Assembly (NCBI GenBank): GCA_046537875.1
Contig: JBKHJZ010000001.1
Span: forward strand, 16,253-80,252
DNA: 64,000 nt
Direction of reading: 5' to 3'
Source of the DNA: Acidimicrobiia bacterium
Lineage (GTDB): Bacteria > Actinomycetota > Acidimicrobiia > Acidimicrobiales > VFJN01
Part shown: positions 1-64,000 of the stretch, piece after piece
Position numbering within the stretch: the stretch's first letter is position 1
Layout of the letters: every line of letters starts with the position of its first letter
Program-made: the position numbers and the translations under genes
Notes under the pieces: model-generated
Database searches by the model: none
What the model saw: the letters and a program-made list of their open reading frames with translations, nothing else
Told to the model about the DNA's origin: nothing

Positions 1-426
<426 letters not shown>

Positions 427-442
427 GCATCCCGGGCGGCGG

Positions 443-1675
443 TCACCGCGTGTAGGCCTTGCCGCCCTTCATCACGAACCGCACCTGCTGCAGCGTCGTG
501 ATGTCGGTGAGCGGGTCGCCGTGCACGCCGACGATGTCGGCGAGCATGCCCGGCGCGATCCGGCCGAGGTCCGGGGCGTCGATGAGCTCGGCGCTGACCG
601 TGGTGGCGGCCCGGATGGCCTGGAGCGGGGTCATGCCCCGCTTGACCAGCACCACCAGCTCCTCGGCGTTGCGGCCGTGCCAGATGGCGGGCGCGTCGCT
701 GCCGGACGCGATCTTGACGCCGGCCTCGATGGCGTTCGACAGCGACTCCTGCGCCCTCGGGAACATCTCGGCCGCCTTGGCCTGCATGTGCGCCGGCTGC
801 GTCGAGATGTCCCAGTTCTCGGTGAGGGCGGTGGTCGACACGAGGAACGTGCCGGTGTCGACGAGGCGCTGGATGGTGTCGCCGGTGATCATGAACCCGT
901 GCTCGATGCAGTCGATGCCGGCGTCGATCGCCGCGTTGACGGCGTCGTCGCCGTGGCAGTGGGCGGCCACCTTCAGGCCCCGGCGGTGGGCCTCGTCGGC
1001 GATGGCGGCGAGCTCGTCGTCGGAGTACTGCTGGGCGCCGGGCGGGCCGAGCGTCACCACGCCGCCCGAGGCGCAGCACTTGACGAGCCGGGCGCCGTGC
1101 TTGACCTGGTAGCGGACGGCCCGGCGGACCTCGTCGACGCCGTCGGCGATGCCCTCCTCGACGCCCAGCGGCATCATGTGCGGCGCGAGCCCGCTCTGGG
1201 CGCTGGGATCGAGGTGGCCGCCGGTGGGGCAGATGGCATGGCCGGCCGGCACGATCCGCGGTCCGTCGACCCAGCCCCCCTCGACCGCCCGGCTCAGGGC
1301 CACGTCGAGCAGGTAGCCGCCGGTCTTCACGAACAGGCCGAGGTTCCGGACCGTGGTGAACCCCGCCCGCAGGGTCCGGCGGGCGTTGACCGTGGCCCGC
1401 AGGGTCATCGTCACCGGATCGGTCACGACCGGGTCGGTGAGGCCGGCCCCGGGGCCGCCGAGCACGAGATCGACCTCCATGTCCATGAGGCCGGGGACCA
1501 GGGTGAGCTCGGGCAGCTCGACCACCTCGTCGGCGTCGGAGGCGACGCTGCCGTCGGTGCCGACCGAGGCGATCCGATCGCCCTCCACGCAGACGTACCC
1601 GTCGTCGATCACGTCGCCGGTGTCGACATCGAGGATGCCGCGGGCGTGGAGGACGGTCATGGTGGGTGCGGCCAT
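443..1675 (-). CDS. Metal-dependent amidohydrolase (imidazolonepropionase / Xaa-Pro dipeptidase-like family)
   Basis: 410-aa ORF. N-terminal beta-sandwich-type sequence (ILDVDTG...DGYVCVEGDRI), HCHGDDAV and GSDAPAIWHG metal-ligand-like motifs. Confidence 0.8.
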   Translation of the reverse strand: MAAPTMTVLHARGILDVDTGDVIDDGYVCVEGDRIASVGTDGSVASDADEVVELPELTLVPGLMDMEVDLVLGGPGAGLTDPVVTDPVTMTLRATVNARRTLRAGFTTVRNLGLFVKTGGYLLDVALSRAVEGGWVDGPRIVPAGHAICPTGGHLDPSAQSGLAPHMMPLGVEEGIADGVDEVRRAVRYQVKHGARLVKCCASGGVVTLGPPGAQQYSDDELAAIADEAHRRGLKVAAHCHGDDAVNAAIDAGIDCIEHGFMITGDTIQRLVDTGTFLVSTTALTENWDISTQPAHMQAKAAEMFPRAQESLSNAIEAGVKIASGSDAPAIWHGRNAEELVVLVKRGMTPLQAIRAATTVSAELIDAPDLGRIAPGMLADIVGVHGDPLTDITTLQQVRFVMKGGKAYTR

Positions 1676-1729
1676 GGGGTCGGTCTAGCATCGCCCGATG
1701 CACCAGCAGCACGTCGCGGCGGTCGTACC

Positions 1730-2503
1730 GTGAGCGCTCTTCCCGCATGGTCCACCTCCCGCACCGCCGTCGTCACCGGCGGTGGACGGGGGATCGGGTT
1801 GGCGATCAGCCGCCGCCTGGCGCTGGAGGGCGCATCGGTCGCGGTGTTCGAGCGGGACGGGGAGAGCGGGCGGGCCGCCGCCCAGCAGATCGGGGCCGAC
1901 GGCGGCCGGGCCGTCGCCTACGCCCTCGACGTGTCCGACCGTGGCGGCGTGGACGCGGCCGTGGCCGAGGTGCGCGCCGAGCTCGGGCCGCCGACGATCC
2001 TCGTGAACAACGCCGGCCTCACGCCGTTCAAGAAGTTCCGCGAGATCACCCGGGACGACCTCGAGCGGGTGTTCGCGGTCAACGTCTACGGCGTGTTCGA
2101 CTGCTGCCAGGCCGTGCTGCCCGACATGGTCGACGCCGGCTGGGGCCGCATCGTGAACATCGCGTCGTCCAGCGCCCAGACCGGCAGCCCACTCCAGACG
2201 CACTACAGCGCCACGAAGGGCGCGGTCATCGCGCTGACCCGGTCGCTCGCCCGGGAGCTGGGCGCGAAGGGCATCACGGTCAACGCCGTGCCGCCGTCGT
2301 TCGTCGACACGCCGAGCCTGCGCGAGGCCGAGCGCAGCGGGTACCTCGGTCCGGGCGTCGAGACGCTGCTCCAGTCGATGCCGGTCAGGCGCGTCGGCGT
2401 GCCGGAGGACATCGCCGCCGCGGTCGCCTACCTCGTGCGCGACGAGGCGAGCTTCGTCACCGGCCAGGTGCTCGGCGTCAACGGCGGTCGTGTCATGGAC
2501 TGA
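1730..2503 (+). CDS. SDR family oxidoreductase (FabG-like 3-oxoacyl reductase type)
   Basis: GTG at 1730 is in frame. TGGGRGIG Rossmann motif, NNAG, and YSATKGA catalytic Tyr-x3-Lys. The long upstream part of ORF 521..2503 is antisense to the amidohydrolase and looks non-coding. Confidence 0.85.
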   Translation: MSALPAWSTSRTAVVTGGGRGIGLAISRRLALEGASVAVFERDGESGRAAAQQIGADGGRAVAYALDVSDRGGVDAAVAEVRAELGPPTILVNNAGLTPFKKFREITRDDLERVFAVNVYGVFDCCQAVLPDMVDAGWGRIVNIASSSAQTGSPLQTHYSATKGAVIALTRSLARELGAKGITVNAVPPSFVDTPSLREAERSGYLGPGVETLLQSMPVRRVGVPEDIAAAVAYLVRDEASFVTGQVLGVNGGRVMD

Positions 2504-2523
2504 CGCCGGACGCTCAGAAGCCG

Positions 2524-2645
2524 GAGCGGATAGGCGTGCACGTGGGCACCGAACAGTACGGGATTTGCCGCGTGAGCCCAGGCCACACAGCGAGGCTTCC
2601 GGCAACGCTGACCACCGTTTGCCGAGAGAACGTGCCTATCCGCTC
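2524..2645. repeat. Inverted-repeat-bounded 122-bp element between convergent genes
   Basis: GAGCGGATAGGC at 2524-2535 is the perfect reverse complement of GCCTATCCGCTC at 2634-2645. The interior is less GC-rich than its surroundings. It carries TTTGCCG (2564-2570), CCGGCAAC (2599-2606) and GTTTGCCG (2617-2624), which allow alternative pairings. Confidence 0.4.
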
Positions 2646-2651
2646 ATGTCC

Positions 2652-3338
2652 TCAGCGGCGTGACCCGAGGACGTCCCGGCCGGCGCCGAGCGTGCGGTCG
2701 CCGGCGATGGGAACCGCGGGCTGGTCCCAGCGGTCGAGGTCGACCACGTCGCCGAGCGGGCGCCGGCGCACCGGGCCGTGCCTGCCGCGCGGCCAGCCCA
2801 CCACGACGTGGCCGGCGAGCAGCCAGTCGTCGGGGATGCCGACGGCCTCCCGGAGCAGCTGCTCGCCGCCGTAGGAGGCCCAGCTGGTGACGCAGGCGCC
2901 GAGGCCCTGGGCACGCGCGGCGAGCAGGAAGTTCTGCATCGCCGGGTAGATCGACCCGCCGAGGAGGACCTCGGAGGCGGTGTCGTAGCGGAAGGTGGCG
3001 AAGAGCACGGAGGTCCGGTCGCCCGCACGGTCGTGGAGCTCGTAGGTGGCGCGGTTGTTGCGTGCCCGCCGGCTCCGGTCGTCGTCGCCGGGCCGGGTCA
3101 TCCCGTAGACGGGTTCGATCACCTCGAGGGCGCGGCGGGCCGCTTCGGCGACGGCGGCGCGCTGCTCGGGTGAGCGCAGCACGATGAAGCGCCAGGCCTG
3201 GGCGTTGGCGCCGTTCGGCGCCCAGGTCGCCGCCTCCAGGCAGCGCCGCAGGGTGGCGTCGTCGACCGGTTCGTCGGTGAACCGGCGGATGGTCCGGGCC
3301 GTGGACAGTACGTCCCAGACGTCGTTGGACGGCGGCAT
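2652..3338 (-). CDS. Nitroreductase family protein
   Basis: 228-aa ORF. N-terminal RTIRRFTDEPV and APNGANAQAWRF motifs typical of the FMN nitroreductase fold. It starts 9 nt downstream of the P450 stop, so the same operon is likely. Confidence 0.8.
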   Translation of the reverse strand: MPPSNDVWDVLSTARTIRRFTDEPVDDATLRRCLEAATWAPNGANAQAWRFIVLRSPEQRAAVAEAARRALEVIEPVYGMTRPGDDDRSRRARNNRATYELHDRAGDRTSVLFATFRYDTASEVLLGGSIYPAMQNFLLAARAQGLGACVTSWASYGGEQLLREAVGIPDDWLLAGHVVVGWPRGRHGPVRRRPLGDVVDLDRWDQPAVPIAGDRTLGAGRDVLGSRR

Positions 3339-3347
3339 GAGCGGCGG

Positions 3348-4547
3348 TCAGCGGATGATCAGCGGGAGGCTCTCCCAGCCGCGGACCGTCGAGGTCGGGG
3401 CGAGGCGGCTGCCCTCGTCGTCGACGTCCCACTCCGGGAACCGGTCGAGGAGCTCCTCGAGCGCGACCCGGCCCTCGAGGCGCGCGAGGTTGGCACCCAG
3501 GCAGAAGTGCAGCCCGTACCCGAAGGTCAGGTGCTGGCTGTCAGCACGGGTGACGTCGTAGGCGTCGGGGGCCTCGTAGCGGCGGGGGTCGCGGTTGGCC
3601 GACGCCAGCAGGAGGAGGATGGCGGTGCCGGCGGGGATCGTGGTGCCGTGGTACTCGACGTCGTGCATGACGTAGCGGGCGACGGCGTGGCCGGTGGGCT
3701 CGAAGCGCAGCGTCTCCTCGATGGCGTTGGGGATCAGCGACCGGTCGTCGAGCAGGACTCGCCGCTGGTCGGGGTGCTCGGCCAGCAGCTTGGCGAGCCA
3801 GCCGATGAGCCGGCCGGTGGTCTCGTTGCCGGCACCCGCGAGCACGGCCGTGTAGGTGAGCACCTCGCCGCGGGTGAGCTTGCGGATCTCGCCGTCCCGG
3901 TCCTCGAACTCGGCGTTGAGGAGGTGGGTCATGAGGTCGTCGGAGGGGTGCCGGGCCCGCCAGTCGATGTAGTCGGCGAACATGGCGCCGCTGGCGACCT
4001 CGTCCTGCCTGACGGCCATGGGCTGGCCGGGCTCGGTGCGGAGGTTGGCGTCGGTCTTGTCGCGGACGGCGATCTGGTCCTCCTCGGGGATGCCGAGGAG
4101 CATGCCGATCACCCGCATGGGCAGGATCGAGGCGAAGTCGCTGATGATGTCGAAGCGGTCGGCACCGACGAGCGGGTCGAGGCAGCGGACGCAGAAGTCG
4201 CGGATCTGGTCCTCGAGGGCGGCCATCCGCCGGGGGGTGAAGACCCGGGACATGAGCCCGCGGTGCATCGTGTGCACCGGTGGGTCCTCGAAGAGGATCA
4301 CCCCGGGCGGGAGCTCGACGCCGGATTTGATGATGTCGAGGATGTCGCTGCGGGTGTTCGAGAACGTCTTCCAGTCGACGAGCGCCTGCTGGACGTCCTC
4401 GTGGCGCGAGAGCGCCCAGAAGTCGTACCGCTCGTTGTGGTAGGCCGGTGCCTCCTCCCGCAGGAGGGCGTACACGGGGTACGGGTCGGCGTTGATCTCG
4501 ACGTCGTACGGGTCGTAGTAGACGTCCGTGGCGTTGGCGATCGTCAT
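3348..4547 (-). CDS. Cytochrome P450 (paralog 1)
   Basis: 399 aa. AGNETT I-helix motif, EETLRFE (ExxR), and heme-ligand loop FGYGLHFCLGANLAR. RBS GAGGAGGG lies upstream. Confidence 0.9.
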   Translation of the reverse strand: MTIANATDVYYDPYDVEINADPYPVYALLREEAPAYHNERYDFWALSRHEDVQQALVDWKTFSNTRSDILDIIKSGVELPPGVILFEDPPVHTMHRGLMSRVFTPRRMAALEDQIRDFCVRCLDPLVGADRFDIISDFASILPMRVIGMLLGIPEEDQIAVRDKTDANLRTEPGQPMAVRQDEVASGAMFADYIDWRARHPSDDLMTHLLNAEFEDRDGEIRKLTRGEVLTYTAVLAGAGNETTGRLIGWLAKLLAEHPDQRRVLLDDRSLIPNAIEETLRFEPTGHAVARYVMHDVEYHGTTIPAGTAILLLLASANRDPRRYEAPDAYDVTRADSQHLTFGYGLHFCLGANLARLEGRVALEELLDRFPEWDVDDEGSRLAPTSTVRGWESLPLIIR

Positions 4548-4573
4548 CCGGGCCCCCTCCTCACCGATCCTGG

Positions 4574-4591
4574 TTTGAACGACCGTTCTAA
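4574..4591. promoter_or_regulatory. Candidate operator: imperfect palindrome TTTGAACGACCGTTCTAA just upstream of P450 paralog 1
   Basis: Half-sites TTGAAC and GTTCTA are separated by 4 nt, about 27 nt upstream of the P450 start. The site sits in an unusually long (110-nt) spacer inside an otherwise tight operon. Confidence 0.3.
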
Positions 4592-4658
4592 CTGGGCTGT
4601 GGTGGGGCGTCCAGGGTGGGGACGTGGTGCTGCGGGAGAGAGCGTGCCTGCCACCACA

Positions 4659-5783
4659 TCAGAACGACTCGTACTCGACGACGACCCGGCGGCCGTGGGG
4701 GAGGGCCTGGCAGGTGAGCACCCAACCCTCGTCGACCTCCTCGGGCGTGAGAGCCTTGTTGGTGCGCATCGTGACGGAGCCCTCGTGGAGGAGGGCCATG
4801 CACGTGGCGCAGTCGCCGGCCTGGCAGGAGAACGGAGCCCGGAGGCCGCCGGCCCGGGCGGTCTGCAGGAGCGTGTCACCGGCGTGGTAGGCGACGTCGT
4901 GGCGCTGGCCCTTGAGGACGATGGTCACGGTCTCCGTGGCGTCGGGCTCGTCGCCGCCGCCGGGCGCCGCCTGGACGGACATGCCGGGTGCCGGGGACGG
5001 CTCCTCGGCTCGCGGGCCGGTCCGGTCGCCGAAGCGCTCGAGGAAGATGCGGTCCGTCGGGACCCCGGCGTCGAGCAGCGTGCGCTCGACCAGGTCCATG
5101 AACTCCGCCGGCCCGCACACGAAGAACAGCGCACCCTCGCCCGACGTCTCGGCGACGTCGCGGACCTCGTCCGGGGTCAGGTAGCCGCCGTCGCTGTCCA
5201 GGTGGTGGTGCACCGAGAGCTGCCCCGGGTGCTCGTGCCGGAGCCGGTCGAGGTCGTCCCGGAAGATCACCGCATCGGCGTCGCGGTTCGCGTACAGCAC
5301 CCGCACCGGCCGGTCGGACGACGCGAGGACGCTCTTGGTGATCGACATCACCGGCGTCACGCCGCTGCCCCCGCAGAACGCCACGACCGGCGCGTCGCCC
5401 TCGGGCACGCAGAACACGCCCGCCGGCCGGGTCGCCTCGAGCTCGTCGCCCGGTGCGACGTTGTCGAGGAGCCAGTTCGACACCACGCCGCCGGGGACCC
5501 GCTTGACGGTGACGGTCAGCGCCGGGTCGGTCTCCGGGGCGCTCGACATGGAGTAGGAGCGGAGCAGCTCCTCGCCGTCGAGGTGGACGCGGAAGGTGCA
5601 GAACTGGCCGGGCCGGTAGGCGAACAGGTTCCGGGCATCGGCGGGCACGTCGAGGACGAACGAGGACGTGTCGGCGGTCTCCCGCACGACCTCGCGGACG
5701 CGCAGCGGGTGGTACCCGTGGAGCCGTCGCACCTCGTCTCGGTCGGCCACGACGGCCACGCTACCCGCGCCGAGAAGCACCAA
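4659..5783 (-). CDS. Ferredoxin reductase with C-terminal plant-type 2Fe-2S domain (PDR / KshB / PaaE architecture)
   Basis: RSYSMSS flavin-binding motif, GGSGVTP NAD(P)-binding motif, and C-terminal CQAGDCATC...LTCQA 2Fe-2S cysteines. It lies directly upstream of the P450 on the same strand. Confidence 0.85.
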   Translation of the reverse strand: MVLLGAGSVAVVADRDEVRRLHGYHPLRVREVVRETADTSSFVLDVPADARNLFAYRPGQFCTFRVHLDGEELLRSYSMSSAPETDPALTVTVKRVPGGVVSNWLLDNVAPGDELEATRPAGVFCVPEGDAPVVAFCGGSGVTPVMSITKSVLASSDRPVRVLYANRDADAVIFRDDLDRLRHEHPGQLSVHHHLDSDGGYLTPDEVRDVAETSGEGALFFVCGPAEFMDLVERTLLDAGVPTDRIFLERFGDRTGPRAEEPSPAPGMSVQAAPGGGDEPDATETVTIVLKGQRHDVAYHAGDTLLQTARAGGLRAPFSCQAGDCATCMALLHEGSVTMRTNKALTPEEVDEGWVLTCQALPHGRRVVVEYESF

Positions 5784-5801
5784 CCCACATCGGGCAAAGC
5801 T

Positions 5802-5826
5802 GCATCATCATGAATGAGATTGATGC
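5802..5826. promoter_or_regulatory. Inverted repeat GCATCA-N13-TGATGC in an AT-richer divergent promoter region
   Basis: It lies in the 93-bp gap between the divergent reductase/P450 operon and the thiolase operon. This is the only AT-rich patch in the neighbourhood. Confidence 0.25.
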
Positions 5827-5876
5827 TCTCAGCACCGGCGTCCTACGCTCCTGCGAGCCGGACCCGGGAGGCACAC

Positions 5877-7055
5877 ATGACCGACGCCGTGATCGTCTCC
5901 ACCGCGAGGACGCCCATCGGCACGGCGGGGCGCGGGTCGCTGGTCGACGTCGACGCCCTCGAGCTCGGCACCCTCGCGCTGACCGAGGCCCTGGCGCGCG
6001 CCGGGGTCGACCCGTCGCTCGTCGACGACGTCGTCTTCGGCGAGTCGCTCTACGGCGGCGGCGACATCGCCCGGTACGCGGCCGTGCAGGCCGGCATGCC
6101 CCAGGTGCCCGGCGTGGCCCACAACCGGCACTGCGCCTCGGGCCTCGCCGCCGTCCAGACCGCCGCCGGCTCGATCCGCTCGGGCATGGACACGCTGGTG
6201 GTGGCCGGCGGGGTGCAGTCGAGCTCGACCATGCCCCGCACCACGCGCCGGGTGCCGGGGACCGACGAGTGGACCGACTGGTTCTCGCCGACCCACCCGG
6301 ACTCGCCCGAGGCGCCCAACATGGACATGTCCATCACGGTGGGGTGGAACGCCGCGACGAAGGCCGGGGTCACCCGTGAGGAGATGGACGCCTGGGCGCT
6401 GCGGTCGCACCGGCGCGCCGTGGCCTCCATCGACGACGGGCGTTTCCGGGACGAGGTCTTCCCCGTGGCGGTCACCCGGCGCGACGGCACGACCACCACC
6501 TTCGCCGTCGACGAGCACCCGCGTCGCGACACGAGCATGGAGAAGCTCGCCTCGCTGAAGCCCCTGCACCCGGAGATCGAGGGCTTCAGCATCACCGCCG
6601 GCAACGCCGCGGGCGCCAACGACGGCGCAGCGGCCATGGTCATCGCCTCCGATGCGCTCGCCGGCGAGCTGGGGTTGACGTCCCTGGCGTCGGTGCGGGG
6701 CTGGGCGTCGGTGGGCGTGCCGCCGGAGGACACCGGCCTGGCCCCGACCATCGCCATCCCGAAGGCGCTCGACCGGGTCGGCCTCCGGATCGACGACATC
6801 GACCTGTGGGAGATCAACGAGGCCTTCGCCTCCATGTGCGTCGCCACCACCCGGATCCTCGGCATCGACGAGGAGCTGGTGAACGTGCAGGGCAGCGGCT
6901 GCAGCCTCGGACACCCCGTCGCCATGACCGGCGCCCGCATGGTCATCTCCCTCGTGCACGAGCTCCGCCGCCGAGGCGGCGGCACCGGTGTCGCCGCCAT
7001 GTGCGCCGGCGGCGGCATGTCGTCGGCGGTCGTGCTCGACGTCCCGGCCGCCTGA
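5877..7055 (+). CDS. Acetyl-CoA C-acyltransferase (thiolase, catalytically complete)
   Basis: ATG at 5877 is preceded by GGGAGG. Nucleophile motif HCASGL, NVQGSGCSLGHPVAMTG and CAGGGM C-terminal motifs are present. Confidence 0.9.
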   Translation: MTDAVIVSTARTPIGTAGRGSLVDVDALELGTLALTEALARAGVDPSLVDDVVFGESLYGGGDIARYAAVQAGMPQVPGVAHNRHCASGLAAVQTAAGSIRSGMDTLVVAGGVQSSSTMPRTTRRVPGTDEWTDWFSPTHPDSPEAPNMDMSITVGWNAATKAGVTREEMDAWALRSHRRAVASIDDGRFRDEVFPVAVTRRDGTTTTFAVDEHPRRDTSMEKLASLKPLHPEIEGFSITAGNAAGANDGAAAMVIASDALAGELGLTSLASVRGWASVGVPPEDTGLAPTIAIPKALDRVGLRIDDIDLWEINEAFASMCVATTRILGIDEELVNVQGSGCSLGHPVAMTGARMVISLVHELRRRGGGTGVAAMCAGGGMSSAVVLDVPAA

Positions 7056-7068
7056 CCGCGGAGGAGCG

Positions 7069-8205
7069 ATGGACACCGCCGGGTTCCGGGACGCGCTGTC
7101 GGGCTGGCTCGAGTCGGCCGGGCTGCCACCGCCCATCGTGGACCCCGGCACGCTCGACGAGCAGGTGAGCCGCTACTTCACCGTGAAGCAGGCCCTGTGG
7201 GACGCCGACTTCGGGCGCTACGGGTGGCCCGAGGCCGTGGGCGGGCTCGGCGGCCCCCCGCTGCTGCGCGCGGTGGTCGGTGAGGAGGTGGCGGCCCGCC
7301 GGCTGGCCGACCCCAACTGCTGGTCGATGATCGAGGTCCTCGCCCCCACCGTCATCGACGTCGCCGGCCCGGAGCTGGCGGCCGAGGTGGTCCCGCCCCT
7401 GTTGCGGGGGGAGGAGCTCTGGTGCCAGGGCTTCTCGGAACCGGGCGCCGGCAGCGACCTCGCCTCGCTCACCTGCCGGGCCACCGAGACCGACGGCGGC
7501 TGGGTGGTCAACGGCCAGAAGGTGTGGACCAGCTTCGCCCAGTACGCCCGGCGGTGCGTCCTCCTCACCCGCACGGGTGCGCCGGGCAGTGCCCACCGCG
7601 GGATCACCGCCTTCCTCGTCGACATGAACAGCCCGGGCATCACCCACGCCCCGATCGAGACCCAGCACGGCCGGCCCGAGTTCGCCGAGGTGTTCTTCGA
7701 CGACGTGGTCGTGCCGGGCCATCGGGTGCTCGGCGGGGTCGGCCAGGGCTGGCAGGTGGCCATGGACATCCTGCCCTACGAGCGGTCCACCACGTTCTGG
7801 CACCGTGGCGCCCACCTGCTCCGACGCTGCGGCGACCTCGTGGCCGAAGTCTCCGCCGGCGGCGAGGCACCGCCGTCCGCCGCCGACGCGCTGGGCGCCG
7901 CGTACCAGGCCCTCGTCGCGTTCCGCATGCGCTCCCGGGGCACCCAGCACCGGCTGGCGGCGGGCGAGCGGCTCGGCGCCGAGACCTCCGTCGACAAGGT
8001 GCTGATCGCCACCGCCGAGCAGACGCTGCTCGAGACGGCCCGGGACCTCCTGCCCGGCGTGATCGAGCTCGACGACGACCCCGGGGCGGCGTCGTGGCGC
8101 GAGGACTACCTGTATGCGAAGGCCGCGACGATCTACGGAGGCACCGGCGAGATCCAGCGCAACATCATCGCCCGCCGGCTCCTCGACCTCGGGGCGGAGG
8201 CATGA
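7069..8205 (+). CDS. Acyl-CoA dehydrogenase, alpha-type subunit of pair 1
   Basis: ATG at 7069 follows GAGGAG. WCQGFSEPGAGSDLAS motif and C-terminal YGGTGEIQRNIIARRLL are present. Confidence 0.85.
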   Translation: MDTAGFRDALSGWLESAGLPPPIVDPGTLDEQVSRYFTVKQALWDADFGRYGWPEAVGGLGGPPLLRAVVGEEVAARRLADPNCWSMIEVLAPTVIDVAGPELAAEVVPPLLRGEELWCQGFSEPGAGSDLASLTCRATETDGGWVVNGQKVWTSFAQYARRCVLLTRTGAPGSAHRGITAFLVDMNSPGITHAPIETQHGRPEFAEVFFDDVVVPGHRVLGGVGQGWQVAMDILPYERSTTFWHRGAHLLRRCGDLVAEVSAGGEAPPSAADALGAAYQALVAFRMRSRGTQHRLAAGERLGAETSVDKVLIATAEQTLLETARDLLPGVIELDDDPGAASWREDYLYAKAATIYGGTGEIQRNIIARRLLDLGAEA

Positions 8206-9179
8206 CGGCCATCGACGCCGACGACCTGGCGATGCTGGCCGCCGGCTTCGACGGCGTGCTCCGCGACGCGGCGGACCCCGACGAGGCAGCGCGGGGCCTG
8301 TTCGAGCTCGGGTGGGACGAGCTGCTCGCCGCCTCGCCGGCGCAGGCCGTCGCCGCCGCGTTCGGTGCCCTGGGGGCCACGGGCGCGGCCGCGGGGATCC
8401 TCGACGACGTCCTCGCCCACGCCCTCGGGCTGGACCCGTCGATCGGGACGTGCATCGTCGCGCCGGCCCCCGGGGGCTCGACGCCACCCGGTCGCCGCAC
8501 CGGCGACCGCATCGTCGTCGACGGCACCGTGACGAGGCGCGCCGGGCGGGCCGAACGCATCATGGTGGTCGTGGGCGACGTCCCCGACGACGTGGAGGTC
8601 GTCGGGATCGACGCCTCACTCGTGGCCGTTCCCGACGGGGACACCATCGACCCCGAGGACGCGCACCGGCGGCTCAGGCTCGAGCTGCCGGCGGCCGATG
8701 CCACCCCGGTCGTCGCCACCGGCCGCTGGGGCGATGCGGTCGCCGCAGCTCGGGTGGCGCTCGCCCACCAGCTGCTCGGCGCCGCCCGCACCATGCTGGC
8801 CCAGGCTCGCGAGCACGCCCTCGACCGCGTGCAGTTCGGGCGGGCCATCGCGTCGTTCCAGGCCGTCCGGCACAAGCTGGCCGACGCGCTGGTGCAGATC
8901 GAGGGCGGGGCCGCCGTCGCCGGCGAGTGGCAGCCCGGCACCGACCCCCTGCTCGCCGCCCTGGCCAAGTCCCTCGCCGGCCGGGCCGCACGGACCACGG
9001 CGACCCACGCGCAGCAGGTCCTCGCGGGCATCGGCTTCACGACCGACCACCCGTTCCACCGCTGGCTGAAGCGGACCCTCGTGGTCGACGCCCTCTTCGG
9101 CTCCGCCAGCACGCTCCCCGGCGAGATCGGCGCCGAGCTGCTCGCACGGGGCGGCGCGCCCCGCCTGGTCGAGCTGTGA
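8202..9179 (+). CDS. Acyl-CoA dehydrogenase-fold protein, beta-type subunit of pair 1 (C-terminal catalytic motif lost)
   Basis: ATGA overlap with the upstream ACAD at 8202-8205. 325 aa. It keeps QFGRAIASFQAVRHKLAD, but the region that aligns to GGTxEIQRN reads FGSASTLPGEIGAELL. Confidence 0.75.
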   Translation: MTAIDADDLAMLAAGFDGVLRDAADPDEAARGLFELGWDELLAASPAQAVAAAFGALGATGAAAGILDDVLAHALGLDPSIGTCIVAPAPGGSTPPGRRTGDRIVVDGTVTRRAGRAERIMVVVGDVPDDVEVVGIDASLVAVPDGDTIDPEDAHRRLRLELPAADATPVVATGRWGDAVAAARVALAHQLLGAARTMLAQAREHALDRVQFGRAIASFQAVRHKLADALVQIEGGAAVAGEWQPGTDPLLAALAKSLAGRAARTTATHAQQVLAGIGFTTDHPFHRWLKRTLVVDALFGSASTLPGEIGAELLARGGAPRLVEL

Positions 9180-9210
9180 TCCACCGACCCGTTGAACCAG
9201 GAGGACTCCC

Positions 9211-10866
9211 TTGGGTACCAGGACCGAGCGCCGCCGCTGGCAGCTGCGGGACGTCCCAGCCGACCTGGTCGAGCGCTACGAGCGCGACGGGTGGTGGACC
9301 GAGGAGACGCTGAGCGGTCGCATCGCCGACTGGCTCGCCGGTGCGCCGGCCACCCCCGTGCACGTCCACTCCCGCACGCACGGCTGGGCGGGCACCTACG
9401 GGGCCGTCGACGACGAGGCCCGGCGCCTGGTCTCCCTGCTGCGCGACCACGGGCTCGAGGCCGGCGACGTGGTCGCCTTCCAGATCCCCAACTGGCGCGA
9501 GGCGATCGTCTCCTTCGCGGCCCTGGCGATGGGCGGCTACGTGCTGGTGCCGATCGTGCACATCTACGGCCGCAAGGAGGTGTCGTTCATCCTCGACGAG
9601 TGCGGGGCCGACGCCTACCTGTCGCCGGCGGCGTTCGGGCACGTCGACCACCTCGACATCATCGACACGCACCGGCCGGCCTCGCTGCGGCTGCACGTGG
9701 TCACCGGCGACGGCGCCGACCGCGAGCCGCCGGCCGGCGTGCGGCGCGTGGCGTGGGGTGAGGTCGAGCGCCACGAGCCCGCAACCGACCTGCCGGCGCC
9801 CGCGCCCGGCGACGTGGCCGTGCTCGCCTACACGTCGGGCACGACGAGCGACCCGAAGGGCGTCATCCACGACCACCGCACCATGCTGAGCGAGTTGCGG
9901 CACATGGACGCCTGGGTCACCGACAGGCCGAACCTCATGGGCTCGCCCGTCACCCACGCCACCGGGATGCTCGGCGCCGTGCTCGGCCCGCTGAAGCGTG
10001 GCGAGGCCATCCACGTCATCGACCGGTGGGACCCGGGGCACGCCCTCCAGGTCATGCGCGAGCACGGGATCGGTGGCGGCACGGGCGCGTCGGTCTTCCT
10101 CGCCACGCTGCTCGACCACCCCGATTTCACGCCGGAGCACGCCGCCACCATGGCGCGCGTCGGCCTCGGCGGGGCGCCCGTGCCGGTCGCCCTCGGGCGC
10201 CGCGCCCAGGCGCTGGGCATCAGCATCATCCGCGCCTACGGCTCCACCGAGCACCCCTCGATCACCGGCAGCCGGTTCGACGACCCCGCGGACGTGCGCC
10301 ACACCACCGACGGCGCGCCCATGCCCGGCGTCGAGATCCGCCTGGTGGATCTCGACGGCCACGAGGTCGGACCGGGCACGCCCGGCGAGATCGTGTCCCG
10401 CGGGCCCGAGCTGTGCCTCGGGTACACGAACCCGGCACTGAACGCCGCGTTCGACGGCGACGGCTGGTACCGCACCGGCGACATCGGCGTCCTCGACGAG
10501 GCCGGCAACCTCACGATCACCGACCGGGTCAGGGACATCATCATCCGCGGCGGGGAGAACCTGTCGGCCGCCGAGATCGAGCAGGCCATCGCCACGATGC
10601 CCGGTGTCGCCGAGGTGGCCGTGGTCGCCGTCCCCGACGACCGCCTCGGCGAGCGGGCCTGCGCGGTGGTGCGCATGGTCGACGGCCACGACGCCCCCGG
10701 CCTCCCCGACCTCGCCGCCCACCTCGAGGGTGTCGGCCTCGCCCGGCAGAAGTGGCCGGAGGAGCTGCGCGCCGTCGCCGACTTCCCTCGCACCGCGTCG
10801 GGCAAGGTCCGCAAGGTCGATCTCCGCGCCGGGCTCCGCGCGGAGCAGAGCGAAGGTGGGCGGTGA
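9211..10866 (+). CDS. AMP-dependent acyl-CoA synthetase/ligase
   Basis: TTG start 5 nt after AGGAGGA. YTSGTTSDPKGV, YGSTE, YRTGDIG and SGKVRK adenylate-forming motifs. Confidence 0.85.
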   Translation: MGTRTERRRWQLRDVPADLVERYERDGWWTEETLSGRIADWLAGAPATPVHVHSRTHGWAGTYGAVDDEARRLVSLLRDHGLEAGDVVAFQIPNWREAIVSFAALAMGGYVLVPIVHIYGRKEVSFILDECGADAYLSPAAFGHVDHLDIIDTHRPASLRLHVVTGDGADREPPAGVRRVAWGEVERHEPATDLPAPAPGDVAVLAYTSGTTSDPKGVIHDHRTMLSELRHMDAWVTDRPNLMGSPVTHATGMLGAVLGPLKRGEAIHVIDRWDPGHALQVMREHGIGGGTGASVFLATLLDHPDFTPEHAATMARVGLGGAPVPVALGRRAQALGISIIRAYGSTEHPSITGSRFDDPADVRHTTDGAPMPGVEIRLVDLDGHEVGPGTPGEIVSRGPELCLGYTNPALNAAFDGDGWYRTGDIGVLDEAGNLTITDRVRDIIIRGGENLSAAEIEQAIATMPGVAEVAVVAVPDDRLGERACAVVRMVDGHDAPGLPDLAAHLEGVGLARQKWPEELRAVADFPRTASGKVRKVDLRAGLRAEQSEGGR

Positions 10867-12032
10867 TGGACTTCAGCCGCTCCGACGATCACGAGGCCAT
10901 CCGCGAGGGCATCCGGCGGATCTGCGCCGACTTCCCGGACGAGTACTGGTCGGCCCGGGACGAAGCCCACGAGTTCCCGTGGGCGTTCTACGAGAAGCTC
11001 GCCGAGGGCGGCTGGGTGGGCATCGCCATCCCCGAGGAGCACGGCGGCGGCGGCATGGGCATCACCGAGGCGTCGATCATGCTCGAGGAGATCGCCGCCT
11101 CGGGCGCGGCGATGAACGGCTGCTCGGCCGTCCACCTCTCCATCTTCGGGATGGAGCCGGTGCGCCGCTACGGCTCGCCGGAGCTGGCGGCCCAGGTGCT
11201 CCCACGGGTCGCCACCGGCGAGCTGCACGTGGCCTTCGGCGTGACCGAGCCCGACGCCGGCACCGACACCACGTCGATCCGCACCCGGGCCGAGCGCGAC
11301 GGCGACGAGTACGTGGTCACCGGCGCCAAGGTCTGGACCACCAAGGCCCCGTACAGCGAGCTCTGCCTGCTGCTGGTGCGCACGACGCCCCGGGAGGAGT
11401 GCGAGAAGCCCACGCAGGGCATGACGCTGCTGCTGGTCGACCTTCAGGACCCCGCCGTCGACATCACCCCGATCCCGAAGCTCGGCCGCAACGCCGTGGT
11501 GTCCTGCGAGGTGCGCTACGAGGGGCTGCGCGTGCCGGTGACCCGGCGCGTCGGCGCGGAGGGCGAGGGGTTCCGCTACCTGCTCGACGGCCTCAACCCC
11601 GAGCGCATCCTGCTCGGCGCCGAGTCCCTCGGCATCGGCCGCGCCGCCATGGCCCGGGCCGTGCGGTACGGCAAGGAACGGGTGGTCTTCGGCCGTCCCA
11701 TCGGCCAGAACCAGGGCCTGGCGTTCCCGCTCGCCGAGGCGCACATGGCGCTCCACGCCGCCGAGCTCGCGGTGCGGGAGGCGTCGTGGCGCTTCGACGA
11801 GGGCCTGCCGTGCGGCGAGGCGGCGAACACGGCCAAGTACCTCGCCGCCGAGGCCGCGTTCTTCGCCTGCGACCGGGCCGTCCAGACCCACGGGGGCATG
11901 GGCTACGCGCGCGAGTACCACGTGGAGCGCTACTGGCGGGAGGCCCGGCTCATGAAGATCGCGCCGGTGAGCCAGGAGATGGTCTGCAACTACATCAGCA
12001 CGAACGTGTTGGGGCTGCCCAAGTCGTACTGA
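10866..12032 (+). CDS. Acyl-CoA dehydrogenase (stand-alone)
   Basis: The ATG shares 1 nt with the upstream TGA (GTGATG at 10863-10868). 388 aa. GVTEPDAGTDTTS, FGRPIGQNQGLAFPLAE and THGGMGYAREY motifs. Confidence 0.85.
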   Translation: MDFSRSDDHEAIREGIRRICADFPDEYWSARDEAHEFPWAFYEKLAEGGWVGIAIPEEHGGGGMGITEASIMLEEIAASGAAMNGCSAVHLSIFGMEPVRRYGSPELAAQVLPRVATGELHVAFGVTEPDAGTDTTSIRTRAERDGDEYVVTGAKVWTTKAPYSELCLLLVRTTPREECEKPTQGMTLLLVDLQDPAVDITPIPKLGRNAVVSCEVRYEGLRVPVTRRVGAEGEGFRYLLDGLNPERILLGAESLGIGRAAMARAVRYGKERVVFGRPIGQNQGLAFPLAEAHMALHAAELAVREASWRFDEGLPCGEAANTAKYLAAEAAFFACDRAVQTHGGMGYAREYHVERYWREARLMKIAPVSQEMVCNYISTNVLGLPKSY

Positions 12033-12051
12033 GCGCCGGGTGGGCGGCGGG

Positions 12052-12083
12052 GGTGCGGGCCGGCGGCGGACCGCCGGCGCACC
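12052..12083. terminator. GC-rich hairpin between convergent genes (possible bidirectional intrinsic terminator)
   Basis: GCCGGCGG (12059-12066) pairs with CCGCCGGC (12071-12078) across a 4-nt loop. The stem is extended by GGTGC/GCACC after a 2-nt bulge. No U-tract, as is common in high-GC actinobacteria. Confidence 0.4.
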
Positions 12084-12091
12084 GCCCGGGA

Positions 12092-13561
12092 TCAGCCGGC
12101 CGGCGTGGCCAGCAGCTTCATCTGCAGGAACTCCTCGAGCCCGGCGATGCCGTTCTCGCGGCCGAAGCCGGACTCCTTGTACCCGCCGAAGGGCGCGTCG
12201 GGGGCGTGCCACATGCCGCCGTTGACGCTGATGGTGCCGGTGCGGATCCGCTGGGCCACCTTCACGGCGCGGTCCTCGTCCTCGGCGACGACCCCGCCGG
12301 AGAGGCCGTAGCGCGAGTTGTTGGCGATGCGGATGGCGTCGTCGTCGCCGTCGTGGGGCTGCACCACGAGCACCGGGCCGAACACCTCGTTCTGGGCGAT
12401 CTCGCTGTCCTCGGCGGCGCCGACGACGAGCGTCGGCGTGTAGAAGAAGCCCTTCTCGTGGTCGGTCGACATGCCGCCGGTGACGACGGTGGCGCCGTCG
12501 GCCACGGCCCGGTCGACCATGCCCTGCACCTTCTCGCGCTGGCGCTGGTTGATGAGCGGTCCGAGGTAGGTGGAGGGGTCGAACGGGTCGCCCACCTGCA
12601 GGCTCTCGAGGACGGACCTGGCCGTCTCGACGGCCTGGTCGAGGTGGGTGCGCGGCACGACGAGCCGGGAGGTGATCGCGCAGCCCTGGCCGCTGTGCGA
12701 GCAGGTGGCCATGGCGGCCACGAACGCGCCCCCGTCGACGCTGGCCCCGTCGAGCACCACCATGGCGGACTTGCCGCCGAGCTCGAGGAACACCTTCTTC
12801 AGCGTGTCGCTGGCCGCCTTCATGATCGACTTGCCCACAGGTGTCGACCCGGTGAACGTGATCATGTCGACCCGGGGGTCGGTGGTCATCCGCACGCCGG
12901 GGTCGACCTCGCTCGAGGCCAGCACGTTCACCACCCCCGGCTCGATGTCCGTCCGGTTCGCGACGAGGTCGGCGAGGGCGAGGGTGATGAGCGGCGTGTC
13001 GGGCGCACCCTTCAGCACCGTGGTGCAGCCGGCGGCGAGGGACGGGCCCAGCTTCGCCAGGTTCAGCTGCGTGGGGTAGTTGTACGCCGAGATGGCGCTG
13101 ACCACGCCGACCGGCTCCCGCAGGATCCGGCGGCGGTGGAGGCTGCCGTAGGCCTCGTGGGTGCCGAGGTCGACCGTGCCGTCGTAGGACTCGGCGAGGT
13201 CGGCGTAGTAGTCGAGGATCCCGATGGGCCCCTCGAGCGCCGGGCCGCTGGTCATCGAGATCGGCACGCCGACCTCGTGCACGGTGAGGGCCCGCAGCTC
13301 CTCGAGGTCGTCGCGCATCGCCGCCGCCAGCTGGCGCAGGCAGGCGGCGCGGTGCTTGGGCTCGGTGGACCACGACGTCTCGTCGAACGCCCGCCGGGCG
13401 GCGCCGATGGCCCGGTCGACGTCGGCCACGGAGGCGTCCGCCGCCTCGCCGACGACCTCCTCGGTGGCCGGGTCGACGGAGGCGAACCGCCGGCCGCGCT
13501 CCGCGTCCACCAGCTCGCCGTCGATGAGCAGCCGGTCGTTCGGTCGTGCGGACAAGGCCAT
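12092..13561 (-). CDS. NAD(P)-dependent aldehyde dehydrogenase
   Basis: ELGGKS and GQGCAITSR (catalytic Cys) motifs. ATG at 13561 is preferred over the ORF-track start at 13609 because GGGGGACGGAAG precedes it. Confidence 0.85.
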   Translation of the reverse strand: MALSARPNDRLLIDGELVDAERGRRFASVDPATEEVVGEAADASVADVDRAIGAARRAFDETSWSTEPKHRAACLRQLAAAMRDDLEELRALTVHEVGVPISMTSGPALEGPIGILDYYADLAESYDGTVDLGTHEAYGSLHRRRILREPVGVVSAISAYNYPTQLNLAKLGPSLAAGCTTVLKGAPDTPLITLALADLVANRTDIEPGVVNVLASSEVDPGVRMTTDPRVDMITFTGSTPVGKSIMKAASDTLKKVFLELGGKSAMVVLDGASVDGGAFVAAMATCSHSGQGCAITSRLVVPRTHLDQAVETARSVLESLQVGDPFDPSTYLGPLINQRQREKVQGMVDRAVADGATVVTGGMSTDHEKGFFYTPTLVVGAAEDSEIAQNEVFGPVLVVQPHDGDDDAIRIANNSRYGLSGGVVAEDEDRAVKVAQRIRTGTISVNGGMWHAPDAPFGGYKESGFGRENGIAGLEEFLQMKLLATPAG

Positions 13562-13655
13562 CTTCCGTCCCCCTCGTCGGGCTGCGGCCACGTCCACATC
13601 AGTCGTCACCCGGTCGCCGCGGTGACGGGACGAGCATGGCAGCCGATCTGCAACT

Positions 13656-13680
13656 TGTACTCTCTCGCCGCGAGAGTACA
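13656..13680. promoter_or_regulatory. Candidate operator: TGTACTCTC-N7-GAGAGTACA perfect 9-bp inverted repeat
   Basis: It sits in the 307-bp divergent region between the aldehyde dehydrogenase and amidohydrolase genes, inside an AT-richer patch. Confidence 0.35.
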
Positions 13681-13868
13681 GTTTTCGCCCCGGTGCGGTC
13701 GTCGTCGGGAGCGGTCCCGGTCGACGGCACTGGCACCGCCGACGTCGACAGCGGTGCTGCGATCCGCGCGCTTGTGTCGCCGCTACCGCTCTGAGAGAAT
13801 GATGTTCTCAGGCGCGAGGCGTACCTTCTTCGGCGACGCCATCGCCGTACACGAGTGAGGGGACTTCG

Positions 13869-15089
13869 ATGAGCTCGCCATCCGGCATTCCCGTCTTCGA
13901 CGCCGACAACCACTTCTACGAGACGACGGAGTCCCTGACCCGCCACCTGCCCGACCGCTACCGGAGCGCCATCCAGTACGTGAAGCTGGAGAACGGGCGC
14001 ACCAAGCTGGCGGTGGGCGGCAAGATCAGCGAGTACATCCCCAACCCCACGTTCGACGTGGTGGCGCGCCCCGGCGCCCAGGAGGAGTACTACCGGGTCG
14101 GCAATCCCGAGGGGAAGAGCCGCCGCGAGCTGTTCGGCAAACCGATCAAGTCGCCGCCGGCGTTCCGGGCGCCCAAGCCCCGCCTCGAGCTGATGGACGA
14201 GCAGGGCCTCGACCGCACGCTCATGTTCCCGACCCTCGCCAGCGTCGTCGAGCAGCGCATGAAGGACGATCCGTTCTTCCTGCACGCCGCCATCCACGCG
14301 CTCAACCAGTGGATGTACGAGGAGTGGCAGTTCAACTACGAGGACCGGATCTTCTCGACGCCGGTCATCACGCTGCCCATCGTCGAGAAGGCGATCGAGG
14401 AGCTCGAGTGGGTGGTCGAGCGGGGCGCCAAGGTCGTGCTCATCCGGCCGGCGCCGGTGCCCGGCTTCCGCGGCACGCGCTCGTTCGCGCTGCCCGAGTT
14501 CGACCCGTTCTGGCGGCGCGTGGTGGAGCTCGACATCCTGGTCGCGCTGCACTCCTCCGACAGCGGCTACGACCAGATCGCCAACTGGTGGGAGGGCAGC
14601 GACCAGGAGATGCTGCCGTTCCAGCCTGCGGCGTTCCGGATGCTCTCCTCGTGGCGTCCCATCGAGGACTCGGTGGCGTCGCTGATCGCGCACGGAGCGC
14701 TCACCCGGCACCCGGAGCTGAGGATCGCGGTGGTCGAGAACGGCGCCTCGTGGGTCGAGCCGCTGCAGAAGGCGCTCAGGGACACCTACAAGAAGATGCC
14801 GCAGGACTTCCCCGAGGAGCCCATCGCCGCCATGCGGCGCTGCATCCACATCAGCCCGTTCTGGGAGGAGGACTACGGCTACCTCGCGGAGCTCCTCGGC
14901 GAGGACAACGTGCTGTTCGGGTCCGACTACCCGCACCCCGAGGGTCTGGCGAACCCGGTGTCGTACGTCGACGACCTCAGCCACCACACCGAGGAGCGGC
15001 TCCGCAAGTTCATGGGCGGCAACCTCGCCCGCCTCATGAACGTGGAGAACACCCCCGTCGCGTCGGCCCCGGTGGCCTCCGCCCGCTGA
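13869..15089 (+). CDS. Amidohydrolase-2 (PF04909-like) family protein, paralog A
   Basis: 406 aa. N-terminal FDADNHFYE and C-terminal GSDYPHPEG motifs are shared with the paralogs at 39733 and 54087. Confidence 0.8.
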   Translation: MSSPSGIPVFDADNHFYETTESLTRHLPDRYRSAIQYVKLENGRTKLAVGGKISEYIPNPTFDVVARPGAQEEYYRVGNPEGKSRRELFGKPIKSPPAFRAPKPRLELMDEQGLDRTLMFPTLASVVEQRMKDDPFFLHAAIHALNQWMYEEWQFNYEDRIFSTPVITLPIVEKAIEELEWVVERGAKVVLIRPAPVPGFRGTRSFALPEFDPFWRRVVELDILVALHSSDSGYDQIANWWEGSDQEMLPFQPAAFRMLSSWRPIEDSVASLIAHGALTRHPELRIAVVENGASWVEPLQKALRDTYKKMPQDFPEEPIAAMRRCIHISPFWEEDYGYLAELLGEDNVLFGSDYPHPEGLANPVSYVDDLSHHTEERLRKFMGGNLARLMNVENTPVASAPVASAR

Positions 15090-15118
15090 GCCCGGTGCCC
15101 TGAGCCCGTTCCCTGAGG

Positions 15119-15148
15119 GGGGCTGCCCGCGTTCGGGCGGGCAGCCCC
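15119..15148. terminator. Strong hairpin between convergent genes
   Basis: Perfect 12-bp stem, GGGGCTGCCCGC (15119-15130) with GCGGGCAGCCCC (15137-15148), and a 6-nt loop GTTCGG. Confidence 0.55.
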
Positions 15149-15172
15149 GTCCAGCCCCGTCCGACGGGCCCC

Positions 15173-15943
15173 TCAGCCCTTCTCGAGCGCCTTGTCCAGG
15201 AAGGCCCTGATCTCGTCGGTGCCGAACGACTCGTACTCGCCGGCGAGGGCGAAGTCGATGGTGGCCAGCACGGCCCGCTCCATGTGGATGTTCAGCACGC
15301 GCTTCGTGGTCTCGACCGCGTACTGCGGCAGCGTGGCGATCCGGCGGGCGCACGCCATCGCCCGGTCGACCACCTCCTCCGGCTCCACCACGTGGTTCAC
15401 CAGGCCGATCTCGCGGGCCCGCTCGGCGGGGATCCGCTCACCGGTGAAGGCGAACTCCTTCGCCAGCAGGAGGCTGGTGTGCAGGGGCCAGGTGATGGGG
15501 CCGCCGTCCGCCGCCACCAGCCCGACCACCACGTGCGGGTCGGCGAGGTGCGCCCGGCTGCTCATGAACACCACGTCGGACAGCGACACGAGGCTGCAGC
15601 CGAGGCCGACGGCCGGCCCGTTGACCGCCGTGACGACCGGGACCCGGCACTGGACCATGTTCATCACCAGGCGCCGGCCGGTGGCCAGCGAGGTGCGCCG
15701 CAGGTCGAGATCGGTGGTCTGCTCGCGGAGGTAGGTGAAGTCGCCGCCGGCGGAGAACGCACGCCCGTTGCCGGTCAGGACGACGGCCCGGGCCTCCCGG
15801 TCGCGGCTGATCTGCGGCCACAGGTCGGCGATGCCCTCGTGCAGCCCGTGGTTGAGAGCGTTGAGCTCGTCGGGCCGGTTCAGGCGGACGATCCGGATGG
15901 CGCCGTCGGCCTCGACCACGATCTCCTCGGGCACGTCGTACAC
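15173..15943 (-). CDS. Enoyl-CoA hydratase/isomerase family protein
   Basis: GTG at 15943 lies 6 nt after GAGGAGG. IVRLNRPDELNAL and FSAGGDF oxyanion-hole motif. The upstream part of ORF 15173..16222 is Arg/Pro-rich and not coding-like. Confidence 0.85.
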   Translation of the reverse strand: MYDVPEEIVVEADGAIRIVRLNRPDELNALNHGLHEGIADLWPQISRDREARAVVLTGNGRAFSAGGDFTYLREQTTDLDLRRTSLATGRRLVMNMVQCRVPVVTAVNGPAVGLGCSLVSLSDVVFMSSRAHLADPHVVVGLVAADGGPITWPLHTSLLLAKEFAFTGERIPAERAREIGLVNHVVEPEEVVDRAMACARRIATLPQYAVETTKRVLNIHMERAVLATIDFALAGEYESFGTDEIRAFLDKALEKG

Positions 15944-16007
15944 GGGTTCCTCCTCGGGTGCAGGGTGGCGAGGGCGGACCGGGGCCGGCGCAGCGGGGCC
16001 GGGCCGG

Positions 16008-16727
16008 TCACGCGCGGGCCCGGCGGCGGCGCGGGCCCGGCGACCGGGACGCCACGACGTCGTCCGGCGCGATGGCGTGCAGGCAGAACTCCCACATCTC
16101 CGCGGCCGTGATGGGCTGGCGGGCGCCGCCGCTGCGGCCGGCGGTCGTGGTGGCCGCCTGCAGCACCATCGCCGCCAACCGGCGGGGCGATCCCGGACGC
16201 AGGAGGCCGGCGGTGGCCGCATCGTCGAGCATGCCGGCCATGTGGTCGAACAGCGGGGTGTAGGCCCGCGAGACCTCGTCGGGATGGGTCAGCAGCAGGC
16301 GCTGGGCGAACTCGAAGAAGAGCGGCTGCTCGGGGGCCCGGCCGGGGCTGCACAGCTCGTAGAGGACGAGCACGGTCTGCTCGAGGCGGTCGAGGGGATC
16401 GCCCTCCTCCGTGGCCGCCCTGATGCGCTGCACGGCCTCGTTCATCTCCTCCTCGAACAGCGCAAGGAGCAGCTCGTGCTTGCCGTCGAAGTACTGGTAG
16501 AAGCTGCGCAACGACAGCTCCGAGCGGTCGACGACCTCCTGGACCGTGAACTCGACCGAGCTCTTCTCGGCGATGATCTCGCGGGCGGCGTTGAGGAACC
16601 GCTGCACGCGCCTGGCGGCACGCAGCCGGGCCCCGCGGGTGGACCGCTCGATCGCCCGCTCGCGCCAGGCCCCGTCGGCGACGTGGCCGACGGCGACCTC
16701 GCCCGCCTGCTGCTCTGCCTCTGCCAT
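16008..16727 (-). CDS. TetR/AcrR family transcriptional regulator
   Basis: Helix-turn-helix region FTVQEVVDRSELSLRSFYQYFDGKHELL. It is divergent from the ligase at 16901. Confidence 0.8.
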   Translation of the reverse strand: MAEAEQQAGEVAVGHVADGAWRERAIERSTRGARLRAARRVQRFLNAAREIIAEKSSVEFTVQEVVDRSELSLRSFYQYFDGKHELLLALFEEEMNEAVQRIRAATEEGDPLDRLEQTVLVLYELCSPGRAPEQPLFFEFAQRLLLTHPDEVSRAYTPLFDHMAGMLDDAATAGLLRPGSPRRLAAMVLQAATTTAGRSGGARQPITAAEMWEFCLHAIAPDDVVASRSPGPRRRRARA

Positions 16728-16900
16728 GGTCTCACCCTACTGGGGCTCGCATGGCGATCGCGATCTGCGCGAACCTCGTTCTGATTGCCCTCGCGGCACC
16801 CGAGAGCGCCGTTCGCGCCCAGGGACGCCGCATCGGCGTCACATACCTGCGGCCGCCTCCGTCGGTGGCGGCCCGTGCGGACCGTGGAGGCGAGCGAGCA

Positions 16901-18496
16901 GTGACCGACGTCGATCAGCAGTGGACCAGCATCCCGGCGATGGCCGCGGGCGCGGCGGAGCGGTCGGGCCCGCAGGCCGCGGTGGTCGAGGGCGATCGCC
17001 GGTGGAGCTACGCCGAGCTGCTCGCGGAGGCCACCGACGTCGGCGCCGCGCTGGTGTCCGCCGGTGTCGAGGCGGGCGATCGCGTCGCGATCTGGGCGCC
17101 CAACAGCGCCAGGTGGATCATCACCGCCCTGGGGCTGTGGCAGGCGGGTGCGGTGCTGGTGCCGATCAACACCCGCTTCAAGGGCCCCGAAGCAGCCGAC
17201 ATCCTCGGGCGCAGCCGCGCCCGCGTCCTGATCACGGTCACCGACTTCCTCGGGGCGGACCACGTGGCGATGCTGCGCACCGCCGGCGTCGACCTCCCGG
17301 ACCTCGCGACCACCGTGGTGGTCGAGGGGCCGGTGCCCCCCGGCGCCCGGTCCTGGGAGGACGTCGTCGCGGGGGCCGGCGGCGCCGCACGTGACGAGCT
17401 GGTGCGGCGGGCCGGCGCGGTGTCGGCCGACGACCCCTCCGACATCCTGTTCACCTCCGGGACCACCGGGCGGGCGAAGGGCGTGGTCCAGACCCACGCT
17501 CGCACGCTCCGCGTCGCCACCGACTGGGTGGCGATGACCGGCCTCACCGCCGGCGACCGGTACCTCATGGTGAACCCGTACTTCCACATGTTCGGGCTCA
17601 AGGCCGGCATCCTCGCCGCGGTCGCCGCCGGCGCCACCATGTACCCGGAGCCGGTCTTCGACGTCGACCGCGTGCTCGCCCGCGTCGCCGCGGAGGGCAT
17701 CACCGTCCTCCCCGGGGCGCCGACGATCTACCAGTCGATCCTCGACGCACCGGACCGTGACCGGTACGACCTGTCGAGCCTGCGGGTGGCCGTCACCGGT
17801 GCGGCCGACATCCCGGTGGAGCTCATCCGCCGGATCCACGAGGAGCTGCCGTTCTCCGTGGTGATCACGGGCTACGGGCTCACCGAGGGCGGGACGGCGT
17901 CGGCGACCACGCCCGGCGACGACCCCGAGACCGTGGCCACGACGGTGGGCACGCCCCGTCCCGGCTTCGAGGTGCGCATCGTCGGCCCCGGCGGCGAGGA
18001 CGTGCCGGCCGGCGAGCCGGGGGAGATCCTGCTGCGGGGCGGCAGCATCATGGCGCACTACCTGGACGACGAAAAGGCCACGGCTGCGGCGCTGTCGCCG
18101 GACGGCTGGCTCCGCACCGGCGACCTCGGCGTCATCGGCGACGACGGCCGCCTCCGCATCGTCGGCCGGTCGAAGGACATGTTCATCGTCGGCGGGTTCA
18201 ACGCCTATCCGGCCGAGATCGAGAACGCGCTGCTCGGCCACCCCGACATCGCCCAGGCCGCGGTGATCGGCATCCCCGATACCCGCCTCGGTGAGGTGGG
18301 CATGGCGTTCATCGTGCCGCGGCCCGGCGCAACGCCCTCGGAGCCCGACGTCATCGCGTGGAGCCGCGAGCGGATGGCGAACTACAAGGTGCCGCGGCGG
18401 GTGGCCGTGGTCGACGCGCTGCCGCTCAACGCGACGGGCAAGGTCGTGAAGGAGGAGCTGCGCGCCCTGGCCGCCGAGGGGCCGCGCGCGCTCTGA
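16901..18496 (+). CDS. AMP-dependent acyl-CoA synthetase/ligase
   Basis: GTG at 16901 follows GGAGG. FTSGTTGRAKGV, GYGLTE, LRTGDLG and TGKVVK motifs. Confidence 0.8.
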   Translation: MTDVDQQWTSIPAMAAGAAERSGPQAAVVEGDRRWSYAELLAEATDVGAALVSAGVEAGDRVAIWAPNSARWIITALGLWQAGAVLVPINTRFKGPEAADILGRSRARVLITVTDFLGADHVAMLRTAGVDLPDLATTVVVEGPVPPGARSWEDVVAGAGGAARDELVRRAGAVSADDPSDILFTSGTTGRAKGVVQTHARTLRVATDWVAMTGLTAGDRYLMVNPYFHMFGLKAGILAAVAAGATMYPEPVFDVDRVLARVAAEGITVLPGAPTIYQSILDAPDRDRYDLSSLRVAVTGAADIPVELIRRIHEELPFSVVITGYGLTEGGTASATTPGDDPETVATTVGTPRPGFEVRIVGPGGEDVPAGEPGEILLRGGSIMAHYLDDEKATAAALSPDGWLRTGDLGVIGDDGRLRIVGRSKDMFIVGGFNAYPAEIENALLGHPDIAQAAVIGIPDTRLGEVGMAFIVPRPGATPSEPDVIAWSRERMANYKVPRRVAVVDALPLNATGKVVKEELRALAAEGPRAL

Positions 18497-18503
18497 GCAG
18501 GGC

Positions 18504-19112
18504 TCAACGGCGTTCCCGCGCGGCGCGCGGTGGACGCGGGCCCTCGAGCTCGGTGAGGTACCGCTCGACCGCCTTCCGCGTCTCCGCGTGCCCGAGGCGC
18601 AGGCCCAGGCCGTCCTCCAGCGCGAGCACCCGGGTCACCGACGACAGCAGGACGAGCAGCACGATGGTCGGCACCGGCCCGGTGTCGACCCCGTAGCCCT
18701 CGAGGATGCGGGTCACCGCCTCGACCTCGCGGCGGCGGAACCGCTCGGCGTACTGCGCCACGTCGGCGCGGATCGCCGTGCGGTGGTTGGCCAGCGCCAT
18801 CAGCTCGACGGTGAACGCGGTGCCGGCCGGGTCGTTGCTGAACTCCCACAGGGCCCACAGCGGCTGCTCGGAGGCGAGCGCCCGGGCGTGGCGTTCGAGG
18901 TTCCGTTCCGCGCCGCGCCGGAAGAGGGCGAGGAGCAGGTCGTCCATGGTGCGGAAGTAGTAGTGCACCAGCTGCGGCTTGAGCCCCGCGCGCGCCGCGA
19001 CCTTGCGCGAGGTGACCGCCGCGTACCCGTCCTCGATCATCAGGGCGTGTGCGGCGTCGAGCAGCGCAGCCCTGGTCTCGGAGTCCTCGGCACCGATCCG
19101 GCGTCGGCTCAT
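18504..19112 (-). CDS. TetR family transcriptional regulator
   Basis: HTH region VTSRKVAARAGLKPQLVHYYFRTMDDLL. ATG at 19112 (GAGGA lies 9 nt upstream) is preferred over the ORF-track start at 19151, which has no RBS and overlaps a palindrome. Confidence 0.8.
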   Translation of the reverse strand: MSRRRIGAEDSETRAALLDAAHALMIEDGYAAVTSRKVAARAGLKPQLVHYYFRTMDDLLLALFRRGAERNLERHARALASEQPLWALWEFSNDPAGTAFTVELMALANHRTAIRADVAQYAERFRRREVEAVTRILEGYGVDTGPVPTIVLLVLLSSVTRVLALEDGLGLRLGHAETRKAVERYLTELEGPRPPRAARERR

Positions 19113-19136
19113 GGGTCGGACATCCTCGCGCGGGAC

Positions 19137-19150
19137 TGTCGAGAACGACA
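19137..19150. promoter_or_regulatory. Candidate operator palindrome TGTCGAGAACGACA
   Basis: 5+5-bp inverted repeat with a 4-bp centre, in the divergent gap between the TetR gene (18504..19112) and the ligase gene (19182). Confidence 0.3.
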
Positions 19151-19181
19151 TAGCCGGGAATGTTTGACGGCGCTCTCAGGA

Positions 19182-20720
19182 ATGCGAAGAATGCTTCCGA
19201 TGTCGGCGTCGCACCCGCTGCTGCACCACGGCCTGGCGCGGGCGGCGGCGCGCCGGGGTGACCACGTCGCCCTCCGCGCGGGCGACCGTGCCTGGTCCTT
19301 CGCCGAGCTGGACCGGTGCGCCCGTGGCTTCGCCAGGGTGCTCGCCGGGCGGGGCATCGGCCCGGGGCGGCGCGTGGCGGTGATGATGTCGAACCGGCCT
19401 GAGCTCGTCGTGGCGGTGCACGCCGTGAGCCGGGTCGGCGCAGCCGCCGTCCTGCTGAGCCCGGCGTGGAAGGAACGGGAGGTCGGGCACGCCCTCGACC
19501 TCACCGAGCCCGTCCACGCGGTCGCCGACGGCGACGCCACCTCGATGCTCGCGACGCGGCTCGGCCACGACGGCGTCACCGACGTCGACTCGCCGCCGTT
19601 GCTCGAGCGGGCGGCGTCGACCGCCGACGAGCCCGAGCCACCGGTCGACGACACGGCCGAGGCGGTGCTCGTCTTCAGCTCCGGCACCACCGGCATGCCG
19701 AAGGCCGTGCGCCACACCCACCGCTCGCTCGGCCACGCCACCGACCACTGGGTGGCGTCGCTCGGCCTCGGCCCCGACGACCGCTTCCAGGTGGCGACGC
19801 CGCCGTCCCACATCCTCGGGCTGCTCAACCTCCTCGCCGCGGCGTCGGCCGGCGCCACCGTCCGGCTGCACGCCCGGTTCGACCTCGACGAGGTGCTGCG
19901 CTGCATCGGTTCCGACCGGCTCACCCTCGAGATGGCGGTGGCGCCCATCGCCCTGGCGATGGCGAACCACCCCGACCTCGAGCGCCACGACCTCTCGTCG
20001 CTGCGGTACATCATGTGGGGGGCCACCCCGGTCACGCCGCAGGTCGCCGAGCGCGTCACCGAGCGGACCGGCGTGCGCTGGCTGCCGGCCTACGGCGCGA
20101 GCGAGCTGCCCGTCATCGCCTGCAACCCCGTCGACCGGCCCGGCGACTGGCGGCTGGACTCCGCCGGCCTCCCCCCGGCCGGCGTCGAGCTGCGCGTGGT
20201 CGACCTCGACACCGGCGCCGCGCTCGCGCCGGGCGAGGTCGGCGAGATCCAGGTGCGCAGCGCCTCGGCCATGGCCGGCTACCTGCCCGACGACGCCACC
20301 GCCGCCGCCTTCGACGACGGCTGGTTCCGGACCGGCGACGTCGGCTGGCTCGAGCCGGCGGGCTGGGTGCACCTCACCGACCGGTCGAAGGAGATGATCA
20401 AGGTCAAGGGCTTCCAGGTCGCCCCCGCCGAGATCGAGTCCGTGCTGCACGGTCACCCGGCCGTGCTCGACTGCGCCGTGTTCGGCGTCCCCGACGACGC
20501 GGCGGGCGAGGTGCCGGTCGCCGCGGTGCGGCTCGATCCCGGGCGGCCGGTGGCGGACGGTGAGCTCGCGCAGCTGGTCGCCGACTCCCTGGCCACCTAC
20601 AAGCGCCTGTCTCGCGTGATCGTCGTCGACCGCATCCCGCGGCTGCCGTCCGGCAAGGTGCTGCGGCGGGAGCTGCGCGCGGCGTGGACGCCGCTCGCCG
20701 GGGTGGAGGGAGACCGCTGA
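19182..20720 (+). CDS. AMP-dependent acyl-CoA ligase (4-coumarate-CoA-ligase-like)
   Basis: FSSGTTGMPKAV, YGASE, FRTGDVG, IKVKGFQVAPAEIE and SGKVLRR motifs. Three in-frame ATGs (19182, 19191, 19200) leave the start uncertain. Confidence 0.8.
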   Translation: MRRMLPMSASHPLLHHGLARAAARRGDHVALRAGDRAWSFAELDRCARGFARVLAGRGIGPGRRVAVMMSNRPELVVAVHAVSRVGAAAVLLSPAWKEREVGHALDLTEPVHAVADGDATSMLATRLGHDGVTDVDSPPLLERAASTADEPEPPVDDTAEAVLVFSSGTTGMPKAVRHTHRSLGHATDHWVASLGLGPDDRFQVATPPSHILGLLNLLAAASAGATVRLHARFDLDEVLRCIGSDRLTLEMAVAPIALAMANHPDLERHDLSSLRYIMWGATPVTPQVAERVTERTGVRWLPAYGASELPVIACNPVDRPGDWRLDSAGLPPAGVELRVVDLDTGAALAPGEVGEIQVRSASAMAGYLPDDATAAAFDDGWFRTGDVGWLEPAGWVHLTDRSKEMIKVKGFQVAPAEIESVLHGHPAVLDCAVFGVPDDAAGEVPVAAVRLDPGRPVADGELAQLVADSLATYKRLSRVIVVDRIPRLPSGKVLRRELRAAWTPLAGVEGDR

Positions 20721-21733
20721 TGGACGTCCGCCACTCACCCGAGCAGGTCGCGCTGGGAGACTCGGTGCGGCGGGTCGTCGAGCGCCTGGGTCCCGCGTCG
20801 GTCGGCCAGCTCGACGACGGCGAGCGGGCGGCCAAGCTCGACGCCGCGGTCGGGGACGCTGGTTGGCGCGAGCTGCGGAACCCCGTGGACGCCACCGGCG
20901 CTCCGTGGGCGTCCGCCGTGGAGGTGGCGATCGTGGCCGAGGCGTTGGCCCGGGGTCGCGCCGACGCCGCCTTCCTCGGTCCCGTCCTCGCCGCCGATCT
21001 GCGCCGGCTCGCCGGTGTGCCCGATGCGCTCGGGCCCGAGACCGTGGCGCTCGCCGCCGGCCTGGCCGCCCTCGCGGTCGTCGGCGACGACGCCGTCGCC
21101 CTCGATGCGTTCGGCGAGGGATCGGCGCTGCTGCTCGTGCCGGCCCCGGATGGCTGGTCGCTCGGCGCGGTGCCCGTCGCGGGTCGGGGGGACGGCGTCG
21201 ACCTCACCCGGCCGACGGCGCCGGTGCCGGTCGGTGCCGCGCGGGGCGTGGAGGGGGCGGGCGTCCTGGGCCCGACCGAGCTCGACCGCTGGACGGCCCT
21301 GGCCCTCGCCGTGACGGCTGCGGACCTGGTCGGCACGATGGCCGGGGCCGTCGCGCTCGCCGTCGACCACGCCGCCCAGCGGCACCAGTTCAGCCGGGCC
21401 ATCGGCTCCTTCCAGGCGGTGCAGCACCTCCTCGCGGACGCCGTGGTCCACACCGAGGGATCACGCAGCGCGGCACTGCACGCAGCCTGGGCGGTCGACG
21501 CCCTCCCGCCGGCCGAGGCGCTCGCCGCCGCCGCGCGGGCGAAGGCCTACGCCGCCCGTGCCGCGCGGACCGTGTGCGAGACCGCCATCCAGGTGCACGG
21601 CGGGATCGGCAACACCTGGGACTGCCTGGCGCACGTGCACCTGCGCCGGGCGCTGCTCTCCACCGACATCCTCGGCGGCGTCGGACCCAACCTGGCCCGG
21701 GTGCTCGCTCACGCCGGCGTCGGGGGTGGGTGA
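20720..21733 (+). CDS. ACAD-fold protein, beta-type subunit of pair 2
   Basis: The ATG shares 1 nt with the upstream TGA (20718-20722). It keeps QFSRAIGSFQAVQHLLAD, but its C-terminus (STDILGGVGPNLARVLA) lacks the GGTxxIQRN motif. Confidence 0.7.
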   Translation: MDVRHSPEQVALGDSVRRVVERLGPASVGQLDDGERAAKLDAAVGDAGWRELRNPVDATGAPWASAVEVAIVAEALARGRADAAFLGPVLAADLRRLAGVPDALGPETVALAAGLAALAVVGDDAVALDAFGEGSALLLVPAPDGWSLGAVPVAGRGDGVDLTRPTAPVPVGAARGVEGAGVLGPTELDRWTALALAVTAADLVGTMAGAVALAVDHAAQRHQFSRAIGSFQAVQHLLADAVVHTEGSRSAALHAAWAVDALPPAEALAAAARAKAYAARAARTVCETAIQVHGGIGNTWDCLAHVHLRRALLSTDILGGVGPNLARVLAHAGVGGG

Positions 21734-22863
21734 TGGACTTCGCGGACTCCCCCGAGGAGGCCGCCTTCCGCTCGCGCCTGCGCCGGTGGCTCGCCGGGCA
21801 CACCCCGAAGCTCGGCGCCTCGTCGACCAGCGACGAGTACTGGGAGGCCCAGCCCCGCTGGCACCGGTCGCTCTACCGGGCCGGCTGGTTCGGGCTGTCG
21901 TGGCCGGAGGAGTACGGGGGCCACGGCCTGCCGAGCGTCTACGACGTCATCCTCGACGACGAGCTGGCCAACGCCGGCGCACCGCCGCGGCCCAGCCTCG
22001 GCTACCTCGTGCAGGGCATCCTCCACCACGGGTCCGACGAGGTGAAGCGGCGGTTCCTGCCGGGGCTGATCAGCGGAGACGACCGGTGGTGCCAGGGCTT
22101 CAGCGAGCCCGACGCCGGCTCCGACCTCGCGTCCCTGCGCACGCGTGCCGAGCCCGACGGAGACGACTACGTCGTCACCGGCCACAAGGTCTGGACCAGC
22201 TACTCCGACCTCGCCGACTGGTGCCTCCTGCTGGCCCGCACCGACCCCGACGTGCCGAAGCACAAGGGCCTCTCCGCGTTCGCCATCCGCATGGACCAGG
22301 CGGGCGTCGAGCAACGGCCGCTGACGATGATCAACGGCGTCACCCGGGAGTTCGGCGAGGTGATCTTCGACGGCGCCCGGGTCCCGGCCGGGAACATGAT
22401 CGGCGCGCCCGGCGAGGGCTGGCCGCTGGCCATGACCATCGTCAGCCACGAGCGCGAACCGCACGAGCTCGGCTTCGCCAGCCGCTACCGCAAGACCGTC
22501 GGCGAGCTCACGACCCTCGTGCGCCGGCACCCGGAGCGCTACGGGGACGAGGAGCGACGCGAGCTCGCCTGGGCGATCGTCGAGGCCGACATGCTCCAGC
22601 GCCACGTCAGCCGGCGCCTGTCCGACCGCCTCGGGGGTGTGGCGCACGGCCCCGAGGGGTCGATCGACAAGCTGCTGATGACGTGGGTCGAGCAGGCGGT
22701 GGGCCACGCCGCGCTGGCCGTCGGCGGGTGCGCGCACGAGGGCGGGGACGACGCCCACCTGCGCACCTACCTCTACAGCCGGGCCCAGAGCGTGATGGGC
22801 GGCACCTCGCAGATCCAGCGGAACCTCGTGGCCCGGCGCATCCTCCGGTTGCCGGACGCGTGA
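21733..22863 (+). CDS. Acyl-CoA dehydrogenase, alpha-type subunit of pair 2
   Basis: The ATG shares 1 nt with the upstream TGA (21731-21735). WCQGFSEPDAGSDLAS motif, and a C-terminal MGGTSQIQRNLVARRIL with Gln at the MCAD-type Glu position. Confidence 0.85.
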   Translation: MDFADSPEEAAFRSRLRRWLAGHTPKLGASSTSDEYWEAQPRWHRSLYRAGWFGLSWPEEYGGHGLPSVYDVILDDELANAGAPPRPSLGYLVQGILHHGSDEVKRRFLPGLISGDDRWCQGFSEPDAGSDLASLRTRAEPDGDDYVVTGHKVWTSYSDLADWCLLLARTDPDVPKHKGLSAFAIRMDQAGVEQRPLTMINGVTREFGEVIFDGARVPAGNMIGAPGEGWPLAMTIVSHEREPHELGFASRYRKTVGELTTLVRRHPERYGDEERRELAWAIVEADMLQRHVSRRLSDRLGGVAHGPEGSIDKLLMTWVEQAVGHAALAVGGCAHEGGDDAHLRTYLYSRAQSVMGGTSQIQRNLVARRILRLPDA

Positions 22864-23016
22864 TGCCCGGCGACATCCGCGTCCTCTGCCGCCCGGTGGT
22901 GTCGGCCCGGTGCGCCCACGAAGTGGGCCGTGACGTCGTCCACGTCGACCAGACTCTGACAGCGGCGCCCGGGCCGACCGGCGCGCCGGGGCCGACACGA
23001 GAGGGGAGGGGGTCCG

Positions 23017-24318
23017 GTGTCGTGGGACTTCGAGACCGATCCTGAGTACCAGGCCAGGCTGGACTGGGCCGACCGGTTCGTGCGCGAGGAGGTCGAGCCG
23101 CTCGACCACCTCTTCCCGCACCAGCAGTTCGTCCCCCTCGACGGCGCCCGCCGCACGATCGTCGACCCGCTCAAGGACGAGGTCCGCCGCCAGGGCCTCT
23201 GGGCCACCCACCTCGGCCCCGAACTGGGAGGCCAGGGGTTCGGCCAGCTCAAGCTGGCGCTGCTGAACGAGATCCTCGGCCGGTCGTCGTGGGCGCCGGT
23301 CGTCTTCGGGACCCAGGCGCCCGACACCGGCAACGCCGAGATCCTCGCCCACTACGGCACCCCGGAGCAGAAGGACCGCTACCTGCAGCCGCTGCTCGAC
23401 GGCGAGTGCTTCTCGACCTTCTCGATGACCGAGCCCCACGCCGGCGCCGACCCGACCATGTTCCGGACCCGGGCGGTGAGGGACGGCGACGAGTGGGTCA
23501 TCAACGGCGACAAGTACTTCTCGTCGAACGCGCGCACCGCCTCGTTCCTCATCGTCATGGCGGTCACCGACCCCGACGTCAGCCCGTACACGGGCATGTC
23601 GATGTTCCTGGTCCCCACCGACACGCCGGGCATCGAGATCGAGCGCAACGTCGGGCTGTTCGGCGAGCCGATCGGCGAGGGCTCGCACGCGCTCATCCAC
23701 TACCGCGACGTCCGCGTGCCCGACTCGGCGATGCTCGGCGGGGAGGGGCAGGCGTTCGCCGTCGCCCAGACCCGCCTGGGCGGCGGGCGCATCCACCACG
23801 CCATGCGCACCGTCGGCCTCGCCCGCCAGGCGCTCGACATGATGTGCGAGCGGGCCCTCAGCCGCGAGACCCAGGGCAGCCTGCTCGCCGACAAGCAGTT
23901 CGTGCAGGGCTACATCGCCGACTCGTGGGCCCAGCTCGAGCAGTTCCGCCTGCTCGTGCTGCGCACGGCGTGGCGCATCGACACGTTCAACGACTACCGG
24001 AAGGTCCGCAAGGACATCGCCGCCGTGAAGGTCGTCATGCCCACGGTGCTGCACGACATCGCCTGGCGGGCGATGCAGGTGCACGGGGCGCTCGGCACCA
24101 CGAACGAGATGCCGTTCTTCGGCATGATCCTCGGCGCCGGGGTCATGGGCCTGGCCGACGGGCCCACCGAGGTCCACAAGGTCACGGTTGCCCGCCAGGT
24201 GCTGCGGGACCACCGGCCGGCCGAGGGCATGTGGCCCACCGGGTGGATCCCGGGGAAGATCGAGGCCGCCCGGGAGAAGTACGCCGCGCTGCTCGAGCTC
24301 GAGGAGGGGAACCTGTGA
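23017..24318 (+). CDS. Acyl-CoA dehydrogenase of the ACAD10/ACAD11/FadE2 type
   Basis: 433 aa. SMTEPHAGADPT, and a C-terminal LADGPTEVHKVTVARQVL (the DGPxEVH variant typical of the ACAD10/11 clade). Confidence 0.85.
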   Translation: MSWDFETDPEYQARLDWADRFVREEVEPLDHLFPHQQFVPLDGARRTIVDPLKDEVRRQGLWATHLGPELGGQGFGQLKLALLNEILGRSSWAPVVFGTQAPDTGNAEILAHYGTPEQKDRYLQPLLDGECFSTFSMTEPHAGADPTMFRTRAVRDGDEWVINGDKYFSSNARTASFLIVMAVTDPDVSPYTGMSMFLVPTDTPGIEIERNVGLFGEPIGEGSHALIHYRDVRVPDSAMLGGEGQAFAVAQTRLGGGRIHHAMRTVGLARQALDMMCERALSRETQGSLLADKQFVQGYIADSWAQLEQFRLLVLRTAWRIDTFNDYRKVRKDIAAVKVVMPTVLHDIAWRAMQVHGALGTTNEMPFFGMILGAGVMGLADGPTEVHKVTVARQVLRDHRPAEGMWPTGWIPGKIEAAREKYAALLELEEGNL

Positions 24319-25415
24319 CCGCGCCCGCCGCCGGATCCGACGCCGGACCCACCACCGGCGTGCCCGCCCTCGACGCCGGCCGGACCGGGCGCCTCGCCGC
24401 GTGGATGGACGCCGCTGGCCTGCCCGGCACGGGTGCGCCGCTCGAGTCGCGTTTCATCTCCGGGGGGAGCCAGAACGAGATCTACGAGCTGCGCCGGGGC
24501 GACCTGCGCTGCGCGATGCGCATCCCGCCGGCCACCGCGCCGGCCCCGCGCGACGACGGCATCGTGCGCGAGTGGCGGATCATCGAGGCCCTCGGGGGCA
24601 CCGACGTCCCCCACACCCACGCCGTCGCGCTGTGCACCGACCGGTCGGTGCTCGGGCGCACCTTCTACCTGATGGGCTTCGTCGACGGGTGGTCGCCGAT
24701 GGACCTCGAGCCCGGCCCGGACGGGCGCCGCTGGCCCGAGCCGTTCCACAGCGACCCGGCCGCCCGGCGCGGCCTCGCCTTCGAGCTGGTCGAGGGCATC
24801 GCCCGCCTGGGCAACGTCGACTGGCGCGCCCGCGGGCTCGACGACCTCGGGCGCCCCGACGGCTTCCACGACCGCCAGGTCGACCGCTGGACCGCCTTCC
24901 TCGACCGCATCAAGGGCCGCGAGCTGCCCGGCTTCGACGAGGCCGCGGCCTGGCTGCGAACCCACCGCCCGCTCGACTACGTGCCCGGGATCATGCACGG
25001 CGACTACCAGTTCGCCAACGTCATGTTCGAGCACGGCGCACCCGCCCGCCTCGCTGCGATCGTCGACTGGGAGATGGGCACCGTCGGCGACCCGAAGCTC
25101 GACCTGGGCTGGGTGGTGCACTCGTGGCCGGAGGAGACCGACACCGGTGACGGCTCGGTCGGCGGCTACGTCGACATGACGCACATGCCGAGCCGGTCCG
25201 ACGTGCTGGCCCGCTACGCCGAGGTGTCGGGCCGGCAGGTCGACGACATCGACTACTACTGCGTGCTCGCCAAGTGGAAGCTGGCGGTGGTGCTCGAGCA
25301 GGGCTACCAGCGGGCCACCGACGACACGCCGGCGCTCCAGGCCTTCGGGCCGATCGTGCTCGACCTCATGCGGGAGGCCGCCGAGCTGGCCGAGACCACC
25401 ACCTACGGCTCGTGA
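24315..25415 (+). CDS. Phosphotransferase (aminoglycoside-phosphotransferase-like kinase fold)
   Basis: GTGA overlap with the upstream ACAD (24315-24318). Catalytic loop IMHGDYQFANVMF and IVDWEMGTVGDPKLDL motif. Confidence 0.85.
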   Translation: MTAPAAGSDAGPTTGVPALDAGRTGRLAAWMDAAGLPGTGAPLESRFISGGSQNEIYELRRGDLRCAMRIPPATAPAPRDDGIVREWRIIEALGGTDVPHTHAVALCTDRSVLGRTFYLMGFVDGWSPMDLEPGPDGRRWPEPFHSDPAARRGLAFELVEGIARLGNVDWRARGLDDLGRPDGFHDRQVDRWTAFLDRIKGRELPGFDEAAAWLRTHRPLDYVPGIMHGDYQFANVMFEHGAPARLAAIVDWEMGTVGDPKLDLGWVVHSWPEETDTGDGSVGGYVDMTHMPSRSDVLARYAEVSGRQVDDIDYYCVLAKWKLAVVLEQGYQRATDDTPALQAFGPIVLDLMREAAELAETTTYGS

Positions 25416-25540
25416 GCGGCGACTCCCTCCTCGTCGAGGAGCGCCGGGGCCGGATCGTGGCCGTGTCCGGGAGCCGGGACGCCGTCGAGGGCGCCACCGC
25501 CTACGTGGAGAAGCGCGACCCGGTGTGGCAGGCCCGCTGA
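25412..25540 (+). pseudogene. 42-codon mini-ORF resembling the fused N- and C-termini of an enoyl-CoA hydratase (internal-deletion relic)
   Basis: GTGA overlap with the kinase stop (25412-25415). Its stop lies 1 nt before the next start (25542). SLLVEERRGRIVAV resembles a crotonase first strand, and DAVEGATAYVEKRDPVWQ resembles the crotonase C-terminal EG..AF.EKR.P motif. Confidence 0.4.
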
Positions 25541-25541
25541 C

Positions 25542-26528
25542 GTGCGCGCCGCCGTCTGCCCCGAGCTCGGTCCGCCCGAGGTCGTGCGCATCGAGGACCT
25601 GCCGTCGCCCGAGGTCGGCGACGGGCAGGTGCGGGTCGGCGTCGAGGTCGCCGCCCTGAACTTCCCGGACGTGCTCCTCGTCGCCGGGACGTACCAGATC
25701 CCGGCGGACCCGCCCTTCGTGCCGGGCAGCGAGCTGGCCGGCACCGTCCTCGAGGTCGGGGCCGGCGTCGGCCACGTCGCGGTCGGTGACCCGGTCGTCG
25801 GCACGGGGCTGGTCGGCGCCTTCGCCGAGGAGGTCGTGCTGGCTGCCCATGCCGTGCAGCGCCGGCCGCCGGGCGTCGACGCCGACGTCGGCGCCGCGTC
25901 GGGCGTCACCTACCGGACGGCGTGCCACGTCCTGCGCTCGGTCGCCCGCCTGGCCCCCGGCGACCAGCTGGTGGTGCTCGGCGCGGGTGGCGGCGTCGGC
26001 TCCGCGGCCGTGCAGCTGGGGGCCCAGATGGGCGCCACGGTCACGGCCGTGGCCTCGTCGCCGGCGAAGCTCGACGTGGCGCGGCACCTCGGGGCGACGC
26101 ACCTGGTCGAGCACCGCACGGTCGACCTCCGCCGGGCGCTGCGCGACCTGTTGCCCGACGGTGCCGATGTCGTGGTCGATCCGGTGGGCGGGGCCCTGTC
26201 GGAGCCGGCGCTGCGCTCGCTGCGCTGGGGCGGCCGGTTCGTGACGGTCGGGTTCGCCTCCGGGGAGATCCCCCGCATCCCGCTGAACCTCGTGCTGCTC
26301 AAGGGCGTCCAGGTTCTCGGGTTCCAGTTCGTCGATTTCGCCACCCACGCGCCCGACGACCTCGCCCGCAACGAGGCGGAGCTGGCCGAGCTGCTCGCCT
26401 CCGGCGCGGTCCGTCCCCACATCGGGGCGACCTACCCGCTCGAGCGCACCGCCGAGGCGCTCCGCCTCGTGGCCGACGGGCAGGCGGTCGGCAAGGTCCT
26501 GATCCGGGTCGCGGAGGGGGAGCGATGA
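25542..26528 (+). CDS. Medium-chain dehydrogenase/reductase, NADPH:quinone-oxidoreductase-like
   Basis: 328 aa. PGSELAGTV and VLGAGGGVGSAAVQLG nucleotide-binding motifs, with no structural-zinc Cys cluster. Confidence 0.85.
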   Translation: MRAAVCPELGPPEVVRIEDLPSPEVGDGQVRVGVEVAALNFPDVLLVAGTYQIPADPPFVPGSELAGTVLEVGAGVGHVAVGDPVVGTGLVGAFAEEVVLAAHAVQRRPPGVDADVGAASGVTYRTACHVLRSVARLAPGDQLVVLGAGGGVGSAAVQLGAQMGATVTAVASSPAKLDVARHLGATHLVEHRTVDLRRALRDLLPDGADVVVDPVGGALSEPALRSLRWGGRFVTVGFASGEIPRIPLNLVLLKGVQVLGFQFVDFATHAPDDLARNEAELAELLASGAVRPHIGATYPLERTAEALRLVADGQAVGKVLIRVAEGER

Positions 26529-27295
26529 CCAGCCCGGCCGAGCGGTTCGACCTCACGGGGAAGGTGGCGGTCGTCACGGGCGGCAGCCGCGGCATCGGCC
26601 GGGCGGTGGCCGAGGGGCTGGCCGCCGCCGGGGCCGACGTCGTCGTCGCCAGCCGGAAGCTCGACGCATGCGAGCGGGCCGCCGCCGAGATCGCGGCGAC
26701 CACCGGTCGCCGCGCCGTCCCGGTCGCCTTCCACGCCGGGCGCTGGGAGGACTGCGACCGCCTCGCCGAGGCGGTGTACGCCGAGCTCGGGCGGTGCGAC
26801 GTGCTGGTGAACAACGCCGGGATGTCGCCGCCCTACGAGAGCCTCGCCGACGTGACGCCGGAGCTGTACGACAAGGTCCACGCCGTGAACGCCCGGGGCC
26901 CGTTCCGGCTCGGCGTGCTGCTCGGCGCGCGGATGGCCGAGGCCGACGGCGGCTCGATCATCAACGTCAGCACCGCCGGGTCGCTGCGGCCCGGCGTCGG
27001 CGAGCTGCCCTACGCCATGGCCAAGGCCGGGCTCAACGCCCTCACGCTCGGCCTGGCGGGTGCGTGGGCGCCGAAGGTGCGGGCCAACCTCGTGCTGCCC
27101 GGCGCCTTCGACACCGACATCACCGACGCCTGGGGCCCGGACGTGAAGCGCCGGGCCGGCGCCATGAACCCGATGGGCCGCATCGGGCAGCCGGGGGACA
27201 TGGTGGGCGTGTGCCTGTTCCTGGCCAGCGATGCGTCGGCCTACGTCAACGGCGCGCAGATCCTCGTCGACGGTGGCCTGTACCGGACGCTGTGA
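26525..27295 (+). CDS. SDR family oxidoreductase
   Basis: ATGA overlap (26525-28). TGGSRGIG, NNAG and YAMAKAG motifs. Confidence 0.85.
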   Translation: MTSPAERFDLTGKVAVVTGGSRGIGRAVAEGLAAAGADVVVASRKLDACERAAAEIAATTGRRAVPVAFHAGRWEDCDRLAEAVYAELGRCDVLVNNAGMSPPYESLADVTPELYDKVHAVNARGPFRLGVLLGARMAEADGGSIINVSTAGSLRPGVGELPYAMAKAGLNALTLGLAGAWAPKVRANLVLPGAFDTDITDAWGPDVKRRAGAMNPMGRIGQPGDMVGVCLFLASDASAYVNGAQILVDGGLYRTL

Positions 27296-27317
27296 CCGAC
27301 CGCGAACGGAGGGGGAC

Positions 27318-28361
27318 ATGAACGCACCGGCACCGATCCGGGTCGTCCAGTGGGCGACCGGCAACATCGGGACCCGCTCGCTCCGGGCGGTGATCGAGCA
27401 CCCGCGCCTCGAGCTGGTCGGCGTGTGGGTGCACAGCCCGGGCAAGGTCGGCCGGGACGCCGCCGAGCTGTGCGGGCTCGACGCGCCCACCGGCGTGCCG
27501 GCCGCCTCCGACATCGACGAGATCGTCGCCCTCGACGCCGATGTCGTCCTCTACATGCCCCAGGGCTGCGACGTCGACGCCGTCGCCAGGTTGCTCGCGT
27601 CGGGCAAGGACGTCGTCACCACCCGCGGGGAGTTCCACCGCCCGGACAGCCTCGATCCCGACGTGCGGGCGCGCATCGACGCCGCGTGCGAGGCCGGGGG
27701 CAGCTCGATCCACAGCACCGGCAGCAGCCCCGGCTTCATCACCGAGGCGGTGCCGATCGTGCTCACGTCGCTGTCGCGCCGGCTCGACCGGCTCACGATC
27801 GAGGAGTACGCCGACATGTCGAGGCGGCCGTCGCCGCAGCTGATGTTCGACGTCATGGGCTTCGGGAAGCCGCCGGCCGAGCTGAAGCCGGGGCGTGCCC
27901 AGCACCTCCTCCACGCGTTCGGGCCGTCGCTCCAGGCGACCACGGAGGCGCTCGGGCTGTCGCTCGACGGCTTCGACGCCACCGAGCAGGTCGCCACCGC
28001 GAACTCGGACGTCGACGTGGCCGCCGGCACCATCCGGGCGGGCACGGTGGGTGGCATGCGCACCGTGATCACCGGGCTGCGGGGCGGCGAGGAGCTCATC
28101 CGGTTCGTCGCCACGTGGTGGTGCACGGACGACCTGGATACCGACTGGGACGTGCTGCCGACTGGCTGGCGCGTCCGGGTCGCGGGCGACGTCCCGATGG
28201 ACGTCCGGCTCGTGTTCGACGTTCCCGTCGAGCGCATGGCCGAGCACTCGCCCGGCTTCACCGCGCACCGGGCCGTGAACGCCGTGCCGGTCGTGCATGC
28301 CGCTCCGCCCGGCATCCGCACGACCGCCGACCTGCCCCAGATCATCGCCCAGCTCGGCTGA
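27318..28361 (+). CDS. NAD(P)-binding oxidoreductase of the dihydrodipicolinate-reductase-N-domain-like family (paralog 1)
   Basis: ATG at 27318 follows GGAGGGGGA. N-terminal IRVVQWATGNIGTRSL Rossmann-like start, which is shared with the gene at 28754..29812. Confidence 0.7.
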   Translation: MNAPAPIRVVQWATGNIGTRSLRAVIEHPRLELVGVWVHSPGKVGRDAAELCGLDAPTGVPAASDIDEIVALDADVVLYMPQGCDVDAVARLLASGKDVVTTRGEFHRPDSLDPDVRARIDAACEAGGSSIHSTGSSPGFITEAVPIVLTSLSRRLDRLTIEEYADMSRRPSPQLMFDVMGFGKPPAELKPGRAQHLLHAFGPSLQATTEALGLSLDGFDATEQVATANSDVDVAAGTIRAGTVGGMRTVITGLRGGEELIRFVATWWCTDDLDTDWDVLPTGWRVRVAGDVPMDVRLVFDVPVERMAEHSPGFTAHRAVNAVPVVHAAPPGIRTTADLPQIIAQLG

Positions 28362-28363
28362 GA

Positions 28364-28388
28364 GGCCGAGCGGTCACGGGGCTCGGCC
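28364..28388. terminator. Hairpin downstream of convergent genes
   Basis: GGCCGAGC (28364-28371) pairs with GCTCGGCC (28381-28388) across a 9-nt loop. Confidence 0.4.
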
Positions 28389-28416
28389 CGGCCGGCAGCG
28401 ACCCGACGTCCGGCGG

Positions 28417-28626
28417 CTACTTCGGCAGGCGCAGCGACATGAACAGGATGTGCTCGCGCTCGTACTCGTCGGCCATCTCCGGGTGCTTCTCCCGGAGGTG
28501 GGCGAAGGCGGTGTCGACGAGCTCGTCCTCGGTGTCGCCGGTCAGCGTGTCCCCGCACGGGCACCGGAGCACGTGGTGGTACTGGCGCGTCGACCTGGTG
28601 TCGTCGCTCCCGCTCATGGCCAGCAC
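28417..28626 (-). CDS. Small Cys/His protein (DUF1059-like pattern CxCG...DEDELV...H...H)
   Basis: 69-aa ORF (or 66 aa from the ATG at 28617). LRCPCGDTLTGDTEDELVDTAFAHLREKHPE. Codon usage is coding-like. Confidence 0.5.
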   Translation of the reverse strand: MLAMSGSDDTRSTRQYHHVLRCPCGDTLTGDTEDELVDTAFAHLREKHPEMADEYEREHILFMSLRLPK

Positions 28627-28753
28627 CGTAGCGGCCCCACCCGAGGCGCCTTCCGGTGCGCCGCCGGCGGACGACCCACACCCCTGCCCCGCGGCCGACG
28701 CGGCGGCGCGCCGCGGAGCGGTCCGGTCGGCCCCCGGTGTCCCGGATCCAGGA

Positions 28754-29812
28754 TCAGCACGTCGTCGGCACGTAGCCCCTCGGGAGCGGCAACGGCAGGT
28801 CGTTGTAGGTCGCGATGCCCGGTGGCGCCGCGACCACGGCCGGGACGGCGTTCACCGCAGGGAGCGCCGTCATGATCATGCCGAGGACCATGAAGTCGGC
28901 GAACGTCGTCGCCTCGAAGTCCGGTGGCGGCAGGTACTCGACCCGGGTCCGCACGGTGGGCCGGCCATCGATGGTGATGGTGTGGCCCTCGTCGATGGCC
29001 CAGTCGGGCTCGAGCGTCTGGCCCTTCTTCCAGCGCACGTTGAGCTCGACCACGGTGCGCCCGCCGACCCGTCCCTGCCAGCTCGCGGCCACGCCGGCGA
29101 CGTGCCCGGCGGGGATGGTCCAGGAGTCCATGACCACGTCCTCGGTGGTCCGGGCGTACTCCGGTTCGCAGACGATCTCGTCCAGCTCCACGCCGACGGC
29201 GTCGGCCACCATCGCCACCGCCTCTCCGAACACCGCCGTCCCCGCCGCAGCCATGGGCTCGAGGCCCGGGTCGTCGATCGGCCGGCCGAAGCCGCAGGGC
29301 CGTTCCGTCTCCGGTGAGTCGTACAGCGTGGTGTCGGACGCCTCGTCGACGACGACCTTGTCGATGCGGTCGCAGATGCCGGCGAGCATGATCGCGAGCG
29401 AGTCGATCCAGCCGGGGCTGATGCCGGTGCCGAAGATCGTGGCGCCGCCCCGCTCGCACGCCGTGGCGATCCGGTCCCGATCCGCGCCGAGCCGGTTCCC
29501 GTTGACGAACGCGGCGGTGCTGACCACGTTCACGCCGGCCTCGAGGATGCGGACGACCTCCCCGGTGTCGGGCCACATCGGCGTGTAGACGACGCAGTCC
29601 GGCTCGAGGGCGAGCAGGGCGTCGACGTCGTCGGTCGCCGCCACGCCGACCGGTCCGATCCCGCACAGCTCGCCGACGTCACGTCCCACCTTGCCGGCCG
29701 ACCAGGCGTAGCACCCCACCAGCTTCAGGTCGGGGCGTCCGACCACGGCGCGCACCGCGCGCCTGCCCACGTTGCCGGTGGTCCACTGCACCACCCGGAT
29801 CGCCATGACCAT
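28754..29812 (-). CDS. NAD(P)-binding oxidoreductase, dihydrodipicolinate-reductase-N-domain-like family (paralog 2)
   Basis: IRVVQWTTGNVGRRAV start. It is colinear, with clear similarity, to the gene at 27318..28361 along its full length. Confidence 0.7.
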   Translation of the reverse strand: MVMAIRVVQWTTGNVGRRAVRAVVGRPDLKLVGCYAWSAGKVGRDVGELCGIGPVGVAATDDVDALLALEPDCVVYTPMWPDTGEVVRILEAGVNVVSTAAFVNGNRLGADRDRIATACERGGATIFGTGISPGWIDSLAIMLAGICDRIDKVVVDEASDTTLYDSPETERPCGFGRPIDDPGLEPMAAAGTAVFGEAVAMVADAVGVELDEIVCEPEYARTTEDVVMDSWTIPAGHVAGVAASWQGRVGGRTVVELNVRWKKGQTLEPDWAIDEGHTITIDGRPTVRTRVEYLPPPDFEATTFADFMVLGMIMTALPAVNAVPAVVAAPPGIATYNDLPLPLPRGYVPTTC

Positions 29813-29871
29813 CCCCCTCTCCTCCGGCGCCTCGCACCCCGGATGCTGTGCGCTTGCTTAGCAGCCGTCGG

Positions 29872-31065
29872 TCAGCGGGGCAGCCCCAGGACCCGCTCGG
29901 CGATGATGTTGCGCTGGATCTGCGAGGTCCCCCCGGCGATGGTCCCGGCGAAGCTGCGCAGGTAGCGGTCGAACCAGCCCTCGCCGTGGGCCTCGCTGTC
30001 GAGGTGGTACGGGGGGATGGTGCGCTCGGTGTGGTCGAGGGCGTCGGGGCCGAGAGCCTCGAGCACCTGCAGCGTCGCGCGCTGGACGGCCTCCGAGCCG
30101 AACAGCTTCAGGATCGACTGCTCGGTGGCCACCATGCCCTTGCGGGCCTTGGCCAGCGTGCGGAAGCCGAGCAGGCGGATCGCCTCGGCGTCGACCACGA
30201 GCGAGCCGAACCAGTCGAGGACGGCGGCGTCGTCGGCCAGGCCGCGGTCGGCGAGCGCCCGCCCGCCGGTCCGCACCAGGTCGTCGAGCGTGTCGCTGTA
30301 GTTGAGCCACAGCATCGCCCGCTCGTGCCCGAGCGACCCGGTGGCCACGGTCCAACCCTCGTGGAGGCCACCGACGAGGTTCTCGGCCGGCACCTCCACG
30401 TCGTCGAAGAACACCTCGTTGAAATCGGTGTCGTCCGGGCTGATGAGCGAGCCGAACGGCCGGCGCGTCACGCCCGGCGTGTCGGTGGGGATCAGCAGGC
30501 AGCTGATGCCCCTGTGCTTGGGCGCGTCCGGGTCGGTGCGCACGAAGGCGAGGATGACGTCGGCGTGGTGCGCGCCGGAGGTCCACACCTTCTGGCCGTT
30601 GACGACGAAGCGGTCGCCGTCGAGCTCGGCCCGGGTGCGCAGGCCGGCGAGGTCGGAGCCGGCGTCGGGTTCGCTCATGCCGAGGGCGCCGGTGATCTCG
30701 GCGCGCAGGATCCGCTTCGCCCAGCGCTGCTTCTGCTCCCCGGTGCCGAAGGCGAGGATCGACGGAGCGATGATGGCGAGGCCCTGGGGGTTGAAGCTGG
30801 GGTAGATGTGGCGCCGGTGCAGCTCCTGCTGGTGCACGAACTGCTCGAGCACAGAGGCGTTGCGGCCGCCGTACTCCGGCGGGTTGCCGGGCACGAGCCA
30901 GCCGGCGTCGAACATCGTGCGCTGCCAGCGACGGGCCCACCCGGGGATGTGTGCGCTCGAGGTCGCCCGCTCGGTGGTCTCGGCCGGGTGGGGGGCGTTG
31001 GCCTCCAACCACTCGACGAACTCGGCGCGGAACGCCTCGGTCTGGTCGTCGAACCGGAGCCTCAT
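29872..31065 (-). CDS. Acyl-CoA dehydrogenase, alpha-type subunit of pair 3
   Basis: ATG at 31065 overlaps the upstream stop (ATGA, 31062-31065). GMSEPDAGSDLAG, and a C-terminal IAGGTSQIQRNIIAERVL. Confidence 0.85.
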   Translation of the reverse strand: MRLRFDDQTEAFRAEFVEWLEANAPHPAETTERATSSAHIPGWARRWQRTMFDAGWLVPGNPPEYGGRNASVLEQFVHQQELHRRHIYPSFNPQGLAIIAPSILAFGTGEQKQRWAKRILRAEITGALGMSEPDAGSDLAGLRTRAELDGDRFVVNGQKVWTSGAHHADVILAFVRTDPDAPKHRGISCLLIPTDTPGVTRRPFGSLISPDDTDFNEVFFDDVEVPAENLVGGLHEGWTVATGSLGHERAMLWLNYSDTLDDLVRTGGRALADRGLADDAAVLDWFGSLVVDAEAIRLLGFRTLAKARKGMVATEQSILKLFGSEAVQRATLQVLEALGPDALDHTERTIPPYHLDSEAHGEGWFDRYLRSFAGTIAGGTSQIQRNIIAERVLGLPR

Positions 31066-32138
31066 CGGGCCAGGACCTCCTTCGCCACACGCGCCCGGTG
31101 CTCCGCCGAGGTGCCGAGCAGCAGCTCGCCCACCTTCGCCCGGCGCACGAACAGGTGCAGGTCGTTCTCCCAGGTGAAACCCAGGCCGCCGAAGAACTGG
31201 ATGCCGTGCTGGACGGCGACGCGCTGGGCGTCGCCGGCCGCGGCCTTGGCCATGGAGGCGGCGAGGTGCCGGCGGTCGTCGGCCTCGTCGATGGCGAGCC
31301 CGGCGAACTGGCACACGGCCCGGGCCCGCTCGATGGCGATGTGCACGTCGGCCGCCATGTGCTTCAGCGCCTGGAACGAGCCGATCGGGACGCCGAACTG
31401 CCTTCGCTCCCGGATGTGGCCGAGGGCGAGGTCGAACGACCGCTGCGAGGCGCCGACCATCGTGGCGGCCAGCCCGGCGGTGGCGGTCGCCCGGGCGGTG
31501 GCCACGCCCTCGTCGCCACCGGCGAGCAGGGCCCGGCCGGCGTCGACCGGCACCCCGTCGAGCGTCACCTCGGCCACGTGGAGGGCCGCGTCGAAGGTGG
31601 TCTGCCGGGTGGCGGTCACGTCGGCTGCGGCGACCACGAAGGCCGCCGTGCCGTCGCCGGTGCGGGCGACCACGGCGAGCTCGTCGGCCCGGTCACCGTC
31701 GACGACGTTGCGGGCCGTCCCGCTGAGGCGCCACGACGCACCGTCGCGGCTGGCGGTGACGTCGCCGTCGAAGGCCGCCGCGCCGGTGCCGCCGGACAGG
31801 ACCGGTCCGAGCAGCGACGCCCGTTGGTCGTCGTCACCGCACCAGCGAACGAGCGGCGCGTACTGGCTGGTGGTGGCGAGGAACGGGGTGGGGTCGGCGA
31901 CCCGTCCCAGCTCCTCGAGCACGAGCACGAGCTCGACCGTGCCGAGGCCCATGCCGCCCAGCGCGCCGGGGACGACCAGGCTCGGCCAGTCGAGGCCGAC
32001 GTAGGTCTTCCACAGCGAGCCGCCGTCGCTGGTGCCGGCGATGACGGCCCGCACGAGGGCCGTGGGGCACTCCCGTTCGGCGACCTCGCGCACGACCTGC
32101 TGGAGCGCCAGCTGGTCGTCGGTGAGCTCGAAGTCCAC
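31062..32138 (-). CDS. ACAD-fold protein, beta-type subunit of pair 3
   Basis: QFGVPIGSFQALKHMAAD is kept. The C-terminus ELLLGTSAEHRARVAKEVL lacks the GGTxxIQRN motif. Confidence 0.75.
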   Translation of the reverse strand: MDFELTDDQLALQQVVREVAERECPTALVRAVIAGTSDGGSLWKTYVGLDWPSLVVPGALGGMGLGTVELVLVLEELGRVADPTPFLATTSQYAPLVRWCGDDDQRASLLGPVLSGGTGAAAFDGDVTASRDGASWRLSGTARNVVDGDRADELAVVARTGDGTAAFVVAAADVTATRQTTFDAALHVAEVTLDGVPVDAGRALLAGGDEGVATARATATAGLAATMVGASQRSFDLALGHIRERRQFGVPIGSFQALKHMAADVHIAIERARAVCQFAGLAIDEADDRRHLAASMAKAAAGDAQRVAVQHGIQFFGGLGFTWENDLHLFVRRAKVGELLLGTSAEHRARVAKEVLAR

Positions 32139-32296
32139 GCGCTACCCCTTCGATCGATGTGGCTGACGGGACGACGGAGGTGAGCGTCAGCTCACAGATG
32201 GCGGCATCGGCGACGGAAACGATGTTCGCGTCGACCGAGACTGTCATGCTCTATCATGGCACCGACGACGGACCGCTCGCACCCGAGGAGCACGCC

Positions 32297-33157
32297 ATGG
32301 CCTCCAGTCCGCCCGGCACGGCCCGTGGCTCCCTGACGGTGATCCCGGCGTCCGGCTCCGTCGGCGCCGAGATCGGCGGCGTCGACCTGAGCCGGGACCT
32401 CGACGACGACGTGGTGGCCGAGATCCGGCGCATCTGGCTCGCTCACGGGGTCGTGTTCTTCCGCGGCCAGGACCTGAGCCCGGAGCGGTTCCTGGCCTTC
32501 GCCCGGCGCATCGGCGAGCCGGCGGAGTACCCCTTCGTGCCCGGCATCGACGGCCACCCCGAGATCATCGCCGTCATCAAGCTGCCGCACGAGACCGTGA
32601 ACTTCGGCGGCATCTGGCACTCCGACACCACCTACCTCCAGCAGCCGCCCATGGCCACCATGCTGCTCGCGCGGGAGGTTCCGCCCGCGGGCGGCGACAC
32701 CCTGTACGCCGACCAGTACGCCGCCTACGAGGCGCTCTCGCCGGCCATGCGCGAGCTGCTCGATCCGTTGCGGGCGGTGAACAGCTCGGCTCTGGCGGAC
32801 GTGAGCAAGACCCGGGAGGACCGCCGGCGCGACGCCGGCACCGACGCCGACGACCGGGTCTACGAGGCCGTGCACCCGGTGGTGCGGACCCACCCGGAGA
32901 CCGGCCGCAGGGCGCTGTACGTGAACGTCGCCCACACGGTCCGTTTCGAGGGCATGACCGAGCAGGAGAGCCGGCCGCTGCTGCAGTTCCTCTTCCAGCA
33001 CCAGGTGAGGCCCGAGCTCACCTGCCGGTTCCGCTGGCAGGTCGGCTCCCTGGCGCTGTGGGACAACCGCTGCGTGCAGCACAACCCGGTGAACGACTAC
33101 CACGGCCACCGCCGGGTCATGCACCGCATCACCCTGCAGGGCGACACGCCGCGCTGA
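32297..33157 (+). CDS. TauD/TfdA-family Fe(II)/2-oxoglutarate dioxygenase
   Basis: ATG at 32297 follows GAGGAG. GIWHSDTTY (HxD), WDNRCVQHNPV (distal His) and HRVMHRITL motifs. Confidence 0.85.
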   Translation: MASSPPGTARGSLTVIPASGSVGAEIGGVDLSRDLDDDVVAEIRRIWLAHGVVFFRGQDLSPERFLAFARRIGEPAEYPFVPGIDGHPEIIAVIKLPHETVNFGGIWHSDTTYLQQPPMATMLLAREVPPAGGDTLYADQYAAYEALSPAMRELLDPLRAVNSSALADVSKTREDRRRDAGTDADDRVYEAVHPVVRTHPETGRRALYVNVAHTVRFEGMTEQESRPLLQFLFQHQVRPELTCRFRWQVGSLALWDNRCVQHNPVNDYHGHRRVMHRITLQGDTPR

Positions 33158-33185
33158 GCGGTTCCCGGCCTCCGGGGACGCACCG

Positions 33186-35375
33186 TCACAGATCGACCGG
33201 AGCGACCGCGGCCGACGGGTCGCCGGCGTGGTGACCCACCGAGATGCGGTGTCGCCCGGCGGGTGGGCGCCAGTCGTGCCGGTCGGGGTCGCGGGTCGCG
33301 AGCCGGTCGAACGGGACGCGCACGGCGAACGGTGTGGCCGCACCGGCGGGGACCTCCACCCGGGCGAAGCCGACGAGCCGCGCCGGGGCGTCGGCGTCGG
33401 GCAGCTCGGCGTAGACCTGCACGACATCGGCCCCGTCGCGCCGGCCGGTGTTCCGGACAACGCCCCGCACGTGGATGACGCCGTCCTCCGGGGTGGCGGC
33501 GCTCTCCGGGGAGACGGCGACCTCGTCGATCTCGAAGGTGGTGTACGAGAGGCCGAAGCCGAACGGGAACGCGGGTGTCCTGCCGGTGCGGGCGAGGTGC
33601 CACCAGCCGTGCCAGCGGTCGTAGCGGAACGACGTCGCGTCGCGGTCGAACGGCGGCAGGTCGGCCTCGTCGACGGGCACCGAGAACGGGAGGCGAGCCG
33701 ACGGGTTCACGGCGCCGGACAGGACGTCGGCGAGCCCGGGCCCGGCCTGCGAGCCGCCGTACCACGCCTGCACGACGGCCGGGACCTCGTCGGCCCAGTC
33801 GCTGACGACGACGGCGCTGCCGGCCTGGATGGCGACGATCGTGCGGGGGTTGGCGGCCGCGACGGCACGGATCAGGGCGACGTCGTCGTCCCGGAGCCGC
33901 AGCGTGTCGCGGTCGCCGCCGACGGCGAAGCCTCCCTCCCGGCCGGCCACGTGGCCCGGCTTCGTCGTCTCCGGCAGCGTCGCCACCCACGACTCGAAGC
34001 GCTCGACGACCTCCGGCTCGTCGGCCGGCGGGAACAGGGCCGCGAGCGACGGGTCGGTGGCGCCGATGTACTCGCCCTCGTCGAGGTACGTGTAGCCGAC
34101 GACGACCACGGCGACGTCGGCCTCGGCGGCGACGGCCGCCGCCCGGTCGCGGTCGGCGCCGTCGTCGTGGGTGGCGTCGCCGAAGGCGTCGCGCAGGCCG
34201 TCGAGCACGGTCCGGCACTCCAGGTCCCAGACGTCGCTCGAGCCGCCGTCGCCCACGTTGACCATGCCGGCCAACCGGCCGAGGACCGCGACCCGGGCGC
34301 TGGCGTCGAGGGGCAGCGCCGGCGCGCCGTCGACGGGCTCGTTGCGGAGCAGCACGACCGACCGGGCGGCGGCCTCCCGGGCCAGCGCCCGGTGCCCGTC
34401 GCTGCCGAGGACGTCGATCGACGGAGCGGGAGCCGACAGGACGTCGTCGAACCGGAGCAGCGTGGCGATCACCCGCTCGACGGCGCGGTCGACGTCGCCC
34501 CAGGACGCCTCGCCCCGCTCGAGCGCGCCAGGGAGGTGCCGGGCCCGCACCATCCGGTAGGGCATCTCGACGTCGAGGCCGGCGGCGATCGACGTGGCGG
34601 CGTCGCGCAGCCCGAGGATCCAGTCGCTGATGACGAAGCCCTCGAAGCCCCACTCGTCCCGCAGGACGTCGGTGAGCAGCTGGCGGTTCTGGCCGGCCCA
34701 CTCGCCGTTGACCGAGTTGTAGGCCGACATCACCGCCGCCACGCCCCCGTCGACGATCCGCTTGAAGTGCGGCAGGTACACCTCGTGCAGGGCCACCTCG
34801 TCGACCTCGATGTCGACGGAGAACCGGGCTTTCTCCATGGAGTTGCACGCGAAGTGCTTCACGCACGCGAGCACGTGGCGCTGGAGGCCTCGGGTGAGCG
34901 CGGCGCCCAGCTCGCCGACGTGGAACGGATCCTCGCCGTAGGTCTCCTGGGCGCGACCCCACGCCGGGTGGCGCAGGATGTTCACGCACACCGCACCGGT
35001 GAGGGTCGCGCCCGTGGCCCGCAGCTCGCGGCCGATGGCCTCCCCGACCCGCTCCTCGAGGTCCGGGTCCCACGTCGCGCCCCGGGCCATCGACACGGGG
35101 AAGCACGTGGCGTTGCGGGTGACGGCTCCACGCGGCCCGTCGCTGAAGCGCAGGCCGGGGATCCCGAGGCGCTCGACCTCGCCGGCCACGAACGGTGCCT
35201 GGTGGTAGCCGTCGTTGCCGAGGAACTCCAGCCCGGCCCAGGTGGGGGCGTCGCCGTCGACGCACCACAGGCGCTCCTCGGGTGTCATCGCGGCGACCAG
35301 CCCGCGGGCGGCGTCCACCGGCGCCGTTCCCCGCCGGACGGCCGCGCGGGCGTCGTCGAAGGTCGAGATGCTCAC
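33186..35375 (-). CDS. Glycoside hydrolase family 3 (beta-glucosidase-like); no signal peptide
   Basis: 729 aa. FSDGPRG, KHFACNS and the GFVISDW nucleophile motif, plus a C-terminal fibronectin-like domain sequence. Confidence 0.9.
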   Translation of the reverse strand: MSISTFDDARAAVRRGTAPVDAARGLVAAMTPEERLWCVDGDAPTWAGLEFLGNDGYHQAPFVAGEVERLGIPGLRFSDGPRGAVTRNATCFPVSMARGATWDPDLEERVGEAIGRELRATGATLTGAVCVNILRHPAWGRAQETYGEDPFHVGELGAALTRGLQRHVLACVKHFACNSMEKARFSVDIEVDEVALHEVYLPHFKRIVDGGVAAVMSAYNSVNGEWAGQNRQLLTDVLRDEWGFEGFVISDWILGLRDAATSIAAGLDVEMPYRMVRARHLPGALERGEASWGDVDRAVERVIATLLRFDDVLSAPAPSIDVLGSDGHRALAREAAARSVVLLRNEPVDGAPALPLDASARVAVLGRLAGMVNVGDGGSSDVWDLECRTVLDGLRDAFGDATHDDGADRDRAAAVAAEADVAVVVVGYTYLDEGEYIGATDPSLAALFPPADEPEVVERFESWVATLPETTKPGHVAGREGGFAVGGDRDTLRLRDDDVALIRAVAAANPRTIVAIQAGSAVVVSDWADEVPAVVQAWYGGSQAGPGLADVLSGAVNPSARLPFSVPVDEADLPPFDRDATSFRYDRWHGWWHLARTGRTPAFPFGFGLSYTTFEIDEVAVSPESAATPEDGVIHVRGVVRNTGRRDGADVVQVYAELPDADAPARLVGFARVEVPAGAATPFAVRVPFDRLATRDPDRHDWRPPAGRHRISVGHHAGDPSAAVAPVDL

Positions 35376-35509
35376 GTCGCCTCCTTCATGCGGCAGCTTC
35401 GGCGTAGCCGGCGCGGGAACCGCCGCTCGACGGGTACGAGGCCCGGCGGGCGTCCTGCGGGGCCGTCAGTCTCGATGCCGGCCAGTGTCGGAGCTCGTGA
35501 TGTCGTCGG

Positions 35510-36253
35510 TCAGGGGAGCCGGGCCGCGGTGCCGGCATCGATCGGGATGATGGCACCGGTCAGCAAGCTGGCCCGGTCCGAGGCGAGGAACGAGGCGAGC
35601 TCGGCGACCTCCTCGGGGCGGCCCGCACGCTTCAGGGCCGACCACTCGATGAGCTGGGGGAAGTGCTTCGCGGAGCCCGGTCCACCCGTCAGCTCGGTCT
35701 CGACGAAGCCGGGGCAGATCGCGTTGGCGCGGATGCCCTTCGCCCCGTACTCGATGGCCGCCGACTTCGTCAGCGAGATCACGCCGGCCTTCGAGATGCT
35801 GTAGACGCTCGTCCCGATCGACGCGTTCATGCCTCCGATCGAGGACCAGTTCACGATCGAGCCGCCACCGGTGGGCAGCATCGCCCGGATCCCGTGCTTG
35901 GTTCCCAACAGCACGCCGGTGAGGTTGACGTCCATGATCCGCTGGTAGTCCTCGAGGGTTGTGTCGGCGAACATGCCGCCGGCGCCGATGCCCGCGACGT
36001 TGAGCACTGCGTCGACCCGGCCGAGCTCGTCGACGGCGCGGGCGAACATCGCCTCGACGTCGGCCTCCTCGCGCACGTCGCAGCGGCACGGGATCACAGC
36101 ATCGCCGAGGGTGGCGGCCGTCTCCTCCTCGCGGCCCGTGATGTCGGCGGCGACCACCTTCGCGCCCTCCCGTACGAACACCCCGGCGGTGGCCCGGCCC
36201 ATCCCGGATCCCGCGCCGGTGATCACCGCCACCTTGCCGTCGAGCTCACCCAC
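35510..36253 (-). CDS. SDR family oxidoreductase
   Basis: GTG at 36253 lies 5 nt after GGGGGAGGA. TGAGSGMG and YSISKAG motifs. Confidence 0.85.
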   Translation of the reverse strand: MGELDGKVAVITGAGSGMGRATAGVFVREGAKVVAADITGREEETAATLGDAVIPCRCDVREEADVEAMFARAVDELGRVDAVLNVAGIGAGGMFADTTLEDYQRIMDVNLTGVLLGTKHGIRAMLPTGGGSIVNWSSIGGMNASIGTSVYSISKAGVISLTKSAAIEYGAKGIRANAICPGFVETELTGGPGSAKHFPQLIEWSALKRAGRPEEVAELASFLASDRASLLTGAIIPIDAGTAARLP

Positions 36254-36353
36254 GTGCGTCCTCCCCCTGCCAGTGCGCGCCCCCCTCGGCGCGTTGACGG
36301 GCACACCGTAGGGCTGTGCGACTGCTCAGCACCACTCCGGCGGCGGCGGTGGT

Positions 36354-36433
36354 GGCTACCGGATGGCCTAGTGGCCATGCAGCGTGGCGTCGGCGCTGGC
36401 TACCGGATCGCCCCGTCGCCGTGCAGCGTGGCG
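36354..36433. repeat. 44-bp-period direct repeat: a degenerate copy of the ligase gene's 3' end placed just beyond its stop codon
   Basis: 36354-36389 and 36398-36433 match at 31 of 36 positions. The second copy encodes the last 11 codons plus the TAG of the ligase (36400..37977). The first copy is intergenic and contains in-frame stops. Confidence 0.6.
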
Positions 36434-37977
36434 CCGGGCTCGGCTGTGGCCCGCAGCTCCCGCTTGAGGACCTTGCCGGAGGGGTTGCGGGGCAGGGCGT
36501 CGAGGAACGTGACGTCCTTCGGCACCTTGAACCCGGCGAGCTGGCCGCGGCAGTGCTCGATCAACTCCTCGGCGGTGGCCGCCGCACCGGGGCGGAGGAC
36601 CACGTGGGCCACGGGCACCTCGCCCCAGCGCTCGTCGGGGCGCCCCACCACCGCGACCTCGAGGACCGCCGGGTGGTCGTACAGCACCCGCTCGACCTCG
36701 GAGCCCGCGATGTTCTCGCCGCCGGAGACGATCATGTCCTTCAATCGGTCGACGATCCAGAGGTAGCCGTCCTCGTCGCGCACGCCGATGTCGCCGGTGT
36801 GGAACCAGCCCCCGGCGAACGCGGTGGCCGTGGCCTCAGGGTCGCGCCAGTAGCCCGTGAACACCTTGGGTCCGCGCAGGACGATCTCGCCCTTCCCGCC
36901 CGGCGCGACCGATCGCCCCTCCTCGTCCCAGACGTCGAGCTCGAGGTGCAGGCAGGGACGCCCGACGCTGCCCAGCTTGGTGATGATGCTGTCCCGGTCG
37001 AGGAAGGTGTCGCCGGAGACGGTCTCGGTGAGGCCGTAGGCGTCGGCGAACCACGCCGAGGGGAACGTGCGCTGGATCCGCTCGATCAGCGGGATCGGCA
37101 TCTTCTCGCCGCCGTTGATGATCACCCGCACCGACGACAGGTCGCGCGACCCGATGTCGGGCAGCGCCATGATGGCGTTGACCATGGCGGGGGCCAGCCA
37201 GACGGTGGTGACCCGGGAGCGCTCGAGCTCGTCGACGACGGCGGCGGCGTCGAAGGCCCGGTGGATGATGGTGGTGGCGCCGGCGGCGACGAGCGTGGTG
37301 GTGGTGAGGTCGAGCGCGCCCACGTGGTAGAGCGGTCCGCAGGCGAGGCCGAGGTCGTCGCGCGTGAAGCCGAACTCGACGATGTGGGCCAGGTTCTTCC
37401 ACGCCAGGTTCCCGTGGGTGAGCATGACACCCTTCGGCCGTCCGGTCGTGCCCGACGTGTACATGAGCCGGTGCACGTCGTCGGGCCCGGCGGGCACCAG
37501 CGCCGGGGCGCCGCCCTGGCCGCGCAGCTCGGCGAGCGACGTCCAACCCTCGGGGGCCTTGGTCACCGTGCAGGCCCGGGCGATCTCGATGCCCGTGCCG
37601 GCGAGGGCCTCGTCGGCCAGCGGCGCCAGCGCGTCGTCGCAGACGACGGCCTTGGCCTGCGAGTGCTCGAGGATGTAGCCGACCTCGGGCGCGGCGAGCC
37701 GCCAGTTGATCGGCATCGCGATGGCCCCGAGGTGGTTGGCGGCGAAGATGGTCTCGAGCAGTTCGGGGCAGTTGTACGCGAGCAGGGCCACCACGTCGCC
37801 CCGTCCGATCCCGCGTGACCGCAGGCCACCGGCGAGCGCCGCCGACCGGGCGGCCATCTCGGCGTAGGTGAGGGTCTCGCCCTCGAACACGGTGATGGGC
37901 CGCCCGGGAGACCGGGTGGCGTGGTGGGAGAGCACGCCGGCCCAGTTCACGTCCACCGGCATCGTCGCGTCGGGCAT
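36400..37977 (-). CDS. Long-chain-type AMP-dependent acyl-CoA synthetase
   Basis: 525 aa. YTSGTTGRPKGV, YGLTE, FHTGDIG and SGKVLKRELR motifs. Confidence 0.9.
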   Translation of the reverse strand: MPDATMPVDVNWAGVLSHHATRSPGRPITVFEGETLTYAEMAARSAALAGGLRSRGIGRGDVVALLAYNCPELLETIFAANHLGAIAMPINWRLAAPEVGYILEHSQAKAVVCDDALAPLADEALAGTGIEIARACTVTKAPEGWTSLAELRGQGGAPALVPAGPDDVHRLMYTSGTTGRPKGVMLTHGNLAWKNLAHIVEFGFTRDDLGLACGPLYHVGALDLTTTTLVAAGATTIIHRAFDAAAVVDELERSRVTTVWLAPAMVNAIMALPDIGSRDLSSVRVIINGGEKMPIPLIERIQRTFPSAWFADAYGLTETVSGDTFLDRDSIITKLGSVGRPCLHLELDVWDEEGRSVAPGGKGEIVLRGPKVFTGYWRDPEATATAFAGGWFHTGDIGVRDEDGYLWIVDRLKDMIVSGGENIAGSEVERVLYDHPAVLEVAVVGRPDERWGEVPVAHVVLRPGAAATAEELIEHCRGQLAGFKVPKDVTFLDALPRNPSGKVLKRELRATAEPGATLHGDGAIR

Positions 37978-38003
37978 CGGCGTGGCCCCCTCCCCACTTG
38001 CCG

Positions 38004-38021
38004 TTGTACCGACCGGTCATC
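38004..38021. promoter_or_regulatory. Operator-like site A: TTGTACCGACCGGTCATC
   Basis: It sits in the divergent gap between the ligase (start 37977) and the TetR gene (start 38066). It belongs to a 4-member motif family (see sites at 38770, 41041, 45526). Confidence 0.5.
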
Positions 38022-38065
38022 CTATCGACCCGACCCGCACCGGGGGGCCGGTAGCCTGCGGGTCC

Positions 38066-38707
38066 ATGCCGTGGGCCGATCCGAGCGACGACTCCAGTCG
38101 CAGCGACCGGTGGCGGGCCCGCCGCGCCGCCATCGTCGACACGTCGGCCCGCCTGTTCGCTGCGCACGGCTACCACGCCACGGGCATCAACGAGCTGTGC
38201 GACGCCAACGACCTCGGCAAGGGCGCGCTGTACCACTACATCGGCTCGAAGGAGCACCTGCTCGCCGCCATCCACGACCGGGTGATGGACGAGGTCCTCC
38301 GGGGCGCCGACCGGGTCGCCGAGGCCGGCGGGTCCCCGCCCGCGCAGCTCGCCATGCTCGGCGAGGAGCTCCTCGACGTCATCCACCGCTTCCCCGACCA
38401 CGTCTGGGTGTTCCTGCACGAGTTTCCCGCCCTCACCGGTGAGCGGGCCGAGCGCTTCCGGGCGCGCCGCCGGGAGTACGAGCGGCGGGTCGAGGCGGTG
38501 CTCCGGGCCGGCGTGGCGTCGGGGGAGTTCCGCGAGATCGACCCGTGGCTCACCGCCCGGGCGTGGCTGGGCATGCACAACTACACGTACCTGTGGCTGA
38601 AGCCCGGGCACCGCCTGTCGGCGAGGGACGTGGCCGAGCCGTTCGCCACCATCTTCCTGCGGGGCATCCAGGGGTCGCTTCCCCTCGGCTCCGGCCGCCC
38701 TGGTTGA
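38066..38707 (+). CDS. TetR family transcriptional regulator
   Basis: HTH GINELCDANDLGKGALYHYIGSKEHLL. ATG at 38066. Confidence 0.8.
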   Translation: MPWADPSDDSSRSDRWRARRAAIVDTSARLFAAHGYHATGINELCDANDLGKGALYHYIGSKEHLLAAIHDRVMDEVLRGADRVAEAGGSPPAQLAMLGEELLDVIHRFPDHVWVFLHEFPALTGERAERFRARRREYERRVEAVLRAGVASGEFREIDPWLTARAWLGMHNYTYLWLKPGHRLSARDVAEPFATIFLRGIQGSLPLGSGRPG

Positions 38708-38769
38708 CGCCGGCACCCCAGCCGCCGTCGTACCGCTCGGCGCTCCATGGCCGCGACGAAGTGATCCTA

Positions 38770-38787
38770 TTGGACCGACCGGTAGAG
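38770..38787. promoter_or_regulatory. Operator-like site B: TTGGACCGACCGGTAGAG
   Basis: It has the same core, ACCGACCGGT, as site A. It is located between the convergent 3' ends of the TetR gene and the SDR gene, which is an unusual position for an operator. Confidence 0.35.
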
Positions 38788-38804
38788 GCGGGTGGTCGCC
38801 CGGG

Positions 38805-39698
38805 TCAGTCGGGGTCGAGGTGCGAGAGGAACCGGGCCGACCAGTCCGTGAGGCTGGCCGGCACCGTGTAGCCGGCCTCGTCGTTGATCGCCGCCCAGTG
38901 CGCGGCGACGTCCTCGATCGTCGCGGCGCCGCCCTCGTCGACCCAGCCCGGGGTGGACGCGATGAACAGGCGGGCGAAGCGGCCGGCGCCGGCCGTGTAG
39001 ATCTCCCCGCTGACCCGGCACGCCTCGTGGGCGAGGTAGGCGACCATCGGGGCCACCCGCTCCGGCGGCATGTCCGGCCCGCCGCCGGCGGCCATCCGGG
39101 TCGACGCCGCCGGGGCGATGCAGTTCGCGGTGACCCCGTGCCGGGCGCCCGCCGTCGCGAGGCTCCGGGCCAGGCCGATGACCCCGCCCTTGGCCACGGC
39201 GTACGCCGTGTTGCCGGGAAGCCCGAGCATCCCCGTGGAGGTGGTGAGGACCACCCGCCCGTAGCCCCGGTCGACGAAGTGGGGCCAGGCCGCGCGCGCC
39301 GCGAAGAACGATCCACCGAGGTGCACCGCGAGGTGGGCCTCGTAGTCGTCGGTGGGCACGTCGGGGAACGGCGCCCACCGCATGATCCCCGCGTTGGCGA
39401 CGAGCACGTCGACGCGGCCGAACGCTCGAGCGGCGGCGCCGACGAGTGCCTCGGCGCCGGGCTCGGTGGCCACGTCGGAGGTGTCGGCGATCGCCGTCCC
39501 GCCGGCGTCCGTGATCTCGGCGGCGACTGCGGCGGCCGGCCCGGCGTCGGCGCCTTCGCCGGCCATCGATCCGCCGAGGTCGTTGACCACGACCGCGGCG
39601 CCCCGCTCGGCGAGCAGGCGCGCGTAGGCCCGGCCGAGGCCGCGGCCGGCGCCGGTGACGACGGCGACGCGCCCGTCGAAGCGGAGGTGCTCGCTCAT
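38805..39698 (-). CDS. SDR, multifunctional-enzyme-2 / 17-beta-hydroxysteroid-dehydrogenase-4-like (3-hydroxyacyl-CoA dehydrogenase type)
   Basis: TGAGRGLGRAYA...VVVNDLG, NAGI and YAVAKGG motifs. The C-terminal extension is typical of this SDR subgroup. Confidence 0.85.
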   Translation of the reverse strand: MSEHLRFDGRVAVVTGAGRGLGRAYARLLAERGAAVVVNDLGGSMAGEGADAGPAAAVAAEITDAGGTAIADTSDVATEPGAEALVGAAARAFGRVDVLVANAGIMRWAPFPDVPTDDYEAHLAVHLGGSFFAARAAWPHFVDRGYGRVVLTTSTGMLGLPGNTAYAVAKGGVIGLARSLATAGARHGVTANCIAPAASTRMAAGGGPDMPPERVAPMVAYLAHEACRVSGEIYTAGAGRFARLFIASTPGWVDEGGAATIEDVAAHWAAINDEAGYTVPASLTDWSARFLSHLDPD

Positions 39699-39732
39699 GG
39701 CCGGTCGGCGGATCGGCGCCGGCGCGGGCGGC

Positions 39733-40977
39733 TCAGGCCGGCACCGGTGCCAGGCCGAGGACGTTCGCGAGCGTGCCGCCCAGGATCGCCTTGCGCTCGT
39801 CGTCGGGAAGGCCGGCGAGCTGCGTGGCGATCAGCTCGCGGCTGCCACGGAAGGTGCCCTCGGCATGCGGGTAGTCGTTGCCCCACACGATGGTCGAGAG
39901 GCCGGTGATGTGCCGGCAGGCCACCGCCACCGGGTCGTCCTGGAACTGCACGTGGAACTGGCGCCGGACGTACTCGCTCGGCATCAGCGGGTACGGCCAC
40001 TTCTCGTTCAGGCGGAACAGCTGCGCCATGTCGGGCTGGTCGTGGGCCGGCCGGCTGTCGTCCCAGCGGCCGAGCCACCAGTCGGGGTCCTGGCCGGTGC
40101 CGGTGATCCAGCACTTGTCGAGGCCGCCGACGAGCGACGACAGCCAGTGGGCGTTGAACTCGATCAGGCAGAAGTGCAGGTCGGGGTAGCGCTCGGGCAC
40201 GCCGGCCCCGATGAGGTGGCAGATCAGCTGTTGCGGGACGATGGTGCCGTAGACGGCCTGGGTGACCATCCGCTTCGCCGCCGCCTTCCCGGTCATCGGC
40301 TGGTTGACCTGGGCGGCGTTCTCCAGCACCACCTTCAGCGTGGTGGCCTCGGCGTCGTCGACCTTCACGCCGCCGGTCTGGGTGTGGAAGAAGGGTTGCA
40401 CGCCGTTGGCCTGCGCCGCCGCCCACACCGGGTCGAGCTCGTGTGTGTGGTAGTTCCGCGGCGGCGTCGCCGGCAGGAGGATCGCCCGGAAGCCGTTCCC
40501 GGCCACCCGCTCGATCTCGGTGACGGCGTCGTCGACGTCGGTGATGGGGATCGGTGCCGTGAATACCAGGCGGTCGAAGTACGGCGCGAACCGCTCGACG
40601 ATGTAGTCGTTGTAGACCCGGGCGTGGGCCATCGACAGCTCGTGGTCGTCGGAGTAGAGGCCGAACAGCGACAGGTTCGGGTGCATGACCTGGACGTCGA
40701 CCCCGTCCAGGTCCATGTCCTCGAGGATGCACTCCGGGTCGCCCTCGGGCATGCGGCCGCCGGTCTGGCGGTAGCGGGAGATGGTCCAGCCCTCGTAGCC
40801 GGCGGTGTGCAGCCGGCGGAACTTGCGGGCGCCGCCCTCCACCCAGGGCTCGTCGAGCTCGAAGTCCTCCTCCCACACCGCGCGGTCGCGGAGGTGCCTC
40901 GGGAGGCGGGTCTTGAACAGGTCGGTCGGCTCGAGGACGTGCCCGTCCCCCGAGACGACGAAGTCCTTCTCAACCAT
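39733..40977 (-). CDS. Amidohydrolase-2 (PF04909-like) family protein, paralog B
   Basis: VSGDGHVLEP N-terminal motif and WGNDYPHAEG C-terminal motif. Confidence 0.8.
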   Translation of the reverse strand: MVEKDFVVSGDGHVLEPTDLFKTRLPRHLRDRAVWEEDFELDEPWVEGGARKFRRLHTAGYEGWTISRYRQTGGRMPEGDPECILEDMDLDGVDVQVMHPNLSLFGLYSDDHELSMAHARVYNDYIVERFAPYFDRLVFTAPIPITDVDDAVTEIERVAGNGFRAILLPATPPRNYHTHELDPVWAAAQANGVQPFFHTQTGGVKVDDAEATTLKVVLENAAQVNQPMTGKAAAKRMVTQAVYGTIVPQQLICHLIGAGVPERYPDLHFCLIEFNAHWLSSLVGGLDKCWITGTGQDPDWWLGRWDDSRPAHDQPDMAQLFRLNEKWPYPLMPSEYVRRQFHVQFQDDPVAVACRHITGLSTIVWGNDYPHAEGTFRGSRELIATQLAGLPDDERKAILGGTLANVLGLAPVPA

Positions 40978-41040
40978 CGTGCTCTACCTTCCCGAGCATG
41001 AAAATTGCGTTGTCGTCGTGCGCGAAAGCCCGTCCCCAAA

Positions 41041-41058
41041 GTAGACCGATCGGTACAA
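41041..41058. promoter_or_regulatory. Operator-like site C: GTAGACCGATCGGTACAA (reverse complement identical to site D)
   Basis: It lies 23 nt upstream of the cyclase start and 64 nt upstream of the divergent amidohydrolase start. The core ACCGATCGGT is a perfect palindrome. Confidence 0.5.
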
Positions 41059-41080
41059 CCCCGGCAACGAGGAGGACGAC

Positions 41081-42118
41081 GTGACGTCACGGTGGAGGCA
41101 GCGCCCACCGGGGTCGACCTGGGGGGACTGGGGTGACGACGACGAGCTGGGCCGGATCAACCTGCTCACCCCCGAGAAGGTGCTCCACGGGGTGCGCGAG
41201 GTGGAGCACGGCCTCTCGTTCTGCCTGAGCCTGCCGCTCGACCTGCCCGGCGGCACCGTGCTCAACCAGCGCCGCCGCCCGCCCCGCGTCGCTCCGACCG
41301 AGGACATGGAGGGCACCCCGGCCACCTTCTACAACGTCCACATGAGCGAGATGCCCGGCTTCGGCGACCCCAAGTACGTCGATGTCTGGGCCGACGACGT
41401 GGTCACCCTGGCGCTGCAGTACTCCACGCAGTGGGACTCGCTCGCCCACGTCGGCGCCGAGTTCGACGCCGACGGCGACGGGGTCGACGAGGCCGTCTAC
41501 TACAACGGCTACCGGGCCGGGGTCGATCTCGAGGGCCCCACCGCCGACGGCCGCTGCGTCGCCCACCACCTCGGCCTCGAGCACATGGCCGTCCACGGCG
41601 TGCAGGGCCGCGGCGTCCTCGTCGACCTCGAGGCCCACCTCGGCCGCGAGTGGCGGGCCGTCGACCTGGCCACCCTGCAGGCGATCATGGACGCCGACGG
41701 CGTGGTGGTGGAGCCCGGCGACGTCCTGCTCCTCCACACCGGCTTCGCCACCCAGCTCGTGGAGTGGGGCGGGGCGCCCGACCCGCGCACGGTCTTCACG
41801 ACGGGCAGCTACCTCGACGCCCACGACCAGGCGCTGCTCGAGTGGATCGCCGACAGCGGGATCGCCGCGCTCGCGGCCGACAACTACGCGGTGGAGGGGC
41901 TGCTCGGGAAGGACCGGGATCCCGCCCGCCACTCGTTCCTGCCCATCCACCACCTGTGCCTGTTCAAGCTCGGGGTGCCCCTCGGCGAGCTGTGGTACCT
42001 GCGCGACCTGGCCGCCTGGCTGCGGGAGCACGGCCGCAGCCGGTTCCTGCTCACGGCGCCGCCGCTCCGCCTGCCCGGCATCGTCGGCTCACCCGTCACC
42101 CCGATCGCGACCGTGTGA
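41081..42118 (+). CDS. Cyclase-family protein (kynurenine-formamidase fold) with a degenerate metal motif
   Basis: GTG at 41081 follows GGAGGA. The overall pattern is that of the putative-cyclase family, but the usual HxGTHxDxPxH region reads YSTQWDSLAH. Confidence 0.75.
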   Translation: MTSRWRQRPPGSTWGDWGDDDELGRINLLTPEKVLHGVREVEHGLSFCLSLPLDLPGGTVLNQRRRPPRVAPTEDMEGTPATFYNVHMSEMPGFGDPKYVDVWADDVVTLALQYSTQWDSLAHVGAEFDADGDGVDEAVYYNGYRAGVDLEGPTADGRCVAHHLGLEHMAVHGVQGRGVLVDLEAHLGREWRAVDLATLQAIMDADGVVVEPGDVLLLHTGFATQLVEWGGAPDPRTVFTTGSYLDAHDQALLEWIADSGIAALAADNYAVEGLLGKDRDPARHSFLPIHHLCLFKLGVPLGELWYLRDLAAWLREHGRSRFLLTAPPLRLPGIVGSPVTPIATV

Positions 42119-42351
42119 CCTCGGCCGATCGCGCGGTCGCTCGTTGCTCGATCGTGCCGGGTCCGGTGAGACCCTCACCATCATCACCGGTCGCCCCGCC
42201 ATCATGCTCGCTCCCTCGGACCACGTTCGGGGACCGCACGTGCTGCCGGAGAGCGTGCCGTTCGATCGGGCTGCCTTCAGCGGTGTGGCGGCACGCTTCA
42301 CGACGTATGATGGCTGCGGTCGGAGGCTGTCACTGACGGGGGGAGTGTGAC

Positions 42352-43878
42352 GTGCCTGTTCGTCGTCGCGACCTGCTGAGGGGCGGCCTCGCCGCCGGTG
42401 CCATGGTGGCGCTCGGCCCGAGGGCTGCGCTGAGCGCGCCACTCGTGACCCCTCGGGGTCGGGGCGCGCAGCGGCGTTCGGCGCTCTTTCCGGGCGTCCG
42501 CCTCGTCCATGCCGACCTCCACAACCACAGCCACCTGTCCGACGGTGCCGGTGACCCGTCCGCCTTCCACGCCATGATGCGGCGGGAGGGGTTGGACATA
42601 GCGGCGCTGACCGACCACACCGTCGCGGGTTTCGGGCGCCGGGACTTCTGTGCTCCGGTGCCCGACGTCGTGGGTGAGGCGAACCCGTGCCGCTCGATCC
42701 TCGGCATGACGGACGCGGGCTGGCAGACCACGCGCCGGCTCGCGGACGACGCCGACGCCCCGGCCCGGTACGCGGCGCTGCCCGGCTTCGAGTGGTCGAG
42801 CCCGCATCTCGGGCACATGAACGTCTGGTTCAGCGAGGACTGGATGGATGCGCTGCGGACCGGCGGCGTCACCGCCGACGGGCTGGCCCAGGTCGGCCTC
42901 CCGATCGAGCTGCTGGAGCTGCTGCTGCGGACGGAGTTCGGCGAGCTGATGACCGAAGCCGAGATCGCCGAGCTGCTCACCGCCATCCGCGACCAGGACC
43001 CGGTGGGCATGCGGCTCTTCTACGACTGGCTGCTGCGCCGGCCCGGCGACGGCGAGCTGGGCGGCGGTGCCGACGGGCTGACGGGGTTCAACCACCCGAA
43101 CCGTGAACCGGCGGTGTTCGACGACTTCGCCTTCGACGAGCGCATCGCCGACCGCATGGTGTCTCTGGAGCTGTTCAACCGGCGCGAGGACTACCTGTTC
43201 AAGAACCTGGCGGCCGGCATGCCCTCGCCCCTCGTGGCCTGCCTCAACGCCGGCTGGCGGGTGGGGATCATCGGCACCACCGACGAGCACGGCGTGCAGT
43301 GGGGCGTCGAGCAGGGCAAGGGTCGGACGGGGCTGTGGCTGCGAGGGCTGCAACGACGTGGTGTGCGCGACGCCCTGCTCGCACGTCGCGTGTTCGGTAC
43401 CCGGGAGGCGGGGTTGCGCCTCGCCGCAACCGCCGACCGTGTGCCCATGGGTGGCAGCCTCCCCGGACGTGCGGGCCGCACGAGATTCGCGGTCGATCTC
43501 GACCTGGGACCCGAGCGCGCCGGAATGCCCGTCGCGGTGCAGGTTCTGCGACCGGGCACCGAGGTGCCCCAGGTCGCCGACGTGATCACGGCCGAGTCCG
43601 CGCAGCCGCACGGGCGGCCCGGCGCCCGGCCGATCACCTTCGATGTGCACCTGGACCCTGACGACGGTGACTGGGTCGTGCTCCGCGTTGCGGATCCGGC
43701 GACGCCGAGCGACGCACCCGCGCCATTCGACCACCCGTGCAACGACTGGGCACTCGCCTACACCAGCCCGTGGTGGCTCGGTGCGCCGCCGCCGGCAGGC
43801 CGCCGGGGTTCCACGACCCTCGCACCCCGGGGGCGGGCTGCGCCCGCCGAGCCGAGATGGTGGGTCCACGATCACTGA
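42352..43878 (+). CDS. Tat-signal PHP-domain metallo-phosphoesterase-like protein
   Basis: The N-terminal RRRDLLRGGLAAGAMVALGP twin-arginine signal is followed by a HADLHNHSHLSDG PHP-type motif. GTG start follows GGGGGGA. Confidence 0.7.
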   Translation: MPVRRRDLLRGGLAAGAMVALGPRAALSAPLVTPRGRGAQRRSALFPGVRLVHADLHNHSHLSDGAGDPSAFHAMMRREGLDIAALTDHTVAGFGRRDFCAPVPDVVGEANPCRSILGMTDAGWQTTRRLADDADAPARYAALPGFEWSSPHLGHMNVWFSEDWMDALRTGGVTADGLAQVGLPIELLELLLRTEFGELMTEAEIAELLTAIRDQDPVGMRLFYDWLLRRPGDGELGGGADGLTGFNHPNREPAVFDDFAFDERIADRMVSLELFNRREDYLFKNLAAGMPSPLVACLNAGWRVGIIGTTDEHGVQWGVEQGKGRTGLWLRGLQRRGVRDALLARRVFGTREAGLRLAATADRVPMGGSLPGRAGRTRFAVDLDLGPERAGMPVAVQVLRPGTEVPQVADVITAESAQPHGRPGARPITFDVHLDPDDGDWVVLRVADPATPSDAPAPFDHPCNDWALAYTSPWWLGAPPPAGRRGSTTLAPRGRAAPAEPRWWVHDH

Positions 43879-43882
43879 ACGT

Positions 43883-45556
43883 TCAGGCGGAGCGTGCCGT
43901 GGCGCCCACGCGTGACCGGCGGAACGCCGCGTAGCCGGTGGCCTTCACCCGGGCGATCTCCTTGTGGAGCTTGGGGCGCCCGCCGGCGTTGAGGAGGTAG
44001 CGCTTCGGCTTGCCCGGGATGTTGCCGCCGACGTACTGGCCGATCGTCCCGAACGGTGTCTCGGCGGCGGCCCGGTCGACCATGTCGGTCCAGCGCCGCT
44101 CGGCCTCGGGCGTCACCTCGACGACGCCGTAGCCCTGTGCGCGTGCGTCGACGAGCACGTCGGTCACGAAGTCGACCTGGTCGCCGTTGTAGCGGGGGTT
44201 GTTGCCGGCGGCGGCGTGCGGGCCGCCCGGGAAGAACAGGTTCGGGAAGCCGGCGGTCTGGATGCCGAGGAACGTCGAGGGCCCCTCGGCCCAGTGGTCG
44301 GTGAGGGCGAGGGCGTCGCGGCCGACGATGCCCATGCGGGTCATGGCGCCGGTGCCGAAGTCGAACCCGGTGGCCCACACGATGACGTCGTGCTCGCGGC
44401 GGGTCGCGGTGGTCCGGATGCCGGACTCCGTGACCCGCACCATCGGCTCCTCCCTGAGGTCGACGAGCGACACGTGCGGCTCGTTGAACGCCTCGAAGAA
44501 GCCGGCCACGTACGGCGGGCGCTTCTCGCCGTAGCGGTGGTCGTTCGGGATCAGCTTCTCGGCCGTCTCCGGGTCGTGCACGATGCTGCGGATCTTGCCG
44601 GCGATGAACTCGCACCACTCCCGGTTGGCCTCGCCGTTGGTGAGGATGTCCGCGTAGTTGCTGGTGAACTTCATGAACCCGGGGCTCGCCCACATCCGCT
44701 CGAAGAACGCCTGCCGTTCCTCGGGGGTGTCGTCGAACGCCGAGCGCGGGTTCGGCGGGTGGTGGAACCCGTGGACGGAGCGGTCCACCAGATCGCACAG
44801 CTCCTCGAAGCCCGCTCGGAGCTCCGCCTGCTCCGCCGGGGTGATCGGCCGGTTGTTCAGCGGGGTGCACCAGTTGGCGCTGCGCTGGTACACGGTGAGC
44901 TCGGCGACCTCGTCCACCACCGCCGCCACCACCTGCACGCCGGACGACGAGGTGCCCACGACGGCGACCCGCTGTCCGGCGAGGTCCACGGGCTCGGCGG
45001 GCCACCGGCCGGTGTGGTGCTGCACACCGCCGAAATCGCCCCGTCCGGGGATGTCGGGGACGTAGGGCACGGACAGCACGCCGGTCGCAGCGACGAGGAA
45101 CCGCGCCCGGCTGGCGCCGCCGTCGTCGGTGGCGACCAGCCACGTGCCCGTCGCCTCGTTCCACCGCGCGGACGTGACCCGGGCGCCGAAGCACATGTGC
45201 CGGCGAAGGTCGAAGCGGTCGACGACGTGGTTGAGGTAGCGCTCGATCTCGGGCTGGGTGGCGAAGTGCTCCTGCCACTCCCACTCCTCGAACAGCTCCT
45301 TCGAGAACAGGTAGCCGTACGTGTAGCTCTCCGAATCGAACCGGGCGCCCGGGTAGCGGTTCCAGAACCACGTGCCGCCCACGCCGTCGCCGGCCTCGAC
45401 GAGCCGGGCGGTGAAGCCCTCCTCGAGGGCCCGGTGCAGCTGGTGGATGCCGGTGATGCCGGCGCCCACGACGAGCACGTCGACGTCTGCCGGCGGCGGT
45501 GGGGTGATGCGAGCGGTTCCCGATTTTGTACCGATCGGTCTACTGTAGGCAGCCAC
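43883..45556 (-). CDS. Baeyer-Villiger (type I flavin) monooxygenase
   Basis: DVDVLVVGAGITG FAD motif, BVMO fingerprint FGGVQHHTGRWP, and a second Rossmann motif VAVVGTSSSG. The start is uncertain: GTG at 45556 is the only standard start upstream of the conserved DVDV. Confidence 0.8.
   Translation of the reverse strand: MAAYSRPIGTKSGTARITPPPPADVDVLVVGAGITGIHQLHRALEEGFTARLVEAGDGVGGTWFWNRYPGARFDSESYTYGYLFSKELFEEWEWQEHFATQPEIERYLNHVVDRFDLRRHMCFGARVTSARWNEATGTWLVATDDGGASRARFLVAATGVLSVPYVPDIPGRGDFGGVQHHTGRWPAEPVDLAGQRVAVVGTSSSGVQVVAAVVDEVAELTVYQRSANWCTPLNNRPITPAEQAELRAGFEELCDLVDRSVHGFHHPPNPRSAFDDTPEERQAFFERMWASPGFMKFTSNYADILTNGEANREWCEFIAGKIRSIVHDPETAEKLIPNDHRYGEKRPPYVAGFFEAFNEPHVSLVDLREEPMVRVTESGIRTTATRREHDVIVWATGFDFGTGAMTRMGIVGRDALALTDHWAEGPSTFLGIQTAGFPNLFFPGGPHAAAGNNPRYNGDQVDFVTDVLVDARAQGYGVVEVTPEAERRWTDMVDRAAAETPFGTIGQYVGGNIPGKPKRYLLNAGGRPKLHKEIARVKATGYAAFRRSRVGATARSA
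45526..45543. promoter_or_regulatory. Operator-like site D: TTGTACCGATCGGTCTAC
   Basis: It is identical to the reverse complement of site C. It lies 41 nt upstream of the Rieske ATG, and inside the first ~10 codons of the BVMO if that gene starts at 45556. Confidence 0.5.
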
Positions 45557-45583
45557 GTGCCGTCGAGCCAGGAGAAGAGCGCC

Positions 45584-46939
45584 ATGGCGCCGGACCACCG
45601 GTCGCTCCCGGTCCCGTTCGCGGTCGAGGTGCCCGACCGCGTGGCCACGCAGCGCTACCACGACCCGGCGTTCTTCGCGCTGGAGACCGAGCTTCTCTGG
45701 CCCCGCGTGTGGCAGATGGCGTGCCGGCTCGAGCAGATCCCGGACCCCGGCGACTACGCCGAGTACACGATCCTCGACGACTCGGTCATCGTCGTCCGGG
45801 GTGACGACGGTGAGGTGCGCGCCTTCCAGAACGCCTGCCGACACCGGGGCGTCCGCCTGGTGGAGGGCCCCGGCCGCTGCGAGTCCGGCTTCACCTGCCC
45901 GTTCCACGGCTGGTGCTACGGCACCGACGGGCGCAACACCTTCGTCTCCCGCAGGCGCACCTTCTCCGAGCACAACCTCCGGGACGGCGACATCGACCTC
46001 GTTCCGGTCCGCTGCGAGACCTGGGGCGGCTGCGCCTGGATCAACCTCGACCCCGGCGCTCCACCCCTGCGGGACAGCATCGAGCCGTTCGCCACCGTCA
46101 TGGACGCCTGGCAGCTGCAGACACTGCACGCCGAGTGGTGGTACGCCTTCCGGCTCCCCGTGAACTGGAAGCTCGCCGAGGAGGCGTTCATGGAGCAGTA
46201 CCACGTGCTCGAGACCCACCCGCAGCTCCGCATCCCCGGCCGCTACCCGGCCAAGGACGGCTCCTTCGACCCGACGACGTTCCTCGAGTCCGAGCTGCAC
46301 TACCTGCGCGTGATGAGCGAGGGCATGTCCGGGATGGTCCACGCGCACGACGTGGCCGTGGCGGAGCAGCTCGCCCCCACCGTCGAGCTACCGGCCGACC
46401 CGGTGCTCGCCCGCCGGCACTGGGAGAGCGCCTTCAGCGATGCGGTCGTGGCATGGCACCGCCAGCGCGGCGCACCCATCCCCGACCTCGACGAGCTCGA
46501 GGCCGGCGGCCTGAACGAGCCGATGGGGTACTGCTTCCCCCACTTCTTCGTGCTCCCGATGTACAGCAGCGCCTCCTCGTACCGCTTCCGTCCGCTCGGC
46601 CCGGAGGAGACGCTCATGGAGATCTGGTCGCTCACGCGCTTCCCCGTGGGGGAGGAGCCCGGCCCGCTCCCGGTGCCGGAGGCGTGGGCGCACGACGACC
46701 CCCGGGTGCCGCCGATCCCGGTGCAGGACTTCTCGAACCTGCCGCGGCAGCAGCGGGGGCTGCGCACGAGGGGGTTCGAGTACATGCGGCTGTCCGAGCA
46801 GATCGAGGGGCACATCTCGAACTACCACCGGCTGATCGACGGCTACCTGGCCGGCTCGAGCCACGAGCAGCTCGCTCCCGCCCTGGAGCACGTCAACGTG
46901 AACCCGCTCGACCGGTCGATGGTGGACATCGGGCTGTGA
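45584..46939 (+). CDS. Rieske (2Fe-2S) non-heme-iron oxygenase, alpha-subunit type
   Basis: ATG follows GGAGAAG. Rieske motif CRHRG...CPFHGW, and a C-terminal catalytic-domain-like region with EQYHVLETH. Confidence 0.85.
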   Translation: MAPDHRSLPVPFAVEVPDRVATQRYHDPAFFALETELLWPRVWQMACRLEQIPDPGDYAEYTILDDSVIVVRGDDGEVRAFQNACRHRGVRLVEGPGRCESGFTCPFHGWCYGTDGRNTFVSRRRTFSEHNLRDGDIDLVPVRCETWGGCAWINLDPGAPPLRDSIEPFATVMDAWQLQTLHAEWWYAFRLPVNWKLAEEAFMEQYHVLETHPQLRIPGRYPAKDGSFDPTTFLESELHYLRVMSEGMSGMVHAHDVAVAEQLAPTVELPADPVLARRHWESAFSDAVVAWHRQRGAPIPDLDELEAGGLNEPMGYCFPHFFVLPMYSSASSYRFRPLGPEETLMEIWSLTRFPVGEEPGPLPVPEAWAHDDPRVPPIPVQDFSNLPRQQRGLRTRGFEYMRLSEQIEGHISNYHRLIDGYLAGSSHEQLAPALEHVNVNPLDRSMVDIGL

Positions 46940-47340
46940 GCGGGCCGACCCTCGCCGACGTCGACGCCGGGGTGCGCCGGACGCTCGCCGCCTACACCCA
47001 GGCCCTCGACGACGGCCGCGCCGCCGACGTGGTCGCCACCTTCTGCCCCGACGGTGTGGTCGACATCCCCGGGATGGGCACCCACGAGGGCCACGAGGCC
47101 CTGCTCGCGGCGTACACCGGCTGGGCGCCGCAGCGCCCGCAGCGCCACCTCGTGCTCAACACGCACATCACGCGCTGGGACGAGCACGAGGCCGAGGCGG
47201 TGAGCGACATCGTCCTCCTGCTCCTCGGGGAGAGGGGTTGGAAGGTCCAGCTGGTCGGTCGCTACGAGGACCTGCTCCACCACGACGACGGCACGTGGCG
47301 ATTCCGTCGCCGCCGGGCCACTTTCGTGACGGGCGGGTGA
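46936..47340 (+). CDS. NTF2-fold (SnoaL-like) protein, possibly a beta-subunit-like partner of the Rieske oxygenase
   Basis: GTGA overlap with the Rieske gene (46936-46939). 134 aa. RHLVLNTHI...GRYEDLLHHDDGTWRFRRR pattern of SnoaL_4/NTF2-like proteins. Confidence 0.75.
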   Translation: MSGPTLADVDAGVRRTLAAYTQALDDGRAADVVATFCPDGVVDIPGMGTHEGHEALLAAYTGWAPQRPQRHLVLNTHITRWDEHEAEAVSDIVLLLLGERGWKVQLVGRYEDLLHHDDGTWRFRRRRATFVTGG

Positions 47341-47347
47341 GGAGAGC

Positions 47348-48175
47348 TCAGCCCGTGTGCTCGGGCAGCACCTCGCGCACGAAGGCCTCGACCTGGGCGG
47401 CCCCGGCACCGGGCCACCCACACACCAGGTACCCGTAGCCGGCCTCCTGCCAGCCCTCCAGGTGCTTGGCGGCCTTGTCGAGGTCGTCGAGCGAGAGCGA
47501 CCCGGCTCGCACGATGTCGGAGGGGTCGCGGCCCACCTCGGTCGCCAGCTCGTCGACGCGCCGGTTCGCGTCGGCGAGCGACCTCGGCGTGCCCCATGCG
47601 TGCCACACGTCGGCGTACCGGGCGACCAGCGGCAGGGTCCGGCGCGGGCCGGTGCCGCCGATCCAGATCGGCGGGCGCGGCTGCTGGACCGGCACCGGTC
47701 GGAGCCGGGCGTCTCGGAGTGACACCACCGCGCCGTCGTACGACACCACCTCGCCGGTGAACAGGCGGGTGACGATCTCCAGCGCGTCCTCGAGCAGGTC
47801 GAACCTCTCGCCGAGCGGGGGGAACGGGATGCCCAGCTCGTGGTGCTCCCTGTCGTACCAGGCGGCACCCAGCGACAGCTCGAGCCGGCCGTGCGAGGCG
47901 TGGTCGATGGTGAGCGCCTGCGCGGCGAGCACCGACGGGTGCCGGTAGGTCACGCCGGTGACGAGCAGCCCGAGCCGGATGCGCGACGTCCGGCCGGCCA
48001 GCGCCGCCAGCGTGGTCACGCCCTCGAAGGTCTCCCCCGGGCCCTCGCCGTACATCGGTTGGAAGTGGTCGAACCCCCACGCGCCGTCGAAGCCGAGTTC
48101 CTCGGCGAGCTGCACCCGCCGCACGAGCTCGTCCCAGGACACGCGCTGCTGGGCCACGTCGAGTCCGAAACGCAT
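47348..48175 (-). CDS. LLM-class (luciferase-like) F420-dependent oxidoreductase
   Basis: ATG at 48175 (MRFGLDV...). GFDGAWGFDHF and GRLELSLGAAW motifs. 275 aa. Confidence 0.8.
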   Translation of the reverse strand: MRFGLDVAQQRVSWDELVRRVQLAEELGFDGAWGFDHFQPMYGEGPGETFEGVTTLAALAGRTSRIRLGLLVTGVTYRHPSVLAAQALTIDHASHGRLELSLGAAWYDREHHELGIPFPPLGERFDLLEDALEIVTRLFTGEVVSYDGAVVSLRDARLRPVPVQQPRPPIWIGGTGPRRTLPLVARYADVWHAWGTPRSLADANRRVDELATEVGRDPSDIVRAGSLSLDDLDKAAKHLEGWQEAGYGYLVCGWPGAGAAQVEAFVREVLPEHTG

Positions 48176-48261
48176 GGCCGCAGACCTTGGCACACCGCGC
48201 GGCATCTGTCCCATGGCCGTGCCCGCGTGGAGGTCGACGGCCCGGCACAGGGCCGCACGCG

Positions 48262-49095
48262 CTAGAGCCCGCCGCCGGCCTTCGGGTCGCGGGGGCGGAT
48301 CATGGCGTCCTGGACGAAGGAGGCCACCAGCCGGCCAGCCGCGTCGAACACGTCGGCGGTGCCGTACGAGCGGCCCCGGCCGGCGTAGGGGCTGCGGTGG
48401 GACAGCAGGTTCCACGCCCCGGCGTCGACCGGCTCGTGGAAGGTGATCGTGTGCGAGATCACCCCGGTGGACAGCGACCGGTGGGCCTGGGCCTGCCCCA
48501 CGCCCTCGTGCGGGCGCATCGCCGTGCCGATGAGGAACCCGTCGGTGGCGAACGCGAGGAGCGCCTGGTTCAGCGCCGGGTCGTCGGGAGCGCCGGCGAA
48601 GCGCGTCCAGACGTCGAGCTCGGCGGGGCCGACGGCGTCCGGGTCGTCGATGTCGACGTCGCCCACGATGTGCACGGCCCACTCGGCGGGCGCATCGGCG
48701 TCGTCGCCCGGCGCGGCCACGGTCGGCGCGGGTGCGGCGTGGCGGATGCAGTCGGGCTCGTCGGCGCTCTGCAGCACCTGGGCGCGCACGCAGGTGCGGT
48801 CGCCCTGGCGCAGCGTGACCGTGCTGCTCGCGAACGTGCGCCCGCCGTGCACCGGCTCGACCTCGATGTCGAGGCCGGCGTCCGGCGAGGCGCCCCGGGC
48901 GAACACGGCGTGCAGGGTCTTCACCGGCATCCCGGGGTGGGCGGCGCCGGCGGCCAGCAGTGCCTGGCCGAGCAGCTGGCCGCCGAAGACCACGCCGTGG
49001 GTCGACCGGGCGTTGCCGGCCCGGAACCGGCCCGCGCCGACCGGCTCGAGGTCGTAGGCGGCGAGGATGTCGGCGGTGGCCGTGCCGGTGCTCAC
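48262..49095 (-). CDS. tesB: Acyl-CoA thioesterase II (double hotdog)
   Basis: GTGA overlap with the upstream SDR (49092-49095). VFGGQLLGQALLAA and C-terminal GRGRSYGTADVFDAAGRLVASFVQDAMIR align with the TesB pattern. Confidence 0.8.
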   Translation of the reverse strand: MSTGTATADILAAYDLEPVGAGRFRAGNARSTHGVVFGGQLLGQALLAAGAAHPGMPVKTLHAVFARGASPDAGLDIEVEPVHGGRTFASSTVTLRQGDRTCVRAQVLQSADEPDCIRHAAPAPTVAAPGDDADAPAEWAVHIVGDVDIDDPDAVGPAELDVWTRFAGAPDDPALNQALLAFATDGFLIGTAMRPHEGVGQAQAHRSLSTGVISHTITFHEPVDAGAWNLLSHRSPYAGRGRSYGTADVFDAAGRLVASFVQDAMIRPRDPKAGGGL

Positions 49096-49862
49096 TTGGG
49101 CGGGAAGCGCAGGGCACCGTCGAGGCGGATGTTCTCGCCGTTCAGGTAGGGGTTCCGCACGATGCTCTCCACGAGGAGCGCGAACTCCTCCGGGCGGCCC
49201 ATGCGCCTGGGGAAGACGATGCTCTGGGTGAGCTTGGCCTGCAGTTCCTCGGGGGTGCTCAGCATGAGCGGCGTGCCCATCGTGCCGGGCGCGATCCCGC
49301 ACACCCGGATGCCCACCACGGCGAGGTCGCGGGCGAGCGGCAGGGTCATGCCGAGGATCGCGGCCTTGGCTGCCGCGTAGGCGACCTGGCCGGTCTGGCC
49401 CTCCATGCCGGCGATCGAGCCGGTGTTCACGACGACGCCCCGCTGGCCGTCCGCATCCGGATCGTTGGCGGCCATGGCGGCCGCGGCGAGCCGGGTCACG
49501 TTGAAGGTCCCGAACGCGTTCATCCCCATGGTGTCGATGAACACGTCCTTGCCGGCGGGGTTGCCCTCGCGGTCGAGGGTGCGGCCGCCACCGGTGGCGC
49601 CGCCGGCCACGTTGACCACGATCGACAGCGTGCCGAGCCGCTGGGCGGCCTCGATGGCCGACCGCACGGCGTCGTCGTCGTTCACGTCGCCGCCGGCGGC
49701 CGCGGCGTCGTCCCCCAGCTCCTTCGCGAGCGTCTCGGCCCTGGACAGGTCGAGGTCGTAGACGACCGTGCGCACGCCCTGCGCCACCAGGTGGCGCACG
49801 GTCGCCGCGCCCAGCCCGCCGGCGCCGCCGGTCACGATCGCAGAACGTCCAGTCAGGTCCAC
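49092..49862 (-). CDS. SDR, 3-hydroxyacyl-CoA dehydrogenase type 2 (HSD10-like)
   Basis: TGGAGGLG and YAAAKAA motifs. The internal insertion and C-terminus YLNGENIRLDGALR are typical of this subgroup. GTG start follows GGAGGAGC. Confidence 0.85.
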   Translation of the reverse strand: MDLTGRSAIVTGGAGGLGAATVRHLVAQGVRTVVYDLDLSRAETLAKELGDDAAAAGGDVNDDDAVRSAIEAAQRLGTLSIVVNVAGGATGGGRTLDREGNPAGKDVFIDTMGMNAFGTFNVTRLAAAAMAANDPDADGQRGVVVNTGSIAGMEGQTGQVAYAAAKAAILGMTLPLARDLAVVGIRVCGIAPGTMGTPLMLSTPEELQAKLTQSIVFPRRMGRPEEFALLVESIVRNPYLNGENIRLDGALRFPPK

Positions 49863-49904
49863 GGGTGCTCCTCCAGTCGAGCCGGTGGCCGGACGCTAGA
49901 AGGA

Positions 49905-49920
49905 TCTGACAGTCGGGTCA
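49905..49920. promoter_or_regulatory. Operator-like site TCTGACAGTCGGGTCA (TGAC-N6-GTCA)
   Basis: It lies between the double-TetR stop (which it overlaps) and the start of the SDR-tesB-LLM genes. It matches the site at 52231-52246 at 14 of 16 positions (that site read on the opposite strand). Confidence 0.4.
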
Positions 49921-51228
49921 ATCGCCGGTGCGGGCACCGAAGAAGCCCCGCTGCAGCACGAGCGCCGCCGTGTCGAGCTCCGACGGCGTCCGCTCGCGCC
50001 CGCCGAGGGAGGACAGGAAGGCCAGCAGGACGGCGGCCTCCAGGTCGACGTCCCCGAAGCCGCGCTCGGCCAGCCGGCGGGAGAGCCGGCGGCGGCCCCA
50101 GTCCAGCGTCGGCGCGATCTCGCGCACCGGATCGCCGGCGTTCCGGAGCGCGTCCGACCACACCCGGATCATCGCCGTCGCGCCCGCCTGCGCCTGGTTG
50201 TAGTCGGCCAGCCAGCGCCGCACCGCCGCCCGGCTGGCGGTGCCGTCCTGCACGTCGGGCAGGCGCTGCAGCGTGTCGGCGGCGGCACGCATGGCGTCGA
50301 GCGCCAGCACCTGGGCGACGTGGTCCTTGCCGTGGAAGTACGTGTAGAGCGTCCCGTGCGAGAGCCCGGCCCTCTCGGCGATCGCGTCGATGCGGGTCCC
50401 GTGGTACCCGTGGCGCAGGAACCCGGTGCGGGCGGCGTCCAGCAGGGCAGCCCGGGTGGCGCGGTCGCCGCCGGTGCGCCCGTCGTGCTCCATGCCGGAG
50501 CGGACGAGCGGACCGAACGGCAGCCGCGGCGGTGCGGGAAGGTCGTGCTCGTGGACGTTCACCGCCGGATCGAGGGAGAACAGGGCCCGGTGCACGACGT
50601 CGGTCAGGGCGTCGAGTGTCGCCCCGCGGGGGAACGCGCCGGGCACGGCGCGGCGCAGCATGCCGATGTCCTCGAAGGCCCGGGGAAAGCTCACGAGGAA
50701 CAGGTCGACCGTGCCGTCGACGGCGGCCTGTGCCAGGTCGCTGTTGCGGACCCGGGCGGCGATCGCGCTCACGAAGCGCGACCGGGCCCGGGTGGCGTCC
50801 TCGGCGAAGGTGGCGTCGGTCTCGAGCATGACCGGGAAGGCGTCGAACACCGGCTGGTGCCGCTCGTGGATCTCGCCCCAGCGCTCCACCAGGTCACGCA
50901 GGGATGCCCATCCCTCGGCGTCCGGCGTGACCGGACGCAGCCAGGCCACCGCGGCGTCGAGCTGGAGCGTGAGCTGGGCGGCGAGGTGCCGGAGCAGGTC
51001 GTCCTTGTCGGCGAAGTACTGGTACAGGGCGGCCCGGGAGCAGCCGGCCTCCTTCGCGATCCGCTCGACGCTGCCGTGGTACAGCCCGACATCCCCGAAG
51101 ACCCGCAGGGCGGCGTCGAGGATGCGGTGCCGGGTCCGCTGGCCACGCGCCCCGACGTGGGGGTTGGCGCCGAACGGTGCCCGGCGGACGGCGTCGGCGG
51201 GACCGTTCGCGGCGACGCGGTCGGTCAC
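49918..51228 (-). CDS. Tandem (double) TetR-family regulator: two complete TetR modules in one polypeptide
   Basis: 436 aa from the GTG at 51228, 8 nt after the upstream hydratase stop. First HTH: SVERIAKEAGCSRAALYQYFADKDDLL. Second HTH: RIDAIAERAGLSHGTLYTYFHGKDHV. Each is followed by about 150 aa of ligand-domain-like sequence. Confidence 0.75.
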   Translation of the reverse strand: MTDRVAANGPADAVRRAPFGANPHVGARGQRTRHRILDAALRVFGDVGLYHGSVERIAKEAGCSRAALYQYFADKDDLLRHLAAQLTLQLDAAVAWLRPVTPDAEGWASLRDLVERWGEIHERHQPVFDAFPVMLETDATFAEDATRARSRFVSAIAARVRNSDLAQAAVDGTVDLFLVSFPRAFEDIGMLRRAVPGAFPRGATLDALTDVVHRALFSLDPAVNVHEHDLPAPPRLPFGPLVRSGMEHDGRTGGDRATRAALLDAARTGFLRHGYHGTRIDAIAERAGLSHGTLYTYFHGKDHVAQVLALDAMRAAADTLQRLPDVQDGTASRAAVRRWLADYNQAQAGATAMIRVWSDALRNAGDPVREIAPTLDWGRRRLSRRLAERGFGDVDLEAAVLLAFLSSLGGRERTPSELDTAALVLQRGFFGARTGD

Positions 51229-51236
51229 GGGATCGG

Positions 51237-52145
51237 CTACTCCGCGGCCCGGACCCGGTCCTTGGCGGCCCGCACGATGGGCGGCGCCTGCTTCCAGTTG
51301 GGGATGCCGTCCTCCTCGAGCGCCACGGGGTACTTGTTCTCGTGCACCTGCGCCCAGTGCGAGTGGTTCAGCTCGTGGATCGTGAAGGAGGCGTTCAGGG
51401 CGTTGTAGAAGCCCATCATGTCCTGTGACTGGTTCACCGACTCCTTGATGAGCAGCGCCGGCATGGTGGGCACCTCCGCGATGCGGCGGGCGAAGTCGAT
51501 CGTGCGCTCCTCGAGCTCGTCCTCCGGGAAGAGCTTGCTGACCATGCCGAGCCGGTACGCGTCCTCGGCGGTCAGGGCGTCGCCGGTGAGCAGCAGCTCC
51601 TTGGCCTTCCGGGGGCCGAGCTCCCAGGGGTGGGCGAAGTACTCGACGCCGCACATGCCGAGGCGGGTGCCGACCACGTCCGCGAAGCGGGCCGTGTCGG
51701 CGGCGACGATCAGGTCGCACGCCCACAGGAGCATGAGCCCGGCGGCGTACACGTCGCCGTGGGCCTGACCGATGGTGATCTTGCGCAGGTTCCGCCAGCG
51801 GCGGGTGTTGTCGAAGAAGTAGTGCCACTCCTGGAGCATCAGGCGCTCGGCGCCCTCGCGGGTGCCGCCGTTGGTCCGCCAGCTCGGGTGCTGGTCCGGG
51901 CCGGGCGCCATCTCGGCCAGCGACTGCTTGGAGCCCATGTCGTGCCCCGAGGAGAACATCGGCCCGGTCCCGCCGAGGATGACGACGCGCACCCGGTCGT
52001 CGGCCTCCGCCTCCATGAAGGCGTCGTGCAGGTCGACGAGCAGGCCCCGGTTCTGGGCGTTGCGGGCCTCGGGCCGGTTGAGCATGATCCGGACGATCCG
52101 ACCGTCGTCGATCGGCTCGTAGAGGACGTAGCGGTACTCGGACAT
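51237..52145 (-). CDS. Enoyl-CoA hydratase/isomerase family protein (long form)
   Basis: IVRIMLNRPEARNA and FSSGHDMG motifs. 302 aa. Confidence 0.85.
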   Translation of the reverse strand: MSEYRYVLYEPIDDGRIVRIMLNRPEARNAQNRGLLVDLHDAFMEAEADDRVRVVILGGTGPMFSSGHDMGSKQSLAEMAPGPDQHPSWRTNGGTREGAERLMLQEWHYFFDNTRRWRNLRKITIGQAHGDVYAAGLMLLWACDLIVAADTARFADVVGTRLGMCGVEYFAHPWELGPRKAKELLLTGDALTAEDAYRLGMVSKLFPEDELEERTIDFARRIAEVPTMPALLIKESVNQSQDMMGFYNALNASFTIHELNHSHWAQVHENKYPVALEEDGIPNWKQAPPIVRAAKDRVRAAE

Positions 52146-52164
52146 CGGCGTCTCCTGGCTCGGT

Positions 52165-52226
52165 CGGACAGTCTCGGACAGGGTCGGACGGGAAGCGGCG
52201 GACGGGAAGTGTCGGACGGATCGGAC
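52165..52226. repeat. Array of six direct (T/G)CGGAC repeats in a divergent promoter region
   Basis: CGGAC starts at 52165, 52175, 52185, 52199, 52213 and 52222 (spacings 10, 10, 14, 14, 9). Longer units TCGGACAG x2 and CGGACGGGAAG x2 are visible. Confidence 0.45.
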
Positions 52227-52230
52227 CAGC

Positions 52231-52246
52231 TGACTCTACTGTCAGA
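52231..52246. promoter_or_regulatory. Operator-like site TGACTCTACTGTCAGA (TGAC-N6-GTCA)
   Basis: It sits in the 132-bp divergent gap between the hydratase/double-TetR operon and the small-ORF/ligase operon. It is the partner of the site at 49905. Confidence 0.4.
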
Positions 52247-52277
52247 TTTGGGCGGGCGTCGTCTACCATCAGGCGTC

Positions 52278-52583
52278 ATGCGCCTGCGACCCGGGATGAA
52301 GCTGTACAGCACCGTCTGCGACGCGCAGGTCGTCGTCGTGAAGGCGCCGGCCGACGACGTCGCGGTCGCCTGCGGCGGCGCACCCATGGTGCCGGACGAC
52401 CCGGGCGGCACGTCCGGCACGCCGGATGCCTCGCTCGGCGAGGGCCCGGCCATCGGCAAGCGCTACGCCGGCGACGAGCTGGGCATCGAGCTGCTGTGCA
52501 GCCGGGCCGGCAGGGGTGCGCTCACGGTGAACGGCGAGCCGCTCCTGCTGAAGGGCGCCAAGCCGCTGCCCTCCTCGGACTGA
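52278..52583 (+). CDS. Hypothetical small protein (about 100 aa) with an internally repeated Cys-containing motif
   Basis: Coding-like composition, ending 14 nt before the ligase start. VCDAQVVVVKAP...ACGGAPM and ELLCSRAGRGALTVNGEPL look like two related half-motifs. An alternative start is at 52296. Confidence 0.5.
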   Translation: MRLRPGMKLYSTVCDAQVVVVKAPADDVAVACGGAPMVPDDPGGTSGTPDASLGEGPAIGKRYAGDELGIELLCSRAGRGALTVNGEPLLLKGAKPLPSSD

Positions 52584-52597
52584 GAGGCCGGGCCAGC

Positions 52598-54079
52598 ATG
52601 AACCTGCTGCTCCTGCTGGACATGGCCGCCGCGGCCCGGGGCGACGCCACCGCCGTGCAGGCGGCGGACCGGGCCCTGTCGGCGAGCGAGCTGCTCGCCG
52701 GGGCGTGGGCCGGCGCCGACCTCGTCGCCGGGCGGGACGCCGTCGCGTACGTGGGCACGAACGGCCTCGGCGTCCCGGTCGCCCTCTTCTCGGCCGCGGC
52801 GGCGGGTGTGCCGTTCGTCCCGCTGAACTACCGCCTCGCCGTCGACCAGCTCGAGTCGATGCTCCAGCCGCTGGGCGACGTCGTGGTCGTGGGGGAGGGC
52901 AGCGCCCACGACGCCCTCGCCGGGCGCGGCCACCCGGCCATCGCCGCGGGCGAGATGGTCGCCGGGGGCACGTCCGGGGACGCATCCGGCGACGTGCCGG
53001 TCGACGCCGACGGCCCCGCGGTCCTCCTGTACACCAGCGGCACGACCTCGGCCCCGAAGGCCGCCGTGCTGCGCCACCGGAACCTGTCGGCCTACGTCAT
53101 CGGCACGGTCGAGTTCGGTGGCGCCGGCCCGGACGAGGCCGTGCTGGTGAGCGTCCCGCCGTACCACGTCGCCGGCCTGGCCAACCTGCTGAGCAACCTC
53201 TACGCGGGGCGCCGCATCGTCTACCTGCCCCAGTTCGACGCCCGGGCCTGGGTCGACTCCGTGCGCCGGGAGGGCATCACCCACGCCATGGTCGTGCCCA
53301 CCATGCTCGCCCGCATCGCGGACGTGCTCGAGGCCGACGGTGCGGGCCTGCCCAGCCTCCGCACGCTCTCCTACGGCGGCGCCCGCACGCCCACCACCGT
53401 GCTGCGGCGGATCATGGACCTGCTCCCGGACGTCGACCTCACCAACGCCTACGGCCTCACCGAGACCAGCTCCACCATCGCCGTGCTCGGCCCCGACGAC
53501 CACCGGGCCGCCCGAGGTGGCGACCCCGTCGCCGTGTCCCGCCTCGCGTCAGCCGGCCGGGTGCTCCCCACCGTGGAGGTGGAGGTGCGCGACGAGACGG
53601 GCCGGCCTGCGCCCGCCGGCGGGCCCGGCGAGATCTTCGTGCGCGGCGAGCAGGTGTCGGGCGAGTACGCCACCGGCGCCGTGGTCGACGGCGACGGCTG
53701 GTTCCCGACGCGGGACCGCGGGTGGCTCGACGCCGACGGCTACCTGTTCATCGAGGGGCGCAACGACGACACGATCATCCGCGGCGGTGAGAACGTCGCC
53801 CCGGCCGAGATCGAGGAGGTCCTCCTCCGCCACCCCGGCATCGCCGAGTGCGCGGTGGTGGGTGTGCCCGACGACGAGTGGGGGCAGCGCATCGCCGTGG
53901 CCGTGGTGGCCCGCCCCGGGGCCGGCCTCGACGCGGAGGCGGTGCGCGCGTTCGCCCGCCGGTCGCTGCGCAGCTCCAAGACGCCCGACGTGGTGTCGTT
54001 CGTCGACGCGCTGCCGTACACCGAGACCGGCAAGCTGCTCCGCCGGGTCGTCGAGGCCGACCTCCGGGCGCGCGCCTGA
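52598..54079 (+). CDS. AMP-dependent acyl-CoA synthetase/ligase
   Basis: YTSGTTSAPKAA, YGLTE, FPTRDRG and TGKLLRR motifs. Confidence 0.85.
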   Translation: MNLLLLLDMAAAARGDATAVQAADRALSASELLAGAWAGADLVAGRDAVAYVGTNGLGVPVALFSAAAAGVPFVPLNYRLAVDQLESMLQPLGDVVVVGEGSAHDALAGRGHPAIAAGEMVAGGTSGDASGDVPVDADGPAVLLYTSGTTSAPKAAVLRHRNLSAYVIGTVEFGGAGPDEAVLVSVPPYHVAGLANLLSNLYAGRRIVYLPQFDARAWVDSVRREGITHAMVVPTMLARIADVLEADGAGLPSLRTLSYGGARTPTTVLRRIMDLLPDVDLTNAYGLTETSSTIAVLGPDDHRAARGGDPVAVSRLASAGRVLPTVEVEVRDETGRPAPAGGPGEIFVRGEQVSGEYATGAVVDGDGWFPTRDRGWLDADGYLFIEGRNDDTIIRGGENVAPAEIEEVLLRHPGIAECAVVGVPDDEWGQRIAVAVVARPGAGLDAEAVRAFARRSLRSSKTPDVVSFVDALPYTETGKLLRRVVEADLRARA

Positions 54080-54086
54080 CGCGAGG

Positions 54087-55358
54087 CTAGAAGACGCCGA
54101 TCCCGGCGGCCTCGTTGCGTGCCTTCCACTCGGCGCGGGTCATGCGGGTGGTGTCCACGTCGGTGGCCCGGGACCGCAGCGCGCCGACCGTGGCGTCCTC
54201 CCTGGCGGTGTGCCGGAACGGGTCCCAGTCGAAGAACCGGCAGGCGTTCTCCCACGTGATCCTGTGGATCTCGTCGTCGGTGCAGCCGGCGGCCTGGAGC
54301 TCGTTCCAGGAGAACTCGGGCGACTCCGGCCACGTCGTGTCGGTGTGCGGGTAGTCGCACTCCCAGGCGATGATGTCCATGCCGATGCGGTGGCGCAGCT
54401 CGAGCCCGGACGGGTCGGTGATGTAGCACGCCAGGAAGTGGTCGCGGAAGACCTCCGACGGGAGCTTGCCGCCGAACTCGTCGCCGCCGTGCAGCCAGGT
54501 CTGGTTGGTCCAGTGGCGGTCGATGCGGTCGAGGTAGAAGGGCACCCAGCCGATGCCCCCCTCCGACAGCGCCACCCGGAGGTCCGGGAACTTCTGGAAC
54601 ACGCCGCCGAACAGCAGGTCCTGGGCGGTGATGGCCGCGATCTGGGTGGCCAGCACCATGAGGTGGTCGATCGGCGCCTCGGCGGGCCGGCGGATGACCT
54701 CGAACCCGGCGCCGATGTGCAGCGAGAGCACCATGTTCTCGTCGCAGATCGCCTTCAGCATCGGGTCCCAGTGGCCGGACAGGAAGCTCGGCAGGCCGTA
54801 CACGTGGGGCGTCTCGAGGAAGCTGATCGACCGGCAGCCCTTCCGGCCGATGCGGTGGATCTCCTCGGCGGCGAGCTCCGGGTCCCAGTTCGGCACCATG
54901 CCGAGCGGGATGAAGCGCCCGGGGTACTCGGCGCACCACTCGTCGAGGACCCAGTCGTTGTAGCCCCGGAGCATGACGTGGGCGATCTCCTTGTCCTCGC
55001 CCTCGTTGAAGGTGCGGGCGCTGTAGCCGGCCATGGTGGGGAAGTTCATCGACGCGAGCACGCCGTTGGCGTCCATGTCCCGCACGCGCTGGTGCACGTC
55101 GAAGCAGCCGGGCCGCAGCTCCTGGTACGAGCCGGGGTTGAAGCCCCACTCCTCGCGGGGCCAGCCCACGGTGGCGGCCATGCCGAACGGGGTGGAGGTT
55201 GCGGAGCCCTGGAAGTGCCACTCGTCGACGCCCTTGTCGTTGCGCACGACCTTCGGCATGTCGGCCTTCCACTTCTCCGGCACGTGGTTCTCGAACAGGT
55301 TCGGCGGCTCGATCATGTGGTCGTCGATGCTGACCAGGATCATGTCGTCCATCTGCAT
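54087..55358 (-). CDS. Amidohydrolase-2 (PF04909-like) family protein, paralog C
   Basis: VSIDDHMIEP N-terminal motif and WECDYPHTDT C-terminal motif. It starts 16 nt after the P450 stop. Confidence 0.8.
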   Translation of the reverse strand: MQMDDMILVSIDDHMIEPPNLFENHVPEKWKADMPKVVRNDKGVDEWHFQGSATSTPFGMAATVGWPREEWGFNPGSYQELRPGCFDVHQRVRDMDANGVLASMNFPTMAGYSARTFNEGEDKEIAHVMLRGYNDWVLDEWCAEYPGRFIPLGMVPNWDPELAAEEIHRIGRKGCRSISFLETPHVYGLPSFLSGHWDPMLKAICDENMVLSLHIGAGFEVIRRPAEAPIDHLMVLATQIAAITAQDLLFGGVFQKFPDLRVALSEGGIGWVPFYLDRIDRHWTNQTWLHGGDEFGGKLPSEVFRDHFLACYITDPSGLELRHRIGMDIIAWECDYPHTDTTWPESPEFSWNELQAAGCTDDEIHRITWENACRFFDWDPFRHTAREDATVGALRSRATDVDTTRMTRAEWKARNEAAGIGVF

Positions 55359-55374
55359 GGCGGTGGTGCTCCTC

Positions 55375-56577
55375 TCAGGACGTGAAGACGGGGAGGCGTT
55401 CCCAACCCCGCACGGTCGATGTGCGCGCCTGCTTGGCGTTGTCCCAGTCGACCTCCCAGTCGGGCCAGCGCTCGAGCACCTCCTCGAGCGCGACCCGGCC
55501 CTCGAGGCGGGCCAGCGCGGCGCCGAGGCAGAAGTGGACCCCGTAGCCGAAGCTCAGGTGGTGGTCGACGTGCCGGTGGATGTCGAAGCTGTCCCCGTCG
55601 GGGAACCTGCGGTCGTCCCGGTTCGCCGAGCCGTTGATCAGCAACATGGCGCTGCCGGCGGGCACGACCTCGCCGTGGAGCTCCACGTCGGTGGTCACGT
55701 AGCGGGCCTGCACGGGTGACGGCGCCTCGAAGCGCAGGATCTCCTCGATGGCCTGGGGGATGAGGTCCGGCTCCTCGGCCAGCTCCCGACGCTGGTCGGG
55801 GTGCTCGGCCAGCACCTTGCCCGTCCAGCCGATCAGCCGCGTGGTGGTCTCGTTGCCGGCGCCGGCCAGGAGGTTGATGTAGTTGAGGACCTCGTCCCGG
55901 GTGAGGCGCCGGAGCGTGCCCGACTCGTCCTCGAACTCCGCCTGGAGGAGCTGGGTCATGAGGTCGTCGGAGGGGTTCTGCGCCCGCCAGTCGATGTAGT
56001 CGGCGAACACCTCGTGCTGGCCGCGGCCGGCCAGCATCTCGCCGGTGGGCATCTCGGCCTCCTCCAGGCGCAGGCCCTCGTCGATGCGGTCGCGGATCGC
56101 CTCCTGGTCGGCCTCGGGGATGCCGAGGAGCATGCCGATGGTGCGCATCGGCATCTGGGCGCCCAGGTCGCGGATGAAGTCGAACCCGCCGCTTCCGACC
56201 AGCGGATCGAGGCTTCCGACGGTGAACTCCCGCACCTTGTCCTCGATGGCGTTCATCCGCCGGGGCGTGAAGACCCGGGACAGGACGCTGCGGTGCCGGT
56301 CGTGGCCGGGCGGGTCCTCGAAGATGAACGTGCCCGGGGGCATCTCGACGTCGGCCTTGATCAGCTCGAGCAGCGTGCCCCTGGCCGAGCTGTAGGTCTT
56401 CCAGTCCTTCAGGCCCGCTTCGACGTCGTCCCACCGGGTCAGCGCCCAGAAGTCGTACCGCCCGTTCCGGTACAGCGGCGCCTCGTCGCGCATGCGCCGC
56501 CAGAGCGGGTACGGGTCGGTGTCGATCTCGAAGTCGTAGGGGTCGTAGTAGATCCCCGGATCGCTGGTGACGGTCAC
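55375..56577 (-). CDS. Cytochrome P450 (paralog 2)
   Basis: A GTG at 56577 gives an N-terminus (V)TVTSDPGIYYDPYDFEI colinear with paralog 1 (MTIANATDVYYDPYDVEI). AGNETT, EEILRFE and FGYGVHFCLGAALAR motifs. Confidence 0.9.
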   Translation of the reverse strand: MTVTSDPGIYYDPYDFEIDTDPYPLWRRMRDEAPLYRNGRYDFWALTRWDDVEAGLKDWKTYSSARGTLLELIKADVEMPPGTFIFEDPPGHDRHRSVLSRVFTPRRMNAIEDKVREFTVGSLDPLVGSGGFDFIRDLGAQMPMRTIGMLLGIPEADQEAIRDRIDEGLRLEEAEMPTGEMLAGRGQHEVFADYIDWRAQNPSDDLMTQLLQAEFEDESGTLRRLTRDEVLNYINLLAGAGNETTTRLIGWTGKVLAEHPDQRRELAEEPDLIPQAIEEILRFEAPSPVQARYVTTDVELHGEVVPAGSAMLLINGSANRDDRRFPDGDSFDIHRHVDHHLSFGYGVHFCLGAALARLEGRVALEEVLERWPDWEVDWDNAKQARTSTVRGWERLPVFTS

Positions 56578-56892
56578 GATCCGGCCAGCCCGTCGATCGC
56601 CCGCGTGCGGAGCGGGTTCGGGCGCTGGGCCCGGTCGGTGGGCCACGCCGTGTCGACGAGCGGCGCGTCGACGGGCTCCGGGGTCGTGCCCTGGACGGTC
56701 GGTGTGTCGGTCACCCGGTTCCCCCCTCTGGTCCCTTCAGCGGCCGCGGTCGGCTCGCGACGTGACCGTACAACAGCCGCGCCCGTGCGTGCTGACCGAA
56801 CCGTTAGAAAGCGTTACAGTCCGCGCCATGCCTCGCACGTGGGCCCCTCGGCGCCGGGTCGAGGACGTCCACGCAGTCCTGAGGGGGGACCG

Positions 56893-58110
56893 ATGACCGC
56901 CATCCTGAACGGCGTCCGCATCCTCGAGGTCGCCGAGCACACCTTCGTGCCGGCCGCCTCGGCAGTCCTGGCCGACCTCGGTGCCGAGGTGGTCAAGATC
57001 GAGCACGTCGAGCGCGGCGACGCCATGCGCGGCCTCGCGTCCACCGGGGTGGCCGCCGTGCCCATGGATGTCCACGCGCTGCTCGAGCACTCGAACCGGG
57101 GGAAGAAGAGCCTGGCGCTCGACCTCACCGATCCCGAGGGGCTCGAGATCCTCGGCAAGCTGGCGGCCACGTCCGACGTGTTCCTCACCAACAAGCTGCC
57201 CAGCATCCGGACAAAGCTGAAGATCGACGTGCCCGACATCCGGGCGCACAACCCGGACATCGTCTACGTCCGGGGCACGGGCCAGGGCGAGCGCGGTCCC
57301 GACGCCGACAAGGGCTCCTACGACTCGCTGGCGTTCTGGGCCCGGGCGGGTGTCGCCATCGGCGCCAGGCGACCCGAGTACGACCTGCTGCCCGTGCCGC
57401 CGGCGCCCGGCTTCGGCGACTCCATCGGCGCCATGACCATCGCCGGGGGGATCATGGGGGCGCTGTTCCACCGCGAGCGCACCGGCGAGGCCACCGAGGT
57501 CGATGTCTCGCTCCTCGGCACCGGCCTCTGGTCGATGGGCCAGGCCATGGCCCTGTCGCTCGTGCTCGGCATGCCCTGGCAGGCGCCGCCGGCCGACCGC
57601 ATGGGCGGGAACCCGCTCACCGGCAACTACACGACCAAGGACGGGCGGCACGTCGCCCTCACCTGCCTCCAGGCGGCGAAGTACTGGCCGACGCTGTGCG
57701 ACGCCATCGGCCGACCCGACCTCAGGGACGACCCCCGGTTCGCCGACCAGGCGTCCCTTCTGGAGCACAACGAGGAGGCCACCGCGCTCCTCACCGAGGC
57801 CTTCGCCTCCGCCACGGCCGACGAGTGGCGGGCGCGGCTGGCCGACTTCGACGGCCAGTGGACCATGGTCCAGGACACCCTCGAGGCGGCCGAGGACCCG
57901 CAGACGGTGGCCAACGGCTACCTGCAGGAGTGCGAGACCGCCGCCGGGAAGCCGTTCAAGCTCGTCGCGGTGCCGGTCCAGTACGACGGCCAACCGGCCC
58001 GGCCCGCCCGTGCCCCCGAGTTCAACGAGCACGGCGATGCGATCCTCGCCGAGCTGGGCCTCGACTGGGACGCGATCGTCGACCTCAAGGTCCGCGGCAT
58101 CACCGCCTGA
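56893..58110 (+). CDS. Type III (CaiB/BaiF-family) CoA-transferase
   Basis: ATG follows GAGGGGGG. GVRILEVAEHTFVPAASAVLADLGAEVVKIE N-terminal signature, and a GDSIG region with the conserved Asp. Confidence 0.9.
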   Translation: MTAILNGVRILEVAEHTFVPAASAVLADLGAEVVKIEHVERGDAMRGLASTGVAAVPMDVHALLEHSNRGKKSLALDLTDPEGLEILGKLAATSDVFLTNKLPSIRTKLKIDVPDIRAHNPDIVYVRGTGQGERGPDADKGSYDSLAFWARAGVAIGARRPEYDLLPVPPAPGFGDSIGAMTIAGGIMGALFHRERTGEATEVDVSLLGTGLWSMGQAMALSLVLGMPWQAPPADRMGGNPLTGNYTTKDGRHVALTCLQAAKYWPTLCDAIGRPDLRDDPRFADQASLLEHNEEATALLTEAFASATADEWRARLADFDGQWTMVQDTLEAAEDPQTVANGYLQECETAAGKPFKLVAVPVQYDGQPARPARAPEFNEHGDAILAELGLDWDAIVDLKVRGITA

Positions 58111-58136
58111 GCCCACAACACCACAGGAGACCCACC

Positions 58137-58967
58137 ATGTCGCTGTTCGATGCCTTCCGGTTCGACGGCAAGCGCGTGCTCGTCGTCGGCGGCGCCACCG
58201 GGATGGGCGCCGCCGCCGCCGAGCTGGCGCTCGACGCCGGGGCCGAGGTCGTGGTCATGGACCACGCCGACGTCACCCTGGACGGGGTGAAGGCCGTCAA
58301 GCTCAACCTGGCCGAGCGGGGCTCGATCGACGCCGCGCTCGGCGATGTCGGCGGCCCCGTCCACGCCCTCCTCGCCTGCGCCGGCGTCGCCGACGGCACG
58401 CCGGGACTCGAGCGCATCAACTTCATCGGCCACCGCTACCTGATCGAGACGATGCTCGAGGCCGGCAACCTGCCGCGCGGCTCGGCCATCGGCTTCATCT
58501 CCTCGGCGGCCGGGCTCGGCTGGGAGTCGAACCTGGAGAAGATCACGGAGGTGCTGGCCATCTCCGACTGGGACGAGGCCGTCGCCTGGTGCCAGGAGAA
58601 CGGCTACGCCGACTACTTCCACACCAAGCAGATCATCTGCGCCTACGTGGCCAGCAGGGCGCACGAGCTGATCAAGCAGGGGGTCCGCATCAACGCCATC
58701 TGCCCCGGGCCCACGGAGACGCCGCTGGCCAGGGCCAACGCCGAGATGTGGCTCGGCTTCGGTGCCGACTGGCGTGAGGAGGTGGGCATCGACGCCTCGA
58801 CGCCGCTCGAGCAGGCCTACCCGCTGCTGTTCCTGTGCAGCGAGGCCGCCCGGGCGATCAACGGCATCACGCTGATCACCGACGAGGGCTACATGATGGC
58901 CGGCCTCACCAACGCCTACGAGCCGGCCCGCGACGCCGCCCGGTTCCTCATGGGTCGCCTGTCCTGA
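58137..58967 (+). CDS. SDR-family oxidoreductase (atypical, coniferyl-alcohol / 3-alpha-HSD-like subgroup)
   Basis: ATG follows AGGAGA. VVGGATGMG glycine motif, a YFHTKQ putative Tyr/Lys, and ICPGPTETPL. Confidence 0.75.
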   Translation: MSLFDAFRFDGKRVLVVGGATGMGAAAAELALDAGAEVVVMDHADVTLDGVKAVKLNLAERGSIDAALGDVGGPVHALLACAGVADGTPGLERINFIGHRYLIETMLEAGNLPRGSAIGFISSAAGLGWESNLEKITEVLAISDWDEAVAWCQENGYADYFHTKQIICAYVASRAHELIKQGVRINAICPGPTETPLARANAEMWLGFGADWREEVGIDASTPLEQAYPLLFLCSEAARAINGITLITDEGYMMAGLTNAYEPARDAARFLMGRLS

Positions 58968-58970
58968 TCG

Positions 58971-60590
58971 ATGCGTCTGCTCCCGCAACTGACCCCGGAG
59001 AACGAGTGGTTCTGGACCTCGGGCGCCGACGGGCGCCTGCGCGTCCAGGGCTGCCGTGACTGCTCGACGCTCGTGCACCCACCCGCTCCGGTCTGCCCGG
59101 CCTGCCGGAGCAGCAGCCGGGAGCCGACGCCGGTCTCCGGGCGGGCGACCGTGGCGGGCTACACGGTCAACTCGCACCCGTGGATCCCCGGGTTCGACCC
59201 GCCATACGTCATCGCGGTCGTGGCGCTGGAGGAATCGCCCGACGTCCGGCTGACCACGAACATCGTCGGCTGCGACCCCGACGACGTGCACATCGGCCAG
59301 GAGGTCGCGGTGCGGTTCGAGGAGCACGACGGCGTGTTCCTCCCGCTGTTCGAGCCGACCGGGGCGACCCACGAGAACCCGGTTCCCGAGCCGAAGCTGC
59401 CGGCGCCCCGGCCCGCGGCGAGCACCGACCGGTTCGAGCACCGGGCCGTGCTCTCGGGCATCGGCCGCTCGGCGATCGGCCGCCGGCTCATGGTCGACCC
59501 GCTGTCGCTCACCGTCGACGCCTGCCTCGCGGCCATCGACGACGCCGGCCTGCGGCCCGACGACATCGACGGCCTGTCGACCTACCCGGGCGCGGTGGGG
59601 ATGGGCATGAGCGAGGGCGGCGTCACCGCCGTGGAGGAGGCGCTGCGCCTCCATCCCACGTGGATCAACGGCGGCATGGACATCCCCGGGCCGGGCGGCG
59701 CGGTGATGAATGCCATGCTCGCCGTGTCGGCGGGCCTGTGCCGCCACGTCCTGTGCTTCCGGACGGTGTGGGAGACCACCTTCGCTGCCCGCGGCGGCAC
59801 GGGTGCCACGGGCGGCGGCGGAGGGCCGGACTGGATGCAGTGGCGCCTGCCGTTCGGCGCGGCGTCGGCGGCGACCTGGATCGGCATGAACGCCAACCAG
59901 TACCTGCACCGCTACGGCGCCACCCGGGAGCTGTTCGGGCGCATCGCCGTGAACGCCCGCGCCAACGCCGGCCGGAACCCGCTGGCGATCTACCGCGAGC
60001 CGATGACGATGGACGACTACTTCGGCGCCCGGCCCATCACGAGCCCCTTCGGGCTCTACGACTGCGACGTGCCCTGCGATGCGTCGATCGCCGTCATCGT
60101 GTCCGCGGCCGACGTCGCCGACGACCTGCCGCAGCCGGCGGTGCACGTCGAGGCGGTCGGCACGCAGGTCCTCGAGCGGATCTCGTGGGACCAGGGCACG
60201 CTCACCCACGAACCGCAGGTTCTCGGCCAGTCCGCCCACCTCTGGACCCGCACCGACCTCCGCCCGGACGACGTCGACGTGGCCCTGCTCTACGACGGCT
60301 TCACCTTCAACTGCGTGAGCTGGCTCGAGGGCCTCGGCTTCTGCGGCCTCGGCGAGGCGAAGGACTTCGTCGGCGACGGCAGCCGCATCGCCCTCGACGG
60401 TGAGCTGCCGCTGAACCCCCACGGGGGGCAGCTGTCCGAGGGTCGCACCCACGGCTTCGGGTTCGTCCACGAGGCCGTGCTCCAGCTGCGCCACGCGGCC
60501 GGGGAGCGCCAGGTGGCCGACGCGTCCACCGCCGTGGTGGCCACCGGCGGTGGCACGCCCTCCGGCGTGATGCTGCTGCGGAGCGCGTGA
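58971..60590 (+). CDS. Fusion protein: N-terminal DUF35 (zinc-ribbon + OB-fold) and C-terminal SCP-x/Ltp-type thiolase-like domain lacking the thiolase catalytic residues
   Basis: CRDCSTLVHPPAPVCPAC zinc ribbon plus OB-fold (~aa 1-125). The thiolase-like part has NPHGGQLSEGRTHGFG, but GPGG sits where the nucleophile C(A/S)SG is expected, and ATGGG where the C-terminal CxGGG is expected. Confidence 0.8.
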   Translation: MRLLPQLTPENEWFWTSGADGRLRVQGCRDCSTLVHPPAPVCPACRSSSREPTPVSGRATVAGYTVNSHPWIPGFDPPYVIAVVALEESPDVRLTTNIVGCDPDDVHIGQEVAVRFEEHDGVFLPLFEPTGATHENPVPEPKLPAPRPAASTDRFEHRAVLSGIGRSAIGRRLMVDPLSLTVDACLAAIDDAGLRPDDIDGLSTYPGAVGMGMSEGGVTAVEEALRLHPTWINGGMDIPGPGGAVMNAMLAVSAGLCRHVLCFRTVWETTFAARGGTGATGGGGGPDWMQWRLPFGAASAATWIGMNANQYLHRYGATRELFGRIAVNARANAGRNPLAIYREPMTMDDYFGARPITSPFGLYDCDVPCDASIAVIVSAADVADDLPQPAVHVEAVGTQVLERISWDQGTLTHEPQVLGQSAHLWTRTDLRPDDVDVALLYDGFTFNCVSWLEGLGFCGLGEAKDFVGDGSRIALDGELPLNPHGGQLSEGRTHGFGFVHEAVLQLRHAAGERQVADASTAVVATGGGTPSGVMLLRSA

Positions 60591-60648
60591 CCGGTCGTCG
60601 TCGACCCGGCGGGGCGGGGGATCGCACATCACGAAGGGGGGAGCTCAG

Positions 60649-62106
60649 GTGGACGACCAGACCACCATCGTCCAGCGCATCGCGACGCTGGCCCGGGAAC
60701 AGGCCGACACGGTGGCGTTCACGCACGTCGGCGAGGACGGCGCCGAGCGCACGCTCCGCTGGGCCGAGCTCGACCGGTGGTCCGGCCAGCTCGCCGGCGA
60801 GCTCGCCGCGCGTGGCCTGGGGCACGGGCGGCGACTGGCCGTCGGGCTGCGCAACTCGCCGGAGCTCGTGTGTGCCGCCGTGGCCGCGTGGAAGCTGGGC
60901 GCCACCCCCGTCCCCGTCCGCTGGGACCTGCCGGCGTGGGAGCTGGAGCGGGTGCTCGACGTGATCGACCCGGCGGTCGCGCTGCGCGACGAGGACCTGT
61001 GCTGGATCGCCGCGACCACCGAGCGACCGGTGCCCGAGCTGCCCGACGTGCTCGCACCCCACCTGCAGGGCATCTGCAGCAGCGGCTCGACCGGCACGCC
61101 GAAGATCATCCTCAGCTCCGTGCCGGCGGTGTTCCACCCGATCTACTCGACGCCGATGGCGGAGCAGTGGCGGCCGGTCCCGAGGCCGCAGACCGTGCTC
61201 GTCCTGGCGCCGATGTACCACATCAACGCCTTCGCCACGCTGCAGAACATGCTGTCCGGCGACCGGCTCGTCGTCCTCGAGAGGTTCGACGCCGCACGCG
61301 CGGTGGACGCCATCGAGCGGCACCGGGCGACGACGTTCACCGCGACGCCGACCATGCTCCAGCGCATCGCCGACCTCCCCGGCCTCCACGCCCGGGACCT
61401 CAGCAGCCTGGTGTGGGTGCTGCAGGGCGCCGCACCGATGCCGCCGTCGCTCGCCCGGCGGTGGATCGAGCTGATCGGCGCGGACAAGCTGTACATGGCC
61501 TACGGGATGACCGAGGCCATCGGCATCACGGCGCTCGACGGCGAGGAGTGGCTGGCCCACGAGGGGAGCGTCGGGCGTGGGCAGCGCGGCACCGAGATCC
61601 GGGTGCTCGGCGAGGACGGGGCCGATCTCCCACCTGGTGACGTGGGCGAGATCTTCATGCGCGCCCCGGCCTACGGCGGCTCCACCTACCTCGGCGAGGC
61701 ACCGCGGCTGCGGACCACGGACGACGGCTTCGCGAGCGTCGGCGACATGGGCCATCTCGACGACGACGGCTACCTGTACGTCGTCGACCGGCGCGTCGAT
61801 CTCATCGTCACCGGCGGTGCCAACGTCTTCCCCGCCGAGGTCGAGGCCGCGCTGATCGACCACCCGAAGGCCGCGGACGTGGTCGTCATCGGCCTGCGCG
61901 ACCCCGAGTGGGGGCGGCGCGTGCACGCGATCATCGAGCCCGCCACGCGGGACGACCCGCCCACGCTCGACGAGGTGCGCGCCTACGCGAGGTCCCGCCT
62001 CGCCGCCTACAAGATCCCGAAGAGCGTCGAGATCGTCGAGGCGATGCCGCGCAGCGCCGCCACCAAGGTCAACCGCGGACGGCTGGTCGCAGAGCGCGGC
62101 GGCTGA
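60649..62106 (+). CDS. AMP-dependent acyl-CoA ligase (short form)
   Basis: GTG follows GGGGGGA. SSGSTGTPK, YGMTE, VGDMG and ATKVNR motifs. Confidence 0.85.
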   Translation: MDDQTTIVQRIATLAREQADTVAFTHVGEDGAERTLRWAELDRWSGQLAGELAARGLGHGRRLAVGLRNSPELVCAAVAAWKLGATPVPVRWDLPAWELERVLDVIDPAVALRDEDLCWIAATTERPVPELPDVLAPHLQGICSSGSTGTPKIILSSVPAVFHPIYSTPMAEQWRPVPRPQTVLVLAPMYHINAFATLQNMLSGDRLVVLERFDAARAVDAIERHRATTFTATPTMLQRIADLPGLHARDLSSLVWVLQGAAPMPPSLARRWIELIGADKLYMAYGMTEAIGITALDGEEWLAHEGSVGRGQRGTEIRVLGEDGADLPPGDVGEIFMRAPAYGGSTYLGEAPRLRTTDDGFASVGDMGHLDDDGYLYVVDRRVDLIVTGGANVFPAEVEAALIDHPKAADVVVIGLRDPEWGRRVHAIIEPATRDDPPTLDEVRAYARSRLAAYKIPKSVEIVEAMPRSAATKVNRGRLVAERGG

Positions 62107-62144
62107 CGGCCCCTCGGCTGACGGGCCCGGTTCGAGCTCGCTCT

Positions 62145-62354
62145 GTCAGACCGGACGGAGCAGCATCTCCTGGGCGACCGAGACGATGATGCGGCCGTCG
62201 GGGTCGCGGACCACGCCGCGCAGCGTCCCCCGGCGTTCACCCACGACGGTGTGCGAGCCACCAACACCCCGTCGTCCCGCTCGTCGAGCGTGAGGTGCTC
62301 GACGGTCTCGGCGATGGCGGTGGCGACGTCGCGCTCGCGGTCGGCCGCCGTCAC
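62145..62354 (-). pseudogene. Remnant of a hotdog-fold thioesterase gene (5'-truncated and frameshifted)
   Basis: Reading from 62354, one frame gives ...AIAETVEHLTLDERDDGVLVA. After about 62260 the coding-like frame shifts and gives HTVVGERRGTLRGVVRDPDGRIIVSVAQEMLLRPV*, which resembles a thioesterase C-terminus. The ORF-track continuation into the ligase gene is Ser/Arg-rich junk. Confidence 0.35.
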
Positions 62355-62382
62355 GACGAGGTCAGTCGTCCGTCGGGCGCGA

Positions 62383-62413
62383 CGGGGCGCCCGGCCGGTC
62401 GACCGGGCGCCCC
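62383..62413. terminator. Strong hairpin downstream of the L,D-transpeptidase gene
   Basis: Perfect 11-bp stem, GGGGCGCCCGG (62383-62393) with CCGGGCGCCCC (62403-62413), and a 9-nt loop. It lies about 40 nt after the stop at 62455. Confidence 0.5.
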
Positions 62414-62454
62414 CTCGGGTGCGTGGTCACGATCTCCCACCACCCTGCATCTCA

Positions 62455-63204
62455 TCACGTGATCGTGACCGGTGTCCCGAGATTGACGATCTCGGCCAGG
62501 CGGGCGGCGATGTCGTTGGGCACCCGGATGCAGCCGTGGGACACGGCCCGGCCGATGCTGGCGGGGTCGTTGGTGCCGTGGATGCCCACCTGGCCGTCGC
62601 CGCCGGCGAACTCGGTGAGCGACTCGGAGTGGGCCGAGAGCCCGTAGGCGAACTGCCCGTAGGCGCCGCCCGGGTCGCCGGTGTCGAGCTTGTCGACCAC
62701 GTAGTACCGGCCGGTGGGGGTGGGGTTGGTGTCGGTGCCGACCGCGACCGGGGTGGTGAGCACCTCGTCGCCCCCGGCATAGAGGGTCAGGGTCCGGGCC
62801 GCGAGGTCGATCTCGATGGCCTCGTCGAGCTCGCGGAGCTCGACCGCCGCCCGGGGGATCCACCCCGTGGAGCCGTTGGGCCGCACCGGCAGCGCCACCT
62901 GCAGCCACTCGCCGTCGGTGTCCACCACCTGCAGGGCCCGGGGCGAGCCGAACTCGGTGGTCGCCGGCAACACGCTGGCCGGGGTGGCATCACCGGGGGA
63001 TGCGTAGACCTCCAGGTCGCCGTGGGTGCGGGCGACGACGCTGCCCTGCTCGCCGGCGGGCCCGGAGGCCCGGGCGGTGGAGGACGTCGCCGTGGTCTCG
63101 GGCGCCGGGGAGGACTCCTCGGCGGCGGGCCCGCCGCCGCAGCCGGTCACGAGGACCACGGCCACGGCGGCGAGCGTTGCGGTGATCCGCCGCACGACCA
63201 TCAC
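62455..63204 (-). CDS. L,D-transpeptidase lipoprotein (YkuD domain)
   Basis: Signal peptide with lipobox LVTGC. Catalytic motif SHGCIRV. The start overlaps the upstream stop (GTGATG at 63199-63204). Confidence 0.85.
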   Translation of the reverse strand: MMVVRRITATLAAVAVVLVTGCGGGPAAEESSPAPETTATSSTARASGPAGEQGSVVARTHGDLEVYASPGDATPASVLPATTEFGSPRALQVVDTDGEWLQVALPVRPNGSTGWIPRAAVELRELDEAIEIDLAARTLTLYAGGDEVLTTPVAVGTDTNPTPTGRYYVVDKLDTGDPGGAYGQFAYGLSAHSESLTEFAGGDGQVGIHGTNDPASIGRAVSHGCIRVPNDIAARLAEIVNLGTPVTIT

Positions 63205-63632
63205 CCGGTGAAGTTCGGGGTGGCGAGCACGGGCGGGTCGACGGTCGCCTCGGGCACGGGCTCGGGCTCGGGATCCGGCTCCGGCTCTTCCTCGCCGCCG
63301 CCGGGCTCGCCGTCGCAGTCCTCCGGCGGGTCCTCACCCTCGCACGGGTCCTCGGGCTCGCAGTCCTCCGGCGGGTCCTCGCTCTCGCAGGGATCCTCCG
63401 GCACCGGGCACGGCACGATCACGTCGTCGCACGGCTGGGGGATGCCGACCTCGTCGCCGGGGAACGTCGGGCCGGGGGCGGCGGTCGGGGACTCGACCAG
63501 TGGCCCCTCCACGATCGCCGACGCCCCGGCAGCCGCGGGGCTCACCAGGCCCATCGCCGCGACGGCGCCGACGAGCAGGATGTTCCGCAGGCTCGCACTG
63601 CGGCCGGCTCGCTGCTGCGTGTGCTGGTTCAT
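63201..63632 (-). CDS. Secreted acidic Cys/Pro/Glu/Asp-repeat protein (function unknown)
   Basis: ATG at 63632 follows AGGAGG. N-terminal signal-like LLVGAVAAMGLVSPAAAGASA. The mature part is dominated by EDPCE(S/G)EDPPEDC repeats and a PEPDPEPEP tail. Confidence 0.6.
   Translation of the reverse strand: MNQHTQQRAGRSASLRNILLVGAVAAMGLVSPAAAGASAIVEGPLVESPTAAPGPTFPGDEVGIPQPCDDVIVPCPVPEDPCESEDPPEDCEPEDPCEGEDPPEDCDGEPGGGEEEPEPDPEPEPVPEATVDPPVLATPNFTG
63313..63402. repeat. 2 x 45-bp in-frame tandem repeat inside the acidic protein gene
   Basis: 63313-63357 and 63358-63402 match at 40 of 45 positions. Each unit encodes a 15-aa EDPCExEDPPEDCxx unit. Confidence 0.8.
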
Positions 63633-63762
63633 CGGTTCCTCCTGTGGTCCACCGCCCGGGCTCTCCGGCCGGTGCCACCCGTCCTGACCGACCACCCCCA
63701 CCCCTCTTACGCGGTGCGGGGAGATTTCTTCGGCGGCGCACCGTCGGCGAGAATCGGCCACC

Positions 63763-64000
63763 GTGAAGGTGCACGAGCTCACCACGACCGACGGGTTCAT
63801 CGTCTTCGACCTCGACGCGGCCACCACGTCGGTCGGCGTGGTGCGGGCCGCACCCAAGGTCCTCCGCGACGGCGCCGTCATGCTGGCCAGGTCGGTCACG
63901 TACGCGTTCGCCTCGTTCGGGGTCGGCGGCCACGGCGGTGCATCGGCGGCGGTGAACGCGGCGCCCGACGCCCGCGACGACGCCCTCAAGGCGTTCGTGA
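63763..64000 (+). CDS. Possible Glu/Leu/Phe/Val-dehydrogenase-like protein; N-terminal fragment running off the window
   Basis: Open frame from the GTG at 63763 to the window end. LARSVTYAFASFGVGGHGGASAAV aligns loosely with the LARxMTxKxAxxxxxxGGxKxxI region of this family, but the Lys is absent. Confidence 0.35.
   Translation, partial: MKVHELTTTDGFIVFDLDAATTSVGVVRAAPKVLRDGAVMLARSVTYAFASFGVGGHGGASAAVNAAPDARDDALKAFV

Follow-up and report, generated by a model that had tools for sequence, protein, structure and literature searches.

Candidate operators of a TetR-family repressor in a probable oxidative breakdown gene cluster of an uncultured Acidimicrobiia bacterium

Operators built on an ACCG-NN-CGGT core have been demonstrated experimentally for two characterised repressors, PfmR (TTHB023) of Thermus thermophilus HB8 and AibR of Myxococcus xanthus. 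PfmR binds CTTACCGACCGGTTGG, TTTACCGACCGGTTGG, and CCTACCGACCGGTCGG at 0.3-1 nM, at sites that overlap the core promoter elements -35, -10, and +1; it autoregulates, and its targets encode acyl-CoA dehydrogenases, a ligase, SDRs, and a thiolase (PMC7022988). The AibR operator is the 18-bp ACCTACCGGTCGGTAGGT, in which Lys47 contacts G12 and G13 and Tyr51 contacts T14; AibR depends on isovaleryl-CoA, is DNA-bound only with this ligand, and controls a biosynthetic operon (PMC5389471). In Burkholderia cenocepacia, an inverted repeat with ACCGACCGGTCGGT, lying between -35 and -10, is needed for repression of the phenylacetate genes by PaaR (BCAL0210) (PMC2770484). In Saccharopolyspora erythraea, the footprints of SACE_1906 contain TATACCGACCGGTG/CACCGGTCGGTATA and lie between divergent genes, one of them its own (PMC12890868).

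A motif with the same core occurs in a metagenome-assembled genome (MAG) of an uncultured Acidimicrobiia bacterium, in a 64-kb stretch of DNA that was analyzed in full (the window). Its form is an 8-2-8 palindrome, TTGKACCG-NN-CGGTMCAA. The 14-mer TTGKACCGAYCGGT has exactly four matches in the window, at 38004(+), 38770(+), 41045..41058(-), and 45526(+), and 0 of 100 dinucleotide-preserving shuffles contained any. Site A (TTGTACCGACCGGTCATC, 38004..38021) lies in the 88-bp divergent gap between a ligase gene and a TetR-family repressor gene, and site C (GTAGACCGATCGGTACAA on the plus strand, 41041..41058) in the 103-bp divergent gap between amidohydrolase and cyclase genes. Site D (TTGTACCGATCGGTCTAC, 45526..45543), identical to C over 18 nt, separates divergent Baeyer-Villiger monooxygenase (BVMO) and Rieske oxygenase genes. 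Site B (TTGGACCGACCGGTAGAG, 38770..38787) is flanked by the TetR and SDR genes, which converge on it with stop codons at 38707 and 38805. Rereading the sequence confirmed the four 18-mers, their coordinates, and these placements as given in the first-pass annotation. With a position weight matrix (PWM) derived from orthologous loci, the sites score 16.2 (A), 22.3 (B), 22.2 (C), and 22.2 (D) bits; the next best score in the 64-kb window is 12.6 bits, so no other comparable site was found there. We consider it likely, from sequence comparisons, that A-D are operators of the TetR repressor encoded at 38066-38707, which would block divergent promoters until probably relieved by a CoA thioester.

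Conservation was assessed by footprinting across 80 Acidimicrobiia species carrying the orthologous TetR, 1.44 Mb in all; because the loci were picked via the TetR gene, part of the association between TetR and motif follows from the sampling itself. This sample holds 213 sites of at least 16 bits, vs. 3.6 in shuffles, and 200 of the 213 fall in the range -40..+250 bp around the 5′ ends of regulon genes. The motif recurs at the ligase/TetR, amidohydrolase/cyclase, and BVMO/Rieske gene starts, and also at two gene pairs missing from this genome, SDR/fused-E1 and acyl-CoA dehydrogenase/aldolase. Among orthologous loci with enough upstream DNA, sites were found for BVMO in 9/10 and for the Rieske gene (RIE) in 7/8; the corresponding occupancies are 61/61 for SDRb, 61/64 for E1ab, 49/50 for the amidohydrolase (AMH), 42/43 for the cyclase (CYC), 28/30 for the aldolase (ALDO), and 45/61 for the acyl-CoA dehydrogenase (ACAD). 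The SDR that is second in its operon served as an internal negative, having its own site in just 1 of 53 cases (52/53 without). Where loci are rearranged (e.g., L043, L059, L063, L067, L068, L071, and L076), sites travel with their genes. The co-conservation of motif and regulator proposed as a check in the first-pass annotation is borne out in 80 species at the same gene starts, for loci chosen via TetR, and the ancestral regulon is larger than that annotation had it, with five operator positions instead of four. When metagenomes were scanned without bias for the perfect palindrome, most hits came from unrelated organisms.

The predicted binder is a 213-aa protein (38066..38707, plus strand) with TetR_N and TetR_C_24 domains; its sequence is 100% identical to that of a protein called by NCBI in an Acidimicrobiia MAG. 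Its relatives in the PDB include 3dcf, PfmR (3VPR; second-best solved relative, 31% identity over 182 aa, E 4.5e-23), and AibR (5K7F/5K7H/5K7Z; third-best, 32% identity, E 1.8e-21, for 5k7f). PfmR and AibR are the nearest of its homologues to have been characterised. The helix-turn-helix is almost invariant among orthologues, and K52 and Y56, which align with Lys47 and Tyr51 of AibR, are invariant. By analogy, a TetR dimer would read TTGKACCG-NN-CGGTMCAA, with Lys52 of the recognition helix predicted to contact both G’s of each CGGT half-site and Tyr56 the T.

Two readings would deny these sites their role as TetR operators. The 10-bp core ACCGAYCGGT, which on its own also occurs at 20372, 24632, 40913, and 59420, all within coding sequence, might suggest that the four copies match by chance or belong to a short repeat without regulatory function in GC-rich DNA; however, no shuffle gave even one 14-mer match, similarity among the copies stops at the 18-22 bp motif, and the element is kept at orthologous promoters in 80 species while the flanks diverge. 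Together with the per-gene occupancy, the shuffles and the 80-species conservation effectively refute such an origin. We also hold it very improbable that the motif, though a real regulatory element, is bound by a protein encoded elsewhere while the adjacent TetR has another target. The sampling bias noted above leaves room for such a binder, as do the orthologues, about half of them, in which the site A counterpart is missing or carries a G-to-A change in one half-site, and the occurrence beside the perfect palindrome, in other phyla, of TetRs that are unrelated yet have a similar GKGxLYH helix, which indicates that motifs of this class are not confined to a single protein. Against this, two experimentally characterised homologues bind the same core and the base-reading residues are conserved; this TetR is the sole regulator present throughout the orthologous loci, the second TetR of the window having homologues in just 5/80; and in about 39 of the 80 species the divergent ligase/TetR site is kept at a fixed distance, ∼60 bp upstream of the TetR start, often as the variant TTGTACCGACCAGTCAGY. 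The claim that one adjacent TetR controls, via this motif, a compact module apart from the surrounding beta-oxidation genes is supported by three independent lines: the footprinting in 80 species, the core shared with PfmR and AibR together with the conserved Lys and Tyr that contact bases in AibR, and the specificity of the motif within the window.

Pfam upheld the gene calls of the first-pass annotation. The acyl-CoA synthetase (AMP-ligase; 36400..37977, minus strand; AMP-binding and AMP-binding_C) is divergent from the TetR gene and adjoins it in this way in most of the 80 orthologous loci. From site C, an operon of an Amidohydro_2 metal hydrolase (39733..40977) and an SDR oxidoreductase (short-chain dehydrogenase; 38805..39698) runs on the minus strand, and a Cyclase-family (PF04199) putative hydrolase (41081..42118) is transcribed away on the plus strand; the hydrolase and cyclase assignments draw on Pfam and synteny, that of the SDR on Pfam. 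The next plus-strand gene (42352..43878) encodes a PHP/CehA-McbA-like metallohydrolase with a weak Pfam match and an RR-containing N-terminus. None of the 80 loci has a homologue of it, and the gene is an insertion specific to this genome; the PWM scan found no operator site in its 233-bp upstream gap, and its membership of the regulon is uncertain. The type I Baeyer-Villiger/flavin monooxygenase (FMO/BVMO; 43883..45556, or to ∼45500, minus strand) was assigned by Pfam and is PtlE-like, though below the cut-off. Its start codon is ambiguous (GTG 45556, ATC 45508, or GTG 45478); since the 13 codons after GTG 45556 include many that end in A/T and contain site D, the true start is probably downstream. 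The Rieske oxygenase alpha subunit (45584..46939, plus strand; Rieske and Ring_hydroxyl_A) is transcribed away from site D, with the Shine-Dalgarno sequence AGGAGAAG ahead of its ATG, and is translationally coupled through a GTGA overlap to a SnoaL_4/NTF2-like small subunit (Pfam; 46936..47340, plus strand). This gene content suggests oxidation of a ketone to an ester or lactone, followed by hydrolysis, dehydrogenation, and CoA activation, and the set of genes that the TetR probably controls would form a small cluster for oxidative breakdown.

At 179 of 209 orthologous sites a -10-like TAnnnT overlaps or abuts the operator edge (background, 0.5 counts per position), and the same holds for all four sites of the window. 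At site A, a candidate -10 of the ligase promoter (TAGGAT, 38019..38024, minus strand) overlaps the operator edge. The putative -10 of tetR (TAGCCT, 38052..38057, plus strand) ends 8 nt before the ATG, which would make the tetR mRNA leaderless; orthologues conserve CTAGCGT/CTAACCT 7-12 nt before the TetR start. Site A, the lowest-scoring of the four, is upstream of the predicted tetR -35, not over it. A predicted -10 for the AMH-SDR operon (TACTTT, 41038..41043, minus strand) overlaps the edge of site C; in the same gap, nothing resembling a -10 could be found for the cyclase promoter. At its edge, site D carries overlapping candidates (45541..45547) for the Rieske (TACTGT, plus strand) and BVMO (TACAGT, minus strand) promoters, equivalent to a TAGTAT/TATACT pair in orthologues. 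An E. coli-type promoter scan returned zero promoters, and the positions given here are those of TAnnnT hexamers only. Each operator would thus overlap or abut the -10 region or start site of one or both divergent promoters, and bound repressor would therefore be expected to block RNA polymerase: at site A for the ligase promoter and probably that of tetR itself, at site C for the amidohydrolase-SDR and cyclase promoters, and at site D for the BVMO and Rieske-SnoaL promoters.

Site B fits this arrangement differently. Its equivalent in orthologues, with the same left flank GATC(C/A)TATTGGACCG, is found at the 5′ end of an acyl-CoA dehydrogenase gene that is often divergent from a class II aldolase gene, and both genes of that promoter region are absent from the window. 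Site B and its -10 (TAGGAT, 38764..38769, minus strand), which abuts B and points antisense into tetR, appear to be the leftover of a lost promoter of the acyl-CoA dehydrogenase and, in many relatives, also the aldolase. Along with the acyl-CoA dehydrogenase, a loss of ∼5 kb removed a fused thiamine-dependent E1 gene and two SDRs, which left site B between two converging gene ends. Sites A and B do bracket the TetR gene, as had been pointed out, but this is a bracketing by position, and B is an orphan. That B still works, as a TetR-controlled antisense promoter into the tetR 3′ end or as a roadblock between converging tetR and AMH-SDR transcripts, is unlikely but deserves some weight: it scores as high as C and D, its intact -10-like hexamer is placed as in relatives whose acyl-CoA dehydrogenase promoters are functional, and the TetR-SDR junction is also found in an independent read-level assembly. 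However, the right half-site has drifted (GGTAGAG vs. the conserved GGTACAA), lineages with the SDR directly after TetR (L061 and L066) have no site there, and a recent deletion without selection would give the same picture.

The direction of control invites a further alternative. Repression would most likely be relieved by a CoA thioester that the divergent ligase produces from a pathway substrate or intermediate and that binds the C-terminal domain; such an effector is probable given the TetR_C_24 domain, the PDB matches over full length to AibR and KstR2, both of which bind CoA thioesters, the adjacent acyl-CoA ligase, and the alignment of the AibR CoA/switch residues H114, K131/K132, Y134, W169, Y171, and K175 with H118, R135/R136, Y138, Y173, Y175, and K179. 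The same repressor and operators could instead follow the logic of AibR, with DNA bound only together with a CoA thioester, so that accumulating acyl-CoA shuts the module by feedback rather than inducing it. AibR, among the three closest solved relatives, behaves in this way with isovaleryl-CoA, and its switch pair His114/Tyr171 aligns with H118/Y175, both invariant in 80 orthologues, whereas PfmR lacks the pair and has Gln/Ile. Two conserved residues cannot fix the direction of allostery, however, and the regulated genes look catabolic, not biosynthetic. Among the group's catabolic TetR regulators, release by the CoA ligand is known for KstR2, PaaR, and the FadR proteins of Thermus and Bacillus. 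We regard feedback closure as distinctly improbable and retain relief of repression by a CoA thioester as the preferred reading.

The described systems compare with this locus as follows. Mycobacterial KstR2 (PDB 4W97), which responds to HIP-CoA and governs steroid C/D-ring degradation, has a C-terminal domain of the same family (full-length match, E 3.6e-12) and the same general design of 6-2-6 palindrome, CoA-thioester effector, and partner acyl-CoA ligase; many orthologues of the window TetR carry the JGI label “cholesterol catabolism regulator.” KstR2 is nevertheless more distant than PfmR or AibR. Its box, AnCAAGnnCTTGnT, is absent from the window even allowing one mismatch, the window ligase, at 365 bits, does not reach the FadD3 family cut-off of 657 bits, and the window showed no ipdAB, echA20-type, or related genes. 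PaaR and the actinobacterial TetR repressor SACE_1906 resemble the locus in their operators, sharing its core half-sites and core, respectively; PaaR differs in its dual overlapping repeats and paa regulon (no paa genes lie within the window), and SACE_1906 in its targets, an alcohol dehydrogenase and erythromycin genes, and its proposed effector, acetaldehyde. The AibR operator has the same register and core as the window operators, and the CoA-binding residues are largely conserved, but the outer positions differ (ACCT vs. TTGT/K here), the gene content is unrelated, and AibR works in the opposite direction to that proposed for the window TetR. PfmR belongs to another phylum and controls a fatty-acid/phenylacetate regulon without BVMO, Rieske, amidohydrolase, or cyclase genes; its effector was reportedly not established by Agari et al. 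in 2012. Two overlapping sites and two dimers are reported for some of its targets, whereas the window sites are single palindromes. Its recognition helix reads SKAALYHHFGSKE vs. GKGALYHYIGSKE in the window TetR, and its three sites nearly equal the operators here (TGTACCGACCGGTTGG in orthologues). The operator and repressor class is already known, and the regulon of the window is a real but ordinary member of that known kind.

The pattern TTGKACCGAYCGGT has exactly four matches in the window, at 38004 (+; site A), 38770 (+; site B), 41045–41058 (−; site C) and 45526 (+; site D), and no match in any of 100 dinucleotide-preserving shuffles of the same 73% GC sequence. When a position weight matrix built from orthologous loci was run across the 64 kb, sites A to D scored 16.2, 22.3, 22.2 and 22.2 bits, respectively, and the best match elsewhere reached 12.6 bits. 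The first-pass annotation had proposed four copies of an 18-bp operator-like motif at these positions, with C identical to D, and both statements are borne out by reading the 18-mers. The full form of the motif is an 8-2-8 palindrome, TTGKACCG-NN-CGGTMCAA, in which the ACCG..CGGT core is invariant; ACCG-N2-CGGT is centred in a palindrome of ~16–18 bp at all four window sites and at 213 sites of 80 orthologous loci. The four-site finding is real, has good in silico support, and is of an ordinary kind. Core-only matches at 20372, 24632/24636, 40913, and 59420 were considered as extra operators and rejected, as all lie within coding sequence and score no higher than 12.6 bits; the match at 40913 corresponds to codons for a conserved amidohydrolase peptide, PTDLF. 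The stretch at 24636–24649 reads ACCGACCGGTCGGT, identical to the inverted-repeat 14-mer of Burkholderia PaaR, encodes CTDRSV within a phosphotransferase-like gene (24316–25415, +) downstream of an acyl-CoA dehydrogenase gene, and is probably a coincidence.

Every gene named in the earlier reading of the locus was confirmed by Pfam. An AMP-ligase (36400–37977, −) is divergent from a TetR_N plus TetR_C_24 protein (38066–38707, +), followed by an SDR (38805–39698, −) and an Amidohydro_2 protein (39733–40977, −) that form one operon, a cyclase (41081–42118, +), a flavin/Baeyer-Villiger monooxygenase (BVMO; 43883–~45500, −), a Rieske alpha subunit (45584–46939, +), and a SnoaL_4 protein (46936–47340, +). 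No specific NCBIfam name was returned for the amidohydrolase or the cyclase. As judged from these predicted functions, the gene set is suggestive of a route in which a ketone is oxidized to an ester or lactone, with hydrolysis, dehydrogenation, CoA activation, and β-oxidation to follow. Between the cyclase and BVMO genes lies an inserted gene with a weak match to PHP/CehA-McbA metallohydrolases in Pfam and NCBIfam (42352–43878, +), whose product has an arginine-rich, signal-like N-terminus (MPVRRRDLLRGGLAAGA...). It has no counterpart in the 80 related loci and no motif site upstream in the window, and its regulon membership is doubtful. No convincing canonical start codon for the BVMO was found just downstream of site D; relatives have an ATG directly after the operator. 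The candidates are GTG 45556, ATC 45508, and GTG 45478. GTG 45556 is the only canonical start upstream and would place site D in codons 5–10, where the codons spanning the site are atypical and A/T-ending, while GTG 45478 is only four residues ahead of the GxGxxG motif. The rest of the window is a lipid/xenobiotic catabolic island, with P450s, thiolases, acyl-CoA dehydrogenases, six further AMP-ligases, and a second TetR. Catabolic paralogues are unusually dense (~7 AMP-ligases; four Amidohydro_2 proteins, at 13869, 39733, 54087 and elsewhere), and two P450s with a ferredoxin reductase, a TauD dioxygenase, a fused ChsH2-like/thiolase-like protein (58971–60590), and a GH3 glycosidase immediately downstream of the ligase operon are also present.

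The annotation had called for a check of whether motif and regulator are conserved together, and the motif does recur throughout 80 loci that carry an orthologous TetR (73–86% identical), each from a different Acidimicrobiia species and together covering 1.44 Mb. Homologues of the window genes and four extra genes of the relatives were mapped onto these loci. Sites of at least 16 bits number 213, vs. 3.6 in shuffles, and 200 of them fall between −40 and +250 bp from the 5′ end of a regulon gene; because the matrix was trained on sequence only, this positional enrichment is independent of its training. Five operator positions emerge: ligase|TetR, SDRb|fused E1, acyl-CoA dehydrogenase|class II aldolase, amidohydrolase|cyclase, and BVMO|Rieske, where the fused E1 alpha-beta of relatives consists of E1_dh and transketolase domains. 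A site lies upstream of SDRb in 61/61 loci, E1 in 61/64, the amidohydrolase in 49/50, the cyclase in 42/43, the aldolase in 28/30, the acyl-CoA dehydrogenase in 45/61, BVMO in 9/10, and Rieske in 7/8, and upstream of the SDR, second in its operon, in 1/53. In several lineages with rearranged gene order, the sites move along with the same gene starts. Some relatives have dual overlapping sites (ACCGACCGGTCGGT; L013, 5655–5676, and L031, 10260–10281) that are similar to PfmR and PaaR operators and might bind two dimers; the window sites are all single.

The regulator adjacent to site A had been proposed as the one reader of the motif, and several lines of evidence back this prediction. It is a 213-aa protein with PF00440 (E 2.9e-13) and PF17932 TetR_C_24 (E 1.3e-28) domains, with a 100% identical counterpart in an Acidimicrobiia metagenome-assembled genome, and it matches 70 TetR relatives in the PDB. 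The best solved matches are the uncharacterised Thermobifida TetR 3DCF, PfmR/TTHB023 (E 4.5e-23), and AibR (E 1.8e-21), at 31–34% identity over ~180 residues (31% for PfmR, 32% for AibR); the predicted TetR fold is answered by these matches. Its orthologue is the sole regulator found throughout the 80 loci, and the helix-turn-helix is near-invariant among orthologues. Base reading in the AibR crystal structure is confined to two residues: Lys47 contacts G12 and G13, and Tyr51 contacts T14 (PMC5389471). Their aligned counterparts in the window protein are K52 and Y56, the lysine being kept in 80/81 sequences and the tyrosine in 81/81, and this Lys/Tyr reading pair appears to be common to the whole ACCG-NN-CGGT class. 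The strongest link between protein and motif, by analogy, comes from the characterised relatives PfmR and AibR, whose operators share the core and lend the assignment decisive support. The second TetR of the window (16008–16727, −) was rejected as a binder, having homologues in just 5/80 loci; it is divergent from another AMP-ligase (16751–18496, +), a further repressor/ligase pair, without a copy of the motif.

An E. coli-type promoter and terminator scan of 37800–45800 found none, its consensus being uninformative for a 73% GC actinobacterium, and TAnnnT hexamers, the actinobacterial form of the −10 element, were therefore used instead. Such a hexamer overlaps or abuts the operator edge at 4/4 window sites and at 179/209 sites of relatives, with a background of ~0.5 counts per position. 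The predicted −10-like elements at operator edges are TAGGAT for the ligase, TACTTT for the amidohydrolase-SDR operon, and the overlapping pair TACTGT/TACAGT for Rieske and BVMO, promoter assignments that we infer from the hexamers. With the hexamers so placed, one bound TetR dimer would occlude, at one or both of the divergent promoters, the −10 or the transcription start. Site A lies within the 88-bp ligase|TetR gap, and in ~39/80 species a site is retained at a constant distance, ~60 bp before the TetR start. Its orthologues (L002–L080) mostly have CCAGT, not CCGGT, in one half-site, altering the guanine most important for AibR binding, which suggests that the repressor's own promoter has a deliberately weakened operator. 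TAGCCT lies 8 nt ahead of the tetR ATG, with a conserved CTAGCGT/CTAACCT at the equivalent place in relatives, and the tetR mRNA is probably leaderless. With site A immediately upstream of the predicted tetR −35, tetR may be repressed less strongly by its own product than the ligase gene is. In one subclade (L015–L019, L021, L024, and L025; ~9900–10001), the ligase|TetR gap is only ~60 bp and lacks an operator, only the conserved −10-like CTAGCGT ahead of the TetR start remaining, and its repressor and ligase may have escaped autoregulation.

Site B was correctly placed just 3′ of the TetR gene, but its bracketing of tetR is probably without function: the equivalent site in relatives precedes an acyl-CoA dehydrogenase gene. 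That site shares the left flank GATC(C/A)TATTGGACCG, and the dehydrogenase gene, often divergent from the aldolase gene, starts 6–7 nt past a TAGGAT/TATGAT −10. Orthologues of this dehydrogenase, the aldolase, the fused E1, and two SDRs were not found in the window, where only paralogues of 30–35% identity occur; the stretch of 5 kb that usually separates the TetR stop from the site-B operator is therefore missing. The same junction is present in an independent read-level assembly, and is thus not a binning artefact. Site B and the intact minus-strand −10-like TAGGAT that it abuts, together 38764–38787, are placed where tetR and the SDR gene converge, in an orientation antisense to tetR. The hexamer is the relic of a promoter whose acyl-CoA dehydrogenase gene is gone, and any transcript from it would enter the tetR 3′ end in antisense. 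An orphan operator is the best reading of site B; a remaining role for it in antisense transcription or as a roadblock is conceivable but speculative.

In the favoured mechanism, a CoA thioester would release the repressor, and the simplest candidate is the compound made by the divergent ligase. Such an effector is predicted by analogy, from TetR_C_24, full-length matches to AibR and KstR2, the divergent CoA ligase, and the CoA-contacting residues of AibR, which are identical or conservatively replaced in the window protein (K131/K132 aligning with R135/R136, Y134 with Y138, W169 with Y173, and K175 with K179). AibR itself binds DNA only in its ligand-bound state (PMC5389471). Its switch pair, His114/Tyr171, is kept in the window TetR (H118/Y175) and not in PfmR; because these residues are AibR's allosteric switch, the inverse logic could, less probably, apply here, with the operator bound only in the presence of a CoA thioester. 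That this logic operates together with TetR-controlled antisense transcription from site B into tetR seems improbable. If the AibR-like logic were true, an oxidative catabolic module widespread in soil Acidimicrobiia would be throttled by feedback as an acyl-CoA builds up rather than induced by substrate.

The locus offers a clean, testable regulon for an abundant, uncultured actinobacterial class: one predicted repressor with an 18-bp operator at five conserved promoter positions. The regulon ties together ligase, SDR, fused thiamine-dependent E1, acyl-CoA dehydrogenase, aldolase, amidohydrolase, cyclase-family hydrolase, BVMO, and Rieske oxygenase genes; their shared operator argues that they serve a single pathway, an aid to substrate assignment. 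Specialists would not be surprised; this is sound annotation with no new principle.

KstR2 is known to recognize the box AnCAAGnnCTTGnT and KstR the box TnnAACnnGTTnnA. The KstR2 box was not found in the 64 kb with up to one mismatch allowed, and the KstR box is likewise absent from the window. A KstR2 regulon (steroid C/D-ring, HIP-CoA) would be expected to include a FadD3-type HIP-CoA ligase and ipd/echA20-type genes, whereas the window targets are an amidohydrolase, a cyclase, a BVMO, and a Rieske oxygenase; with the boxes absent and the ligase scoring 365 bits against a FadD3 cut-off of 657, this assignment was rejected. A PaaR (phenylacetate) regulon was also rejected, as no paa genes (paaABCDE, paaK, and others) occur among the 40 window proteins scanned. 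In an unbiased metagenome scan, the perfect palindrome TTGTACCGNNCGGTACAA occurred in 120 contigs, of which only L114 belongs to this regulon; most matches are from unrelated organisms, and the scan is therefore no independent test of linkage to the TetR. The perfect palindrome TTGTACCGATCGGTACAA lies upstream of a DUF1348/NTF2-like plus TetR operon at L106 (530–1620) and ~30 other metagenome loci, including L101, L132, L140, and L160, from unrelated organisms of ~63% GC; its TetR has a similar recognition helix (GKGSLYH) and looks like another family with the same operator class.

PfmR reportedly binds some of its targets as two dimers. It binds CTTACCGACCGGTTGG, TTTACCGACCGGTTGG, and CCTACCGACCGGTCGG at 0.3–1 nM, at sites overlapping core promoter elements (PMC7022988). 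The AibR operator is an 18-bp palindrome, ACCTACCGGTCGGTAGGT (PMC5389471), in the same register as the window sites, and the operators of Burkholderia PaaR (ACCGACCGGTCGGT) and Saccharopolyspora SACE_1906 have the same core as the window motif. On sequence grounds, the window regulator and its operator belong to the known PfmR/AibR/PaaR operator class and to neither the KstR2 nor the PaaR regulon, and they extend to the Acidimicrobiia an ACCG-NN-CGGT class known before from Thermus PfmR, Myxococcus AibR, Burkholderia PaaR, and Saccharopolyspora SACE_1906.

Follow-up and report, generated by a model that had tools for sequence, protein, structure and literature searches.

A gene of an Acidimicrobiia bacterium encodes a thiolase-like protein that has lost the catalytic residues of a thiolase and carries a DUF35 domain on the same chain, which raises the question of what reaction, if any, the protein catalyzes. 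The gene lies in the window analyzed here (the whole stretch of 64,000 nucleotides), begins with an ATG codon, and encodes 539 amino acids (Table 1). Its GC3 of 0.96 is typical of coding DNA in a window with a GC content of 73%. The original prediction described an N-terminal zinc ribbon and OB-fold of the DUF35 type followed by an SCP-x/Ltp-like domain, and searches with profiles and structures agree with both parts. The two Pfam models that define DUF35 (PF12172 and PF01796) score above their gathering cut-offs, and residues 5-131 match ChsH2(DUF35) in a PDB sequence search (6ok1_B, 2.3e-22). The zinc site, C28-x2-C31-x10-C42-x2-C45, precedes the OB fold, and its four Cys residues are invariant among 84 homologues. 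Its spacing is identical to the canonical C4 zinc-ribbon spacing given for TcChsH2DUF35. The same PDB search aligns residues 159-536 with Ltp2 (6ok1_A, 1.4e-59), and Thiolase_C_1 of Pfam matches residues 425-531 (1.6e-30). An AF2 model of the protein is of moderate confidence (pLDDT 75; low-confidence loops at residues 354-368, 401-418, and 485-489), and its pTM of 0.77 suggests that the DUF35 and thiolase-like domains have a definite placement relative to each other. Foldseek places it in the thiolase superfamily with a probability of 1.00 and TM scores of 0.7-0.82 to many thiolase-fold chains, with Ltp2 (0.82) and Sal (0.75) ranked ahead of every true thiolase. The gene has no paralogue in the window; a tblastn search matches the gene alone, and another ORF of 525 amino acids (36400-37977) encodes an AMP-ligase. 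A scan of positions 56500-62500 for promoters and terminators revealed nothing informative.

Table 1. Positions in the window of the gene, its domains and motifs, and the neighboring genes
Feature	Position	Strand	Basis
Whole ORF, 539 aa (DUF35, linker, thiolase-like domain)	58971..60590	+	ORF list, Pfam, PDB sequence search, database matches
Zinc ribbon, residues 15-48	59013..59114	+	Pfam zf-ChsH2, E=1.3e-9
DUF35 OB-fold, residues 54-117	59130..59321	+	Pfam OB_ChsH2_C, 8.4e-18; 6ok1_B, 2.3e-22
Pro-rich linker, about residues 131-153	59361..59429	+	variable alignment columns, lower pLDDT
SCP2/Ltp-type thiolase-like domain, residues 155-539	59433..60587	+	6ok1_A, 1.4e-59; Foldseek TM 0.82 to 6OK1, 0.75 to 9MYR
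Thiolase nucleophile position, I238-P-G-P-G-G243, no Cys	59682..59699	+	alignments to 7yvy and 6esq; L-INS-i
Clade-specific loop, D364-C-D366-V-P-C-D370	60060..60080	+	conservation only
Y441-D-G443-F motif	60291..60302	+	sequence alignments; invariant in homologues
G-R492-T-H494-G motif	60441..60455	+	sequence alignments; invariant in homologues
Double-TetR regulator	49918..51228	-	window gene annotation
Crotonase-type enoyl-CoA hydratase	51237..52145	-	NCBIfam PRK08290, above cut-off
DitZ-like dinuclear-metal oxygenase (ARO), annotated 'Amidohydrolase_2'	54087..55358	-	49.6% identity to DitZ 8UYR
Cytochrome P450, immediately upstream of the ARO	55375..56577	-	window gene annotation
Family III CoA-transferase, at the head of the apparent operon	56893..58110	+	window gene annotation
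SDR, YxxxK intact, directly upstream, 3 nt before the start codon	58137..58967	+	NCBIfam
Acyl-CoA ligase, downstream, same strand	60649..62106	+	best NCBIfam match BaiB bile-acid-CoA ligase, below cut-off

The union of scaffold and Cys-less enzyme in one polypeptide is genuine. All of the best 120 database matches share the three-domain architecture at a coverage of at least 98%, and the fused form is present at 591 or more confirmed genome loci, mostly from Acidimicrobiia, which excludes an assembly or frameshift artifact. The fusion is therefore not unusual, and P0150 and P0209 show that the Ltp2-type clade has fused members too. Rhodococcus rhodochrous GD02 carries a fused gene (KUM34_RS25620) and Rhodococcus sp. 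DK17 a split pair (PST05_RS39580/85). In unfused relatives, a stand-alone DUF35 gene overlaps the enzyme gene by 4 nt, and the linker is missing from the split gene pairs when the target is compared with the C-terminus of the DK17 DUF35 protein and the N-terminus of its thiolase-like protein. These comparisons indicate that the fusion derives from a neighboring pair of DUF35 and enzyme genes. A literature search for DUF35-thiolase fusions found none, and the papers it matched dealt with fusions of other kinds or with cloning kits.

The loss of the thiolase nucleophile is, as judged by alignment, robust. The nucleophilic Cys of true thiolases (AACASGG in 7yvy and AACASGS in 6esq) aligns with I238 or P239, L-INS-i places CAS on I238-P239-G240, and residues 234-246 (GGMDIPGPGGAVM) contain no Cys. 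GPGG had been proposed as the counterpart of C(A/S)SG; the loss of the Cys stands, but the register was off by about two residues. The proposed replacement of the GHPxG motif by GRTHG holds since R492 aligns with the GHP His of 7yvy and 6esq, a position occupied by Tyr344 in Ltp2 and Gln352 in Sal. The third proposed change, ATGGG for the terminal CxGGG, is literally true but uninformative because true thiolases of the SCP2/archaeal subgroup also lack a Cys at that site (NIGGTG in 7yvy). In these thiolases the acid/base Cys is located in the HDCF motif, whose counterparts are YDHF in Ltp2, YDCY in Sal, and YDGF in the target, which has neither the Cys nor the His of H-D-C-F. This informative change from HDCF to YDGF had been overlooked. 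With no nucleophilic Cys, Arg in place of the GHP His, and YDGF in place of HDCF, the protein has lost all of the thiolase catalytic residues, as predicted.

What remains in the pocket resembles the aldolases in part. In both Ltp2 and Sal, experiments have established the Tyr of Y-D-x-F as the catalytic base. Ltp2 has Tyr294 as base, His296 in the oxyanion hole, and Tyr344 as acid; in Sal, Tyr302 is the base and Cys304 (of YDCY) the acid. A search for the Ltp2 Tyr pair had been suggested. The base is kept as Y441, but Arg492 takes the place of the second Tyr and Gly443 that of the oxyanion His (Cys in Sal), and the mechanism of Ltp2 thus cannot simply be transferred to the target. The clade-specific loop reads DCDVPCD whereas Ltp2 has DCCQESD, and D366 within it is inferred to be a candidate acid/base residue. 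Y441, D442, G443, F444, R492, and H494 are invariant in the 84 homologues (75-90% identity, several actinobacterial orders), as are the residues at the nucleophile position and in ATGGG, and the YDGF/R/DCDxPxD signature is maintained down to about 37% identity, which argues for catalysis rather than decay.

The best match for both halves of the target and for its fold is Ltp2-ChsH2(DUF35), the retro-aldolase of the steroid C17 side chain (Thermomonospora curvata 6OK1; Rv3540c/Rv3542c of M. tuberculosis). The two systems share an SCP2-like fold without a nucleophilic Cys, the base Tyr of Y-D-x-F, a DUF35 with a C4 zinc ribbon and OB fold, and an actinobacterial setting of CoA-ester catabolism. 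However, they are 35% identical, and the target has Gly for His296 and Arg for Tyr344. In addition, the DUF35 of the target is N-terminal on the enzyme itself whereas that of the Ltp2 system is C-terminal on a MaoC hydratase (ChsH1/ChsH2, which supplies the 3-hydroxyacyl-CoA), and there is no MaoC hydratase near the target. Sal-Shy(DUF35), the bile-acid C5 side-chain aldolase of Comamonas testosteroni (9MYR), likewise combines loss of the nucleophilic Cys and dependence on DUF35 with a Tyr base, but at 29% identity Sal has a Cys acid and a Gln where the target has Gly and Arg, and the zinc site is C3H1 in Shy and C4 in the target. Atf1, an actinobacterial relative of Sal, works with the stand-alone DUF35 protein ChsH4, encoded in the HBC operon of M. 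neoaurum, which also has a TetR regulator; a MaoC-free DUF35 that serves an aldolase is thus already documented. The 'reductase' of that operon, considered as a parallel to the SDR of the target, is ChsE6, an ACAD.

Benzoylsuccinyl-CoA thiolase (BbsAB; 7PXP) and the archaeal acetoacetyl-CoA thiolase/HMGCS/DUF35 complex (6ESQ) combine DUF35 with SCP2-type thiolase-fold subunits as the target does, but they are true thiolases with a CAS nucleophile, HD(C/A)F, and GHP or GHA, none of which the target has. The IpfDE proteins of the ibuprofen pathway (Sphingomonas Ibu-2 and Rhizorhabdus wittichii) also pair a DUF35 with an SCPx-like protein, although they are proteobacterial and encoded by split genes. 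They are genetically required and are credited with the release of propionyl-CoA from the CoA ester to yield isobutylcatechol, a deacylating C-C cleavage of a bulky, ring-bearing acyl-CoA. TbSLP, the SCP2-thiolase-like protein of Trypanosoma brucei (5AB4-7), is another thiolase fold without the nucleophilic Cys. An aldolase function has been proposed for it and it slowly decarboxylates malonyl-CoA, but it has a YDCF motif and no DUF35 partner and is about 20% identical to the target.

The target falls outside of the Ltp2 family. It scores 262 bits against NCBIfam PRK07855 (Ltp2-type), whose curated cut-off is 469 bits, while the positive controls pass (P0247 with 647 bits and the fused P0150 with 493 bits). 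Eight proteins with the YDGF/Arg signature score 245-288 bits, and matches to the BbsA and BbsB families are weak (70 bits for BbsB versus a cut-off of 750). The signature marks a large, separate sister clade, which comprises hundreds of clusters at 50% identity. Searches for a curated family, a solved structure, an assay, or literature on the clade found none, and no characterized member was found among candidates that left out DitF, IpfD, Ltp3, Ltp4, and the M. tuberculosis paralogues.

The original prediction also held that the protein is self-contained and that the window has no MaoC-type hydratase. The latter is correct; no MaoC domain is present in the products of the 53 genes called in the window or in the gene contexts of close homologues. 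The former is overstated since the target belongs to a conserved set that includes an SDR, a family III CoA-transferase, a P450, a crotonase, and a DitZ-like ARO hydroxylase. An SDR orthologue lies directly upstream of the target-family gene in about 17 of 80 loci (and also in L081 and L088). Orthologues of the crotonase (71-80% identity) are present in 21 of the 80, those of the P450 (64-81% identity) recur close to target-family genes, and those of the CoA-transferase (47-48% identity; nearest PDB entry Rv3272) adjoin the target-family gene, fused or split, on plasmids of Rhodococcus. The only hydratase candidates in the window are two crotonase-type enzymes, the one in Table 1 being nearer to the target than the other (15173-15943). 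The window also encodes two ligases, alpha/beta-type ACAD pairs, and P450s, and one relative adds an Mce transporter. No steroid-ring genes were found near the target, and a 277-aa 'MaoC N-terminal domain' protein of Massilia, considered as a hidden carrier of DUF35, has no similarity to the DUF35 of the target. The genomic setting is one in which bulky substrates are broken down as CoA esters. Thiolysis does not depend on the target since another gene of the window (5814-7055) encodes a canonical thiolase.

The oxygenase in this set was identified despite its annotation. AROs are defined by an N-terminal D-x-H motif, a C-terminal D-x-P-H-x-D/E motif, and homology to DitZ/PtmU3. The window protein has DDH at residue 12, DYPHTD at residue 335, and a match to DitZ 8UYR (E=5e-145), which make it an ARO. 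Three genes annotated as 'amidohydrolase' in the window, and many such genes at related loci, probably encode oxygenases. ARO hydroxylases are strongly associated with the target family, both by co-occurrence and by adjacency. However, the closest homologues of the characterized DitZ (84-91% identical; R. zopfii and Nocardia) have neighborhoods without a Cys-less thiolase-like gene of the target type, so that the coupling of hydroxylase and lyase holds just for the ARO family in general. The cluster was considered as one for dehydroabietate (dit) catabolism via DitZ, but this was not supported, given those neighborhoods and the modest identity of the window ARO to DitZ. Nor did NCBIfam assign dit-specific names to the Rieske dioxygenase, P450, BVMO, or LLM.

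The best explanation, held with moderate confidence, is that the target breaks C-C bonds by a non-thiolytic reaction of the retro-aldol type and carries its obligatory DUF35 partner in cis. Judged from the sequence, it is most likely a retro-aldolase for a beta-hydroxyacyl-CoA that is sterically hindered. The CoA ester would be made by the CoA-transferase or the ligase, and the beta-hydroxyl would come from the crotonase or be installed directly by the DitZ-like ARO or the P450, with no MaoC hydratase; the hydroxylated CoA ester probably comes from the conserved partners rather than from MaoC. The DUF35 domain would shape the acyl-binding cleft, as in 6OK1 and 9MYR. Y441 would remove the proton from the beta-hydroxyl, and the bond between C-alpha and C-beta would then be cleaved while Arg492, filling the space left by Gly443, stabilizes the thioester enolate or oxyanion (the role of His296 in Ltp2). 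Water or the clade-specific Asp366 would reprotonate C-alpha, the task of Tyr344 in Ltp2 and Cys304 in Sal. The products would be a short acyl-CoA and an aldehyde or ketone, and the SDR would oxidize or reduce the latter, or prepare the substrate. As substrate, a bulky acid of alicyclic, terpenoid, or steroid-like type is probable. Genetic and biochemical precedents for a DUF35 and a thiolase-like enzyme in non-thiolytic or deacylating C-C cleavage are Ltp2, Sal, Atf1-ChsH4, and IpfDE. The predicted C-C lyase for a bulky acyl-CoA is thus the best available reading, with the aldolases Ltp2 and Sal as nearest relatives, but its mechanism cannot be copied from Ltp2. Retro-aldol chemistry has to be extrapolated for the target, which lacks the acid found in each of the two known types of aldolase.

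A counterpoint to the retro-aldol lyase is the SDR itself, which is directly upstream and translationally coupled. In BbsCD-BbsAB and in ordinary beta-oxidation, an SDR beside the enzyme signifies a 3-oxoacyl-CoA substrate, and this arrangement, so read, calls for a retro-Claisen rather than a retro-aldol reaction. The enzyme would then act on the 3-oxoacyl-CoA from the adjoining SDR, with CoA or water attacking the beta-keto carbon without a covalent intermediate and Arg492 stabilizing the acetyl- or propionyl-CoA enolate. The 3-nt spacing and the conserved order of SDR, DUF35, and enzyme fit this chemistry, and a ligase and a CoA-transferase are on hand to re-activate the acid product. The gene content (family III CoA-transferase, SDR, DUF35 plus thiolase-like protein, crotonase, and ACAD) mirrors the bbs benzylsuccinate operon, a beta-oxidation operon made up of these same functions. 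However, the closest NCBIfam family of the SDR is of the coniferyl-alcohol/3alpha-HSD type and not a 3-hydroxyacyl-CoA dehydrogenase, the conserved Tyr is the base of the aldolases, which are the nearest relatives in sequence and fold, and non-covalent thiolysis has, to our knowledge, no precedent on the thiolase fold. A related alternative is a decarboxylase of malonyl-type (beta-carboxy) acyl-CoAs. The slow decarboxylation of malonyl-CoA by the Cys-less TbSLP offers a weak parallel, and Arg could bind the free carboxylate of a dicarboxylate, a frequent substrate class of family III CoA-transferases. That the target performs either of these reactions is unlikely.

Two alternatives remain. An ordinary CoA-dependent thiolase with a non-canonical nucleophilic Cys could draw on C365, C369, or C458, which are invariant in the 84 homologues, and on the thiolase fold and the nearby SDR and crotonase. 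Yet every alignment leaves the nucleophile position and the six residues on either side of it free of Cys, with Arg in place of the GHP His and Gly in place of the Cys of HDCF. C365 (DC) and C458 (GFC) are common to Ltp2, 4U4E, and 6ESQ (C458 also to Sal), making them features of the fold and not clade-specific nucleophiles, while C369 varies among Val, Ile, and Cys across the clade. Given also the canonical thiolase already present in the window, an ordinary thiolase is very improbable. A somewhat less remote reading is that the protein is an inert scaffold or a lipid- or acyl-CoA-binding pseudo-enzyme (literally a 'lipid-transfer protein') that chaperones or organizes its partners. The thiolase catalytic residues are indeed all gone, DUF35 is a scaffold in the archaeal thiolase/HMGCS and PhlABC complexes, and inert partner domains are known from steroid hydratases. 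However, homologues in Acidimicrobiia, Frankia, and Mycobacterium are 75-90% identical, an extreme conservation, and the polar pocket residues Y441, D442, R492, H494, D364, D366, and D370 are invariant or clade-wide, as expected for an active site. The fused DUF35 would itself be the scaffold, which would leave the conservation of the large domain unexplained. A pseudo-enzyme is thus quite improbable.

The thiolase-fold aldolases dissected so far are two, Ltp2 and Sal, and the thiolase active site was rebuilt differently in each. The target represents a much larger clade in which just the shared Tyr is kept and the rest is replaced by an invariant Gly/Arg pair. It is conceivable, though on the doubtful side, that the clade is a third independent solution to C-C cleavage on the thiolase fold, using a Tyr base and an Arg-stabilized enolate, and that it is coupled to AROs and a family III CoA-transferase in a 'hydroxylate-then-retro-aldol' bypass of beta-oxidation. 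In such a bypass, a C-H hydroxylase would put on the beta-hydroxyl directly, which would suit acids with a fully substituted alpha- or beta-carbon (resin-acid, terpenoid, and other alicyclic carboxylates) where acyl-CoA dehydrogenase, hydratase, and 3-hydroxyacyl-CoA dehydrogenase are unable to act. This bypass would be common among soil Acidimicrobiia, Frankia, Rhodococcus, and some Proteobacteria. A natural single-chain DUF35-enzyme would simplify expression in comparison with the heteromeric Ltp2 and Sal complexes, and there is demand for aldolases of the Ltp2/Sal type as biocatalysts in making steroid and terpenoid synthons. Characterizing the clade would reveal to what extent the thiolase scaffold lends itself to new uses in C-C cleavage and would provide a handle on a conserved catabolic set (ARO hydroxylase, P450, CoA-transferase, SDR, and crotonase) that is abundant in the poorly studied soil Acidimicrobiia.

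The target of this analysis, an ORF joining DUF35 to an SCP2/Ltp-type thiolase-like domain, lies in a window whose GC content is 70-77% along its whole length, as would be expected of an actinobacterium. In a search of PDB sequences, residues 159-536 match Ltp2 (6ok1_A, E=1.4e-59) and residues 5-131 match ChsH2(DUF35) (6ok1_B, 2.3e-22), so both chains of a single solved complex are represented in one polypeptide. Together with the Pfam domains in the same ORF, these matches establish the fusion described in the original prediction. The zinc ligands, C28-x2-C31-x10-C42-x2-C45, follow the canonical C4 pattern that the 2025 Sal paper gives for TcChsH2DUF35. With 84 homologues as input, AF2 gave a model (pLDDT 75, pTM 0.77, with active-site loops of low confidence) that retrieved 6OK1 first in Foldseek (TM 0.82) and the bile-acid side-chain aldolase Sal, 9MYR, second (0.75), with every true thiolase below.

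Features of the window, the target protein and related contigs
Feature	Position	Strand	Remarks
Canonical thiolase	5814-7055		Pfam
ACAD gene pair, alpha/beta type	7069-9179		adjacent genes
Amidohydrolase_2	13869-15089	+	
ACAD gene pair, alpha/beta type	20684-22863		adjacent genes
ACAD	23017-24318	+	followed by APH-like gene
APH-like phosphotransferase	24360-25415	+	
ACAD gene pair, alpha/beta type	29872-32138		adjacent genes
Amidohydrolase_2	39733-40977	-	
Baeyer-Villiger-type flavin monooxygenase	43883-45478	-	adjoins Rieske pair; best NCBIfam match PtlE (pentalenolactone pathway), sub-threshold
Rieske dioxygenase alpha subunit with SnoaL-like protein	45557-47340	+	SnoaL-like protein weakly beta-subunit-like
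Luciferase-like monooxygenase	47348-48214	-	above NCBIfam cut-off, F420-dependent TIGR03560 (Rv1855c) family
Double TetR regulator	49918-51228	-	436 aa, two TetR_N domains in one chain; adjoins crotonase
Crotonase (ECH)	51237-52145	-	upstream of operon
111-aa ORF	52248-52583	+	GC3 0.92, coding-like; no Pfam match
Acyl-CoA ligase	at 52598		upstream of operon
Amidohydrolase_2 (ARO)	54087-55358	-	upstream of operon
P450	55375-56577	-	upstream of operon
Family III CoA-transferase	56893-58110	+	first of apparent operon
SDR	58137-58967	+	TGA stop 3 nt before target ATG
Target	58971-60590	+	third in apparent operon; ATG start, 539 aa, GC at third position 0.96
Acyl-CoA ligase	60649-62106	+	after target in apparent operon
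L,D-transpeptidase	62455-63204		adjoins next ORF
ORF with low-complexity C terminus	63201-63989	-	no Pfam match
zf-ChsH2 of target	residues 15-48		Pfam, above gathering score
OB_ChsH2_C of target	residues 54-117		Pfam, above gathering score
Thiolase_C_1 of target	residues 425-531		Pfam, above gathering score
Rhodococcus sp. DK17 plasmid pDK3, 'OB-fold domain-containing protein'	8983-9396		49% identical to target DUF35 half
Rhodococcus sp. DK17 plasmid pDK3, 'thiolase family protein'	9393-10577		46% identical to target enzyme half
Locus L088 (JGI metagenome contig), split DUF35 + Thiolase_C_1 pair	20296-21644		adjoins alpha/beta ACAD pair

According to the 2025 Sal paper, TcLtp2 uses Tyr294 of Y-D-H-F as base, His296 as oxyanion hole and Tyr344 as acid; CtSal uses Tyr302 and Cys304 (Y-D-C-Y), has Gln352 at the Tyr344 position and, like Ltp2, carries Gly at the position of the thiolase nucleophilic Cys. 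The target was compared by HMMER and L-INS-i alignments with Ltp2, Sal and 4U4E and with the thiolases 7YVY (motifs AACASGG, VHDAFT and ARGHPVG) and 6ESQ (AACASGS, VHDCFA and AAGHALG). The nucleophile falls opposite I238, P239 or G240, in a register uncertain by about 2 residues, and residues 234-246 contain no Cys. Y441-D-G443-F is the equivalent of HDCF, YDHF and YDCY, and R492 aligns with the His of GHP, Tyr344 of Ltp2 and Gln352 of Sal. The core of the original prediction, that no thiolase catalytic residue is left, is borne out. It had placed the nucleophile motif at GPGG, slightly out of register, but the loss of Cys at that position is real; its reading of ATGGG as a replaced CxGGG is uninformative as evidence because real thiolases of the same subgroup also lack Cys there. 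The change from HDCF to YDGF was absent from its list, and the notion of an Ltp2 with its Tyr pair fails at R492. The target keeps the aldolase base tyrosine and lacks the Tyr344 acid, the Cys304 acid and the Ltp2 oxyanion His; as read from the alignments, this combination is new information beyond the original prediction.

Among representatives clustered at 50% identity, an exhaustive search retrieved 12,240 matches, 772 of which have E below 1e-30. Typing of active-site columns and a rough NJ tree distinguish three groups. The large group that holds the target has Y-D-G-F, G-R-x-H-G and D-C-D-x-P-x-D and includes both fused proteins (P0121, P0122, P0125) and many unfused ones that are some 390 aa long. 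Fused members (P0150, P0209) occur in the Ltp2 clade too, which has YD[H/A/C]F and Tyr, and Sal, 4U4E and the true thiolases form the third group. NCBIfam PRK07855, the Ltp2-type family, has a cut-off of 469 bits, which an Ltp2-type control (P0247, 647 bits) and the fused Ltp2-type P0150 (493) exceed. The target, at 262, falls short of it, as do eight further members of the YDGF/Arg clade at 245-288; none of these nine reaches any NCBIfam cut-off. Identity of the target is 35% to Ltp2, 29% to Sal and 28% to 7YVY. Architecture, and probably function, link the target to Ltp2, yet the low PRK07855 score, separate clade and 35% identity set it outside the Ltp2 family as judged from sequence. The searches made found no curated model, solved structure or characterised member of the YDGF/Arg clade. 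An unfused YDGF-type member (P0141), with C-A-S at the nucleophile position and YDGM and G-K-L-Q-G in place of the other two motifs, may represent a transitional form between the thiolase and lyase states in evolution, or else a reversion.

The fusion is frequent and widespread. The best 120 matches in a set of 5.8 billion proteins are without exception full length, with the same three domains and 75-90% identity, and at least 591 loci were confirmed when each species was represented by a single genome. Among the matches listed, most are from Acidimicrobiia and others from Frankia/Parafrankia and Mycobacterium; the closest is a syntenic Acidimicrobiaceae MAG (88%). In unfused clade members a separate DUF35 gene lies directly upstream of the enzyme gene and overlaps it by 4 nt, as in locus L081 (SDR, 134-aa DUF35, enzyme), locus L083 and plasmid pDK3 of Rhodococcus sp. 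DK17. About 22 residues that the DK17 pair lacks connect the halves of the target, whose residues ~131-153 are Pro-rich and variable among 84 aligned sequences, as expected of a linker. With adjacent split pairs and widespread fused forms, which RefSeq labels merely 'OB-fold domain-containing protein', the fusion is a Rosetta-stone event that is common rather than rare. Genetic evidence in M. neoaurum indicates that ChsH4, a DUF35 protein without a MaoC domain, serves the thiolase-fold aldolase Atf1. The L088 contig also encodes a fused YDGF/Arg protein, so fused and split forms coexist in one genome.

No terminator-like site was found between the four genes of the apparent operon. Pfam scans of the 53 called window genes found no MaoC domain, as originally predicted, and identified six AMP-ligases, two crotonases, two P450s, a Rieske dioxygenase, a BVMO and an aldehyde dehydrogenase. 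In 80 related loci the neighbour orthologues recur in shuffled order: ECH (71-80% identity, 21 of the 80), amidohydrolase_2 (~75%), P450 (64-81%) and CoA-transferase (~70%). So does the upstream SDR (56-85%), which in about 17 of them directly adjoins the target-family gene. Pfam-annotated Pseudofrankia and Acidimicrobiales contexts have the same families and never MaoC, and a fused relative at 47% identity adjoins an Mce lipid-uptake operon. The target is a component of a conserved multi-enzyme set.

Other genes of the window also deserve mention. Each of the three ACAD pairs has one member without a Pfam match to part of the three-domain set, mostly the middle domain; the pairs resemble alpha2beta2 ACADs (ChsE/FadE type) for bulky steroid-like acyl-CoAs. 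The Rieske pair and Baeyer-Villiger-type enzyme hint at terpenoid or alicyclic ketone chemistry, and the TIGR03560 member suggests that the organism uses coenzyme F420. The 111-aa ORF could be co-translated with the ligase directly downstream because the gap is only 15 nt. The ORF beside the L,D-transpeptidase ends in an acidic, Cys-containing Pro/Glu/Asp-rich low-complexity repeat that includes CPVPEDPCESEDPPEDCEPEDPCEGEDPPEDCDGEP.

The 54087-55358 product matches DitZ (8UYR) over its full length (PDB search, E=5e-145, 49.6% identity) and also PtmU3 (6e-29). DitZ, a diiron enzyme that hydroxylates diterpenoids and has been studied with dehydroabietic acid, and PtmU3-type enzymes are described as C-H hydroxylases of the amidohydrolase-related dinuclear oxygenases (AROs). 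AROs are recognised by an N-terminal D-x-H and a C-terminal D-x-P-H-x-D/E, the latter absent, by the authors' statement, from characterised hydrolases and decarboxylases in the same Pfam family. All three window amidohydrolase_2 proteins carry both motifs and reach no NCBIfam family; they are probably dinuclear-metal C-H hydroxylases, not hydrolases. Of four amidohydrolase_2 neighbours examined in loci L085 and L088, two also have both motifs, as do 'amidohydrolase family proteins' beside the fused or split gene on Rhodococcus plasmids. In 72,556 plasmid records, 16 of the 20 listed ARO records are among the best 25 with a DUF35/thiolase-like protein (naive hypergeometric P = 2e-35, the records being phylogenetically dependent). 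ARO and enzyme genes are adjacent in Rhodococcus sp. BH4 and, in that order, in Massilia putida; ARO, fused gene and CoA-transferase are adjacent in R. rhodochrous GD02. Co-occurrence and adjacency point to a conserved core of ARO hydroxylase, family III CoA-transferase and DUF35/thiolase-like enzyme. The Massilia cluster also has orthologues of the window's second ARO and of ECH, and keeps the ACAD (63%) and APH-like kinase (39%) pair, which is also found near the target family in loci of Acidimicrobiales and Pseudofrankia. Extension of the core to a specific substrate is not supported: the closest homologues of characterised DitZ (R. zopfii, Nocardia) have no such enzyme adjoining and no dit-specific families were recognised.

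The chances are about even that the target is a retro-aldol-type lyase, with Y441 as base, a Gly443/Arg492 pair and DUF35 in cis. Y441 would act on the beta-hydroxyl, the co-varying Gly443 and Arg492 would replace His296 and Tyr344 with Arg stabilising the thioester enolate, reprotonation would come from water or the clade-specific Asp366, and DUF35 would shape the cleft; we infer these steps from homology and conservation. Crotonase, or the ARO or P450 hydroxylases directly, could supply the hydroxyl, which would explain the absence of MaoC. What speaks most against this reading is the tight coupling of the SDR, since in bbs-type and ordinary beta-oxidation such an arrangement implies a 3-oxo substrate and hence a retro-Claisen enzyme or decarboxylase. 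This alternative is unlikely; the nearest family of the SDR is of the coniferyl-alcohol/3alpha-HSD type, not 3-hydroxyacyl-CoA dehydrogenase, so it may act on a carbonyl product or a ring hydroxyl.

Y441, D442, G443, F444, R492, H494, H484, E490, D364, C365, D366, C369, D370 and the four zinc cysteines are invariant in the 84-sequence alignment, and such strong conservation argues for an active enzyme rather than a decayed one. An inert scaffold fits poorly with the conserved polar pocket residues and is very improbable. A thiolase with a cryptic Cys is very unlikely, as invariant C365 and C458 are fold features common to the aldolase Ltp2 (C458 also to Sal) and C369 varies across the clade.

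In line with the direction taken by the original prediction, the target is best read as a DUF35-dependent C-C lyase of thiolase fold whose active site has a third configuration, so far uncharacterised, and whose genomic association with ARO oxygenases is unreported. In the PtmU3 reaction the hydroxyl is placed on the beta carbon of a CoA thioester, beside a quaternary carbon. By analogy, and rather speculatively, the trio of ARO, CoA-transferase and DUF35/thiolase-like enzyme might provide a 'hydroxylate-then-cleave' bypass for acids that are beyond the reach of ordinary beta-oxidation. Demonstration of the Tyr/Arg chemistry or of the hydroxylase-lyase bypass would raise the interest of this finding substantially.
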